Source: Mobula birostris | Lineage: Eukaryota | Length of the DNA: 64,000 bases | Direction: 5' to 3' | NCBI RefSeq assembly: GCF_030028105.1 | Contig: NC_092374.1 | Span: forward strand, 80,734,948 to 80,798,947 | Shown here: one piece after another, positions 1 through 64,000 of the stretch | How positions within the stretch are numbered: the stretch's first letter is position 1 | Layout: the number at the start of each line of letters is the position of its first letter | Notes under the pieces: generated by a model | Databases searched by the model: none | Told to the model about the DNA's origin: nothing | What the model saw: the letters and a program-made list of their open reading frames with translations, nothing else | Translations under genes and position numbers: made by a program

Positions 1-260
1 GCAGCCCAATCGAATCGAGGGAGGAGGCTACACACAGGTCAGGGCGAGAGATTAAAAAGGAACATTCCTGGGATTTCAGTTTCATCCAGCCAGTGAATCA
101 AATCACCAATCATTAGCAAGTGCAAACAAAAATAAGGTAGGGACAAGCAGAGTGACAATTGCATGAGTGGACCAGTGTTAGAGCGGAGAGGCTTTGGCTC
201 AATAGGCTTGGGCAAGGTAGGTTTCTTGCTCTGCATTCTTTGTCAGTTAGATCAGTGAGA

Positions 261-1750
261 ATGGCTCCAAGTGCTGTGTTGTGTTCCTCGTGTGAGATGT
301 GGGAATTTTTGGGAGACCTTCAGCCTTCCTGATAATCTTATCTGCACTTGGTGCACTGAGCTGTAGCTCCTCAGAGAACGTGTAAAGGAACTGGAACTGC
401 AGCTCAATGACCTACAGCTACAGGGAGTAGTCACCCTAGTGTGCAGGAGGCAGATTCTTGACTGACCGTCAGGAGAGGAAAAGGGAACAGACGGGAGTGC
501 AGAGTACCCCTGGGGCCAATCCCCTAAATAATAAGTATACCGTTTTGGATACTGTTGAGGGGGATGCTCTACCTGGGTAACTGCAGCAACTGGGTCACTG
601 CAATGAGTCTGGCGCTATGGCTCAGGAGGAAAGGGGGGGGCAGGAAGAGGACTGCAGTAATGTTAGGGGAGTTAAAGAGCTTAGTTAAAGGCGTACACAC
701 AAGATTCAATGGAAATGAAAGAGAAACCCGGATGGTATGTTGCCTCCCAGATGCCAGGGTCAGGAACATCTCAGCACCAATGATACAAGTAGGAAAGGTG
801 AGGAGGTCTTGAAGAGAGAATTTAGGGAGCTAGGTAGAAAGTTGAAAATCAGGACCTCCAAGGTAGTTGCCTTTGACGCGTCGCCTGTGCCACGCGACAG
901 TGAGGGTAAGAACAGGATGACTTGCAGATGAATGTGTGGCTGAGGAACTGGTGCAGGGAACAGGGGTTCAGATTTCTCAATCATTGGGATCTATTCTGTG
1001 CAAGGTATGACCTGTACAAAAGGGACAGGCTACACCTGAACCACGGGGAGACCAATATCCTTGCAGGCAGGTTTGCTAGAATGGTTAGGGAGAGTTTAAA
1101 CTAATTTGGCAGGTGGATGGGAAACTGAGTCTTAGGGCTAAGGCAGTATGTAGTGAGACTGTCAGGAAGAACATGGCAGAAGACAGTACAAAATTGCAAC
1201 CAGTGGAATGAGTTGCAGTGTAACGTGGGGACAAAATCAAAAAGGGTATGAATATAGGACTGAAAGTTTTATATTTTAATATACGTAGCATACAGAAGAT
1301 GACCTTGTAGCACAGTTAGAAATTGGCAGGCATGATGTTGTGGGCATCACTGAGTTGTGGCTGAAAGATTACAGTTGTGAGTTTAACATCCAAGGATACA
1401 CATTGTATCAAAAGGACAGACAGGTAGGCAGAGATGGTGGTGTGGCTCTGTTGGTAATAAATTTAATCAAGTTTTTAAAAAGGTGACATAGGACTGGAAG
1501 ATGTAAAACTGTTAAAGGTAGAGTTAAGAAACTGCAAGGGTAAAAAGACCCTGATGGGATTTGTATACAGGCCTCCTAACAGTAGCCAGAATGTGGGCTA
1601 CAACTTACAAAGGGAAATAGAAAAGGCGTGTAGAAAGGGCAGTGTTATGGGAGATTTCAATATGCAAATAGATTGGTGCCGGATCCCAGAGGAGAAGATT
1701 TGTAGACTTTGTAGAATGCTTACGAGATGGCTTTTTTAGAGCAGCTTGTG
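261..1750 (+). mobile_element. Degenerate CR1 LINE, 5' half: ORF1 (Cys-rich N-terminus plus SGNH esterase-like domain) and start of ORF2 (APE endonuclease); lies in NAA38 intron 2
   Basis: ATG 261 reads MAPSAVLCSSCEMWEF. ORF 922-1104 has FRFLNHWDLF...DRLHLN...LAGRFAR (CR1 ORF1 esterase). Downstream GITELWL, VYRPPNS and MGDFN are endonuclease motifs. Many stops and frameshifts; boundaries approximate. Confidence 0.85.
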
Positions 1751-2199
1751 GTTTTCTGGGGGTTGGGGGGGGGGTGCTGGGGAGAAGCAGAATCTCATAT
1801 GTAGGATCACAGAACAGTCTAATAGCAGGGTAGTGCTGGATAAGCTATTTGCAAACATACAGTGTCATGAAGGTGCAAATCTGTTGATCTGCTCTGGCAA
1901 TGGAGTGAGTAAATGATTGTGGATGGGATGTCCATCTAGCGGCTGCTCTGTACTGGGTGGTGATGAGCTCTGTGTGAGTTGTTGAAGCTGCTAAGTGAGG
2001 AGTGTCCCATCGTACTCCTGACTTGAGTCTTATAGATGGTGGACAGGCTTCAGGGACTCCAGAGGCCAGTTTCTCGCTGAAGGATTACCAGCCTCCGCCT
2101 GCTATTGTAGCCACACCATGTATACAAATACTGCACTGCATGTTCCCATTACACTTAATCATTTTTTAAAAATTCTCCCCCACATTCCCATGAGCTCTC

Positions 2200-2390
2200 C
2201 CACACTCTCCACCCCTAACCCACAACAGGGGAAACCTGCAGCGGCAGATTAACCCACCGACCCGACACCTGGACGGGATGTGGGAGGAAGCTGGAGCACC
2301 TGGAGGAAACCCACGCAGTCACCGGGAGAACGTGCAAACTCCACAGAGTGATGGAACCAGGGTCAGTGGAACTGTGCCACCCATTATCAT
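2200..2390 (-). mobile_element. V-SINE/HE1-like tRNA-derived SINE
   Basis: Reverse complement contains the V-SINE core GTGACTGCGTGGGTTTCCTCCAGGTGCTCCAGCTTCCTCCCACATCC; approximate ends. Confidence 0.7.
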
Positions 2391-2524
2391 GGAACTATGC
2401 TGGCCTTAGAAATGAGAATAGGATACAGGGGAGCTTTATTACTGGATGGCCCAGGAGAGGGGCCAGGGAACTGGACAAACAAGGGAGATTCACACAAACA
2501 CAGCAGCTGCCTCACCCACTGCAC

Positions 2525-2708
2525 CTGTCGGCTTCAGGTACTCCTGAGCAGAGCCCAAGATGACGTTGCAGTCACGGTCAGTGCACAGGAAGAGGCCAAT
2601 CAGCGTCCTGCCATCGGTCATCCGGATCCGCATGCTCTTATTCAGTAGACTCTCCAACGTGTGCCTGGCGTGCGAGTACGACCCGTCACTTCCCTGGGTG
2701 TCCTGTGC
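2525..2708 (-). CDS. NAA38: NAA38 (LSMD1; NatC auxiliary subunit, Sm/LSm fold), coding exon 2
   Basis: Encodes [61 protein letters not shown], matching the NAA38 Sm domain. Polypyrimidine tract plus CAG acceptor (phase 0); AG|GTGCAG donor (phase 1). Exon 3 was not found in the window. Confidence 0.95.
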
Positions 2709-3369
2709 CTGTAGAACACAGAGGGAGGGAAGCATAAGGAATCACCTCCCCCTGAGTCCCCTCCTCCTCCTTCCCTTTCTTCTATTTTCCATTCTCCTCT
2801 CCCATCAGATTCCTTTCTCTCCAGCCCTTTACCTTTTTTTTTAAACCTGCCTGGATTCACCTATCACTTTCTTGCTATCCTCCATCCCCTCCCCCTACCT
2901 CCTTAGTCTTCCCCCTTCCTTTTGGCTCAAAAAGTCTACTGTTTATTCATTTCCATAGATGCTACCTGATCTGCTGGGTTCCTGCAGCATTCTGTGTGTG
3001 TTGCTTCAGAGGTTGTCTACCTGGCATGAGTGGTCGCATAACCAGGACCATGATACGCACCAGCTGCTCGTACGACCATCCACCACCTACTCCCATGGCT
3101 TCATGTGACCCTGATCGCGGGGTGGGGGGGGGGGCTAAACAGATGCTACATCTTACCCAAGTGGTGACCTTCAGGGTGGAGGAGGGAAGGAGCACCTCAC
3201 ATCTCCATTGGTAGAGGTGCATCTCCACCTTGCCATCCAAGTGACTACTGTTGGCAAAATCTTAAGATGGTGACAATGGAGGCGTACAGGAGTGAGCTAG
3301 ATCTGCCGGTTGAGCGTGTCAAAACTCACTGATAGTAATGCATTGTGCTAACGACTACACTACCGTCCT

Positions 3370-3625
3370 GGTGGCAAGGTAGAGTAATGGTTCACACACA
3401 CTTTACAGAACCAACAGCCCAGGTTCAACTCCCGCCACCCACTGTCCGCAAGGCATTTATATGTTCACCCGTGACTGCGTGGGTTTCCTCCAGTTTCCTC
3501 ATACATTCCGAAGGTGTAACGGTTGACAGGTAAATTGGTCATTATAGATTATCCTATGATTAGGCTGGGGTTAAATTGGGTGACATAGCTCAAAGGGCCA
3601 ATTCTGTACTTTATCTCAATAAAAT
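3370..3625 (+). mobile_element. V-SINE/HE1-like SINE
   Basis: B-box-like GGTTCAACTCC, V-core GTGACTGCGTGGGTTTCCTCC and A-rich end; approximate ends. Confidence 0.65.
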
Positions 3626-3699
3626 TTTAAAAAAACCTCTTTAGTCCATGAACACTATCTCATGGTCCCTTTTCGCAATATTTATTTATTGCTGAAACT

Positions 3700-4245
3700 T
3701 GTAACAGAATGTGTACTGACTGGCTGCATTGTGGCCTGGTATGGGAACGCCAAGGCCTTTAAATAGAAAAACCCTCCAAAAGGCAGTGGATTCAGCCCAA
3801 TACATCACGGGTAAAACCCCCCCAACCACTGAGCACATCTACATGAAAACTGTCACAGGAAAGCAGCATCCATCATCAGCAATCCACACCACCCAGGCCA
3901 TGCTCTCTTCTCACAGTAAGAAGGTACAAGAACCTCAGGTCTCTCACCAGCAGGTTCAGGAACAGTTACTACCCCTCAGCCATCAGGCTCTTAAATAAAA
4001 ACTACACTCATTCCATTTCAGGTGTTCCCACAACTGGTGATCTCACTTTAAGGACCTTTTATTTGGTTATTTCATATTCATTATTTATTATTACTATTTA
4101 TTATCTGCAGTTACACAGTTTGTTGTTCATTGATCCTGTTTACAGTTACTGTTCTATAGATTTGGTGACTATGCCCGCAGAAAAAAGAATCTCAGGGTTG
4201 TATGTAGTAGGTAGTCTGATAATAAATTTTACTTTGAACTTTTAA
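3700..4245 (+). mobile_element. 3' fragment of a Rex1/Babar-like LINE family. Further copies at ~10940-11350, 14650-15300, 23420-23990, 47400-47670, 59900-61170 and 63350-63530
   Basis: Degenerate C-terminal RT motifs (LTGCIVAWYGN...LQKAVDSAQYITG...HPGHALFS...TRFRNSYYP) and a TTTGAAC-type tail. Confidence 0.7.
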
Positions 4246-4850
4246 AATTTCACAACGGGTCAGTATTAATAGACATAATTCTCATTCAAATCTCGGCCCA
4301 TAACGTCCACTGTTTATTCCCCTCCATAAATGCTGCCTGACCTGCGTTCGTCCAACATTTTGTGTTATAATGGCGTTCCAGCGTATGCACAATCTCTTGT
4401 GTTTCTGATTAAAAGTCCATTTTAGCGTCAAATGATCACAGCGTTGTTATTCTCGGGGGTGGTTAGGGTTTTTGATGTTAAGAGCAGAATGGTTGAAGTG
4501 CAGAGGTGATTCCTGAGCCCGGAGCTGAACCTGTCCATTCAATTTGGACAGTTTACATTGGACCCAGACTCTCCGTACAATGATGAGCCAACACAAGAGC
4601 TGGGACCGGCGGGGGTAGTCTCTGGATCTATGACCTCAGATTGGTTCAACAGTCCTTGCTCCCCTCCCTGTCCTCTCACCACCCCACGCCAACTCATCAG
4701 CAGGAGTGGGACACCCGCAGCCCCAGGCCATCGGCACAACCAGTCACTCTCTAGGCCGGGACAACCCCTCTCCCTCGGCCCTTTACCGCTACCTGGGACG
4801 GTGACGCTCACAGCAGAACCAAATCCTTACCCCAGGGCGGCGTTACCCAC

Positions 4851-4937
4851 CTCCGGTCCGTTACGCTGCTCCTCGGCGCACAATTCTCCATTTTCACCTG
4901 TTCCAGTCAGTGCCTCAACTGCCGGCACCGCCGCCAT
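4851..4937 (-). CDS. NAA38: NAA38 coding exon 1
   Basis: GAGATGGCGG start; encodes MAAVPAVEALTGTGENGELCAEEQRNGPE (29 codons). GAG|GTGGGT donor is phase 0, compatible with exon 2. Lies in a CpG island head-to-head with CYB5D1. Confidence 0.85.
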
Positions 4938-5460
4938 CTCACGACTGCCCCGCAAAGCTGGACATCGCGAGAAGAAATGCCCCGCAGCGGCCAAACATCG
5001 CGAGAGCAGATAGTTGTCAACCACCCCGAGCAGCCAAATATCGCGAAACCAGACATATTTTCCCCCCGCCCACGCAGCGGGAAAACATCGCGAGGACAGT
5101 CGGATGTCAATCGCCTCAGCTTCCCAGACGTCCCCTGTTCATCAGCCTGCCGCCTAAATTACGCATCGACATGCCAAATATCGCGAGAATAGATTAATCC
5201 TATCGTTCGTGGGAGAAGCTGCCCCACCAGAGTCAAACATCGCGAAAACTGTTGAAGCTCCTCCTTCACCAAAGCTGTGCGGCAATTCTAAGTTCAATAT
5301 CTTATATCCTCTGGTTTTATACATGAGATTAAAATAATAATTAAAATATGAATGATGTGTTCTGATTCGGCTAGTGACACGCGAAGCATACCGGTAGTTG
5401 TAGTTTGATACGGACACTGACGTTCCTGCCATCTCCATGGTGACGTTGGACGCCAGCGCC
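4938..5460. promoter_or_regulatory. Bidirectional CpG-island promoter shared by NAA38 and CYB5D1
   Basis: Divergent start codons 524 bp apart. Six AYATCGCGA(R) motifs at 4965, 4998, 5041, 5088, 5181 and 5240. YY1-like CCGCCATCT at 4931-4939. X-box-like ATCTCCATGGTGAC at 5431-5444. TGACGT CRE half-sites at 5418 and 5441. Confidence 0.85.
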
Positions 5461-5581
5461 ATGCTGCACTCCCGTTACTACTCTCCGAATGAGGTGGCGG
5501 TGCACAACACGGTGGACGACCTGTGGGTGTCCTACCTGGGCAGGGTGTTCGACCTCACCCCACTGGCCCAGGAGTTCCAAG
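5461..5581 (+). CDS. CYB5D1: CYB5D1 (cytochrome b5 domain-containing 1; ciliary radial-spoke protein), exon 1
   Basis: GCCATG Kozak context; encodes [41 protein letters not shown] (cyt b5 fold, HN...W motif). G|GTATTC donor, phase 1. An in-frame upstream ATG at 5437 could add 8 aa. Confidence 0.95.
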
Positions 5582-5689
5582 GTATTCGAGTCTCATGATC
5601 CGAGAGGAAGCGTGCTGGGGTGGTGGCCTACGCGGAGGGAGCGCAGCTGGTGCTGAGGAACCGTCGCGGGTATAGCGGTCAAAGTTAAG

Positions 5690-6593
5690 GGAGCGCCGCA
5701 GGTCGAGCAGCCAGAGCTGAGGCAGCGCCGGGGGTCGGGCGGCGAGAGCTGAGGCAGCGCCGGGGGTCGGGCGGCGAGAGCTGAGGCAGCGCCGGGGGTC
5801 GGGCGGCGAGAGCTGAGGCAGCGCCGGGGGTCGGGCGGCGAGAGCTGAGGCAGCGCCGGGGGTCGGGCGGCGAGAGCTGAGGCAGCGCCGGGGGTCGGGC
5901 GGCGAGAGCTGAGGCAGCGCCGGGGGTCGGGCGGCGAGAGCTGAGGCAGCGCCGGGGGTCGGGCGGCGAGAGCTGAGGCAGCGCCGGGGGTCGGGCGGCG
6001 AGAGCTGAGGCAGCGCCGGGGGTCGGGCGGCGAGAGCTGAGGCAGCGCCGGGGGTCGGGCGGCGAGAGCTGAGGCAGCGCCGGGGGTCGGGCGGCGAGAG
6101 CTGAGGCAGCGCCGGGGGTCGGGCGGCGAGAGCTGAGGCAGCGCCGGGGGTCGGGCGGCGAGAGCTGAGGCAGCGCCGCGGGTCGAGCGGCCAGAGCGGA
6201 GGCAGAACCGGGGGTCGGGCGGCGAGAGCTGTGGGAGCGCCGGGGGTCGGGCGGCGAGAGCTGAGGCAGAGCTGGGGGTCGGGCGGCGAGAGCTGAGGCA
6301 GCGCCGGGGGTCGGGCGGCGAGAGCTGAGGCAGCGCCGGGGGTCGGGCGGCGAGAGCTGAGGCAGCGCCGGGGGTCGGGCGGCGAGAGCTGAGGCAGCGC
6401 CGGGGGTCGGGCGGCGAGAGCTGTGGGAGCGCCGGGGGTCGGGCGGCGAGAGCTGAGGCAGCGCCGGGGATCGGGCGGCGAGAGCTGTGGGAGCGCCGGG
6501 GGTCGGGCGGCGAGAGCTGAGGCAGCGCCGGGGATCGGGCGGCGAGAGCTGTGGGAGCGCCGGGGGTCGGGCGGCGAGAGCTGAGGCAGCGCT
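5690..6593 (+). repeat. GC-rich 32-bp minisatellite, ~28 copies, in CYB5D1 intron 1
   Basis: Unit GCTGAGGCAGCGCCGGGGGTCGGGCGGCGAGA; explains the 32-aa periodicity of ORF 5593..6675. Confidence 0.97.
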
Positions 6594-6903
6594 GCAAGGC
6601 GTGCGGACAGAACTGAGGGAGCGACGTGGGTATATCAGTCTTCACCAATGGACTCAGAGACTCCACTTCAGCCATTGGGCCTTCAACTTCCCCACTGGAC
6701 TCTAGTTATCCCATCTTATTAAAGAGCCTGATGGTTGAGGGATAATAACTCTCTTTGGACTTGCTGGAGTGAATCCTGAGTCTCTAATACCTTCTACCTA
6801 ATGACAGCAGCAGAAACCATTTCTGTGATGGTAACAGAAAAACTAAGGTATGAGCTGGGCTTCGATGGAGACCACAGCTTTGCGCCATCTTGACCAATCT
6901 CTG

Positions 6904-8320
6904 CAACACTCACAACACTCTGGAGGAATTCAGTAGGTCGGGCAGCATCCGTGGAAACGATGAGTCGACGTTTCGGGCGGGAACCCTTCGTCAGGACTGT
7001 AGAGGGAAGGGACAGAGGCCCTATAAAGAAGGTGGGGGAGGGTGGGAAGGAGAAGGCTGGTAGGTTCCAGGTGAAAAACCAGTGAGGGGAAAGATAAAGG
7101 GGTGGGGGAGGGGAAGCAGGGAGGTGATAGGCAGGAAAGGTGAAGGAATAGGGGAAAACACAATGGGTAGTAGAAGGAGGCGGAACCATGAGGGAGGTGG
7201 TAGGCAGCTGGGGGAGAGGGCAGAGTGACATAGGGACAGGGGAAGGGAGGGGGAGGGAATTACCAGAAGCTGGGGAATTCTATGTTCATACCAAGGGGCT
7301 GGAGACTACTTAGATGGTATATGAGGTGTTGCTCTTCCAACCTGAGTTTAGCGTCATCATGGCAGTAGAGGAGTAGTAGACCCCACCACTAAGCACATCT
7401 TTCCCTCTCCACCCCTCTCCGCCTTCTGCAGGAATGGGTCCCTCTGCGACTCCCTGGTCCACACATCCCTCCCCACTGATCTCCCACCCGGCACTTATCC
7501 CTGTAAGCGCAAGTGCTACACCTGTCCCTACACCTCCTCTCTTGCCACCATTCAGGGCCCCAAACAGTACTTCCAGGTGAGGCAACACTTCACTTGTGAG
7601 TCTGTTGGGGTCACCTATTGCATCCGGTGATTCTGGTGCGGCCTCCTCTACATCGGTGAAACCTGACACAGATTGGGGACCGCTTCGTCGAGCACCTCCG
7701 CTCGTCCGCCAAAACAGACAGGATCTCCCGGTTGCCACCCAGTTCAACTGTGCTTCCCATTCCCATTCAGATATGTCCATACATGGCCTCCTCTACTGCC
7801 ATGATGAGGCTAAACTCAGGTTGGAGGAGCAACACCTCATATACCGTCTAGGTAGTCTCCAGCCCCTTGGTATGAACATTGAATTCTCCAACTTCCGGTA
7901 ATTCCCTCCCCCTCCCCCTCCCCCTCCCCCTCCCCCTCCCTCCCTTCCCCTATCCCTATGTCGCTCTGCCCCCTCCCCCAGCTGCCTATCACCTCCCTCA
8001 TGGTTCCGCCTCCTTCTACTACCCATTGTGTTTTCCCCATTCCTTCTTCACCTTTCCTGCCTATCACCTCTCTGCTTCCCCTCCCCGACCCCTTTATCTT
8101 TCCCCTTACTGGTTTTTCACCTGGAACCTATCAGCCTTCTCCTTCCCACCCTCCCCCCACCTTCTTTATAGGGCCTCTGCCCCTTCCCTCTACAGTCCTG
8201 ACGAAAGGTTCCGGCCCGAAACATCAACCCATCTTTTCGACGGATGCTGCCCGACCTGCTGAGTTCCTCCAGCGTGTTGTGAGTGTTGCTTTGACCCCAG
8301 CATCTGCAGAGTATTTTGTG
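6904..8320 (+). mobile_element. 5'-truncated Penelope-like element (GIY-YIG endonuclease 3' part) with inverted pseudo-LTR arm and 14-bp TSD
   Basis: Plus strand 7500-7900 gives CKCYTC, VTYCI...CGLLYIGET...EHLR...VATQFN...EEQHLIYRLGSLQPLGMNIEF across frameshifts. 6904-7373 is the reverse complement of ~7788-8289. TSD TTGACCAATCTCTG (6890-6903) / TTGACCAGTCTCTG (8321-8334). Confidence 0.9.
6963..6998 (-). ncRNA. Minimal type I hammerhead ribozyme motif (PLE-associated)
   Basis: Minus strand reads AGTC-CTGACGA-A-GGGTTCCCGCCC-GAAAC-GTC-GACT: core intact, stem I AGTC/GACT, palindromic ACGT stem III. Confidence 0.75.
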
Positions 8321-8653
8321 TTGACCAGTCTCTGATTGGCTATGCAGAATCTTATGGTGGGGGTGAGGGAGAGGGGAAATAAACAAGTTTGTCCAACTTC
8401 TCCTTGTGGTTAATACTCTCAAATATTCTGATAACCTCTTCTGCACCCTCTCCGAGGTGAAAGATCCCTTCGCCCTTGAGGTGTTAGAAACCCACCTGGG
8501 TTGGGTAACAAGACCTGAGGTCTGCTTACCACACCCTTTCTGCACCCCCCTTGACACAGAGAAGCTCCATGGAGAGTGTAGGTGTGCTCAGACTGTTTGG
8601 CTTTCCTTTCCCCTCTTCCTTCATCCATTCCCATTCTGAATTCTTCCGATTAG

Positions 8654-8730
8654 GTGATGTTCTGCTGAAACCTATTATAGAAGCAGCTGGGCAAGACATC
8701 AGCCACTGGTTCGATGAGGAACGAGAAGAT
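8654..8730 (+). CDS. CYB5D1: CYB5D1 exon 2
   Basis: TTAG| acceptor; encodes (G)[25 protein letters not shown]; |GTGAGT donor; 77 nt, phases consistent. Confidence 0.95.
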
Positions 8731-8964
8731 GTGAGTAGAGTTTTAAGCTCAGGAGGCTATGGTGTGACAGAAGTGAAGATGGAAACGTGGCGGTCAGTGT
8801 GGACATGGTGTTCCAAAGGCCCTTCCTCCGTGCGGTATGGTTCTCTGACTGTATTAGTTTCACCTTGTGGAGAAGAAGATCAAGTGTGCCGATAGTACCT
8901 TTTAATAATTGCAAGCAATTACCATCTTGCACTGAACAATGTCTCAATCCTGACGACCACCCAT

Positions 8965-9480
8965 GGTGAACATGACTATAACGGCCTGGGAGTCAGAGTT
9001 TGAACTTTCAATCCAGGCGTCCTCTGCAAGGAGTTTGTATGTCCTCCCTGTGGAATGCATGGGTTTTCCGGACCAGTTATTAGGTTAATTGATCTTTGCA
9101 TATTGTCCTGTGATTATGCTAGGGTTAAATGTTGTTTATTTGGTGATATAACACAGAACAGCCCTTTGAGCCACACTGCCCCCAGCAATCCCTGACAACC
9201 CCGATTAACCCTAACTGAATCATGGGACAATGAATAATGACCAATTAACCTACTAACTGTTTTGTCTTTGGAATGAGGGAGGAAACCGGAGCATCCAGGG
9301 ATAACCCGCGCATTCCACAGGGGTTACATACAGAGGATGCCAGGATTGAACTCCAAACTCTGGTGACCTAAGCTGTAGGGACGTTGCGCTAACCACTACA
9401 CAACAGTCACATCCAAATCAGGGATTGCCGGGCATTGCGGTTGGGAGGGCCTATTCCACGCCGTATCTCTAAACAAACAA
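8965..9480. mobile_element. Two nested V-SINE-like SINEs in opposite orientation
   Basis: A plus-strand V-core fragment (GTATGTCCTCCCTGTGGAATGCATGGGTTTTCC) is interrupted by a minus-strand copy (GGGAGGAAACCGGAGCATCCAGGG); approximate. Confidence 0.55.
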
Positions 9481-9894
9481 ATAACATCCAACACACACAA
9501 AATGCTGGTGAACACAGCAGGCCAGGCAGTATCTATAGGAAGAGGTACAGCCAACGTTTCGGGCCGAGACCCTTCGTCATAACATAACTGGCAGCTTGCC
9601 AGAAAGGAACCAATTACAAAGGTGTTGATTGAATTGTGTTATCCAACAACTCCAGGTAGTTGAGTACTGATCGCAGAGTACCACAATGAACCATTTGTCT
9701 TGACTAGCCTGCAATTCCTTTTACTTATCCAAGTGACCAATGCAGCTCATGCACCATCCGGAACATCTTTGAGAAGGAGGTGGTGAGTTACCCCCTTCAG
9801 CTGCTGCATTCTCTGGATTGAAGGTTTCCCAATATTACCTTGAAATAGGGATTCCAGGATCTAGAACTGGTGAGGGAGCAGGTGGCGGGGCAGA

Positions 9895-10255
9895 GGTACG
9901 TCTCTACCAAAGGAGGTGTAAGGAGCTCCTTCCCTCTGCTAGCCTGCAGGTCACCTTTGGGCAAGGTGTAGCACCTGATTAGCACCCTCCCCCCACCCCC
10001 GATCAGGGTCACGTGGAATCATGGGAGCAGGTGGTGTCTATCACAAGTCCTGGTTCTTCGACCACTGACACCAGGCAGACACTCTCTGAAGAGTATCAGT
10101 AATGGCTGGGGTCACTTGTCTTGTAAAGGCACTGCCCAGCTGCCCAGAAGAAAGCAATAGCAAGCCACTTCTGTAGAAAAATTTGCCAAGAGCAATCATG
10201 GTCATGGAGAGCACATGATTACCCACGTCATACGGCGCGGCACATGATGGTAAGG
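9895..10255 (+). mobile_element. RTE-related short interspersed element (homologous copies at ~3010-3240 minus and ~47065-47395 plus)
   Basis: Three mutually similar copies in the window; the longer ones contain GAAG(A/G)CAAT(A/G)GCAA(A/G)CCACT, the motif seen in RTE/BovB-mobilised SINEs. Confidence 0.55.
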
Positions 10256-11688
10256 GAGCATGAAATGTTGTTTAGGGTCAAGATGGAGGGCTTACTTGTG
10301 AGATTTATGCCTATCTTGTCCTCCTCTTCCTTTACCTCATAAACTTGTCCAATTGGACCATGAGAGCATCTTTGTTATCTGCTTTATCTTTCCTTGTGGT
10401 ACCAAGTTACATATTCATAAAATTGGTGGGTAGGGAAGGTTTTTCTGAATCTCTGTGGTACTTCTCTGGTTTCAGATACGTACATGTATGGTTGCTCAGT
10501 TCACAATGTGTAACAGTTTGATTGCTTTAGTCTGCATGCAGTGTGACTGCAAACATCTTCTCTTGATTGCTCATGCATCCATGCTGTTAAAGAAAAATTA
10601 CGGCTCGCTTTTATCACAATTATTTTGTCTGGTTTTGCATTTTCCAGCATCTATAAAAGAAAGCTTGAAAGCCCGGACAACCAAATTGAAGAACAGCTTC
10701 TTGCCCCTGTGTTGAGAGACTCCTGAACCAGTCACCCCTCTCACTTCCCCTTCCTGGTGGGAATGCCACATTTTTGGACTCTTAATTCTACTGCTTTCTA
10801 TTATTCCATTACTGTCACTTCAGCGCTTCTTATTTGCCCTGTTTCAGACTGAACTACCATCTTCGCACCATTTTGTTGAATTTTTACAACCCTTGGAGAC
10901 ATACTCAATAAATCTATAGAATAATAATCATAACAGTAACTGCACCAACTTGGTCATTCAACAAATGTGCAAAAGACAACAACAAACTGTGCAAATACAA
11001 AAATAAAGGAATAATAATAATAAATAAATGTCAAGAAAATGAGATGAAGAGTCCTTGAAAGTCAGTCTGTAGGTTGTAGGAACATTTCAATGATGGGGCA
11101 AGTGAAGTTCAGTGTTTCAAGAGCCTGATGGTTGAGGGGTAGTAACTGTTCCTGAACCTGGTGGTGTGAGTCCTGAGGCTCCTGTACCACCTTCCTGATG
11201 GCAGCAGTGAGAAGAGAGCATGTTTTGTATGGAGGGGTCCCTGATGATGGATGCTGCTTTCCTGTGTCAGCATTTAATGTAGATCTGCTCTATGGTGGGG
11301 AAGGCTTTACCTGTGATGGATTGGGCTGTATCCACTTCCTATCGTAGGATTATTTCTACAAGAGGTTTGAGGTAATTTACTTTTTATTTTTTCCTACTTC
11401 TCGTCTAGTACTTGTGTACTTGTATATCTGTGCTCTTGTAATGCTACTGTGACACTGTAATTTCCTTTGGGATCAATAATGTATCTATCTGTCTATCATC
11501 TACATTTGCTTCATTGAACAAGGAATTTCATTAGTACTTTCTGGTGTGTAGGACAATAAACTAACGTGAAACCTTTATCTCTACTGTAATGTAGGTCTCT
11601 GAATGAAATATGAAAATAGAAGGGAGGATTTAAAATAAAATTATTTTGGGAAATTGGTATTACAGGCAAAAGCACCATTTCTTACCTA

Positions 11689-11755
11689 CAGTATACTGCA
11701 AAAGTCTTAGGCACATAAAAATAACTGAAGTGCCTAAGGCTTTTGCACAGTACTG
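11689..11755. mobile_element. Tiny palindromic Tc1/mariner-type MITE (copy A)
   Basis: TA|CAGTATACTGCAAAAGTCTTAGGCAC...GTGCCTAAGGCTTTTGCACAGTACTG|TA. Confidence 0.75.
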
Positions 11756-12167
11756 TAGTAATATTATGTATTGCACTGTACTGCTGCCATAGACAAAAAC
11801 ATATTTCATTACATATGTGAGTAATGATAAACCTGATTCTGATATGGGTCTCTGTTGAGGACTGAGAGTGGGAAGAGGGCAGGGAGAGGGGAATCATGGT
11901 TGGGAAAAAGGGAAGGGAGAGGGGAGGGAGCAGGAAACAACAGAGAGACATTCTGTAATGATCAATAAACCAATTATTTGGAATCAAAGGACCTTGCCTG
12001 GTGTCTCAGGGCTGGATGTGTCCGCGCCCACACTAACCCCCAACAGTGGCACTCCTTCTCTGCCACCTGTCCCGCACCGCTCCTGCATCTCTCCACACTC
12101 GCCATTACCAACATCCTTTGCTCCTGCTAGATTTACAAACTGCCTCACCGCTCCACATTGACAAATA

Positions 12168-12234
12168 CAGTACTGTGCAAAAATCTTAGGCACCCTAGCT
12201 ATATATGTGTGCCTAAGACTTTTGCACAGTACTG
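12168..12234. mobile_element. Tiny palindromic Tc1/mariner-type MITE (copy B)
   Basis: TA|CAGTACTGTGCAAAAATCTTAGGCAC...GTGCCTAAGACTTTTGCACAGTACTG|TA. Confidence 0.8.
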
Positions 12235-12839
12235 TAGTTTAGTTATCTTCCAGCAGTGGTAAGTCCTCCTAGATAAGGTATACCCACAGTTGGAGAGGGA
12301 GATCCAGGGATGAAAGGGGTCGGTGATATATTTCCAAATTGGGAAAAAGTAGGGCTTGGACGCCGTAGGTGCTGATCTTTCCCTGCACCTGCTTCCCTTG
12401 TCTATCATGGCATTGGGAGGTGTGGCCGGGGTTAGTAATTGCAATGCATTTTGTAGATGATCCACTGGAGGGAGTTAATACAAAACATAAAGCATTACAG
12501 CTGAAGAACAGACCCTTTGGCCCATGAAAATTTGCTGAAAATATTCAGGATAGTTGATGAGGTGTCAATTAACTATCCACTTAATCCTAGGTGATTTCAG
12601 ATTTCTTGAATGTTGTTGGCAGTGAGTATCCCATCACAATGGTGATCAGAATGATTTTAGTGGCTTTGAATGTGAAGTGTAGGTGGTTTAATTCTCTCTT
12701 ATTTGTCACTGACTACCACCTGGCATGAATATGACCTGTCACTTAGCAACCTCCATCCCTCAATGTCGACAATTGGTGTACTATTGTTAGGTGTACCAAG
12801 GTATGGTGAGAAGTTTTTGTTTGCGTGCCATTTATACAG

Positions 12840-13410
12840 AACATTCCTCTCAGGCCTCTGGTGGAGATTGACCACGGATACCGCATCCAAGCTGAGTATG
12901 TGTTGAGCAAGCCAGGCCAGTACGATATGGAGACAAAGCTGTTGCCCATGTAGCTAGCTCCCCCTCTCCACGCATCTGATCAATCCAAAGGAACGGCAGA
13001 GACAAGACAGTTTGGCACCAGCAGTGTTGTAGGTGTTGCTGTTCAGTGTTGAACTCAGTGTAGGACTGCTTCAGGGATTCCAGCTCTGGATTTTTCCCTT
13101 GGGGATTACTCCTGAAAACTTCCCCATGAGTGGAAGGCTGTGAAGGTTTGAAATCTGAGTTTTCCTTCTCCTAGATGAGCTGCCAACCACGGCTGACAAG
13201 CCCCATCTGCCTGAAGCGACTGGTTTTAAGGCGCCAATAACCCGCCTTTGCCCCTTCTCCTACCAGAAGAAATGGTTCCACTGGGCTTGGTAGTTAAGCC
13301 ACGCGTGAAGGCCAGGAGCTGGACTTGGTTATCAGAGGCTGTTAGAGGCATACGCCATTGAGAGCATTTAATAGGTAGTGGGAGCTTATCCACACTACCA
13401 CTCCCAGCTA
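12840..13410 (-). mobile_element. Non-autonomous interspersed repeat, probably RTE-derived. Homologous to 28225-28555 plus 30100-30295 and to 33130-33460
   Basis: Long shared blocks between copies (GGAACGGCAGAGAC...TTTGGCACCAGC; CTAGATGAGCTGCCAACCACGGCTG; TTTAATAGGTAGTGGGAGCTT); family assignment is tentative. Confidence 0.5.
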
Positions 13411-13617
13411 TACAGATCATCCATATGTAAGTATATTTTCCATACGTAAGTAGAAAAATATGGAATATGGCGTTAAGAGTTATAGAAAAAGTGCAGTGAA
13501 AGTAGGCAAATAGTATACAAGGACAACAGCAAGATAGATTATGAAATCAACAATTCATCCTTAATGTATAAGGTCCATTCAAGAATCTGATTACAGTGGG
13601 GTAAAAGTTTGGTCTAT

Positions 13618-14360
13618 CCAGGTGAAGGGTCTCAACCCAAAACATCGTCTGTCCTGAAATATCAACTGTTTATTCATTTCCATAGATGCTGCCTGACCTG
13701 CTGAATTCCTCCAGCATTTTGTGTGTCTGTTGGAGTCATCTACTGTATCCAGTGCTCCCGGTGTGGCCTCCAGTATATCGGTGAGACTCAACGTAAATTG
13801 GGAGACTGCTTCATTGAGCACTTACACTCCGTCCATCATAAAAAGTGGGATCTCCCAGTGGCCACACATTTTAATTCCACTTTCCATTCTGACATGTCAA
13901 TTTCTACCCCCCCCTTCACCATTTCCCATTCCCTTTTCCCTCTCATCTTATCTCCTTGCCTGCCCATCACCTCCTTCTGGTGCTCCTCCCCCTTTTCTTT
14001 CATGGCCTTCTGTTCTCTCCTATTAGGGTGCTCACTATCTCTTTCACCAGTCAACTGGCCAGCTTTTTACTTCACCCCTCCCCATTTTACCTATTGCCTT
14101 GTGTTTCTTCCTCCCCTCCCCTCACTTTCTAACTCTGACTCCTCATATTTTTTTCTTTGGTCCTGATGAAGGGTCTCAGCCTGAAACGTCGACTGTTCTT
14201 TATTCCATAGATGCTGCCTGGCCTGCTGAGTTCCTCCAGCGTTTTGCATGTGTTGCTTGGATTTCCAGCATCTGCAGAATCTCTTGTGTTTATGACCGCC
14301 TGTCTATTTTCCTCCATGAATGCTGCCCGAGCCACTGAGTTCCTCCAGCATTGTGTGTTA
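13618..14360 (+). mobile_element. Cluster of Penelope-like element fragments (GIY-YIG remnant plus 3' ends)
   Basis: ORF 13723 reads SVGVIYCIQCSRCGLQYIGETQRKLGDCFIEHL (GIY-YIG). Repeated GATGCTGCC...GAGTTCCTCCAGC terminal motif. Confidence 0.85.
14158..14195 (+). ncRNA. Minimal hammerhead ribozyme motif, sense to CYB5D1 intron 2
   Basis: TGGTC-CTGATGA-AGGGTCTCAGCCT-GAAAC-GTC-GACTG: core intact, stem I with G-U wobbles. Confidence 0.65.
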
Positions 14361-16823
14361 CTGTCTAGCATCTGGGTTTGGCTCCATGCATATTAGCAGC
14401 TGCTTAGTTTGCTAAGGAACTGAATCGAAATTTCCCCATTTCTGATTTTGTGTTGGATGGGCATTTGTTAATTAAGTGATGGTTGGCCCAAGAACACAGC
14501 CTCAGGGTGGAAATATTTGACAACAACCACCTTCCTCTGTATAAAGTGTGACTCCAATGACTGGAGTAAATGCACTGGATACCCGTAATCCTCCGCTCTT
14601 CCCGGTTTCCTTGATGATACTCTCTCAAATGACGTCAAGGACAGTCACCCTCAGCTTGTCGAAGAAAGCACAGCAACGCTTCTACTTCCGTAGGAGTTTG
14701 CGGAGATTCAGCGTGGCATCTGGAACTTTGACAAACTTCTACAGATGTGTAGTGGAGGGTGTATTGCCTGGCTGGATCCCAGCCTGGTATGGAAACACCA
14801 GTGCCTTTGAATGGAAAATCCTAGTGAATTGAAAAGCTAGTGGATTTGGCCCAGTACATCACAGGTAAAGTCCTCACAACCATTAAATACATCTGCTTGA
14901 AATACTGTCGTAGGAAAGCAGCATCCGCCATCAGGGACCCCCACCACCCAGGCCATGCTTTCTTCTCCTTTCTGTAAAAGGATTCGCACCACCAGGTTCA
15001 AGAACAGTTATTACCCCTCAACCATCAGGCTCTTGAATAAAAGGGGATAACTACACTCACTTGCCCCATCATTGGGATGTTTTCCACAACCAATATTCTC
15101 ACCTTTATCTCATTATTTATTAGGAGTTTCATTAGGGGTTTGAGGAGATCTGGTATGTCAAGGAGCGGTGCCTCAAGTAGGTGACATCTATCAGTAAAGG
15201 ACCCCCACCACCCAGAACATGCCCTCTTCTCATTGTTACCATCAGGAGGGAGGTACAGGAGCCTGAAGGCTCACACCCAGTGATTGTTTACTCCCCTCCG
15301 CCATATGGTTCCTAAATGGACATCGAACACTACCTCATTTTTTGTAAAATATATATTATTTTTTGTACTATATTTAATATATTTTATATACATCTGTATA
15401 CTTACTGTAATTTATTTTCTTTCTATATTAGAACATAAAATAGTACAGCACAGTACAGGCCCTTTGGCCCATAATGTTGTGCTGACCCTTAAACCCTGCC
15501 TCCCATATAACCCCCCCCCCACCCTGAATTCCTCCATATACCTGTCTAGTAGTCTCTTAAACTTCACTAGTGTATCTGCCTCCACCACTGACTCAGGCAA
15601 TGCATTCCATGCACCAACCACTCTGAGTAAAAAAACTTCCTCTAATATCCCCCTTGAACTTCCCACCCCTTGCCTTAAAGCCATGTCCTCTTGTACTGAG
15701 CAGTGGTGCCCTGGGGAAGAGGCGCTGGCTAGCCACTATCTATTCCTCTTATTATCTTGTATATCTCTATCATGTCTCCTCTCATCCTCCTCCTCTCCAA
15801 AGAGTAAAGCCCAAATATTATCATATATTGCATTGAACTGCTGCTGTTAAGTTAACAAATTTCACGACACATAGCAGTATTAATAAACCTGAATTCTGAT
15901 TCTAATTTTGTTGCCTCTGCACTCTGGTTAATCTTTCATTGATCCTGTTATAGTTACTATTCTATAGATTTACTGAGTATGCCCAGAGGAAAATGAATCT
16001 CAGGGTTGTATATGGTAACCTATGTGTACTTTGATAATAAAATTTACTTTGAACTCTATAATTCTGTTCTTTAGTGTGTGTTCAAGCTCAGGTCTGGAAC
16101 AGAATGATGCTGACAATATGCAAGCTGAACATCTGTGGTTAGTTATTGCCGAGTAAGTGCTGCTTGAAGACACTGTTAACAACACCATTCATCACTTTGC
16201 TGAAGGTTTAGAGAAAACTTATTGAGTGGTAATTAGATGGATGGGTTTGTCCAGCTTTTGCCATACCTGGGTGATTTTTTTTACAATGTTGGGTAGATGG
16301 CAGTGTTGTAGCTGTGTTGCTGCTAGTTGTGGATCACTGATCTTCAGTATGACAGTGGCACGTTGCCTGGTCCCGCCTGCATTTATTGCCCTCAGTTGTG
16401 TGTCGTGTCACGTGATGTGAATCAAATTGGCATTAGTGACATTGGCGACCTTGAAAATAAGCCAAGAAACTTCAAATTTCAACTAATAATAGAAGTCAGT
16501 AATTGATATAAAAGATTCAAAGTACATTTATTATCGAAGTGTGTATACAGAATACCACTCTGAGATTTGTCCTCCCACAGGCAGCCATGAAACAAAGAAA
16601 CACCATGGAACCTGTTCAAGAAAACATCAGACACCCAATGCGATAAAAAATGAACACATTCAACAAATGGCAAAAAGCGAGTGAATAACACACAGAATAC
16701 AAAACCAGGAGTCCAGTAGTATTCAGTTTAGTTCAGTTCAGTGCCCAGCTACTAGCCCACTGTAGGGCGCAGGTCCATTCTTCACTGAAGCGCCCCAGAC
16801 CACATCAATCACCACAATCAAAC

Positions 16824-19800
16824 ATAGAAAATAGGTGCAGGAGTAGGCCATTCGGCCCTTCGAGCCTGCACCGCCATTTATTATGATCATGGCTGATCAT
16901 CCAACTCAGAACCCTGCACCAGCCTTCCCTCCATACCCTCTGATCCCCCTAGCCACAAGGGCCATATCTAACTCCCTCTTAAATATAGCCAATGAACTGG
17001 CCTCAACTGTTTCCTGAGGCAGAGAATTCCACAGATTCACCACTCTCTGTGTGAAGAAGTTTTTCCTAATCTCAGTCCTAAAAGGCTCCGCCTTTATCCT
17101 CAAACTGTGGCCCCTCATTCTTGACTTCCCCAACATCAGGAACAATCTTCCTGCATCTAGCCTGTCCAATCCCTTTAGGATTTTATACGTTTCAATCAGA
17201 TCCCCCCTCAATCTTCTAAATTCCAAGGAGTACAAGCCTAGTTCATCCAGTCTTTCATCATATGAAAGTCCTGCCATCCCAAGAATCAATCTGGTGAACC
17301 TTCTCTGTACTTCCTCTATGGCAAGGATGTCTTTCCTCAGATTAGGGGACCAAAACTGCACACAATACTCCAGGTGTGGTCTCACCAAGGCCTTGTACAA
17401 CTGCAGTAGTACCTCCCTGCTCCTGTACTCGAATCCTCTTGCTATAAATGCCAGCATACCATTCGCCTTTTTCACTGCCTGCTGTACCTGCATGCCCACT
17501 TTCAATGACTGGTGTATAATGAAACCCAGGTCTCGTTGCACCTCCCCTTTTCCTAATCGGCCACCATTCAGATAATAATCTGTTTTCCTATTTTTGCCAC
17601 CAAAGTGGATAACTTCACATTTATCCACATTAAATTGCATCTGCCATGAATTTGCCCACTCACCCAACCTATCCAAGTCACCCTGCATCCTCTTAGCATC
17701 CTCCTCACAGCTAACACTGCCGCCCAGCTTCATGTCATCCGCAAACTTGGAGATGCTGCATTTAATTCCCTCATCCAAGTCATTAATATATATTGTAAAC
17801 AACTGGGGTCCCAGCACTGAGCCTTGCGGTACCCCACTAGTCACTGCCTGCCATTCTGAAAAGGTCCCATTTATTCCTACTCTTTGCTTCCTGTCTGCTA
17901 ACCAATTCTCTATCCACATCAATACCTTACCCCCAATACCGTGTGCTTTAAGTTTGCACACTAATCTCCTGTGTGGGACCTTGTCAAAAGCCTTTTGAAA
18001 ATCCAAATATACCACATCCACTGGTTCTCCCCTATCCACTCTACTAGTTACATCCTCAAAAAATTCTATGAGATTCGTCAGACATGATTTTCCTTTCACA
18101 AATCCATGCTGACTTTGTCCGATGATTTCACTGCTTTCCAAATGTGCTGTTATCACATCTTTGATAACTGACTCCAGCAGTTTCCCCACCACCGATGTTA
18201 GGCTAACCGGTCTATAATTCCCTGGTTTCTCTCTCCCTCCTTTTTTAAAAAGTGGGGTTACATTAGCCACCCTCCAATCCTCAGGAACTAGTCCAGAATC
18301 TAACGAGTTTTGAAAAATTATCACTAATGCATCCACTATTTCTTGGGCTACTTCCTTAAGCACTCTGGGATGCAGACCATCTGGCCCTGGGGATTTATCT
18401 GCCTTTAATCCCTTCAATTTACCTAACACCACTTCCCTACTAACATGTATTTCGCTCAGTTCCTCCATCTCACTGGATCCTCTGTCCCCTAATATTTCTG
18501 GAAGATTATTTATGTCCTCCTTAGTGAAGACAGAACCAAAGTAATTATTCAATTGGTCTGCCATGTCCTTGCTCCCCATAATCAATTCACCTGTTTCTGT
18601 CTGTAGGGGACCTACATTTGTCTTTACCAGTCTTTTCCTTTTTACATATCTATAAAAGCTTTTACAGTCAGTTTTTATGTTCCCTGCCAGTTTTCTCTCA
18701 TAATCTTTTTCCCCCTTCCTAATTAAGCCTTTTGTCCTCCTCTGCTGAACTCTGAATTTCTCCCAGTCTTCAGGTGAGCCACTTTTTCTGGCTAATTTGT
18801 ATGCTTCTTCTTTGGAATTGATACTATCCCTAATTTCTCTTGTCAGTCACGGGTGCACTACCTTCCTTGATTTATTCTTTTGCCAAACTGGGATGAACAA
18901 TTGTTGTAGTTCATCCATGCAATCTTTAAGTGCTTGCCATTGCATATCCACCGTCAATCCTTTAAGTGTCATTTGCCAGTCTATCTTAGCTAATTCACGT
19001 CTCATACCTTCAAAGTTACCCCTCTTTAAGTTCAGAACCTTTGTTTCTGAATTAACTATGTCACTCTCCATCTTAATGAAGAATTCCACCATATTATGGT
19101 CACTCTTACCCAAGGGGCCTCTCACGACAAGATTGCTAATTAACCCTTCCTCATTGCTCAAAACCCAGTCCAGAATAGCCTGCTCTCTAGTCGGTTCCTC
19201 AACATGTTGGTTCAAAAAACCATCCCACATACAGTCCAAGAAATCCTCTTCCTCAGCACCTTTACCAATTTGGTTCACCCAATCTACATGTAGATTGAAG
19301 TCACCCATTATAACTGCTGTTCCTTTATTGCACACATTTCTAATTTCCTGTTTAATACCATCCCTGACCTCACTACTACTGTTAGGAGGCCTGTACACAA
19401 CTCCCACCAGCGTTTTCTGCCCCTTAGTGTTATGCAGCTCTACTGATATCGATTCCACATCTTCCCAGCTTAGGTCCTTCCTTTCTATTGCGTTAATCTC
19501 TTCTTTAACCAGCAACGCCACCCCACCTCCTTTTCTTTCATGTCTATCCCTCCTGAATATTGAATATCCCTGAACGTTGAGCTCCCATCCTTGGTCACCC
19601 TGGAGCCATGTCTCTGTGATCCTAACTATATCATATTCATTAATAACAATCTGCACTTTCAATTCATCCACCTTGTTACGAATGCTCCTTGCATTGACAC
19701 ACAAAGCCTTCAGGCGCTCTTTTACAACTCTCTTAGCCCTTATACAATTATGTTGAAAAGTGGCCCTTTTTGATGCTTGCCCTGGATTTGTCGGCCTGCC

Positions 19801-19973
19801 ACTTTTACTTTTCTCCTTACTACTTTTTGCTTCTACCCTCACTTTACACCCCTCTGTCTCTCTGCACTGGTTCCCATCCCCCTGTTGTGAACTAACCTCC
19901 TCTCACCTAGCCTCTTTAATTTGATTCCCACCCCCCAACCATTCTAGTTTAAAGTCACCTCAGTAGCCCTCGC
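16824..19973 (-). mobile_element. Young 5'-truncated CR1 LINE, antisense in CYB5D1 intron 2
   Basis: Last ORF1 codons (ARATEVTLN*), full ORF2, 3'UTR ending CCTATTTTCTATG; possible TCAAAC TSD (16818-16823 / 19974-19979). Confidence 0.95.
16906..19842 (-). pseudogene. CR1 ORF2 (APE endonuclease plus reverse transcriptase), ~978 codons with a single internal stop
   Basis: Endonuclease motifs ITETWL, VYRPP, MGDFN, SDH; RT motifs PGPDG, NYRPVSL, LDFQKAFD, GVPQGSVLGP, FADD. ORFs 18847..19842 and 16906..18585 are in the same frame, separated only by TGA at 18849-18847 (HP*LT where HPWLT is expected); the 87 intervening codons are open. Confidence 0.93.
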
Positions 19974-20965
19974 TCAAACCGCTCAAAAACAGCAAAAAAT
20001 GAGAGTAACCAGAATCCAGGAGCACATGCAACAGGAAGCTCAAAGTTCATGCAACACTCCAACAACACAAGTCCTCAGCTTTGCCAATCAATCCAGGCAA
20101 GGTGGATCCCAAGGCTTCTGCACTTTCCTCCGACAGCAGCTAGCGAGAGGGAGAGGAAGACCGGGCAAACCTGAGCGGACGGCGTCGAACACCCGCCTGT
20201 CCTCCGCTCTCATCCTCATCGACTTCAGCCTTGCTTCACACCTCAATCGGAGGGAATCAATGGAGTCAATCATGGGCCCATGCCCTTGATGCCTCGATTG
20301 GAGGGAAGCAATCATGGACTTGAGCTCGTCTCCAGGGTTCCAGGCCTCCAAGCCACACACTCTGCACATCCATGGCCTGTACACACGGCCATGTGAAATG
20401 ATGGTACATCAATTGCTCTGCCCAACAGCATAAGAAATTGCACAGAGTTGTGGACACAGCCCAGTTCATCATGAAAATCAGCCTCCATTCCATAAGATTG
20501 AGGGGAGATTTGTTAGCGGTATGAGGGGTGAATGCAAGCAGGCTTTTCCACTGAGGTTGGGTGGGAGTACTACTAGAGGTCATGAGTTAAGGGTGAAAGG
20601 TGATCTCCCAATCTACCTTGCCATGGCCCATGGACTTTACTTGAATGTCTGCACTGCACTTTCTCTGTAACTGTAACTCTCTATTCTGCTTTCCTTTTGC
20701 TTCCTCATTTACTTGTAGATATTGAAATAATCTGTCTGGATGCCACGCAAACCAAAGCTTTGACTATATTTTGGTATATATGACAGAAATAAACCATTGC
20801 CAAAAATGTCAAAAGGTCCATGAGCCAACTGAGATACTACACAGTGTTGGGAGAGGTAGGTCTTCTTACTCAAGTTTAACTGTTGGTGCAAAGCAGTCAC
20901 AGTGGGGCAAATCCCAGAGACACCACCTTAGTCGAAGTGCAAATAATTACATATTGTAAATGAGA

Positions 20966-21190
20966 AACACGAGAAAGTCTGCAGGTGCTGGAAATCTTGA
21001 GCAACACAGACAAAATGCTGGAGGAACTCAGCAGGTCAGGCAGCATCTATGGAAGTCAATGTTTCAGGCCGACACCCTTCTGTAGGACATCCTGGTTAAG
21101 GGCCTCAACCCAAAATGGTGACTGTTTATTCTTTTCCATAGATTCTGCCTGACCTGCTAAGTTCCTCCAGCATTTTGTGTTTGTTACTTT
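20966..21190. mobile_element. Mini palindromic PLE-derived insertion (no coding sequence)
   Basis: Two inverted PLE terminal segments flanked by ATATTGTAAATGAGA (20951-20965) / ATATTATAAGTGAGA (21191-21205). Confidence 0.75.
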
Positions 21191-22379
21191 ATATTATAAG
21201 TGAGATTTGGTTTGTATTCTCTCTAATTGAGCTGTTGAAGATGATTAAAAGGTGTAATTGTGTAGAGAGCAAGAAAGAGAAAAGGAGACCTCTGGAAGCT
21301 GTCTAGAATAAGGACAACCTAGAATCAAAGTTCAGCCTGTAACTAACCTTTGCAATTTGGCCTGGCGCTTAAATTGACGAACCCTTGGGTCTTTCCTCGC
21401 TCTCAGGCCCGACCTCAATTCTGCCACATCAAATCATCTCCAATTCTGTTTCAGCAGTGGCCAAACATTCAGAAATAACTAAAAATGGCCTAAAAATCAG
21501 AACCAGGGTTCTGGGAGGCACCCATTCACACCCAGAATAGTGGGTGCCTGTCCCCAGAAAGCCATCAAGTCTTGGGTTGATATAAAATGATGGTCAGATT
21601 TTTGTTGGGCAAAGTGATGAAATGTTATGGAACTGCTAAAGGGAAAGGGTGATCCAGAAGAGTGACCAAATGGTCTCAAGAGGCCAAAAGATCTCCTCTT
21701 CCTTTGACCGCCTTGAATCCTGTTCACCATTTCTGCTCAATCAGCCATTCATTTTTGAACATAGAACAATTCTGCACATGACATGCCCTTTGGCCCACAA
21801 TGTCTGTGCCAACCATGATGGCAATTTAATCTAATACTTTCTGTCTGCACATGCTCCATATCCCTCCATTCCCTGTATAATCAAATATATATCTAAATGC
21901 CTTTTAAATATTGCTATAGCATCTGCTCCCACCACTTCTCGTGGTTTGCCCTGCAAGCCTCTTTTAACTTCCCTCCTCTCATCTTAAACCTATGACCTTC
22001 AGTATTTGATAGTTCCATCCTGGGATAAAGATTCTGATACACTTTTGCCAGGTCTCTCCACAGCTCGCAAATCTGACAAACCTCTCCATGGAGGTGAGGA
22101 GGTGAACTAAAAATACTTAAGTTTTTTTTTTCTCATTTTTCCCCTTGCTAACTAACCTTGCAATATACAAGAAGAGGTGAGAGGGTTGCATTTGTGGAGC
22201 CCTTCTCCTCCTGATCCTCGCCCCTCCGACTTTCACTCTGCTTCTGGGACAGATGGGGTGGCGAGACCTTGCATTGTGAAGATTACTGGGGGAATTTAAT
22301 GAAGTAGATAAGTCTGAAAGTCTGTGGGGAACTGGCACTGATACTGGGTTGGGCAGATTAGGCACGAAACAGTTAGCAT

Positions 22380-22760
22380 ACGATGAGTGTTTGATGACAC
22401 TCGGCCAGTACCTGATTGAGTTCGGGAGGATGAAAGAGGGATCTCAGTGAAACCTACCAGATACTGAAAGGCCTGGGTAGAGTGGACATGGAGAGGATGT
22501 TCTCATCAATGGGACAATCTAGGATCCGAGGGCACAGTCCCTGAATAAAGAGACATCCCTTTAGAACTGAGATGAGGTGGATTTTCTTTAGCCGGGGGTG
22601 GTGAATCTTTGGAATTTTTTGCCACAGACAGCTGTGGAGGTCATGTCATTGGGTGTACTTAAGGCAAAGAATGGGGTTGGGGAAAACATCAGCCATGATT
22701 GATTGGTGGAGCAGACTCAATAGGCCAAATGGTCTAATTCTGCTTCTATATCTTATGGAA
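22380..22760 (+). mobile_element. CR1 3' fragment. Similar fragments at ~15420-15810(-), 26100-26700(-), 26715-27170(+), 30330-30570(+), 48965-49610(-) and 53120-53810(+)
   Basis: Degenerate RT C-terminus (RGDL.ETY.ILKGL.R...RGHS...F..VVNLWN) and CR1 3'UTR. Confidence 0.8.
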
Positions 22761-22898
22761 TGGTGGGACAGGCTCAAGGAGCTGCTCCTGTTTTCCTGTG
22801 TTTCCCCTGTTCTTAATCCTTAACCCAAGAGAGATATATTGTATCTAGACGCTTGGGACTGAAGCAGCCGAGCATTTACCTCTTCACTTCCAACGCAG

Positions 22899-23117
22899 GT
22901 CCGCATTGAGATCGACCAGCTCACCAACTGTCAGAAGTACCACACCCCTCATGGCCGCTTCATCCACATCCCCCCACCAATGCCGCAGAGCAACTGGTTT
23001 AACGATTTCGGGACGCCCTGGTGGAAAGATCCAAAGTACGAGGTCGGAATTTTAAGTGAGAAAACAAGATACATCCGCATCATCAACACTCTCACAGCCC
23101 AGGAACAAGTGCTTGAG
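22899..23117 (+). CDS. CYB5D1: CYB5D1 exon 3
   Basis: GCAG| acceptor; encodes [73 protein letters not shown] (73 codons); |GTACAG donor. Absent from the ORF track. Confidence 0.95.
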
Positions 23118-24109
23118 GTACAGAATGCCCTGTGGTCATTGTAGATGGGAGGGGTATTTGCGGTATCATTAATTGTCTGTTAAAAACGTAGGGCACGCCT
23201 GTTCCCTTTTGAGGAACAGTTCATAAGCAAGAAGTGCTGCACTGTGTATGACACTGAGCTGTAGAATAAGAGGGTGGGGAGAGGGGAAAGCCTGCAAGCT
23301 GGCAGGTGATAGGCGGAAGAGGTAAATGGCCAGAGAAGGAATCTGAGAGAGGACAGTGGACCATAAATGAAAGGAAGTGGGAAACCAGGGGGAGGTGATG
23401 GGTTGGTCAAGAGAAGAGAATCAGAATCAGGTTTACTATCAAGGGCAGCAGTTGTGAAATTTGTTGACTTTGCAGCAGCAGTACATTGCAATACATAATA
23501 ATAGCGAGAAAAACGCGAATTACGGTAAGTGTGTGTGTATATGTATGTGTGTATATATATATAAACTAGAAAGATTAAATAAGTAGTACAAAAACAGAAA
23601 CGAAGAAGTAGTGACAAAGTGTTCATCGGTCCAGTGCCCATTCAGGAATTGGATGGCAGAGGGGAAGAAGCTGTTCCTGAATTGTTCAATGTGTGCCTTC
23701 AGGCTTCTGTACCTCCTCCCTGATGGTAGCAATGACAACAAGGCATGTCCTGGGTGAAGGGGGTCCTTAATGATGGATGCCGCCATTTTGAGGCATCACT
23801 CCTTGAAGATGTCCTGGATACTATGGAGGCTGGTGCCCATGACGGAGCTGACTGAGTTCGCAACTCTGCATTTTATTTCAATCCTGTTCAGTAGTATTCC
23901 TCCCGCACCCCCCCCCCCCTTACCAATCAGTAATGCAGCCAGTTAGAATGCTCTCCATGGTACATCTGGAAATTTTTGAGTGTTTTGTAAAAAGGCCACC
24001 AGAATGGGGCAAAAAAAGGGGTTGGGAAATGGGAGTGGTTACCTGAAAGTTAATCAGATTAGAGACTACACAGCTGGGCTATGAGATGAAACACTGATTT
24101 CTCAAACTT

Positions 24110-25140
24110 CTTGTAATTGCTGCCCCCTCTCCTTCACCATTCCCTATTCCCATTTTCCTCTCTCACCTTATCTCCTTACCTGCCCATCGCCTCTCCTTCC
24201 TTTTCTTCCATGACATCTGGCCCTCTCCCATCCGATTCCCCTTTCTCCAGCCCTTTACCTCCTTCACCAATCGACTTTGCAGCTCTTTACATCAACCCGC
24301 CCCCTCTCCCAGTTTCACCAATCACCTGCCACCTGTACTTATTCCTCCCCTCCCCCACCCTCTTACTCTGACTTTTCATCTGTTTTTTCCAGCCCTAATG
24401 AAGGGTCTGGGCCCAAAACATTAACTGTTTAATCTTTTCTATAGATACTGCATGGCCTGCTAAGTACCTCCAGCATTTTTGTGTGTATTTCTTTGATTTC
24501 CAGCATCTGCAGACCTTCTCCTGTTTGGAATATGAGATATTTCTCCTTCAGCTTGAGTTTGGCCTCTTCATGCAGTAGAGGAGGCCGTGGACAGACAAGT
24601 CAATGTGGGAATGGGAACTTGAAATGAAATGGATGGCCTTCAGAGATCCCAGCTGTTGTAGCAGACAGAGCGAAGGTGCTCGATGAAGCAGTGTCCCAAT
24701 CGATGTTTCACTGAGTCTCACTGATGTAGAGAAGCTGCACTGGCAGCATAGGATACGGTAAATGACCCCGACAGACTCACAAGCGAAGTTTTGCCTCACC
24801 TGGTCTGTGTGCGGCCCTGAATGGTGGTGAGGGAGGGGGTGTAAGGGCAAGTGAGTCAGCATTTATGACGGTTGTGGAGATAAGTGCCAGGAGAGAGATC
24901 TGTGGGGAGGGATGGGTGGACAAGGACACAGAGTGATTTCCACCAACCACCCACCCTCCTGCTCTCACCTATCACCTGCCAGCTTGTACTCCCCCCACAC
25001 CTCAACTTTCTTATTCTGACTTCTGCCCCCTTCCTTTCCAGTCCCGAGGAGGGGTCTCGACCTGAAACGTGGACAGTTTATTCTTCTCCATTGATGCTGA
25101 CTGACTTGCTGTGTTCCTCCAGCATTTTGTGGATGTTGAA
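24110..25140. mobile_element. Degenerate PLE fragments in both orientations
   Basis: Minus-strand QVRQNFACESVGVIYRILCCQC GIY-YIG remnant (24548-24862); plus-strand termini with decayed hammerhead motifs at ~24393 and ~25040. Confidence 0.75.
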
Positions 25141-27627
25141 CAGCATTTATGGCCCATAAAGATGCATCTTTGTGAACCACTGCAGTTAGTTTGGTGGACA
25201 ATGCCCTCAGTAATGTTGTGTCTGGGGTGGGGGGTGGTGGGGTTCCTGGATTTGAAACCAATAGCAATTCAGAAACCGGAAGGTCCTCTTCTCTCGCACA
25301 CCCTCCCGACTGGAAGCACACACATTGATGTATCCCAGTCTCAAACTCTCAGAGAGAACACTGTACACTCATGTCTCTCAGTCCACAGGCCAATGTGTAC
25401 TGTCTCTCAGTCTTTCACTCTTGTATCTCAACAATGTCTGGTGTCTCTCATTTCCTTTATCTCAAGGAGATACCCATACACAGACTGGGCTACTTCACAT
25501 ACTGTACATAATGACTCATATCAATGAAGGAGGCTATTTGGCCCGGTGTCTCCATGCTGGATTTTAGGGTAATCTCCCTTCCCATCTGTCAGCCCACAGC
25601 TCTGTAGAACATGTCTGTGTTCGTTATTGGAACTATCTTCCCTTCTGTACAAACTGGCAGTTTGTGAAACACACAATACTGGTGCACAATCAGCAGTGTG
25701 AACTGGAATTTATTATGAGACCAAATCTACCCTCTTCACCGCCCGCCCTTACTCATTTCCATGCTCCAGCTTCCTCTCTTATCAGATCCCACCATCTGCA
25801 GCCCTTTGTCACTTGGATCTATCTCTCATCTCCAACACTCTGTCATTATTTCCACTCTCCCCTCCTCCATCTATCCATCACCCCCTTCACCTGGATCCAC
25901 CCATCAGCTCCCAGCCTCTGTCACTATTCCCTCTCTCCCCTCCTCAACTGCTCATTGCCCCTGCTCACCTGGATCCACCCCTCGCCTGCTGGATCTTGCC
26001 TCACTGTATCTTTCAGTCCAGGGAGACCTCAACTCTGGGAAAACAGGTACAGGGTGTCCACCACATCTCTGCCTCTTGTTTTATTTTAAACTTCTATCAG
26101 TTCTCCCCTCAGTCTCCAGCACTACAGAGAAAAAAACACAAGTTCATCCAACCTGTCCTTATAGCAGATGCTCTCTTATCCAGACAGCATCCCGTCGAAC
26201 CTCTTGTGCATCCTTTCCAAACCTACACATCATTCCTGAAATGGGACCAGAATTGACCAGAATCCTGCAGATACAGCTTAACCAGAGCTTTAAAAAGCTG
26301 CAGTTGTATTTCACCTCAGCTCATCCTTCCCAATTCACATTAAAATGCATCACAGGACACAAAGCACATTCAAGATGAAAAACTAAACAAAAAAAAACTA
26401 GCAGAATCACATCCTGTCATCTTATGCTAAGATATATACATCTAACTTCCTGACTCTTGAACTCAGTGCCTTGCCTAATCAAGGCCAGCATGCCATATAC
26501 CTTATTAACCTCCTTATCGACCTGTGTAGCCACTTTCCCATCCCAGGAGCAATGGGTTTGAACCTTATATCCTTTTGTCCATCGGCACTAAGGGTTTTGC
26601 CATCAGCAGTGCACTGTTCCTTTACATTTGATCTACTTGCACGTGGCTGGGTTAATCTCCATCCACCATTTCTCTGCCTGCATTCAGATTATCTAACAAA
26701 GGATGTGTGATGTCAGAGAGGTTTCAGAAGTGGTTTATGAGAATGATTGGCCTCTGGACCTGTACTCACTGAAATTCAGAAGAATGAGGGTGGATCTCAT
26801 TGAAACCTATTAATGTTGAAAGGCCACGATGGTGGACGTGGAGAGGATATTTTCTTCGGTGGGAGAGTCCAGGACCAGACGGCATAGCCTATGAATAGAG
26901 AGACTCCATTTAGAATGGAGATGAGCAGGAATTTTTTTAGCCAGAGAGTGGTGAATCTGTGGAATTTGTTGCCACAGGTGGCTGTGGAGGCCAAGTCATT
27001 GGGTATATTTAAGGCAGAGGTTGACAGGTTCTTGATTTGTCAGGGCATGAAAGAATACAGGGAGAAGGCAAGAGATTGGGGCTGAGGGGGAAATGGATAA
27101 GGCATAATGAAATGGCTGAGCAGACTTGATGGCCAAATGGCTTAATTTTGCTCCTATATCTTATTGTCATATGGCATCCAAAACACTGCCTACATCTGAG
27201 AACTTAATAACCCACCCATCCATGTTTCCGTCCTAGTCCATTCCATATATTATCGCAAACAGCAGAGGTCTCACTACCAGCTTCTGAGAAATACCACTAG
27301 TCAAGGACACAGAAGGAAACAGTGACAACTGGGGAGATGGCTCAGAGAAAGTGAGAATTAAATCGGGTCAGGCCTTTCCAACTTAGTTGAAAGGAGAGGG
27401 ATGGTTAGAACTGTTGTTTAGTTTACAGAGGGCCAAGAAAGGATGGGACATTGGATTAAAGCCCATAGGAGGAGATAATTGGACTCAACAACTATCTGGA
27501 ACTGGAAGAATAGAAAAGGATTAATTGAAAGTTTTAGACACAAACTCTCTTTGGTGGAAAGTGGTGGAATCCAAAATGAGAATGTGATATCCAATGGTGT
27601 TGTTTTACTTCCCCGGTCACTGGCCAG

Positions 27628-27858
27628 GTATGCAGTGAGGAGACAATTAACGAAATCCTGGAGCGGTACCTGACGTACAACGCTCACGCGGCAAGCTATA
27701 CCTGGAAGTATGATGGAGTGCAGCTGGACATGGACAAGACTCTAGAGGAGAATGGGATCGTGGACGAGGACGAGATGTTCTATGAGCTGCAGATGGAGCC
27801 CGATAACTACCACCAATCCATTCTACTCTATTTCAATGACGACCTTACGGAGCTGTAG
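27628..27858 (+). CDS. CYB5D1: CYB5D1 exon 4 (last coding exon)
   Basis: CCAG| acceptor; encodes [76 protein letters not shown] with the conserved [10 protein letters not shown]-terminus. Total CDS 648 nt = 215 aa. Confidence 0.96.
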
Positions 27859-27950
27859 GCCTCAGTGACTACAGCAGGCCGGGTATTACCTCTCAACACC
27901 TTTGCCCTGCTTCCTCCCTGTGTTAATTATATAGGAATGTTCTGTTGTTC

Positions 27951-27956
27951 AATAAA
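27951..27956 (+). terminator. Likely CYB5D1 polyadenylation signal
   Basis: AATAAA ~93 nt downstream of the stop codon. Confidence 0.7.
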
Positions 27957-28555
27957 GATGAGCTTTGTCACTAGTCATTCCTTAAGAATGTGCTGTATAG
28001 CTAACTCTCAGATAGTGAGGAATCCTTCTGTGTTACCACTGGCATGGAGGAAAAGAGGAAGCTGGGGGTGAGCGCTCAAGGGAGGAGGTCGAGGCTGACT
28101 GGGGAGAGATGAGGTGGTTCTTATTGAAGCATTAAAACCAGGACAAGCAAGCTTGTTCTCTACCCTATGCTCCCTTCACTTCCTCCTAACCTCCGCCCTC
28201 TGAAGATGCTAAAACGTTTCTTTACTGTATGAGGCCTCCGTAGGTCAGGGTCAACCATGGATGGTGCATCCTAGCTGTCAAATATGCAAGCCAGGTCAGT
28301 ATAATATGGAGAGAAAGCTCCATCTCTCTTCGCGTCTGATGAACCCAAAGGAACGGCAGAGACTGAGGTAGTTTGGCACCAGCGCTCTCATAGGAGTTGC
28401 CAGTCAGCATTAAACTCAATGTAAGACTGCCCTAGGGAGCCCAGCTTCAGACCTATCCGTCAGAGTTTACTCCCGAAACCTCCCCATGCTGCAAGGCAGC
28501 GGAGCTTTGAGACCGCAGCTTCCCTGCTCCTAGATGAGCTGCCAACCACGGCTGG

Positions 28556-30099
28556 TAGTTAGTTAGTTAGTTAGTTAGTCATACTTTATTGATCACGTGG
28601 GAAATTGGTTTTTGTTACAGTTGCACCATAAATAATAAATAGTAATAGAACCATAAATAGTTAAATAGTAATATGTAAATTATGCCAGTAAATTATGAAA
28701 TAAATCCAGGACCAGCCTATCGGCTCAGGGTGTCTGACCCTCCAAGGGAGGAGTTATAAAGTTTGATGGCCACAGGCAGGAATGACTTCCTCTGACGCTC
28801 AGTGCTGCATCTTGGAGGAATGAGTCTTTGGCTGAATGTACTCCTGTGCCCACCCAGTACATTATGTAGTGGATGGGAGACATTGACCAAGATGGCATGC
28901 AACTTGGACAGCATCCTCTTTTCAGACACCACCGTCAGAGAGTCCAGTTCCATCCCCACAACATCACTGGCCTTACGAATGGGTTTGTTGATTCTGTTGG
29001 TGTCTGCTACCCTCAGCCTGCTGCCCCAGCACACAACAGCAAACATGATAGCACTGGCCACCACAGTCTCGTAGAACATCCTCAGCATCGAACGGCAGAT
29101 GTTAAAGGACCTCAGTCTCCTCAGGAAATAGAGACGGCTCTGACCCTTCTTGTAGACATCCTTAGTGTTCTTAGACCAGTCCAGTTTATTGTCAATTCGT
29201 ATCCCCAGGTATTTGTAATCCTCCATGTCCACACTGACCCCCTGGATGGAAACAGTGGGTCACCGGTACCTTAGCTCTCCTCAGGTCTACCACCAGCTCC
29301 TTAGTCTTTTTCACATTAAGCTGCAGATAATTCTGCTCACACCATGTGACAAAGTTTCCTACCGTAGCCCTGTACTCAACCTCATCTCCCTTGCTGATGC
29401 ATCCAACTATGGCAGAGTCATCCGAAAACTTTTGAAGATGACAAGACTCTGTGCAGTAGTTGAAGTCCAAGGTGTAGATGGTGAAGAGAAAGGGAGACAA
29501 TGTCAAATCTGTTAAAGAACAGGTTAAGTTCGTGGGCCCTGTCCACACTGCCTTCAGCTCCCCTGTTGCTAGTTTGCTGAAACCCAGTGATGGTCCTCAT
29601 CCCCCTCCAGACCTCTCTCATGTTGTTCTGCTGGAGTTTCCACTCAAGCTTCCTCCTGTACTTGTCTTTAGCCTCCCTGATCCTGGCTTTCAGGTTCCTC
29701 TGTATTGCCCTCAGCTCCTCCCTATTTCCATCTCTAAACACCCTCTTTTTAGCATTCAGAATGTCCTTAATGTCCTTTGTCACCCATGGCTTGTTATTTG
29801 AATAACAAAGAACATTGCAGTCCACACAGAAGTTAATGTAATCAGTGATGCACTCTGTGAGCCCATCAATATCCTCTCCATGTGGCTCACAGAGTGCCTG
29901 CCAGTCTGTCACATCAAAACAGCCCTGGAGCGCCTCATAAGCCTCCTCCAACCGTTTTCTCACTGTCCTCGAGGTTGCAGGTTTACTCTTCACCAGAGGC
30001 ACGTAGCAGGGTTTTAGATGCACCTTGTGATCTGACCTTCCCAGTGGGGGGAGGGGAGAGGAGCTGTATGCATCCTTAACGTTAATGTACATCAAATCC
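28556..30099 (-). mobile_element. Rex1/Babar LINE, 5'-truncated and internally deleted, inserted into an older repeat
   Basis: LGRSDH, NNKPWVT, LSPFLFTIYT, KFSDDS, LNVKKTKELVVD, YKYLG...RLYFLRRLRSF...SFLPVAIKLYN; 3' end AATAAAG followed by a (CTAA)n tail. The middle of the RT is missing near 29500. Confidence 0.88.
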
Positions 30100-30623
30100 A
30101 TGAGCCCCACCTGGCCAAAGTAACTGATTTTAAGGTGCCAGTAACCCTTCTCCTGTCAGTAGAAACAGTCCCTCCGAGCTTAGTAGCTAAGCCATGTGTG
30201 AAGGCCAGGAGCTGGACATGGTCGTAAGAAGCTATTTGAAGTGCTCACCATTTGGAGCATTTAATAGGTAGTGGGAGCTTGTCCCTGGTTATAACAACCT
30301 TCTTTCATAACAAGATCTATATCAACTGGGGAAGTTGTCCAAAGAAGGACAAGTTGAGTTTCACCTGGACCAAGTGTGAAGTGTTGTGCTTTGGTAACTC
30401 AAACCAGAGCAGTAAATGGCATGGCCCCAGGGAGAGTTGTAGAACAGAGGGAGCCAGGGGTGTAGGTGCCTGGTTCCCTGAAAATAGCGACACAGGTAGA
30501 CAGGGTGGTGAAGAAGGCATTTGGCTCACTTACCTTCATTGGTCAGGGTACTGAGTACAAAGGTTAGGACATCATATATTAAGCAGTAGTAAATCAAGGC
30601 AATTGGACTTGCTGTGTTGTCCA

Positions 30624-30663
30624 GAAGACATTTCGCCACTCATCTGAGACACTTCTTCAGTTC
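30624..30663 (-). ncRNA. Hammerhead-like motif of a second PLE family (degenerate)
   Basis: Minus strand reads GAA-CTGAAGA-AGTGTCTCAGATGAGTGGC-GAAAT-GTC-TTC, with stem I GAA/TTC. Confidence 0.5.
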
Positions 30664-33600
30664 CATGGTGGGTAGTTTTCCGGCTTATAAACTCTGAAAG
30701 TTGTTTAAAGGTATATCAATCATATGAGGGTTGTTAAGAATTGTAGGGATAATGAGAGGGTCACTTTCATGAACCTCCTTTGAACCCTCTCCAATGTCAG
30801 TAAATTCTTTCTTGGATAAGGGGCCCAAAACTGCTCACAATACTGCAAGTGAGAGCTCACCAATGCCTCAACATTACATCCTTGCCTTTATATTCTAGTC
30901 TGAACCCCTAGGTCAGAGTGTGACTGGGATAGGGAATTAATATTGTTCAAAGTACATTTATTATCAAACTCTGTACACTGTATACAACCTTGAGATTTGT
31001 CTTCCTGCAGGCAGCCACAAAATAAAGAAACATAATAGAACCCATTAAAAAAACCCACACAACAAAGAACGTCAAACACCCAATGTGTGAGAAAAGAACA
31101 AATCGTACAAATCATAAAAAAGTAAACAAATAACACATAAAACATGAACCGCAAAGTCCCCAAAAGTGAGTCCAAGTGAAGCCCGATCAGGGAGCCTGAT
31201 CACTTCAGTGCTGAAGTGCCTTGATCAAATTGTGCAAATAATAAAAAAAAAGAACACATGAAACATGAACTGCAGAGTCCCGAAAGTGAGTCCACAGTTG
31301 CAGAGTGCGTTCAGAGCTGTGGCCAGTGAAACCTGCCCAACAACTGCTCTTGAACATGGTGTTGTGGCATGATGATAGTGGCGAGGAGTGGGAGAGCGGT
31401 CAACTGCAGGCAGACAACGTTGAATCTCTCTCTCATCCTCAATAATTTTAATCTCCCTCAACACTTCAATGGTGTGGAGTAATGGAGCTGATAACGGCTT
31501 CGACTTCTGCCATCAGGCATTGATGCAGTGTACACCCCCAGTAATGGCCACACTTTTGAGAGTCTAGTTCACTGAACCCCCCCCTCCCCAGAGATCATAA
31601 AAATGCCAGATTGTTTAGTGGGCTGGAAAGTATATCTTTAGTAGGGAAATTACAGGCTGCTCTTGATCGCAGTTCAGAAGTATATCTAGAAGAAGAGTAT
31701 TTTGTGGTTTTGTGAGCTGCCTGCAACATGTGGCCATTGGTTGTTGGTGCCATCTTGCTAATTTATATGACAGGTAAGAGGAGCTCAGTGTGATCTCAGG
31801 GCCATTCCAAAAAGTAATCACCCAATACACATTTGACATCCCCAGTGTAGAGACCACACAGCAAACACTAAACACAGGACACTAGATTGGAAGAAGTGCA
31901 AGTGGATCATTGCTTCCTTTGGGATGGTGGGGAGGGAAGAGGTGAAAAGACAGGGGTTGTATCACCTGTAGTAGTGAGGGGAAGTGCGGAGAGGAGGAGG
32001 TGATTGATGGGAATGGAAGAGTGAACCAGGTGAAGGCAATGACCCATGTGAAATACTGAAAAGGGGAGGAGAGAGGAAGATGTATTTGGTGGCGGTATCT
32101 CTTTAAAGTTAGAGTAAATCACTGTGAATTTGAAAGGTGGTGTGATGGAAGTGGACGATCTAGGGAACTATTTTTGTTCTTTCCCAGAGTAGAGCAGGGG
32201 CACAGGAAAGAGATGAGATGCCCTCAAGGGCTTTTTTACAATGGTAGAGGTGACCCTGAGCTTCCGGTTGCCTGGTACTTCCACCCTATCTCTGAGCCAG
32301 TGTTTCCAGTTTTTACCCCAGCTATGGTTTTGTTTTTATTTTTTATTTATTTGTAACCCTTAAATCCATGTGAATTAATGAAGCAATTAGATGTAGTTAG
32401 CTGAATTAATTCAGCACAGGAATGTAGGCAGAAGAGTCTATTCCCTTGTGGTAACTGCTCTATATTCTAACCCCTGTGATGGCACCATTTTGGACTTGTA
32501 GGACATCAAGGCAACAGTTGGTTGTGTCCAGGATGGTATTGCGGGACTGGGCTTCTCTGCCATTCAGTAGAACTTAACATGCCCTCTCTCATGATTTAAA
32601 AATAAGATGGGGACGGGCCGGTGGTGGGGGGAGCCGCTGGGGATTCTTACCATTCAGAGAGACCCCGGTGTATTTGTATGTGAACTCCTGAAAGTTAAAG
32701 CACATTAGGAAAGCAAATGGTTTATCAAAGGAGAATTTCAGTGTGAGGTGGGAATCATTTGGCTCCAGTTGGTAAGTCCCTTGGGTTCAGGAAGTTCTGA
32801 GGAAAGGAAGACGGAAGGTCATTGCACACCAGACACCTCACAACCTTGACAGAGTGATGTTTAGCTCCAGTGGTGAGGGGAGTCTATTGTAACTAGAGAT
32901 CAGGCTCTGCTCATGGACTTGTGGCTCTGAACACATACGCTCGGAACACAAAAAACACGCACACACAGACATACACCATACACATGCAAAGTGCATGTAC
33001 GCACACTAACATAAGAAATATTCACGTTAAGCAGACACATAAAGAATGCACGAGTACAAAATGTATGCACACAGGCACCACAGAAAGCATGTGCATTCAC
33101 ATGTACTCACTCACACAAACCAGGCTGGGAGCCCTCCTCTGGTAAGGGCTCAACCATGGATGTTGCATCCTTTTTGCCTATGTTGCAGCACCTTCAACTG
33201 ATACACAAACTAGGGCAGTACAATATGGAGAGCAAGCTGTTGCCCATATTGCAGGCTCCCCATCGCCAAGCATCTGATGAATCCGAAGGAATGGCAGAGG
33301 CTGTTACAATTTGACACTACAGGCACCGTTGCCACTGTCGATGTGATGCGCAAGCCAGGAAGCAGGATATCGAGAGGAAGCTGCTGTCTGTGCAGCACGC
33401 TTCCCTTCTGCACACAGCTGATGGACCAAAGGAATGGCAGAGATCGACACTGACCAGGTAAGGACATCAAATTTCCTTTGATGAAGGTATCAGTGAACCG
33501 GACATGCTTACATTATAATCCATTGCTTTTAGCCATTGACACAATAGTTTTTAATCAGTTTTTAAAACCTTTTCATATTATTAACTTGAATTTAAAGTCA

Positions 33601-33819
33601 CAGGTACCATGGTGTAGTATGACCTGAGGTTTCTGGATTGCTGTCTAATTACTAAGCCAGTAACTTAACCACAGCACTACCAGCATCTGATTAACTTACA
33701 TGTTCAGTGCTTTTTGGCAATTGTGTAAAAGAACTAGTGAATGGCCTAGCACCAGGCACAAAAGTGTTTCATATGGTGAAGGGGTCCCACATCACACCAC
33801 TCCAGTTTCACGGTCATAT

Positions 33820-34370
33820 CTACTTATAATATGGTGTTTGTCCATCACGTCCGACGATGACAGAAAACCTGTGTGGGAGAGTTTTCAAAGTGGAAAAGCC
33901 ATTGTGCTGGGGTAGTTCCACTCTCTCCATCTCAGAAGTCCAGGTCCAGTGGGCACCACAACTGAGGTCTTCCCTGGTTACAGTGGGTTATCATAACTTC
34001 ATCTGTGCCTTGTCATGCCCTTCGCTCTCCGTGACATGTTGCAGTACCACCTTCCCGGTCGTTGGATCTCACTGTAGATCTCATCTGCTCAGTCCGCTGG
34101 AGCTGACTTCACCAGCTAAGACAGGCATGTCCACATCTCACCGGGGTGGGAAACCCACCAGCTACCCTCACCTGGTTTAGCCCCCCTGAAGAAGCAGTGT
34201 ACTGGGGATGTGGCCGCTGTCACATGCAAAACAGTTACTTGGAGCCACAGATGAGAGCCAAGTGTCCGGTGAGGACCAAAAATGAGTGAGCTGCCCAGAA
34301 TGGACATGACAAGCTCCTTCACCAGATGGGCTACCCCTCCCTGGATACCCCATAACACCCTGGTTATGAC
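33820..34370 (-). mobile_element. Non-autonomous repeat, probably RTE-derived (second copy at ~46160-46580 plus)
   Basis: Shared blocks CCAGGGAGGGTAGC..CTGGT.AAGGA and TGGCTCCAAGTA.CTG..TGCATGTGACAG.GGCCACA.CCC.AGTACAC. Confidence 0.5.
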
Positions 34371-35339
34371 AGAGCAGGCCATTTAACCCTTCAAGTCTAC
34401 ACCAGCCATCTCCCACCATTTCCTTGTAACCTATTGCAGATAACCATTCAGTTGATTTAAAACTGAGATACACAGAGGATGGCGAATCAATGGAATTCCG
34501 TGTCTCAGAAAGTCAATGAGATTGGATCACTGAGGTAGATGAATTGTTTGAAAGATTGAACTGACAGAATTAGCTGTTGGATACGGGTATGATTACAGCG
34601 TTTAAAAGTACAGTACATGCATAGGAAAGATTCAGAGCAAGGGTTTCCAGCTTTTTTGATGCCATAGACCAATATCATTAAGTATGGGGTCTGTGGACCC
34701 GATGTCAGGAACTCCTGGTTTAGAAGGATATGGGCCAAACGAGGGCAGGTGGGACTAGATCAGGTAGGCAACTTGCTTAGCAAAGCTGAAGGTCTGTGGT
34801 ACATGGGGATTTGGTGCAGAGGAGGAGTTTGAAGTGCCGAATGGCCTACTCTGCTCAGTCATAGTGTCAGATTTATTACCACCGACTTGTATGTCATGAA
34901 GTTTGCTGTTTTGCAGCAGTAATACTGTGGAAAAACATAAAAATTGCTATAAATTACAAAATAAATACTGTATATAAATGGCATGGAATTCTTTATAGCA
35001 ATGGATGCAGCAAGGAGACAGGTCAACCAAGCCAACTATCAACTACCCAGTACATTCATACTACATTTTTAATAACTATTTATTGTTTTAGAACAGAGGG
35101 TCTGGGGGAGGCAATGTTTCCCCTAATAGCTGCACGGACTAACCATTGCTCTGAGGAGGAAATTTTTACACCATCTGAAAACTGCATGGCACTTTTTTTT
35201 GTAATATGCACACGATGAATATTTAGAATGAAAATTGAAAAATTAAATTTTATTTTATTTATTCATTGATAGGTGTAATGAAATACAGTACAACAAAAAA
35301 AACTTTCATTTTTCATAAACATTTTCCATTTGCATCCAA

Positions 35340-37440
35340 TTCCAGTTGTGTGGCATCAAAGAAGATGCGTGTGGGAGAATTTTAGTTACTGTGCGACAAC
35401 ATATGATATGTGCATGGGAGAATTTCAGTTACTGCGTGACAATAAATGATATATGCGTGGAAGAATTTCAGTTACTGCGCGGTGACAAATGATATGTGTA
35501 CGGGAGAATTTCAGTTACTGAGCGATGACAACGGATATATGCGTGGGAGAATTTCAGTTACTGCGCGGTGACAAATGATATGTGTACAGGAGAATTTCAG
35601 TTACTGTGCAACAACAAATGATATGTGCATGGGAGAATTTCAGTTCCTGTGCAGTGACAACAGATACGTGCATGGGAGAATTTAAATTACTGTACGATGA
35701 CAAATTATATGGGCGTAGGGGAATTTCAGATGCTGCGTGTCAACAAGTGATATGTGCACGGGAATATTCCAGTTACTGTGCAACAACAAATGATATGTGC
35801 ACGGGAGAAATTTCAGTTACTGTGTGACAAGAAATTATATGTACGTGGGAGAATTTCAGTTACTGTGCTGGGAAAATGGATATGTGCACAGGAGAATTTC
35901 AGTTACTGCGCAGTGACAAATGAAATGTGCACGGGAGAATTTCAGTTACTGAGTGACAACAAATAATATGTGCATGGGAGAATTTCAATTACTGCATGAT
36001 GACAAATGATATGTGCACAGGAGAATTTCAGTTACTGCACGACAGCAAATGATATGTACACGGGAGAATTTCAGTTACTGAGCGGTGACAACGGATATGT
36101 GCACAGGAGAATTTCAGTTACTGCGCGACAACAAGTGATATGTGCGTGGGAGAATTTCAGTTACTGAGCGGTGACAACGGATATGTGCACAGGAGAATTT
36201 CAGTTACTGCGCGACAACAAATGATATGTGTGTGGGAGAATTTCAGTTACTGCGCGGTGACAACGGATATGTGCGTGGGAGAATTTCAGTTACCGCATGA
36301 TAATAAATGATATGTGCGTGGGAGAATTTCAGTTACCGCGTGATAATAAATGATATGTGCGTGGGAGAATTTCAGTTACCGCGTGATAATAAATGATATG
36401 TGCGTGGGAGAATTTCAGTTACCGCGTGATAATAAATGATATGTGCGTGGGAGAATTTCAGTTACCGCGTGATAATAAATGATATGTGCGTGGGAGAATT
36501 TCAGTTACCGCGTGATAATAAATGATATGTGCGTGGGAGAATTTCAGTTACCGCGTGATAATACATGATATGTGCGTGGGAGAATTTCAGTTACCGCATG
36601 ACAATACATGATATCTGCGTGGGAGAATTTCAGTTACTGCATGACAACAAATGATATATGCGTGGGAGAATTTCAGTTACTGCATGACAATACATGATAT
36701 CTGCGTGGGAGAATTTCAGTTACTGCGTGGTGACAAATGATATGTGTACGGGAGAATTTCAGTTACTGCATGACAACAAATGATATGTGCGTGGGAGAAT
36801 TTCAGTTACTGCATGACAATACATGATATCTGCGTGGGAGAATTTCAGTTACTGCGTGGTGACAAATGATATGTGCGTGGGAGAATTTCAGTTACTGCAT
36901 GACAACAAATGATATGTGCGTGGGAGAATTTCAGTTACTGCATGACAACAAATGATATGTGCACGGGAGAATTTCAGTTACTGAGCGGTGACAACGGATA
37001 TGTGCGTGGGAGAATTTCAGTTACTGCATGACAATAAATGATATCTGCACGGGAGAATTTCAGTTACTGAGCGGTGACAACGGATATGTGCGTGGGAGAA
37101 TTTCAGTTACTGCGCGGTGACAAATGGTATGTGCACAAGAGAATTTTGGTTACTGCGCCACAATAAACGATATCTGCGTGGGAGAATTTCCCTTACTGCA
37201 TGACAATAAATGATATGTGCGTGGGAGAATTTCAGTTACTGTGCAACAACGAATGACATGTATATGGGAGAATTTCAGTTACTGCGCTGTGATATACGAT
37301 ATGTGTATGGGAGAATTTTAGTTACTGCGTGACAACGAATGATATGTGTATGGGAGAATTTCAGTTACTGTGCTGTGAGAAATGATACATGCATGGGAGA
37401 ATTTCAGTTACTGTGCTGTGAGAAATTATATAGGTGTGAG
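35340..37440 (+). repeat. 43-bp tandem array, ~49 copies; resumes for ~1.5 units at 42263-42335
   Basis: Unit ~TGATATGTGCGTGGGAGAATTTCAGTTACTGCATGACAACAAA, with a nearly constant GGGAGAATTTCAGTTAC core. Confidence 0.97.
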
Positions 37441-37674
37441 CAGGGCCGGATTAAGCTGGTGTGGGGCCTGTAGCATATGTTATAAAGGGACCCTAAATTT
37501 TAAAAAATGCACATAAGTATGAAAACATAAATTATTTACTTGCATAGTAAAGTAATTCAATTTTTTTCATTTGCTATACAGCCAGATAATATGACAAATG
37601 TCTGACACTTCAGTAATAGTATTACTTACATGCAGGTTTCAATTTCAAATGTCAAAAGTAACAAAACTACAATT

Positions 37675-40439
37675 TCAAAGTTAGATTTTCTAGATTTAGC
37701 ATGAGCAAATTTGTTGATGATACTGGAAATGTCTATTTCATGCAGAAGTTCATGTTCAATGCTCATTCGAGTGAGATTGTTCAATCTGTTTTGACCCATG
37801 GTGCTCCTTAGTTCATTTTTAATCCTTTTCAGTTTTGAAAATGAGCGTTCCCACTGCAGTTGGTAACTATGAGTGACAAATAGATGCGCAAGGCATTTTT
37901 TACATTTGAAAACATGACTCCAAAAGATTGTCAGTTATCAAATGATACAACTGTAACTCTACAAGGTCTTGTTTGGCGCCAATATGAGAAGCAAGATCAG
38001 TTTTCGACAATTCAGTAAACTGCACAAATTCTTCATTAAGACTTGCTTCCAGATCTTCTGGATATGATTTAATAAGATTTGATGACCTTTTTACGATCTC
38101 TTCAGGTGTAAAAGACTGTAACTGATGAAGGAATCCAAAAACACCATTCACCTTTAGATAACCTTTCTGCCTTTTTGACAGGGCAGAAAGTAAGCTGTCA
38201 ATAATGGCAGAAATGTTCGGCTTTTAAACTTCTGAGAAGGCATTTGAGATTCAACAAGAGGATCAAGAGTGCTGGAACCACTGAACTCATCATACGTGTG
38301 ATTTTGCTTGTGTTTTCTTTGAGTTCGCTGTTGATAATCTTCACACTTAGTCAGATCCTTGGCTTTTTGCTGAATGTCTGAAAAAGTAGACCGCATAGCT
38401 TGAATATATCCATGCAAGGATTCATAGAGTGCACAAGCTGTGTTCAAGTCTTGGCCAGAAGATTGCAAAGAAGCACTGGTCATTTGAAAATGCTGTAATA
38501 CTTGATCCCACAATATGACCATTATTCCTGTTTCCAACTTCATCATGGTTGAAAGTAGTCCACAAGCCTGTTGTCAACACTTTGCCTTTTCTGACCGTTA
38601 TTATTTGAAATGTCATCCAAGACTTGTTTTATTGCAGAAAAGCTGTGTAAAAGTGCTTTTGTTGCATCTGCACGAGCTGACCACCTGGTATCTGACATTC
38701 TTTTCACAATGGGCAAATGAGCACCACCATCAGATAATGCAGCAGAAAGGAGATCCCACCAATAAGTAGAAGCAGAAAAAAATATGTACAGGCTTTCTAC
38801 AAATTGAAAGAAAATTAATGCTTCTTGACAACATTCAGCAGCACATTTTTGGACCAAATTTAGTGAATGTGCAAATGATGATGATGACGATGATGACGTT
38901 GACTCAGACCTGAGAGTCCAGCGTCGGGCATTTTCATGCCTTACAAGGTGCAGTTCGAAAGGCTGTATGGGGCGCCACTCCTTGCACAGACATTTCACAG
39001 TATTATTTTACAAGGCCGAGTTGCGAGCTCAACGTCAACCTGGTGCGGATGGAGAGCACATATGGGGGCGGTCTGTCACTGGATCAAACTCGGGAACCTC
39101 TGTTCTCGAGCCCGGTGCTGATCCCACTGCACCACCAGTCGAATGTGCAAAACATTGAATATAATCTGCAAACTCATTCAGCTCTTTAATTCATGCTTGT
39201 AAGCCACTATACTTGCCACTCATGTTGCTGGCATTGTCGTAACTTTGACCACGGCAGTCTTTTATATCAATGTCATTTTCCTTTAAAAAGTCAAGTAAAC
39301 CTTGAGTGAGCTGTTCAGCACTATGACCCTCCATACCCAAAAACTTCACAAATCTTTCAACTGGTCCAGACGGCAAAACATAGCGCACAGTCAAAGTCAA
39401 CTGATCCACATTAGATATATCTGGAGTAGAATCCAATGAAGCAGAATAATACTTGTATTTCTTCACTTCACCGATAATGTGATCCAGTATGCTGGATCCA
39501 ATCAAATTGATGAATTCCTTACATAGGTATGATTTATGTCCCCTTCCTTGGTTTGCATGAGCATTTGTATGCTCTGCCAGAAAAGGGTCAAACTTGGCCA
39601 GTAATTCTAACAACCCCAAGTAATTTCCATTATGAGGAGAGCCAACAGTTTCATTGCTACCATGAAATGAAAGGCCTCTTTCCGCTAAAAACTTTACAAC
39701 TTCAATTATTCGCTCTAGAAGTGTGCGCCAATACTTTTGTTCAGTCTCCATTTCTTTCACAAGGTGGGAAGCAACACGCTTAGCTTTGTTTTTGCACATC
39801 GATGGTGAAATTAAAGCTTGTCTATGTGAGGAACTTTCTTCATGTTGACGTAATAGATTGCTTGCATTTTCCAGTCATCAAACCCCTCTTCACTAGACTT
39901 TGATGAACATCCTGAAGTCATAAACTTGTGTGGGAAACAGAATATGCTTCCTTTGCTTTCTGAATAGCATAACCAATTTCCTGCATGCTGCTTGTTTGTA
40001 GGTTTATGAACATATGTAAAATAAGACTTCTGACAGTGCCAAGGTTTCTTTTCATTGTCATACAATCGCATGGATGAAGAGAAGTCACTCTCAGTGTGTT
40101 GACATTCATCACTTCCCTTGGTTATCCAATATTCATGATCACAATCATCTAGATTGTTTGGCCATTCACCAATGTCATTAGAGTACTTGTTCTTTCACAT
40201 TGAATGGATGCTGGCTGTTGCTGTATCATGCCTCCTGCCGCACTAGTACTAGTTGTTCCTCTGTTTCCAGCTTCAGCCGTTATAGCACCATCACCATCTC
40301 CATGAACATCAAAATATTCTGTCGACTTGCGTGTTTTTGATATCACAAGTTGGTTTCTTATTTCTTTTTCTTCCTTCGCTTTACGTTTTGCACTTCCAGA
40401 AGCATAATGATGTCCAATATCTCTGGCTCTATTGCTCAT
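37675..40439 (-). pseudogene. hAT transposase pseudogene (ZMYM1/DUF4371-like DDE domain plus C-terminal dimerisation domain)
   Basis: MSNRARD...SGSAKRK; NGNYLGLLELLAKFDP; LDSTPDISNVDQL; RGQSYDNASNMSG; CFAHSLNL (split by a SINE); DTRWSAR; ERSFSKLKRIKNELRSTMGQNRLNNL. Multiple frameshifts; 3' end approximate. Confidence 0.92.
38876..39140 (-). mobile_element. Full-length tRNA-derived SINE with (TCA)n tail and 11-bp TSD
   Basis: A-box TGGTGCAGTGG, B-box GAGTTTGATCC; TSD GAATGTGCAAA at 38865-38875 and 39141-39151. Confidence 0.9.
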
Positions 40440-40540
40440 TGCTATCTGCAATGGAAAAAAAATGAAATATGCATTTAAAAACAAATAGTTTATGTTACAA
40501 AAGCTATGTAGCGGTATCAACAAAGACTAGTGAACAGTAA

Positions 40541-41101
40541 ACACAAAATAATCTGCAGATGCTGGGGTCAAAGCAACACTCACAACACACTGGAGGAACT
40601 CAGCAGGTCGGGCAGCATCCGTGGAAACGATCAGTCGATGTTTTGGGCCGGAACCCTTCGTCAGGACTGTAGGGGCAAGGATACCATCTAGGTAGTGTCC
40701 AGCCCCTTGGTATGAACATAGAATTCTCCAACTTCCGGTAATTCCCTCCCCCTCCCTTCCCCTATCCCTATGTCACTCTGCCCCCTCCCCCAGCTGCCGA
40801 CCACCTCCCTCATGGTTCCACCTCCTTCTACTACCCATTGTGTTTTCCCATATTTTTTCTTCACCTTTCCGGCCTATCACCTCCCTGCTTCCCCTCCCCG
40901 ACCCCTTTATCTTTCCCCTTACTGGTTTTTCACCTGGAACCTACCAGCCTTCTCCTTCCCACCCTCCCCCCACCTTCTTTATAGGGCCTCTGCCCCTTCC
41001 CTCTACAGTCCTGACGAAGGGTTCCCGCCCGAAACGTCGACTGATCGTTTCCACGGATGCTGCCCAACCTGCTGAGTTCCTCCAGTGTGTTGTGAGTGTT
41101 G
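40541..41101 (+). mobile_element. Short PLE insertion with inverted arm and perfect 14-bp TSD
   Basis: TSD CTAGTGAACAGTAA at 40527-40540 and 41102-41115; highly similar to 6904-8320. Confidence 0.92.
41006..41043 (+). ncRNA. Minimal type I hammerhead ribozyme motif (best-preserved copy)
   Basis: CAGTC (stem I)-CTGACGA-A-GGG TTCCCG CCC (stem II)-GAAAC-GTC^-GACTG (stem I'); predicted cleavage after 41038. Confidence 0.8.
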
Positions 41102-41606
41102 CTAGTGAACAGTAACAAATTTATGTGACTGTTGTGACTATGAGCGTGTGTGGATCACATACACTCAACAACCAACTAGGAATAGTGTTCTGAAAATTAT
41201 CTGTTTAGTTGCTCATTGAAAATCATTTCATTTGGGAAATACAGGTTGAAACTTACAGTCTAATCCAATCTTGTGTGTTCCTGAGCTGGTTCAGACTACC
41301 TAAAATCAGGAAACAAATGAGGAATCATGAACTGGGTCACATCAGACTGTTGAATTGCACATCCCCTGTCGCAGGCTGACTGCGGGGGCTGCTGGAGGGT
41401 GTGGCGTAACAGCGCATGCTGCAGTGGCTTGGCAGCATGGGAGATAGCACAAAGGTCACCACGACACAGTAAGGAGCCAACACACGCCTGCACAGACATA
41501 CTGTACCATGCACCATGCAGCATGCAGCATGCAGCTCCCCCGACATGAAAACAACAGCATTGCCATTCCGTCGTCGTTGTGGCGTGGATGAAATCACAGA
41601 GCATTA

Positions 41607-42133
41607 TGTTACCGGTAGGTACAAAGCAGTTTCTTTATTCAACAAAACAAGATTACAGCAGGCAGAGACCCCTGGCAGAACAGGTCTAACCGCCTTGTGA
41701 TTGAGGCTTGATATTTATTTGCTAAACACAAAGGACAGTTCATAGTTACAAGTATAGACAATTCTTAGAAGCTTTCACATCTTTTGGTTAAATTCATTCT
41801 ACCGGCACCAGTATGCCTAAACTGGCATTCATGGCCTTTAGGAATGCAAGTTAAGATCCATAATACATTATTTGGTACGTTACATGCTAACATAGAGGAC
41901 AATTCATATTCAGAAAGCATAGGTATGGTGTCTTCGCAACTACCTGTAAACTTAGCATTCTTGTCTCAGAGGCGCCAGAGATGCATTGTTACAAATGAAA
42001 CTGGGTTCACAGCTTTTAGGAAATGCATTGTTATGAACTCAATTCACAGTACTTTGTCAAAGAACAGAAGACTGATGGCTAAAGTCATTTATTTAAGTGT
42101 AAATGAATCGTTTACCCAAAACTCACTTTAACA
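41607..42133 (-). mobile_element. Possible solo LTR (527 bp) inside the hAT element
   Basis: TGTTA...TAACA termini; minus-strand AATAAA ~27 nt from the 3' end with an AT-rich TATA-like stretch upstream; TSD only partial (ATTA/GTTG). Confidence 0.45.
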
Positions 42134-45100
42134 GTTGTGAGAATACGGTGAGATGCCGATTTCACCAGACTGCAGCTTGCAAGCATTTAGTGCGGGCGGG
42201 GCCCTCGAAAATGCGGGGCCCATAGCATATGCTACTTTTGCTACTAGGTTAATCTGGCCCTGGGTGTGAGAAAATTTCATTTACTGTGTGTCAACAAAGG
42301 ATATGTGTGTGGGAGAATTTCAGTTACTGCGCGACTGTGCACCTGCGCAGCTTAGAGGGATAGTGGACAGAGGTGTATCATTTAGGGTGTAGGGTGTAGA
42401 CCAATTAAAACAGTTTCCATTGGTGGTGGGTCCAAGACTCATAATGCTTTGCATCATTGATCAAGGACTCAAACGTGATAGGAGGAAATATATGGTCAAG
42501 GTCTGGTCTGAACTGCTAGAGGAAGGAGAGGAAATACTTTTAATTGTGATGTGCAACAGGGAACTGGATGACTATCTGAAAAGGAAAAGGACGAGGGTAT
42601 GGGACAAGCTTGATTGCTTTTCTGAAGAGCCAATACAAGATCAATGTGTGAAAAACACTTTCCACCCCCCGGACTTACTATCATGTTCTTTTTACAACAG
42701 GTAGTGGAGCTGATGCAGAAAGCATTGACAGGGAAGGTAGCAGGAATGAAGCCGTACTACTAGGGTGAACTATGCAGTCCTGAAAGAGAAGCTTGAGCAG
42801 GGATCCTACACAAGTGTCTGATGATGGAATATTTGTAGCGGGAAACGGTGCACAACGCTTTTCACTTGTGGTGTTGAAGGATCGGGCTTAGAAATAAAAC
42901 ATAGATGCAGATCAAAGGTAAAGCTGCTGTCCCATGTTGAGAGAGACACGCACTACAGTAGCCACTGATTCACAGCTCCAGAGATCCTGACCTCTGGGTG
43001 TGTGTGTGTGTGTAGTTTTCACATTCTCCCTGTAACCATGTGGATCTCCCCCGGGTGCTCTGCAGAGGACTACATCACTCAGAGAGTGGTGTGAGTGTGG
43101 AATGAGCTGCTGGTGGAAGTGGTGGATGGAGGTTCAATTGTAACATCTAAGGGAAGTTTGAATGGGTACATATATACGGCTATGGTCCAGGTGTTGATCA
43201 ATGGGACTATGCAGACTAGATGGGACAAAGGATCTGTTTCTGTGCTGTAACACTCTATGACTCTATTTATAGTGAGAATGGGAATGTTCAAAGATGTGTA
43301 AAACATGCTCTTGATACAGATTATGGTGGGTGCCTGGAATGTGCTGCCAAGAGTGCTGGTAAAGGTAAATATGATAGATAATTTTAAATTCAAAGTTCAA
43401 AGTAAATTAATTATCTAAGTACGTATTGTGTATGACACCATTTATAACCCTGAGATTCATTTTCTTGCAGGCATTCACAGTAAATACAAGAAACATAATA
43501 GAAGCAATAAAGACCCCACCCACTCAACTGGGTGGACAGACAACCGATATGTAAAAATACATCAAACTATCAAATACAAAAAGAAAGAAAAAAAATAGAA
43601 ATAATGATAAAAATAAATAAGTAAGCAATAAGTATTGAGAACATGAGATGAAGAATCCTTGAAAATGAGTCCAATTCAGTGGGAACACTTCAGTAATGGG
43701 GCAAGTGAAGTTAACCCCTCTGATGGTTGAGGGGTAATAACTATTCCTGAACCTGGTGGTGTGGGTTCTTAAAGGTTCTTAGACACATGAATGCAGAGAG
43801 AATTTAGGGATATGGACATTGTACAGGCAGGCAGGATTAATGTAGACAGGCATTTAATTACTAATTTAATTAGTTAGACTCTACATCATGGGCTGAAGGT
43901 CCTTATCCTGTACTGAACTGCTCCATGTTCCACATTGCTACCAAGTGGGGTGGAGTTGCTAAGGTGCAGACACATTTACTTTATCGGTAGATGAGAGAGA
44001 GGGGGATGAAATGCAAGGGTGAGACAAAGGGGGAGCCAGGTACGATAGGCTAAATGGCTGGGATATACAGGGGACTGTGAGAAATTTGGATACGGGCAGG
44101 GATTTGGTACTGAGTAGAGACTTCCCTTCACTTGCCAAGCCTAAATTTTTAAATTAACTATATCACTAAATGATACTAGAAGAATCAAAACAAACTCCAA
44201 TTAGTGACCTGAATTCTTCATCCACGCTATCAAATCTTAGAACAAGCACACACCTACAAAGAAAACACTGGTGTCAGTTTAGATATAACTCAAGTACACC
44301 ACGCAAGACTCAGCATTTAAATGCTGGATTTTACACTCCACTCCCAGAGTAAACAGTGCACGTTTGTCTTGACGCAGGTTGTAGTTGTCGGTTTGGATTA
44401 GTATTGTTTGGCAGTATTGGTACCTCTGTGTCAGTGGGTTGTGAGTCCAATGCTAACCCAAGGATCTGAGTGGCTGTACATTACTGCAGGAGTGTTGCAC
44501 AGGAACCGCTGCTTTTCAGAGGCCTAAAGTTCTACACAGTTGAATGTGAGAAATCCCAGGATATACTGGAGGGAAGGAAGTATATAAGATGATAACAGGC
44601 CAGAATGGGGTAAAGAGCCAGCATTATCAAAGACCCCGGCCATTCTGGACAATCTCTCTTTTTCCCTCTGCCATTGGGCAGAAGATGCAAAAGCCTGAAA
44701 GCACATACCACCGAGCTCAAGGATACTGTTATCAAACTCTTGAATGGACCGCTTGTGTTAGATTAATTCTTGGCCTCACAATCACCTCCTTATGATCTTG
44801 CACTTCATTTACCTGCACTGCACTTTTCTGAAAGCTTTTACTTATTATTCTGCGTTGTTATTGTTTTACCTTATTCTAGCCCAATGCACTATGTAATGAT
44901 TTGATTTGATCTGTATGGGCAGTATGCAAGACAAGCTTTTTGCTGTATGTATCTTGGTATATGTGACAATAATACACCTATATTTATTTCTCCTCATTAT
45001 ATGGTTATCAAGAGCAAGGGGGCACAAGTTTAAGGTGAGAGAAAGAAATGTAAAAAGTAATTTGAGAGTTGTGTTTTTTTTTACACAGAGAATTGTTATC

Positions 45101-48100
45101 TGGATTATGTTGCCAGAGGAGGTGGTGGAATTAGACACAACTGTATGTTTAGGAGACATTTAGACAAGCATTTAGATAGGGTAAGCTTAAGAGGATATGG
45201 ACCTCTGAGACTAATGTAGATGGACAGATTGGGCTGAAGGGTCTATTTCTGTGCTGTAGCACTCAACCACATTATTTGAGGAGCAGGGGAGTTTTCCTGG
45301 CTAACATTATTTTCCCAACTCAAATCCAAAGACACAAGAGATTCTGCAGATGTTGGAAGTCTAGGGTAACACTCACAAAATGCTGGTGGAATTCAGCAGA
45401 TCAGGCATCAGCTATGGAGAGAAATCAACAGTCGACGTTTTGGGAACTCTGAAACGTTGAGTGTGTCCCTTCAGGATCCTGTACCTCCTCCTTGAAGGCA
45501 GCGACGAGAAGAGGGCACGTCCTGGACGATGGGGGTCCTTGGTGATAATGCCGCCTTTTTGACACATCGCTCCTTGAAGATGATTTGAGGTAGCAAAATC
45601 AGAACACAGATTTTACTGTTGTAGTTACATAGAAAGTGAAGTGCAGGTAGACAAGTGAAATGCAAAGGCTAGGTCAAGTAGATTGGGAGGTCATGAAATC
45701 ATCTTTAGTGTACAAGAGGTTCATTCAAGTGATGACTCTTCACTGATGTATTGTTGAGTAGGAAACATGGATGGCACTGGCACTCTATAAGGGGTATATA
45801 TTGAACCGATGATGTCGGGGGAGAGAGATTGCTGTTGTATTTTCTCGTCTTTGCTGTTGTATTTGCCTTTTATTATGATAATTGAGCAGTGCCACACAGG
45901 AACAGGTCCTTCGGCCCATGGTGTCTGTGCTGGACACAATGGCAAATTAAACTAAATCTCTTCTGCTTGTACGTGATCCATGACACTCCATTCCACCCAT
46001 GTGTCTATCAAAAAGCCTCATAAATACCACTGTTGCACCTGCCACCACCACCACCACCAGCCCGTTCCAGGCACCTACCCACTGTGTAACAAAATATGAT
46101 ACCCCCCTGACATTTCCTTCGAACTTTCCCCCTCCCCTTAAATGTGCGTTTAGTAGTATTGGGTGTGTGGGGTGTCCAGGGAGGGGTAGCAACTCTGGTA
46201 AAGGATCCTGTCGTATCCAGTCTGGGGCAGCTCACTCACCTTTCACAAGTGGCTCCAAGTAGCTGTTTGCATGTGACAGTGGCCACACCCCAGTACACCA
46301 CTTCAACAAGCAGGCTAAGCCAAGTGGGGGTAACTGGTGGGTCTCATGCTTGTCCTAGCACGTGAGGTCAGTTCTGGTGGACTATGTGGATAAGATCTAA
46401 AGTGAGATCTAAGGCAGTAGAGCAAAGAACATGATGTGATAATCCACTTCAACAAAGGAAGACTCCAGTTGTGACATCTGTTTGTACCACTGGACCCAGA
46501 CTTCTGAGGTTGAGAGAGAGAGTGGTTCTGCTTTTACACTTTAAATGCTCTCCTGCACAGGTTTCCTGTCATCATAAGAAACAACATACAACTATCAGTA
46601 TTGGATATTTGACAAATTATTAAGTTGTAAAGTCGTAGAGAGATACAACATGGAAGCAAGTTCCTTGGCCCACTGAATCCATACAGGATTTCGGGAAAAC
46701 ACATTGCTCACACTCTAGCAGCTGGACTGGGTTTGAGACTGTCACCAATCTTATACTCATGACATAGTCTGACACCTTAGAAACAGGCCATTTGGCCCAC
46801 TGAGTCCTTGCTATCTATTAATCCCATTTACCAGCAGTTGGTCTGTCGCCTCCTACACCACAGTGATTCAAATACTTGAATGGTGACGAGGAGTGATAGA
46901 GGAGTGAGATAGATCTGCTGATTGAGTGATGTTGCAAAAACAACCTTTTGATGCTTCTTGAGTGGTGTCGCAGCAACAACCTCGCATTCAATGTCAGTAA
47001 GACCAAGGAATTGATTATGGACTTTAGGAAGAGGACAACGAGGGAACCAGTCTTCATTGAGTGACTCCTCTCTGCTAGCTTGCAAGTCACCCTTAGGTAA
47101 GGTGTAGCACCTGCTTAGCACCCCCCACCCCCCCGGATCAGCGTCATGTGAGGCCACAGGAGGAGCTGGTGGATGGATGGTCATATGAGCAGCTGGTGCA
47201 TATCACAAGTCCAGGTTATGTGACACCAGGCAGACGATCTCTGAAGGGTATTGCTAATGGCTGGGGTCACACGTCTTATAAAGACACTGTCCAGAAGAAG
47301 GCAATGGCAAACCACTTCTGTAGAAAAATTTGCCAAAAACAATCACATCATAGAAAGACCATGATCGCCCTTGTCACACAACATGGCACCTAATGAAAGA
47401 ACAAACTAACTGGGATATGCCCTCTTCGTGTTACTACCACCAGGGAGAAGCTACAGGATACTGAAGACCCAACTCAAAGTTTTAGGAATAGCTTCTTCCC
47501 CTCTGCCGTCTGATTTCTGAATGGTCCTTTGAACACTACCTTGTTGTTCACCTTTGGCGATATTTATTCCTATAACTTATCATTTTTTTATGTATTGCAT
47601 TGTACTGCTTCTGCAAAACAAGAACTTTCACAACATGTGCCAGCGATAATAAACTTGTTTCTGATTCTGAACGTATCGTGAGACTCTATCTCCACCTAAC
47701 ACACAGGCAGATTCCAACCTCCATCTACGGGAACAACTTTCCTACTACCTTGGCTGATGCCAGAGTCTGGAGCAAAAAAAAACCAGCTGGTCAAGCAGCA
47801 TCTGTGGAGGGGGAAAGAACTTTTGAAATTCTGATCTTTCATTGAGGGATCAGAAATGTAAAGGGTGAGCAGTTTCAAGTTCCTGGGTGTCAACATCTCA
47901 GAGGATCTGTCCTGGGTTCTTTCATGACGCAATTATGACAAAGGCATGCTTTATTGGAAACTTGAGCAGATCTGGTATGCTCCTAAAAAGAAAATCACCT
48001 CCCGGAGGAACTCAGCAGGTTGAGCAGGTTGATGGGACTTGGCAGTTTAAATTGGCATGGACTAGATAGGCCTGTCTCTGTGCTGTATTTTTCTATGACT

Positions 48101-49902
48101 CTGTGATACACCCAACATATTTTTGTGTATCCCTAGAATGCACCATTGACAAGAGGGTTTGAGAAGAGATGCAAAGGTATTTGCTGAGGTTTATCCCTTA
48201 ACAGCTACGTAACACTAGACCTTTTGCTCTACCAGCTGTTCTTAGAGACATACAATGAGGCAAACATCAGAAGCTGCTGGTAAACCAGCAATGGAGTGGG
48301 AAAAAAAACATTTCTTTGGTTTGGCACAAACTCCATGATCGAGTGCTGTAGGTTGGCATATTTTTGAGATCCAGGGTCACATGCAATGTATTGAAACTGG
48401 GCATAACCACTGAAAGGTTCTGTGGTTAAGGCTACCGTTTAGGGCCCTCTTGTACTTGCACTCAAATTACCTGCAATCACTGTTAAACTTCCAGTAACTA
48501 AACTGCTCAAGAGCTTTACTTAAAATGACCACTGGTATCATGTGAATGTTAAGCTGCAAAAAATAACATGGCTTATATTGACTTCTGTATTATGTATGTT
48601 ATAAATTATTGTCAGTACTGAAATTTTAAACATGCTCTCCCCCCCCACCAGATGATATCTCAAAGTCAAAATCAAAGTACATTTATTATCAAGTATGTAA
48701 CCATACCTGAGATTCATTTTCTTGCAGGCATTCACAGGAAAATAAAGAAATACAATAGAATTTATGATAAAGTACACATCAACAAAGACTGAAAAATAAC
48801 CCATGTGCAAAAGAAGACAAACTATGTAAATAAAAAATAAATTAATAATACAGAGAACATGAGTGGAGAGTCCTTGATAGATTCAGGAAGGTGTCAAAGC
48901 CCCTCAGTATTGTCAAGTGAGGGGGGAGGAGGAAGAAAATTAATCAAGGTTTGTCGAGCTTTATAAGACCATAAGGCATCGAAGCAGAACTAAGCTATTC
49001 AGCCCAACAAGTCTGCTCTGCCTGTTCATCATGTCTGATTCATTTCTCTCTCTCAACCCCATGGTCATGCCTTCTCCCTGTATCCTTTCATGCCCTGACT
49101 TATCAAGAATCTATCGACCTCTGCCTTAAATACACCCAATGACTTGGCCTCCACAGCTGCTTGTGGCAATGAATTCCACCCTCTAGCTAAAGAAATCTCC
49201 ATTCCAAATGGGCATCCTTCTATTCTGAGGCTGCGTCCTCTGGTCCTAGACCCCTCATAGGAAACATCCTCACCGCATCCTCTCTATCGAGGCCTTTCAA
49301 CATTCAATAGGTTTCGATTCATTCCTCTAAATTCCTGCAAGTACAGAGCCATCAATCACTCCTCATGTGATGTCTTTCAATCTCAGAATCATTTCGTGAA
49401 CCTCCTTTGAACCCTCTCCAATATCCTTTCTTAGATAAGGGCCCAAAACTGCTCACAATACCCCAAGTGAGGCCTCACCAGTGCGTCAACATTAACCTCT
49501 TTGTTTTTATATTCTAGACCTCTTGAATTGAATGCTAACATCGCATTTGTCTTCCTCACCACCAGCACAAACTGCAATTTAATCTTAGCGAATCCGCACG
49601 AAGACTCTCAAAAAATCATGAGGGGCAAAGATAATGTCGCATTCCTTTCCCCAGGGTAGGGGGAGTATAAAATTAGACGGCAGAGCTTTAAAGTAAGACA
49701 AAATTTTATCACAGAGGGTGGTAGGTAGATGGAATGAGCTGTCAGACAGGGGCTGATATAATTACAACATTTAAAAAAAATTAGGACAGTACATGCATAG
49801 GAGAGGGTTGGATTACTGGGATATTGGCCACTGGCAAATGTGACCAGCGGAGTCAGGCAATTGGTCGGCATGGATGACCTGACCCAAAGGGCCTGTTTCT
49901 GC

Positions 49903-50300
49903 AAACGAAAGGGATTCTGCAGATGCTGGAAATCCAGGGCAACACACACAGAATGCTGGAGGAACTCAGCAGGTCAGGCAGCATCTATGGAAATAAATAA
50001 ACAGTCGACATTTTGAACAGAGACCCTTCTTCAATACTGAGAAGGAAGGGGAAGATGCCAGAATATAAAGGTGGGGGGAGGGGAAGGAGGATAAATATAA
50101 GGTGATAGGTGAGGCCAGGTGGATGGGAAAGGTAAAGGGGCTGGAGAAGAAGTAATCTGATAGGAGAGGAGAGTGAACCATGGGAGAAAGGGAAGAAAGA
50201 GGGGACCCGGGGGGGGGAGGTGATAGGCAGGTGAGAACAGGTCAGAGTGGGGATTAGGAGAAAAGGGAGGGGAGAGGAATTTTTTTTACCGTAAGGAGAA
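49903..50300 (-). mobile_element. PLE 3' terminal fragment with decayed hammerhead (smaller pieces at ~2750-3005, 9488-9580, 45330-45465, 53055-53125 and 53825-53885)
   Basis: GCAGATGCTGGAAATCC..GCAACACAC...GCTGGAGGAACTCAGCAGG.CAGGCAGCATC terminal motif followed by a purine-rich tract. Confidence 0.8.
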
Positions 50301-51239
50301 ACTTGTCAGCTAAGTTTGTTTCTGTGCTCTATAGCTTTAGTACAATGAATAGGGATTCTGTTTTTTTTAAAAAGGGAAAAGAGTTGCTGTTGTATTGTCC
50401 CACTCGTGATCATCTCTGGATGTTGCTGAGTGCTTTAAATCAATTATGAAGAGTAGCCACTGTGCAAAGTCAGAAACTCATCAGCCAAATTTGATCACAG
50501 CACTGGGGGGCCCACATACAGCAGTGTGATAACAACCAGATAATTTGTGTCTGTGATAGTGATTAAGGACTAAACATTGGCTAGGACACCGGGCAGTATT
50601 CTTAAATGCGTCTAAAGAGCAAATACATAGATTTTAGATTCCTTCAGAGCAGGGTGGTTCAACACTGCTCCCTCATCACCAGCACTGAGTGTCAACTGGG
50701 ATTCTGTTCTCAGCTCTCTGAAAGCAGACCACGTTTCCTGATTCAGGAGGTGAGAAAATGCATCACACCAAGCCATGGTTGACGCATTAAGGCCTCCAAG
50801 GAGCACAAAACCGGTGTTTATTATCACTTTATAACTCCAGCTCAGAGTTTAAAAAAAACACGCCAGCAGAATATCGGGCAGCAGGTTCTGAAAATTTTAC
50901 AAACAAAATTGCCCCAGGGTTGCACCTGAAGCACAGACAGCACAGAAAGGAAGAGTGCATTATTGTACAGGACACCTGTCTCTTTGGAATAAGTTGCTGC
51001 AAGCAGGAGGTTAAGATGAATTCCTTACACAATGCAGGGAAAAAAAGTGTAAATGAGAAAGACAAGCCAAGTTCTCAAACCAAATAAAAATAAATTAAGG
51101 AAATATTATAAATTAACCTTGAAGATCTTTATCTCCCTGGTTAGTTAGCAGGGATGAGAGTGGAAGTGGGGGGAGGGAGCAAAGGGTGACTGATCCCTCA
51201 CAGTCTGCCCAGCAGGGCAGTTTCTCTTTCCCCCCTCCC

Positions 51240-51460
51240 ACTAGTTACTTGGTTAAGGGACCACGTGACTCAGTTCTAACTAGTTAACCGGCCGCTATTA
51301 TGGGATGCCTGGTACCCCTGGCAACGGGAGGGGGTGACGTCAATCTGAGCATGAGCACTGATTAATTTTCCACCTTTTTTCACCCCCCCTCGCTTATGAT
51401 GATGATGTTGATGTGGGGAGGGGGGAATGTTGAAAAATATTTTGGACGCCATCTTTTCTT
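51240..51460 (+). promoter_or_regulatory. CHD3 proximal promoter motif cluster
   Basis: E-box CACGTG at 51262 overlapping AP-1 TGACTCA at 51266; X-box-like GTACCCCTGGCAAC at 51312-51325; full CRE TGACGTCA at 51335-51342; YY1 CGCCATCTT at 51447-51455; TE-free region. Confidence 0.7.
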
Positions 51461-51780
51461 CCCCTTGTATATTAAAACATTTTTTGGGGGTAAGTCCCCC
51501 TCAACTTTTTTTTTAAAAAAACCCTTGGAGTGTCAAAAAACAGAGAGGGGGGAGGAAAAAAGAAAGCTGAACCACAGGAAAAAGAACAACAACAAAAAGT
51601 GTGAAGGATAACTTTTTTTTTCTTGCAAGAGTAGCTTCTTTTCTTTTAGCAGCTGAGTGGGTTTTTTTGTTGTGCAGGGAGTTTTTCCCCCGCCTGTGTG
51701 CATTTTTTTCTTTTTTTTAAGAGAAAGAAGGGGGAGATATTAGGTAGATTTTTCTATGGTTGTTGGGTTCCCGAGAGGAC

Positions 51781-51865
51781 ATGGCATCCCCACTGAGGCA
51801 AGAAGAAGAGCAGGAGGAGGAGGAGGAGATGGACGAAGGCGGCCCGCTTTTCCCGCCAGCGGCAG
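51781..51865 (+). CDS. CHD3: CHD3 (Mi-2alpha, NuRD remodeller), coding exon 1
   Basis: GACATGG Kozak context; encodes MASPLRQEEEQEEEEEMDEGGPLFPPAA, like the MASPLRDEEEE... N-terminus of the long human isoform. CAG|GTAGCT donor, phase 1. Synteny with NAA38/CYB5D1 supports the call. Confidence 0.85.
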
Positions 51866-52800
51866 GTAGCTCGCTGCGCGCGCCGCCCGAGAACCCCGGA
51901 CCGGTGCCGCTTTCCCTCTCCGCTGCCGCGCGCTCCCCTTCCCCTTCCCCTTCCTTCCCCTTCCCGCCCCGATGCAGTAAGAGGGACGACCGCATTATTT
52001 TTTTTTGCATCCCCCCCCCACCACCTTTTTCCCTTTCCCCTCAATCTTACAGAGACGCGCGCCCTTTTCTTTTAACGAGTGTCTTCAGCCGCCCAGGGGA
52101 GGGGGGTCGCGTCAGACCGCCGCCGGGCTCGAGCCGACCCCGCGTTTGAAATTGAAAAGCCGCCACGCGCGCCGCTCCAACCGCCGCGACCTGTCACTCA
52201 AAGCGGAGGAGAAGGGCGCCGGGTCAGGGAGCGGGCCCGGGGCGCTCTCCTCTCCACCCAACTGCTGTTTCTGTACATAATATATCTATATTGTGTGTGT
52301 ATATATATGTATGTTCTGAGGCAACTTTACATTCCCACCATCCGTTGGAATAAATTATCTCCCTTTTGCTCATTATTTCCCCTACCCCTGTTCATTTTTC
52401 TTATGGCGGACCGTGTTTCACCCCCCCCCTCCAAATCGCCGGGCAGGCCGAAGGCCCGGTAGTTCGAATCCTTTCCCTATGTGTGGGGAGGTGGTGGTGG
52501 AATTTTCCAGCCCCCCCCCCATCTCTTTCTCTCCCCCCGGGCCGAGGCCGCAACGCGGCCGTCAACGCGCAGACGCGGCGGCGCGTAGGTGCCGGCACTT
52601 AACCCCCTCGTGGCTGCGGTGTGGGCTGCTGGCCGTTTTTTGCCCGTACTCCCCGTCAGGGTGGGATGTCCGTAGCTATTCCTCTAGCTCCGACCCCCCG
52701 GCGCAGGGGGGCGGGGCGGTGGTTGTCCAGCCCCTCACCCCGTTATGAGGGGTGGGGAAATTCTTGTTCCACCCCCAACGGGGTGCGGTTCTTCCACCCC
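51830..52800. promoter_or_regulatory. CpG island over CHD3 exon 1 and intron 1
   Basis: High GC and CpG density compared with CpG-depleted flanks. Confidence 0.8.
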
Positions 52801-54574
52801 GGGGAGGGATAGCTCTGCCTCTCTTCCCCAATCCTTATAGGGCGCCCTGCACCCATTGTAGGAGTTTCTTGCCTCTTCCCCCACCCCTTCTCGTGTTTCT
52901 GCCCCTGCCCCTTTGTCAATCAGGGCGAGGGGTTTGGGTTTCCTTCCCCACCCACCAACCCTTGGTGTGTCCTGCACCATCCATCCCTCCATCTCCCAGT
53001 CCACTGTGCGGTGTTGGGGTTGCTGCCCTGTTACAATCCCCATGGGCATAAATATTGCAGATTTTGCAGCTGCTGGAAATCCAGAGCAACACACAGAAAA
53101 TGCTGGAGGAACTCAGCGGGTCAACTGGAACTAGGTGTTCTTCTACATCAGTCACTGAAAGCAAGCATGCCAGTACAGCAGGCAGTGAAGAAAGCTAATG
53201 GCATGCTGGCCTTCATAACAAGGGGAATTGAGTATAAGAGCAAAGGGGTCCTTCTGCAGCTGTTATAGGGCCCTGGTGAGACCACGTAATGTGTGCAGTT
53301 TTGGTCTCCAAATTTGAGGAAGGACATTCTTGCTATGGAGAGAGTGCAGCGTAGGTTCACAAGGTTAATTCCCGGGATGGCGGGACTGTCATATGTCGAA
53401 AGATTGGAGCGACTGGGCTTGTATACTCTGGAATTTAGAAGGCTGAGAGGGGATCTTATTGAAACATACAAGATTATTAAGGGATTGAACACGCTGGAGG
53501 CAGGAAACATGTTCCCGCTGATGGGTGAGTCCAGAACCAGAGGCCACAGTTTAAGAACGGAGTTGAGGGAAAAGCTTTTTCACTCAGAGAGTGGTGGATA
53601 TATGAAGTGCTCTGCCCCAGAAGGCTGTGGAGGCCAAGTCTCTGGATGCTTTCAAGAAAGAGATGGATAGAGCGCTTAAAGATAGCAGAATCAAAGGTTA
53701 TGGGGATAAGGCAGGAACTAGATACTGATTGTGGATGATCAGCCATGATCACAGTGAATGGTGGTGCTGGCTCAAAGGGCTGAATGGCCTACTCCTGCAC
53801 CTATTGTGAAAGGAGTATTGTCAAAGCAGCATCTGTGGAAGGGAATGAACAGTCGACATTTTCGATTGAAACCCTTCATTAGACCCCTTCTGCCTTTCTC
53901 CCAACCCCAGCCGCCTCTAGAGTGCTCTGTGCTTACCACCCTTTTTGCAATCCTGAATCTACTCTGTCACTTTCGTGCTGCTGTTGACTGATTTCCCTCT
54001 TTTCACCCTGGGGAGTTCCTCACTCCTTCCATGCCCCCTCCCCCTCCCCCCGCTGTGTGTTCTTGACACTATCCCTTTTACAAAAGGGACAATATTCCTG
54101 ACTTTCCCATGTTTTCCCTGACTCTTCTTCCTCCCCATCCGACTTCCCCGCTGCACTCTGACCCTTCAGCAACAGAAAGATCAACCATTGATAGCGGGAC
54201 CTCTCAAAACCATTTTCTGAGGTGCAAGTGTTCAAAATGCAATGTTGTCCAACCTGTTGTGAGTATGGGGGGGGGTGCGGTTTCAGAATGCTTTACATCT
54301 GATTAGCAGTGATTTACTCCCACAGTATATCAGTGATCTGTAGTACAGATATAATCCACCAGTTCAGTGTTTTTGACACTACCAGTAAAGCCAGAGACTG
54401 AAGTTAAACTGAATAAGTGAGTTAACTTGTGGAATAACTCGCTGCTGGAAACAGACATGACCGTAAAGCTGTTGTTTAACCACAGAAGACAAGCCAATTC
54501 TCTTAAACAATCCTTCAGAGAAGGGGACCTACCACCTGCAATACAGAAACGTGGTTCCACAGTCACAGAACAGG

Positions 54575-55340
54575 GAGAGTGCTGTTTAGATACAGTGAAG
54601 CTCCCTGTATATTGTGCAATCACACACTTCCAGGGCAGTGTTAGATACAGGGTGAAGTTCCCTTGACATTATTCTAGCGCACACTCCCAGGACAGAGACA
54701 GCACAGGTTAGATACAGAGTGAAACTCCCTCTGTACTCTCCCGTCGCACACTCCCAGGACAGAGACAGCACAGGTTAGATACAGAGTGAAACTCCCTCTG
54801 TACTCTCCCGTCGCACACTTCCAGGACAGAGACAGCACAGGTTAGATACAGAGTGAAACTCCCTCTGTACTCTCCCATCGTACACTCCCAGGACAGAGAC
54901 AGCACAGGTTAGATACAGAGTGAAACTCCCTCTGTACCTCGCCCATCGCACACTCCCAGGACAGAGACAGCACAGGTTAGGTACAGAGTGAAACTCCCTC
55001 TGTACTCTCCCATCGCACACTCCCAGGACAGAGACAGCACAGGTTAGATACAGAGTGAAACTCCCTCTGTACCTCGCCCATCGCACACTCCCAGGACAGA
55101 GACAGCACAGGTTAGGTACAGAGTGAAACTCCCTCTGTACCTCGCCCATCGCACACTCCCAGGACAGAGACAGCTCCCTCTACATTGTTCCAGCAGACAC
55201 TCCCAGGATTTGGACAATATCAGTTAGATACAGAGTGAATCTCCGTCTGCATTATTTCACATATTCTCAGGACCAGCTCAGGTTTAATACAGGATAATGC
55301 TCTCTACATTGTCCCAGCAGACAATCATAGAGCAGGTACA
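54575..55340 (+). repeat. 67-bp tandem array in CHD3 intron 1 (~7.5 homogeneous copies at 54680-55175 plus degenerate flanking units)
   Basis: Unit CACACTCCCAGGACAGAGACAGCACAGGTTAGATACAGAGTGAAACTCCCTCTGTACTCTCCCGTCG. Confidence 0.95.
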
Positions 55341-55523
55341 AAATCTGAGATTTTTTTTATGTGTGATTGCAGTCTTTGCAATCTATCACATTTGTTAATA
55401 CTACAGCAGATGCATTTTCTAGAGACCGCTGTCAAACATTAATGCCTTGTCGTTTTGTTGCCATCAGAGACAAACAAAAATTTGTGCATCTTTATGGGAA
55501 CCCAATGATCTGTTTGTTTCCAG

Positions 55524-55654
55524 TTGCAGAGGAGAATGTGGAGGAAGTCATTGAAGGACACTCTGAAGGTGACGGTGTCAAAAAGAGACGAAAGAAACTG
55601 CTGAAGAAACAAAAAGAAAATAAGCCAGCTAAAACCAAAAAGCGGAAGAGACTG
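55524..55654 (+). CDS. CHD3: CHD3 coding exon 2
   Basis: TTTCCAG| acceptor (alternative TTGCAG| at 55530); encodes (V)AEENVEEVIEGHSEGDGVKKRRKKLLKKQKENKPAKTKKRKRL, matching the CHD3 GVKKRKR..KKQKENKP..KRK basic region; |GTGAGT donor. Later exons were not found in the window. Confidence 0.9.
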
Positions 55655-55724
55655 GTGAGTGACACTTTGCTTTTTTTGACCAGTATGCTGAAGGAACAAA
55701 TCTCTTACTTAGATAAGGAAGTTT

Positions 55725-56393
55725 GGTTGGGTTGAGTTGTTCTCCAAACTTGGCAATTTACTTGCAGACATTTTGTCACCATGTGAGGAGACATTGTCAG
55801 TGGCTTTTGATTGTGGTGTGTCCTCTAAATGCTTAACCTACAAAATCCAACGCAGGGACCGCAGCAAATATTACATCAGCCAAACTGGGAGAAAACTATC
55901 CACAAGGATCTATGAACATCAACTGGCTGTAAAGTGGAATGACCAACTCTCCCGAGACTCTACCCATGAAGATAGAGAGGGGCACAAATTTGATTGGGCA
56001 TCAGTGAAAATTATGGTGCAAGTGAACACATGGCATGCAAGAGTTTATAGAAGTGTTTTTCTGTGAACAAGTGTGTAAATAGACTCGTATAGCTCGATCC
56101 TATTTATGAACCGATGCAGGCAAAATTCCAGACCATGGTGCATGAAGTTCGCCCTACAGCCAATCAAGTGATGAGATTTCCTCCCTACATTGCAATTGAG
56201 TTTCTGAAATGATGTCCAATCAGCTGATTGAAAAGTATATAAAGGCCAAGCATTCGGAGGACACACCATAATCAATGGCATACTGATAATGTCTGTGTGG
56301 TGACAAAATGTTTACAAGAAAATTGCCAGCATTGGAGAACAACTTAACCCAACCATCAGCTACCGGAACTACACATCTATCTAATTATTTCCA
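55725..56393 (+). mobile_element. PLE of a different family, with inverted terminal arms
   Basis: GIY-YIG remnant YKIQ...YYISQTGRKLSTRIYEH...HKFDW. 55725-55830 is inverted relative to 56255-56355. Degenerate TSD ATAAGGAAGTTT / ATAGGGAAGTCT. Confidence 0.8.
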
Positions 56394-56785
56394 ATAGGGA
56401 AGTCTTTTCAGATGTTGAAACCTGGTTTGATTGTGATGGATCGCTTCTGAAATTAAATTCATCTACTTATTTTAGCCCCAACCAAAATCCTCTGATCTCA
56501 AGCCAATTTGGCGTAGTTCTCTAGTGAGAGAGTTCCTGACTTCCACTGCTCTTTTTCTGAAGAGCTCATTCCTGACATTGATCCCCAGTAGTTTTGGTTC
56601 ATGATGTCCTTTGGAGGTCCCTCTACCTTTACTCACATACTTAGTAAATTCTTTAATCCATTTTAAACATATTAATTGAATCACTTATTTAATCTCTGTT
56701 CAACAAACTAAATTAAAGTTGGGTCTTAACATTTCAAACTTCAAAGTAAATACATAATCAAAGTACATATACCACTAAAAAATAA

Positions 56786-58516
56786 CACCCTATCCTCGTT
56801 ATATGCGGAGGATACGTTCCTCAAAGTCGACACATAATGTGAATAATTATTTAGATGGGGAAAATAAGGATGTGTTCTTGAGGGCTTCCTAAATATGTTT
56901 TATCTGTAATTTATTCACATTTTCATACCAATACGACACAAAAGCAGTACCACAAGGCAACATTCGTATTATATTTCATCAATTTAAGGTAATATTCAAT
57001 GTGATAAATCATAGAAAGTTAACATACTAGGGTGTACGGTACTCGCCAACAGTGGCAGGTATGTTTGCTTCGGGAGATGGAGTGGTTGTTGTGGTGTCGG
57101 GCAGCTTTAGACGGATGAGGTGGATGGTTGTGTGTCGTCAGGGTCATCAAGGACAGCAAGGGGTGAGGGAAGACTCTCAAAACTCTCAGTACTGCCTGCA
57201 GCAGATGATGACACTGGTTTGAAGAAAGTGGTGAGGATTGTATGCTTGGCAGCATTTTGTCTTTCAGCATAAATTTGCTTGTAGGGAGGAAGGCTTGACT
57301 GCAGGGAACTACTGAAATGCTGACTCCATTCTAAACTTGGGTCCATGTCCATCGCCATTTGTGCCAAGTGTTCCGCGGCCTTAAAAAAATTCTGCCAGTT
57401 GCTTCAGAGTGGAAGACCTGACCTCTTTCCAGGATTCATCAATGTTGTTGATGGCATGTCTGATGTTGAAGGATTTCCACCATTCCCTCACCGTTGTAAA
57501 CTCCCGGGATTTTCAAAATCCTCTGTTGCTTGCAGCATCTGAGAAACAGTTCGCCATTAAAAAAAGATACGCCTTGAATGTGGATATCACACCTTGGTCA
57601 AGTGGTTGAATTGGCGATGTTGTGTTAGGCGGCAGGAAGCACACTGTTATGTTAGGATGAATGCTGTCGAAATGTCTAGGATGGGCTGGCGCATTGTCAA
57701 GCAACAAAAGAACTTTGAAGGCAAGATTCTGTTCCGGGCAGTAGCGTTCAGCCTCAACGACAAAATGATTAGCAAACCAGTCTTCAAAGATTTGACCAGT
57801 GACCCATGCTTTCTTGTTGGCTGCCCAGTGGACAGGAAGCATATTCTTACTCAAACCCTTAAGAGCACAGGGGTTTAGTGAATGGTAAACTAAGAGAGGC
57901 TTCACCTTACAGTCTCCTTTGGCATTGGAACACATACGCAAAGTCAATCTATCCTCTGCTGCCTTGAAACCTGATGCAGTTTTTTCATCCTTATGTAAGT
58001 GCGTTTCGGTATATGCTTCCAAAAAAGCCCAATCTCGTCTGCATTAAACACCTGCTTTGGTGTGATGCTTAAATCAGTTATCATAGCCCACAACTGCACA
58101 GGGTAGCATCCCAGAGCTGTGTTACCTTCACCTGACGCCGCCCTGTTTATAATTTCCAACTTTTTTTCCCAAGTGTTAAAGTGGTTCTTTGCCACTTGGC
58201 TGATGGCCCAGAACTTGACATTGGACACTTAGGAGGCATAGTTAAATATTTCAAGCACAAAATCACTGCACTGTAGGTAAAAACACAAAAGTTTAAGAGC
58301 ACAAGATCGCACATCCACACGTTGCCAAAACCAGTGCGAGACTGGCGGGGGAGTGAGACTGTGAGGCGTGCACACGTGACTTGTATTGGCGGGAAAGCAG
58401 TGCTCCTCGCATAACTGTGAGTTTTGGACGCATATGATGAGAAGTTGGTAGAAATAGGTTCCTCGCATAACTGTGAATCCGCATCGTCTAAAGACGCATA
58501 TAATGAGGATAGGGTG
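56786..58516 (-). mobile_element. Tigger/pogo-like DNA transposon, internally deleted, in CHD3 intron 2
   Basis: TIRs CACCCTATCCTCGTTATATGCG / CGCATATAATGAGGATAGGGTG|TA; DDE_1 motifs QVFNADEIGLFWK, KVLLLLDNAPAHP, FLPPNTTSPIQPLDQGVISTFKAY. Confidence 0.92.
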
Positions 58517-58589
58517 TACACGTACTGCTAAAAGAAATAGCATATCCTTGCCTGTAAAGACTTTGCAAAGCATCACTACGAGCATAGTG

Positions 58590-59208
58590 TAAAGACATGG
58601 AATAAGTTCTTGTGGTTAGATGAGACTTAAGTGGAACTGTTTGGCCTTGATTAAAAACCAGTTTCTGCCAGAAAGCTTAAACTGGGGAGGAGGTCTGTCT
58701 TTCAGTAGAACAATAGCCCAAAACACACTACCAGAGCAACCATGGACTGGCTTCAAATTAAGAAAATGGATGTCCTTGAGTGGTTTAGTTAGAGTCCTGA
58801 CCTTAACCCAATCAAGCATCTCTGGCAAGGCCTCGAGGTTGTTGTTCACTGCCACTCCCAACTCATCTGGCATGGCTTGAGCAACTTTGCAAGGACAAAT
58901 GGGCAAATCTTCCTCTATCACATTGTGCAAAGCTAACAGAGACTCATCCAAAAAGACTGCTCATTGTAGTATCTGTGGGAGATGGTTCAACTGAGCAAAG
59001 GGGAATGAATACTTTTGAACTGCGGACATTCTGGTTTTTAAGTTTTTGGTTTTTCATGCTTTATAATTTTCTGGAGTTTTTTTGACTGTGAAAAATGGAG
59101 GATGTGATTGACAAATAAAAATTCTGAGTTAAATTGATCTTCCCCTGGTTGTAATAAGCAATTTATGTGAACGAAGGGTTGGGGGCTGAATACTTTTACA
59201 AGGCACTG
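58590..59208 (+). mobile_element. Tc1-like transposon 3' fragment
   Basis: Degenerate FQ.NNSPKHT and SPDLNPIKHLW motifs; terminal GGGGCTGAATACTTTTACAAGGCACTG|TA Tc1 TIR. Confidence 0.85.
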
Positions 59209-60558
59209 TAGTATTCAGACTTACTATAATAAGGTTTAGAAATAAAACTCAAGCACATGTAAGCAAAAGTTAATGGTACTGTTGATCACATCTTCCATTA
59301 CGTTGCTAATGACTGAAATTGTTTTAGACTATACATGTTCAGTATGCATCAACAGGGCATCTAGTCAATTCCATGTAACTCAGCTGGGATATTGCTGTAT
59401 TCACTGCTCTTGGTGCTGCTTAATGTCACTTGAAATCAGTTGAATTGGCTGATGGTATGGATCATCCAGTTGTCACTTCTGCTTGAGTATGGTTGCAGTG
59501 CTTCAGCCTCCTCTTCAGTTTGTGCGTTAAGGATTGGGATTTCAGAGTTCCTATCTCTCACTGGCTGCTGAACTGTCCATCACTATATCTTGATATGACA
59601 GGACCTTAGAGTTTTGGTCTGAACTGATGTGTGTGGAATCACAGTCCTGTCTATTGCATTCCATCTTTCCTGCATTTAATCCTGTGTTGCAGCTCGGCAC
59701 CTGTTAGGTGTGCCTGCTACTCTGGATGTGCCTTCCTGATTTACCTAGGAGTTGGCTCTCTCCCTGATGGTGATGTTACAATAAAGGATCTGCCAGGCCA
59801 GGAGGTTATAGTGAATACCATTATGTTGCTACTGATGATGCACAGTGGTTCATGGAGGCCAGATTTAAGTTGCCATGAATGTTCTGATCTCATCAATTTA
59901 AGTGGCCACTAACATGAAGGCAGTTGTAAACTCAGCCAGCTCTATCATGAGCACGCACTTCCCCGCATCCAGGACATCTTCTAGGAGCGATGCCTCAAAA
60001 AGGCAGCATCTATCATTAAGGACCCCCATCATCCAGGACGTGCCCTCTTCTCGTTGCTGTCATCAAGGAGGTTTTACAGTAGCCTGAGGGCACACTCTCT
60101 AAGTTTCAGGACGGTTTCTTTCCCTCTGCCATCAGGTTTTTGAATGGACAATGAATCCTTGAATCAGAATCATATTATCACCAGCATGTGGTGTAAAATT
60201 TAACTGAGCAGAAGCAGTTTAATGCAATAAATGATAATATTGAAATAAATAGATCAAATACAGTAAGTGTATGTATATTAAATAGATTAAAAATAGTGCA
60301 AAACCAAATAATATATATTTAAAAAATAAAGTAAGGCAGTGTTCATGGGTTCAATGTCCATTTAGGAATTGTATGGCAGAGGGGATGAAACTGTTCCTGA
60401 ATCGCTGAGTGTATGCCTTTTGTATTTCCCTCCTGATGGTAGCAATAAAAGACAGCATAACTTGGGTCATTAATAATGGATGTCATCTTTCTGAGGCATC
60501 GCTCCTTGAAGATGTCTTGGGTACTATGGAGGCTAGCACCCAAAATGGAGCTAATTTT

Positions 60559-60701
60559 GCTGGTGAACGCAGCTGATGAAGGGTCTTAACCCGAAGCGTC
60601 GACTGTACCTCTTCTTAGAGATGCTGCCTGGCCTGCTGCGTTCACCAGCAACTTCGATGTGTGTTGCTTGAATTTCCAGCATCTGTAGAATTCCTCGTGT
60701 G
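60559..60701 (+). mobile_element. 143-bp PLE mini-insertion with perfect 14-bp TSD, inside a Rex/Babar-like remnant
   Basis: TSD ATGGAGCTAATTTT at 60545-60558 and 60702-60715; 14-nt inverted stub followed by CTGATGAAGGG...CCCGAAGCGTCGACTG. Confidence 0.85.
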
Positions 60702-61242
60702 ATGGAGCTAATTTTACAACTTTCTGTAGCTTCTTTCTGTCCTGTGCAGTAGCCCCCCCCCCCCACCTGCCCCCATTCCAGACAGTGAAGCAGCCTGACA
60801 GAATGCTGTCCATGGTACACCTATAGAACTTTTTGAGTGTTTTATTTGTGAAATCAAATCTCCTCAAACTCCTAATGAAATTTAGCTGCTGTCTTGCCTT
60901 CTTTATAACTGCTTCTACATGTTGGGACCAGGTTAGATTCTCAGAGATCTTGACACCCAGGAGCTTGAAATTGCGCACACTTTCCACTTTTGATCCCTCT
61001 ATGAGTATTGGTCTGTGTTTGTGTTCCCTCATCTTACCCTTCCTGGTCCACAATCAGCTCTTTCGTCCAACCGACATTGAGTTCAAAGTTGTTGCTGCAA
61101 AACCTCTCAACTAGCTAGTATAGCTCGCTCTCGTATGTCCTCTCATCTCCATCTGAGATTCTACCTATCTCGCTCCTGAACATTACCTCACTTCTTTTTC
61201 CTCACTTTTTTTGCATTATTTAATTTATATATAGAGAGAGAG

Positions 61243-62017
61243 AGTTCTGGTTAATTGGGACACATCAGGACCAGTACATTTTGGTCCAATTAAGCAGCTG
61301 CCCCAATTACCTGAAGTTCCATGGAAATAATTAAAAGGTACCAAAAAGAAACATTTAACTGCATAACAAATTGTGTTTGAGTAAAATACAAAACAAATGA
61401 GAACACTACCAATACATCTACAGTACTATAAAACAAAAGTATATTAGTTCCTAATAGTTATCGATGGAAAAATTCATCTGCCGTGTTTGTTCTTTTGGTT
61501 GACTGTAAATGAACAAATCAGTGTAGTGGACTGCCTTTGTACAATGCTTTAGATGATTTAATTCTCCAAGTCTTCATTTCCATTGTAACATTCAAGATGA
61601 CTGTTAATATCTTCTAATTTGTTACAATCCCTAACTGTTGAAGTAGTGAAATTTTCACTCCCAGTCATTTCTGGTATGCCTGAATGCTTGAAACCATGTT
61701 GAGTAAATCAGAGCAACACACACAAAATGCTGGAGAAAATCAGTAAATCAGTTCCAAATTGTCTTACTGCTTATTTATTTACTTACTGCTTTTAGAACAC
61801 AAAGATATGCAACTAATGCTATTTAAAAACTAATTGCTCTAATGGCCATTCAAGTGCATGCTAGTTAGAAACTGTTCTGTAGCAGCTTCCTGTCCCAATT
61901 AAGAGGCATAGTGTCCTAAATAAATGAAAGGAATCTTGGCTATTTTCTCAATTTAGGTTTTTGTTCTAAGAGTTGTCCCAAATAAATGGCTGCCCCAATT
62001 AACCCAGAATCCACAGT
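61243..62017. mobile_element. Tc1/mariner (pogo-type) MITE
   Basis: Inverted ends TTCTGGTTAATTGGG / CCCAATTAACCCAGAATCCACAG|TA; internal CCCAATTA subterminal repeats. Confidence 0.65.
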
Positions 62018-63099
62018 ATTTATTGTAATTTATAATTCCGTTATTATGTTTTAAAATGTACTGCTGCCACAAAACAACAAATTTCATGGCATTAAATATG
62101 ATTCTGATATCCTCAATGTGAAGCCTGGACTTTGCATTCACAAGGATTCTGTGGCAGTCACATCTCCCTTGCTGTCATGAATGGAACCGTATACAACACT
62201 AGAATGGGTGATGACAAGGTCATATACGTTCATTAGTTGTCTGGTTTGTTCATCACTGGTTGCAGACTCAGTTTTTCACATGTGTTGGAGGTAGTACTAC
62301 CACAATATGGTGATGAGTGTTGAAATTCCCCACATCTAGTGCTTCCTGTAAGTATTGTTCAACATGGGGACGAATGATATATCAGCTGAGGGAGAATGAT
62401 AGATGATAGTAAAGAGGAGCTTTACTTATCCATGTTCATCCTGATGCAGTGAGACTTTGTATGATATGGAATTGGTGCTGAGGACCCCTTGGCTACTTGC
62501 CCCTGCCTGTATAGCACAATACAGGTCCCAGTGCCAATACATCCGCCTTATGTCAACATCACTAAGTCTATCCTGCCTGTGAGAAACACTTTCTTTGGGA
62601 TTGTGGTAGAGGTGTTGGCACATTGACAGTATTGTGGGAATCTGTGAGGATGACTATGCCCCGTTGTGGCTTGTCTCTGAGACGTAAGTCCCCTGATGCT
62701 CATTAGGAGGATTTTGTAAGATTAACTGTTTGGGGTTGATTTGCCAGACCTGTCTCAATGGATGCTGCCTGACATGTTGAGTGTTTCTGCTTTTATTTTA
62801 CATTTCCACTATCTGCAGTTTTTAAAAAAAGTATTCATTCAAAATATATTTTGCTGTGTTTGGTTCCTTAGTATACAAAATGCCAATTATCTTCATTCAC
62901 TTGAATCTCAGTGAGCTATTGGGTGGATACTGGTGGCCTGTTTAGTAGGGCATCTCAAATGTTGCACTGGGTCTTGACTTGGGTATGCTGTAGGCCTGAC
63001 AACTAAGAGCACGAGAGGCCATAGTGAACTCCAAGGGCTTTAACAAACATGTACAAAAGCTAGAATGCACTGAGGCAGCACCCATCATTAATTTATTAT

Positions 63100-63345
63100 T
63101 TGTTGAGATACAGCACAGAATAGGCACTTCCAACACTTCAGGTCAGGTTGCCCATAACCCCTGATTTAATCCTAGCCCAATCACAGTACAGTTTATAATG
63201 AGCAATTAACCTACCAACTGGTACAAAATGGGGAGAATGTACAAGCTCCTTACAGACAGTGGGGGCGGGGGTGGGGGGGAAGATTTGAACTCAGGTTGCC
63301 TGTACTGTAAAATGTTGTGCTAACCACTATGTTATCCTGCCACTC
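63100..63345 (-). mobile_element. V-SINE-like SINE (degenerate)
   Basis: Minus-strand A-box-like TAGTGGTTAGCAC, B-box-like GAGTTCAAATC, and a V-SINE-type tail. Confidence 0.55.
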
Positions 63346-64000
63346 TAGGTACTGCCATCACCCAGGTCATGTCTTGCTCTAATTGTTACTATGAGGTAGG
63401 AGGTACAGGAGCCTGAAGGCACAGACTCAACAATTTAGGAGCAGCTTCTTCCCCTTTGCCATCTGATTCTGAATGGATGTTGAACCCATGAATGCTACCT
63501 CACTACCTTATTTCTGTTCTTGCATTACATTTTAATGTATAAAAATAGAAATAAGGTAGTGAGGTGTGTAGTCGAACTACTACTCCCAGTAAAGAGCAGG
63601 GAAAACATAACAAATTGGGACCTGGTTTAGGATCTTGCAGGATCGTTGACCTGACATAATTAATATGTAGTCAAATATTATATTAGAAAAACTCGTGGCA
63701 CTGAGACCATTCAATCTTCTGTGTCCATGGTGGACCTTTGCACGGCCAGTTATACTGATGGTACACTCACTAAAATACTCACAGAAAGTGACTGACAGCT
63801 GCAGAAAAGAACCTTGTAGAAGTTACCCTGCTGCAGCTTTGCAGATCAATTCACTGCAGGTCTCTTGCTATGATTTGACAGTGTCTTTCTGCAGCTGGCT
63901 GGTGGTGATTATAAAAGGCAACAATTTTGGTGACCTTTCCAAAAGGTGAATGACTTGAAATGATGTTCAGGGCTGTTAAACACACTCGGGGTTGGTGGGG

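Follow-up and report, generated by a model that had tools for sequence, protein, structure and literature searches.

Results

Organization of two insertions with inverted arms

The present analysis concerns a window of 64,000 nt from the genome of Mobula birostris. It carries two insertions, insertion 1 (6904-8320) and insertion 2 (40541-41101), each made of two head-to-head, 5′-truncated arms of the same Penelope-like element (PLE) family (Table 1). The architecture that an earlier note had attributed to both of them was found again: the arms are inverted, one having a short end and the other a long end. Both short arms stop at GAGTGTTG, and the long arms extend 32 and 33 nt beyond this point. 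The 14-bp target-site duplications (TSDs) at unrelated targets, also announced by that note, are present, with 13 of 14 and 14 of 14 identical positions, respectively, and the two target sequences are unrelated to each other. In insertion 1, the short arm is wholly contained in the sequence of the long arm, and we infer that the five junction nucleotides are untemplated or locally re-copied. In insertion 2, each arm carries sequence that is absent from its partner (about 310 nt in the short arm, the 33-nt tail in the long arm), and there is no extra nucleotide at the inversion junction. The lower identity (88%) between the arms of insertion 1 was considered as a sign of different templates but was rejected as such, since it results largely from the 28-nt microsatellite expansion.

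Table 1. Coordinates in the window of the two-armed PLE copies and of their parts
Feature	Position	Strand	Details
Insertion 1, left TSD copy	6890..6903		14 nt; final base also fits arm end
Insertion 1, short-ended inverted arm	6904..7373	-	470 nt; predicted hammerhead motif 6962-6999
Insertion 1, junction nucleotides	7374..7378		5 nt, fit neither arm's expected continuation
Insertion 1, long arm, ORF remnant	7379..7901	+	Decayed C-terminal ORF: CX3CxxC linker, GIY-YIG endonuclease
Insertion 1, long arm, pLTR-type 3′ segment	7902..8288	+	28-nt microsatellite expansion; decayed hammerhead at about 8193-8230
Insertion 1, tail	8289..8320	+	32 nt
Insertion 1, right TSD copy	8321..8334		One mismatch with left copy
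Fourth two-armed copy, older	20951..21205		Tailed arm 20966-21089 (-); short arm 21090 to about 21186 (+)
Fourth copy, flanking repeat	20951-20965 and 21191-21205		15 nt, 2 mismatches; may be 16 nt
Insertion 2, left TSD copy	40527..40540		14 nt
Insertion 2, long (tailed) arm	40541..40680	-	140 nt; tail 40541-40573 (33 nt)
Insertion 2, short-ended arm	40681..41101	+	421 nt; minimal hammerhead motif at 41006-41043 still intact, cleavage predicted after 41038
Insertion 2, right TSD copy	41102..41115		Identical to left copy
Third two-armed copy, different subfamily	60545..60715		TSD 60545-60558 and 60702-60715 (exact 14 bp); inverted arm 60559-60573 (15 nt); tailed arm to 60701

The target of insertion 1 (6894-6903 and 8325-8340) includes a short inverted repeat, CCAATC / GATTGG with a 3-nt spacer, lying across the inferred top-strand nick; no such repeat was noticed at the three other targets. 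Insertion 2 is located in the multi-copy upstream flank of decayed transposase-like frames with a DUF4371 domain (E 1e-13; 38154-39874, minus strand), which presumably belong to a hAT-type DNA transposon.

Assignment to the PLE family

Judging from the features given in PMC8557442, both insertions are dead, truncated copies of a PLE with a putative C-terminal endonuclease, of predicted Neptune type. No reverse transcriptase (RT) or full ORF is left in insertions 1 and 2. The remnant at 7379-7898 aligns to residues 276-449 of the ray protein P0002, its stop coming after the endonuclease. It is interrupted by a frameshift and in-frame stops and is 77-89% identical both to P0002 and to proteins labelled Hypanus sabinus and Mobula hypostoma. 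Further upstream, P0002 has the motif RYVDN; its GIY-YIG match (E 8e-4) falls short of the Pfam cut-off. In the matched ray proteins, an RT YxDD-like motif is followed by a CX3-4CxxC linker and then by a GIY-YIG domain with an internal CxxC. The Pfam GIY-YIG model matched two of the three proteins tested, below its curated cut-off (E 5e-4 to 8e-4), and was absent from the third; a Pfam search of the broken frames of the window found no GIY-YIG. The pattern V[IV]YC..C..C..LYIGET...H is present in five of eight homologues and is decayed yet recognisable in insertion 1. The Neptune-type CX2-5CxxC linker upstream of a C-terminal GIY-YIG domain is found as CKRKCYTC in the frame of insertion 1; such a linker also exists in Nematis, and Naiads carry an N-terminal endonuclease (PMC8557442).

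A minimal type-I hammerhead motif, of a type described for PLEs in PMC4209133, is predicted upstream of both ends, at a distance of 63 nt from the short end and of 96 nt from the long one. Its descriptor matched at 41006-41043, in two more arms and at one place outside the arms (12496). Rfam gave no match at the gathering threshold and, by E-value, only chance-level matches. As in endonuclease-positive PLEs, the arms form an inverted 5′-truncated copy with a one-sided tail of 30-40 nt (32, 33 and 36 nt here). The PLE identity proposed by the earlier note is supported by the GIY-YIG remnant, the linker and the hammerhead motif. Three ray proteins that match the PLE ORF at 71-81% identity (P0001, P0002 and P0006) are named mucin-2, divergent kinase and chitinase-domain isoforms, host-gene names that likely result from mis-annotation or exonisation.

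Preferred end-points and additional two-armed copies

Of the 26 matches at E<1 that a profile built from 12 arm ends gave in the window, nine stop at the long point and another seven at the short one (16 of 26 at two fixed points), these figures being partly circular since the 12 arm ends are among the 26 matches and the profile itself stops at the long end. The 16 matches belong to at least two subfamilies and the flanks beyond them are unrelated. The 10 others end elsewhere and are mostly old fragments, two of them being weak matches. In a third two-armed copy (60559-60701), the inverted arm lies inside the sequence of the tailed arm, with one shared base at the junction. Its short arm falls 17 nt short of the usual short point, so that the stagger is 52 nt. 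The two end-points, previously described as fixed, should therefore be considered as preferred but not invariant. In the fourth copy, the truncation point is nearly the same in both arms.

Truncation of the 5′ end within or next to the hammerhead core was observed in several arms (9585, 21089/21090, 45445 and 60573), in small numbers and with no control; this core is possibly an RT stall point.

Target-site duplications and nick spacing

The 14-nt TSDs are the longest repeats found in the flanks of insertions 1 and 2. In a control of 200 random positions, each searched within 2.5 kb, which imposed no requirement for the repeat to sit at an element boundary, an exact repeat of at least 11 nt was found at one position and a repeat of at least 14 nt with one mismatch at four. 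The TSDs of the four measurable two-armed copies are 14, 14, 14 and 15-16 bp long; 11 of the 18 arm ends tested had no called TSD partner within 2.5 kb. For lengths of 14, 14, 14 and 15, the fit is about 18 times better with a spread of 1 bp than with one of 3 bp, which is suggestive only with four copies. Two equal lengths would occur by luck in 9-27% of cases for standard deviations of 3 to 1 bp. Three 14-bp TSDs out of four hint at a nearly fixed cut spacing; the constancy previously claimed holds for these three copies but is not established, given the fourth copy and the small number of copies.

The TSD overlaps the next templated bases of the element by 1, 2, 2, 2, 2 and 0 nt at the six priming junctions (chance 0.007-0.02, with the template assumed, from other copies, to continue as TT past the long end). 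This suggests a brief primer-template pairing, and the overlap of 1-2 nt makes the apparent TSD length an upper bound on the nick stagger. In insertions 1 and 2, the first base of the TSD, a C, is also the next base of the element, so that the combination of a 14-bp TSD and a 31-32-nt stagger put forward in the earlier note counts one C twice. The consistent counts are a 14-bp TSD with a 32-33-nt stagger or a 13-bp TSD with a 31-32-nt stagger. No shared target motif is evident across the four sites, and there is no microsatellite among these targets.

Related genomes

Four public runs, each from a different related organism, provided the contigs that were aligned to 39900-41800; runs with small word shares were left out as evidence, and the rows with loose ends mix subfamilies. 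Three contig pieces from two relatives have their limits at the borders of insertion 2: one (record 28) ends at 40526 and two (records 23 and 29) begin at 41102. These positions are the left-normalised breakpoints of a 575-nt skip, which is what would be expected if the 14-mer occurs once, i.e., at an unoccupied site. The breakpoints are therefore consistent with an unoccupied site at insertion 2, although the joining row itself is absent among the 15 joints listed out of 379. It should also be emphasized that the flank of insertion 2 is multi-copy and lies beside a decayed DUF4371 frame, so that the sites of the relatives may be paralogous.

The sides of these 15 listed joints (out of 379) measure only 21-42 nt at 85% likeness, and some may therefore be mis-placed. 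Thirteen of the joints link the two arms at other positions, with an overlap of 0-6 nt and often with inserted letters, and three have a left piece that lies wholly inside the tail. The 13 arm-to-arm joints indicate that two-armed copies are frequent in the genomes of the relatives. One contig (record 27) skips 40448-41542 (1,095 nt), insertion 2 included, with no direct repeat at the borders, and likely corresponds to a deletion in a paralogue.

Discussion

Proposed mechanism of integration

Insertions 1 and 2 were likely generated by double target-primed reverse transcription of a Neptune-type PLE. The GIY-YIG endonuclease would nick both target strands, at positions some 14 nt from each other, so that 3′ overhangs are left. 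Each 3′-OH would then serve as primer for a separate cDNA on the element RNA. One cDNA would begin at an internal short start and the other at a long start located 32-36 nt further 3′, priming often being helped by 1-2 nt of primer-template pairing. Both cDNAs would stop early and join head-to-head with little microhomology, and fill-in would produce the inverted arms, the tail at one end only and the TSD. Since the TSD is kept on either side and each flank adjoins a 3′ end of the element, the 3′-OH of each strand can prime one arm, which would imply a 3′ overhang of about 14 nt. Among the diagnostic sites, one groups the arms by insertion, one does so weakly and two group them by arm type, a distribution that fits one or two RNAs. 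Priming from two distinct RNA positions, as proposed in the earlier note, agrees with the in vitro results obtained for a Poseidon PLE, where both strands are cleaved and extended, two RT starts are used and the one-sided tail is the gap between these start sites (PMC11167929); this inference had therefore already been published. The same paper predicts a dimer and presents the integration steps past first-strand synthesis as still unvalidated.

An inverted arm could also derive from a fold-back, i.e., from self-priming of a single cDNA or of an antisense template without any second target-primed event, a model discussed in PMC3846280, where self-priming was argued from junction palindromes. 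Insertion 1 and two older copies fit either this model or double priming: the sequence of the long arm covers the entire short arm in insertion 1 and in the third copy, and the arms of the fourth copy are cut off at almost one point. However, each arm of insertion 2 holds private sequence and so needs its own template, which excludes a simple fold-back for this insertion. Furthermore, the junctions of insertions 1 and 2 are non-palindromic, relatives have tail-only left pieces joined to longer opposite arms (among the 15 joints listed out of 379), and both strands are extended in vitro (PMC11167929). Overall, we regard a fold-back as unlikely. Even less credible, to the point of being very improbable, are two independent one-armed insertions or a later recombination, with flanking repeats that would be due to chance or pre-existing. 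One-armed copies are common in the window, and 28 of 422 positions differ between the arms of insertion 1, which is not below the 21-24 counted between arms taken from different insertions; however, the private changes are alike between arms (15, 12 and 8), which fits neutral decay. In addition, one TSD brackets the entire unit in three to four cases, exact 14-mers at both boundaries greatly exceed what the random-position null gives, and the contigs of the relatives break as a single-copy 14-mer predicts.

Within double target-primed reverse transcription, the spacing of the nicks is a separate matter. The two RT starts could be used as proposed while the second-strand nick is loosely placed, as in LINE-1, which would lead to broad TSD lengths with a mode of about 14-15 bp and would make the three 14s out of four partly a matter of luck; this has close to an even chance of being correct and rivals only the fixed-stagger part. 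It agrees with the length of PLE TSDs being called variable (PMC8557442), with the TSDs of 8-10 bp or none of A. vaga PLEs (PMC3846280), with the 15-16-bp repeat of the fourth copy, and with the LINE-1 TSD peak at 14-16 bp (PMC2912911), which makes 14 bp an ordinary length for a target-primed insertion. On the other hand, three equal lengths have a probability of about 1% for a standard deviation of 3 bp versus 8.5% for 1 bp, and 14 bp recurs across two subfamilies and for two distinct starts of the short arm. We therefore put forward only tentatively, and as somewhat doubtful, that Neptune PLEs would integrate in rays through a two-strand reaction that is concerted and in which, as with a transposase, the 3′ stagger is nearly fixed at 14 nt. 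The geometry of an RT-endonuclease dimer would set this stagger, whichever RT start is used, and the 1-2 nt of primer-template pairing would fine-tune it. If true, this model would overturn the stated view of a variable PLE TSD length and provide a genomic ruler for the dimer model. Our literature search, whose coverage was incomplete (most subscription papers and the older D. virilis work lay outside it), found no distribution of TSD lengths for a PLE family. The available text of PMC11167929 gives neither TSD length nor nick spacing, and the available parts of PMC9977147, PMC8969392, PMC12910113 and two preprints add nothing on the length of PLE TSDs to the statement that it is variable.

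Comparison with known systems

The layout described here (inverted pLTR, tail of 30-40 nt and two RT starts) is already published (PMC11167929, PMC8557442). Like the canonical unit of endonuclease-positive PLEs (Neptune, Penelope/Poseidon; PMC8557442, PMC3846280), the ray copies have 5′-truncated arms, an adjacent inverted copy, a 30-40-nt tail at one end, a predicted pLTR hammerhead, a GIY-YIG endonuclease at the C terminus and a TSD around the whole unit. The tail of Pen2a from A. vaga is 31 nt long, but the TSDs of A. vaga PLEs are 8-10 bp long, compared to 14-16 bp here, and self-priming was favoured for them (PMC3846280). As in PAc, a Poseidon element of Anolis carolinensis (PMC11167929), two internal RT starts define the tail and the hammerhead lies shortly upstream of the starts; PAc cuts and extends both target strands, which the anatomy of the ray copies would also imply. 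Unlike PAc, the ray element has a Neptune linker, and would thus belong to a different clade by this feature, and its targets have no consistent ATT motif. Moreover, five of its six junctions overlap by 1-2 nt, whereas PAc initiates without target homology (PMC11167929). LINE-1 twin priming resembles the proposed reaction, since both target strands prime cDNA and a head-to-head inversion results, but in that case the same RNA is primed once at its 3′ end and once internally by annealing (PMC2912911). Here, both ends are preferred internal family positions 32-36 nt apart, there is no poly(A) end and the arms overlap by 107-470 nt, which does not correspond to twin priming of the LINE-1 type.

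As it stands, this work confirms a published footprint, and only a sharp genome-wide TSD peak would add novelty. With it, the two-start footprint known from Poseidon is also seen in a Neptune-type element, and a ray family rich in two-armed copies would be a cheap dataset for nick spacing, start-site choice and junction repair.

Other elements of the window

The arm ends did not fold better than shuffled sequences (z -1.2 to +0.8), and no stem-loop is proposed for them. A scan for the tail pattern gave no match in viral and metagenome contigs, and a scan for the pLTR pattern gave none in viral contigs and one each in a metagenome and a genome contig, both unrelated beyond the motif and rejected as chance. 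No full-length tandem pLTR-ORF-pLTR master copy was found within the window. An old nested PLE is located at 24000-25138, where a tailed sense arm (24090-24526) lies inside the inverted, endonuclease-containing arm of another two-armed copy. A TSD was looked for around this structure and not found; an 11-nt repeat beside the end at 25138 was rejected since it sits within an element arm. Another old PLE copy, at 13600-14374, is a partial tandem: a short pLTR piece is joined at about 13730 to sequence of the endonuclease, and the tail is followed by a second piece of pLTR. Tandem arrays with units of 32, 43 and 67 nt occur at 5537-6700, 35249-37500 and 54600-55250.

Follow-up and report, generated by a model that had tools for sequence, protein, structure and literature searches.

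An intact minimal hammerhead motif in a truncated fold-back Penelope-like element insertion of Mobula birostris

The 64,000-nucleotide stretch of Mobula birostris DNA analysed here (the window) contains, at 41006-41043, a short sequence that reads as a hammerhead ribozyme, and the locus raises the question of whether this likeness is genuine, which element carries the motif, and whether it would cut RNA. The motif lies past the endonuclease stop codon of a Penelope-like element (PLE) insertion that has an inverted arm, a one-sided tail and a 14-bp target-site duplication, and it is under selection across families. We consider it probable that the motif is a passenger in this truncated fold-back insertion, likely of the Neptune clade, and that, in a tandem donor still active, two copies would likely pair into a dimer and, with help from a protein, cut weakly after C17.

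The motif and the insertion that carries it

An earlier note on this DNA had described a 5-bp stem I, a full core with an extra A after A9, and an ACGU palindrome without a loop; on re-reading, its sequence and coordinates proved exact, and all of these parts were found. Stem I is formed by 41006-41010 with 41039-41043 (five Watson-Crick pairs), the CUGANGA core occupies 41011-41017, and the extra A (41018) is unpaired between positions 9 and 10.1. Stem II, which joins 41019-41022 to 41027-41030 by three G-C pairs and one U-G and is capped by a 4-nt loop, includes the G10.1-C11.1 pair (G41019-C41030). G12-A14 correspond to 41031-41033 and C17 to 41038; helix III is absent, and the palindromic positions 15.2-16.2 read ACGU (41034-41037). 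The core is complete, with C3-A9, G12-A15.1, U16.1 and H17 all present, and the cut is predicted between 41038 and 41039. The extra nucleotide after A9, which had been described as tolerated in some hammerheads, is indeed there but is no oddity, since it belongs to the class consensus given in PMC4209133.

Could the motif resemble a hammerhead by chance? An Rfam scan gave seven matches at E up to 5, none to a hammerhead family, and the folding z-score was only -2.4, both of which would suit a chance origin. Against it, a descriptor of the minimal hammerhead (min-HHR) matched the window three times (41011+, 14163+ and 6994-) and did not match once in 200 dinucleotide shuffles of the window searched on both strands. 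A covariance model (R1), constructed from 15 hammerheads of non-window relatives only, placed 41006-41043 at the top of its 17 matches, with exact coordinates, 42.5 bits and a rough E of 7e-9, and related elements carry the motif at the same position and on the same strand, with covariation. On the strength of the shuffles, the position and strand in related loci, and the independent model, we rejected chance resemblance, to which we assign a negligible probability. A perfect core together with both stems occurs in the window at 41006-41043 only.

The motif sits in a 5'-truncated fold-back PLE insertion (40541-41103; Table 1). The right arm (40682-41103) opens within the last codons of a GIY-YIG endonuclease, and the hammerhead starts 264 nt past the endonuclease stop codon, on the sense strand, in the pseudo-LTR (pLTR). 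This position, together with the class features, supports the earlier assignment to the minimal type I hammerheads of PLEs. In the left arm the hammerhead (40632-40669) is damaged, with G12 and 16.2 both changed to A, and a 32-nt tail (40541-40572) is found on that arm only, the right arm being without one. A sister insertion has the same anatomy: its tail-less inverted arm (6903-7376) contains a hammerhead at 6962-6999 (-) with a 4-bp stem I, its tail-bearing arm (7379-8322) contains a linker and endonuclease, both broken (7379-7901), and a hammerhead that is damaged (8193-8230), and its 14-bp duplication (6890-6903 and 8321-8334) has one mismatch. The inverted 5'-truncated arm and the one-sided 32-nt tail are thus seen in two insertions; in PLEs generally, it is usual for an arm to be inverted and truncated and for a tail of 30-40 bp to stand at just one end (PMC8557442). 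Both arms of the 40541-41103 insertion read through the predicted cut site, and their RNA template was therefore uncut there. The neighbouring sequence, 37626-40526 (-), is a broken hAT-like transposase (DUF4371, E 1e-13), and the PLE inserted just upstream of its apparent first coding part.

Table 1. Coordinates of the hammerheads, insertion parts and related features in the window
Feature	Position	Strand	Basis
Minimal type I hammerhead, intact	41006..41043	+	Sequence parse, descriptor, covariance model, consensus of PMC4209133
Last 19 codons and TAA stop of PLE GIY-YIG endonuclease, 5'-truncated right arm	40682..40741	+	tblastn, 84% over 19 aa to protein P0002; translation
Pyrimidine-rich 3' untranslated part of pseudo-LTR, 264 nt	40742..41005	+	Alignment with two sister arms
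Conserved 3' segment; tail-less end of right arm, 65 nt past predicted cut	41044..41103	+	Arm alignment
Short inverted left arm with damaged hammerhead and tail	40541..40680	-	Arm alignment
14-bp target-site duplication, left copy	40527..40540	.	Sequence comparison
14-bp target-site duplication, right copy; first 2 bases common to element end	41102..41115	.	Sequence comparison
Sister insertion, same anatomy	6890..8334	.	Arm alignment, tblastn, translation
CX3CxxC Zn-finger-like linker, sister copy	7502..7525	+	Translation; definition in PMC8557442
Older-subfamily hammerhead, core intact, G10.1-U11.1 wobble	14158..14195	+	Descriptor, model R1

The pyrimidine-rich untranslated region invites a different reading, in which it is an intron and the ribozyme is switched through the change that splicing makes to stem I; Penelope of Drosophila virilis offers the precedent, its intron ending at helix I (PMC4209133; PMC2377424). 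At the stop codon (40738) stands GTAA, which resembles a splice donor, and a polypyrimidine tract leads to an acceptor-like CAG that ends at 41008, inside stem I. This CAG is, however, already accounted for by stem I pairing, neither splice signal is common to the related loci, and no such joint was found among the 11 listed, although contigs cannot prove its absence. With no supporting joint and unconserved signals, we set the intron reading aside as quite improbable.

Window copies, related elements and family identity

A profile seeded with nine window copies and searched with nhmmer over the 64-kb window gave 24 matches, 23 of them at E <=0.002, and none in the reversed window, so that "at least a dozen" copies, as the earlier note had it, was an undercount. 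Among the 14 window copies aligned over the core, all invariant core bases are kept in 4 and at least one is lost in 10, with G12 changed to A at a CpG in 6. At non-CpG positions of the core, 12 of 126 cells depart from the majority (9.5%), compared with 57 of 608 in the 3' segment (9.4%) and 20 of 56 in loop II. The core is thus as variable as the 3' segment, which is what neutral decay after insertion predicts; the expectation that the core should be more conserved than its flank fails among the window copies and holds across families. The older hammerhead at 14158-14195 lies downstream of an endonuclease remnant (13720-13902). The window holds 3' fragments only, with neither a full-length element nor a PLE reverse transcriptase (RT) found in it, and no pile-up of 5' truncations at the cut site was seen among 23 aligned copies.

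Other sequences of interest were noted in the window. Older inverted pairs of the same terminus occur at 20965-21190 and 24348-25148, the latter with decayed endonuclease sequence inside it (24516-24924, -). Another minimal hammerhead, distinct from the first and with a longer stem II (30622-30665, -; model match E 7e-4) resembles fish Xena/Poseidon examples in Fig. S3 of PMC4209133. A GIY-YIG-like remnant of another PLE-like family lies at 55713-56066 (+), and a relaxed scan downstream of it gave no convincing hammerhead. Elsewhere there are a near-intact LINE ORF2 with AP endonuclease and RT (16906-19902, -; one stop between frames of 351 and 646 codons), a DDE_1 transposase remnant (57513-58043, -; E 2e-33), and tandem arrays at 35371-37413 (43-bp units), 5688-6592 (32 bp) and 54678-55174 (67 bp). 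Two likely host-gene first exons with donor-like ends, without Pfam identification, lie in a CpG island at 51780-51870 and about 55520-55660 (+), and 63498-63564 forms a near-perfect hairpin, possibly a small inverted-repeat element, whose weak miRNA-family matches fall below the gathering score.

For the comparison across related elements, metagenome contigs were scanned and the best 80 of 493 related stretches were retained; 54 of the 80, those with longer matches, were tabulated, and 39 of these, some of them duplicates, reach the protein end with at least 150 nt downstream. The motif was found on the sense strand in 14 of the 39 loci, 95-151 nt past the protein match, and on the antisense strand in none; a strict match was absent in the other 25, several of which hold decayed versions. 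An alignment of 17 hammerheads, of which three come from the window, shows no variation in the core, the extra A or G10.1; all 17 hold the three inner pairs of stem I, with 8-11 double changes per pair. These counts are inflated, since membership of the set depended on a descriptor that demands stems and several of the loci are closely related. When selection over the 80 loci was based on the core only, both stems were present in 20 of 34 distinct matches; in the flank permutation control, stem I gave a mean of 4.6 and a maximum of 13, with kinship uncorrected. Core and stems are under selection across related families. Inverted arms also occur in three of the related loci (L006, L015 and L063). 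For a structure conserved in the 3' segment and the tail there was no support, with compensatory change in 0 of 17 predicted pairs. A pattern scan with the ray 3' motif gave no match in metagenome and viral contigs, and protein alignment against viral contigs gave no relative; a looser pattern matched four viral loci, which we discarded as unrelated chance matches.

The proteins point to an elasmobranch family. A peptide from the sister copy matched 14 of 34 candidate proteins, the best five being from Hypanus sabinus and Mobula hypostoma (70-80%), and the sister-copy protein and endonuclease remnants of the window are 77-89% identical to P0002. A search with P0002 returned 301 proteins, many with RT; among the 120 matches listed, relatives from sharks, a skate and rays share about 56-79% identity and those from corals, molluscs and echinoderms about 44-50%. 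P0002 has RT motifs and a GIY-YIG match below the Pfam cut-off, and its relatives carry RT (PF00078) and GIY-YIG; the broken endonuclease pieces of the window were not recognized by Pfam. The linker cysteines are nearly invariant among relatives, and the endonuclease CCHH motif is kept in relatives and at 13720-13902 and damaged in the sister copy. A CX2-5CxxC linker between RT and endonuclease marks Neptune and Nematis (PMC8557442), and the hammerhead of L015, whose ORF is 40% identical to P0002, is identical to one from Acropora digitifera listed as Neptune (PMC4209133, Fig. S3 and Table S1). Based on the linker, which alone also fits Nematis, and on the L015 tie, the family likely belongs to the Neptune clade. 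The earlier attribution to a chondrichthyan PLE family thus appears sound, likely as an elasmobranch one with its closest named proteins in H. sabinus and M. hypostoma, and the claim of high abundance is borne out by 18,028 contigs with family sequence in a presumed-DNA run (X1; contigs matched to 460 bases).

Two presumed-RNA runs contain family sequence in 2,319 and 3,225 contigs, which show neither ends nor strand, and a raw-read run (X21) contained one family read. In the presumed-RNA runs depth rises more over the 3' segment, summed contig depth being no measure of expression. Variants inside the motif in run X1 fall in loop II, C11.1, position 17 and distal stem I among 40 of the 73 variant rows, a coverage from which invariance of the core in that run cannot be claimed. 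Two of 128 proteins, one of them from Stegostoma, end in read-through peptides consistent with a translated hammerhead, an indirect sign.

Folding, predicted cleavage and proposed insertion mechanism

The best predicted fold of the motif in isolation pairs G5-G8 with C15.2-C17. Nearest-neighbour energies, which ignore Mg2+, tertiary contacts and protein, were -14.4 kcal/mol for this fold versus -10.4 kcal/mol for the open form in the monomer, and -32.0 kcal/mol for the misfolded versus -19.7 kcal/mol for the active dimer. PLE minimal hammerheads as a class are reported to be dimer-dependent and of low activity (PMC4209133). In PAc from Anolis carolinensis, a Poseidon element and the one PLE tested together with its protein (Frangieh et al. 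2024, PMC11167929), cleavage occurs only with protein present and transposition proceeds from uncut RNA. In view of these PAc results and of the arms that read through the cut site, the earlier note's inference that the family processes its RNA by self-cleavage is overstated.

From PMC4209133 and PMC11167929 we infer the following steps. The active donor would be a tandem pLTR-ORF-pLTR whose transcript holds two motifs; in the related locus L011, the motif is present in both direct repeats, 3,066 nt apart. Each motif would lend the other a strand of stem I, and their ACGU palindromes would pair to form stem III; the RT-endonuclease protein would chaperone the hammerhead fold, as PAc suggests, and the dimer would cut after C17 at a low rate. 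Cleavage would trim element units or set them apart and, if the motif overlaps the start of the ORF, as it does in PAc, take away the start codon. In three related loci (L011:948-980, L030:319-370 and L035:323-355), the 5' hammerhead overlaps the start of an open frame of 989-1139 codons, and a cut there would therefore likely remove the start codon; in L011, the A of the first ATG is hammerhead position 17, so the cut would split it. Reverse transcription would begin 65 or about 97 nt past the cut site on RNA uncut there, which would explain why both arms read through the site. It would do so at two points separated by the tail, and use of both nicked strands as primers would produce the fold-back form.

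The same folding results could mean that the motif is selected mainly as a structural or regulatory RNA, such as a protein-binding site or a translation control element, and rarely or never cleaves in vivo. The inactive fold is favoured in both monomer and dimer, and the inserted arms read through the cut site. In PAc, ribozyme mutants transpose normally in vitro and RNA-seq gave no reads ending at the cut site (PMC11167929); functions other than cleavage are allowed for in PMC4209133, and Naiad PLEs proliferate without canonical hammerheads (PMC8557442). Against this reading stands the retention of all catalytic bases, including G8, G12 and H at 17, across families with diverged stems, and the PAc C3G and G8C mutants lose cleavage while the double mutant is partially rescued (PMC11167929). 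We regard this alternative as unlikely, and favour weak, protein-assisted cleavage in the donor.

For the 41006-41043 copy itself, we expect no such activity: having neither an ORF nor a partner on its own strand, it is most probably inert, and the motif survives here because the insertion is young and its CpGs are undecayed. The contrary case, in which transcripts of this copy actively cleave in trans together with other copies and thereby affect host or transposon RNA nearby, could appeal to its being the sole perfect copy in the window and to the family's presence in the two presumed-RNA runs. But the RNA nature of these runs is only a guess, their contigs being without ends or strand, and no contig piece listed spans the stretch. 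The arm has several private substitutions elsewhere, as neutral decay expects, the retention of the core in 4 of 14 copies is compatible with youth, and no same-strand partner lies nearby. Activity of this copy is therefore highly improbable in our judgement.

A more elaborate version of the insertion step can be proposed. Nicks 14 nt apart in the two target strands would each prime reverse transcription on one uncut tandem RNA, from separate start sites in separate repeat copies, and the core-sequestering fold would hold the hammerhead off until a later step. The lead for this two-primer scheme, which we offer as doubtful, is a C in loop II (41026 and the matching base in 6962-6999) common to both tail-less arms. 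At the same position both tail-bearing arms have G, an observation from two insertions only, and in run X1 about 99% of the summed depth is G or A, C being rare. A search of the untranslated region of the tail-less arms for another shared derived change found none.

Comparison with known systems

The closest counterparts are the minimal hammerheads of metazoan PLE pseudo-LTRs (Cervera and De la Pena 2014, PMC4209133). The motif shares with them the CUGANGAH core, the extra base after position 9, G10.1-C11.1, the loop-less palindrome, the short helix I and the pLTR location, as well as the occurrence mostly as single motifs in truncated copies. Opposite-strand pairs lie 100-700 bp apart in that class and about 340 bp apart here. 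The stem sequences differ, and helix II has 4 bp here versus 7-8 bp in Schistosoma. Since the consensus published in that work already includes both the extra nucleotide after A9 and the palindrome without a loop, the system is not new.

With the Neptune clade (Craig et al. 2021, PMC8557442) the family shares the C-terminal GIY-YIG, the CX2-5CxxC linker, the inverted truncated arm and the 30-40 bp one-end tail; the comparison differs in that the window has 3' fragments only, and Nematis has the same linker. PAc likewise has its hammerhead upstream of two reverse-transcription starts separated by a tail, cuts and extends both target strands, which fits fold-back insertion, and inserts from uncut RNA; unlike the present family, it belongs to the Poseidon clade, and its starts lie in an AC-rich stem-loop 111-118 nt into the ORF, versus GT-rich ends here (PMC11167929). 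Non-LTR retrozymes (PMC7229834; bioRxiv 10.64898/2026.07.22.740005) are also type I hammerheads in animal repeats and are related to PLE pLTRs. Retrozymes, however, are head-to-tail arrays of small non-coding units, whereas the copies here are dispersed, inverted and attached to endonuclease-coding sequence, and we rejected this identity, no hammerhead-bearing tandem array having been found in the window.

Among the species examined in Table S1 and Fig. S3 of PMC4209133 there is no cartilaginous fish, and one chondrichthyan genome was scanned with minimal hammerhead models in bioRxiv 10.64898/2026.07.22.740005. We found no paper showing the ribozyme of this elasmobranch family; Lunse et al. 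2017 and Arkhipova et al. 2017, which may include sharks, were outside the search. Minimal hammerheads of PLEs have been recorded in most metazoan phyla, fishes, coelacanth and frog among them, and the finding alone adds little. It widens the documented range by a very abundant elasmobranch Neptune-like family, whose high copy number and clean target duplications make it useful for studying the role of the ribozyme in vivo. Should the two-primer scheme hold genome-wide, the steps of PLE integration could be traced through tens of thousands of ray copies. Taken together, these comparisons place the motif, by every feature tested, in the PLE minimal hammerhead class.
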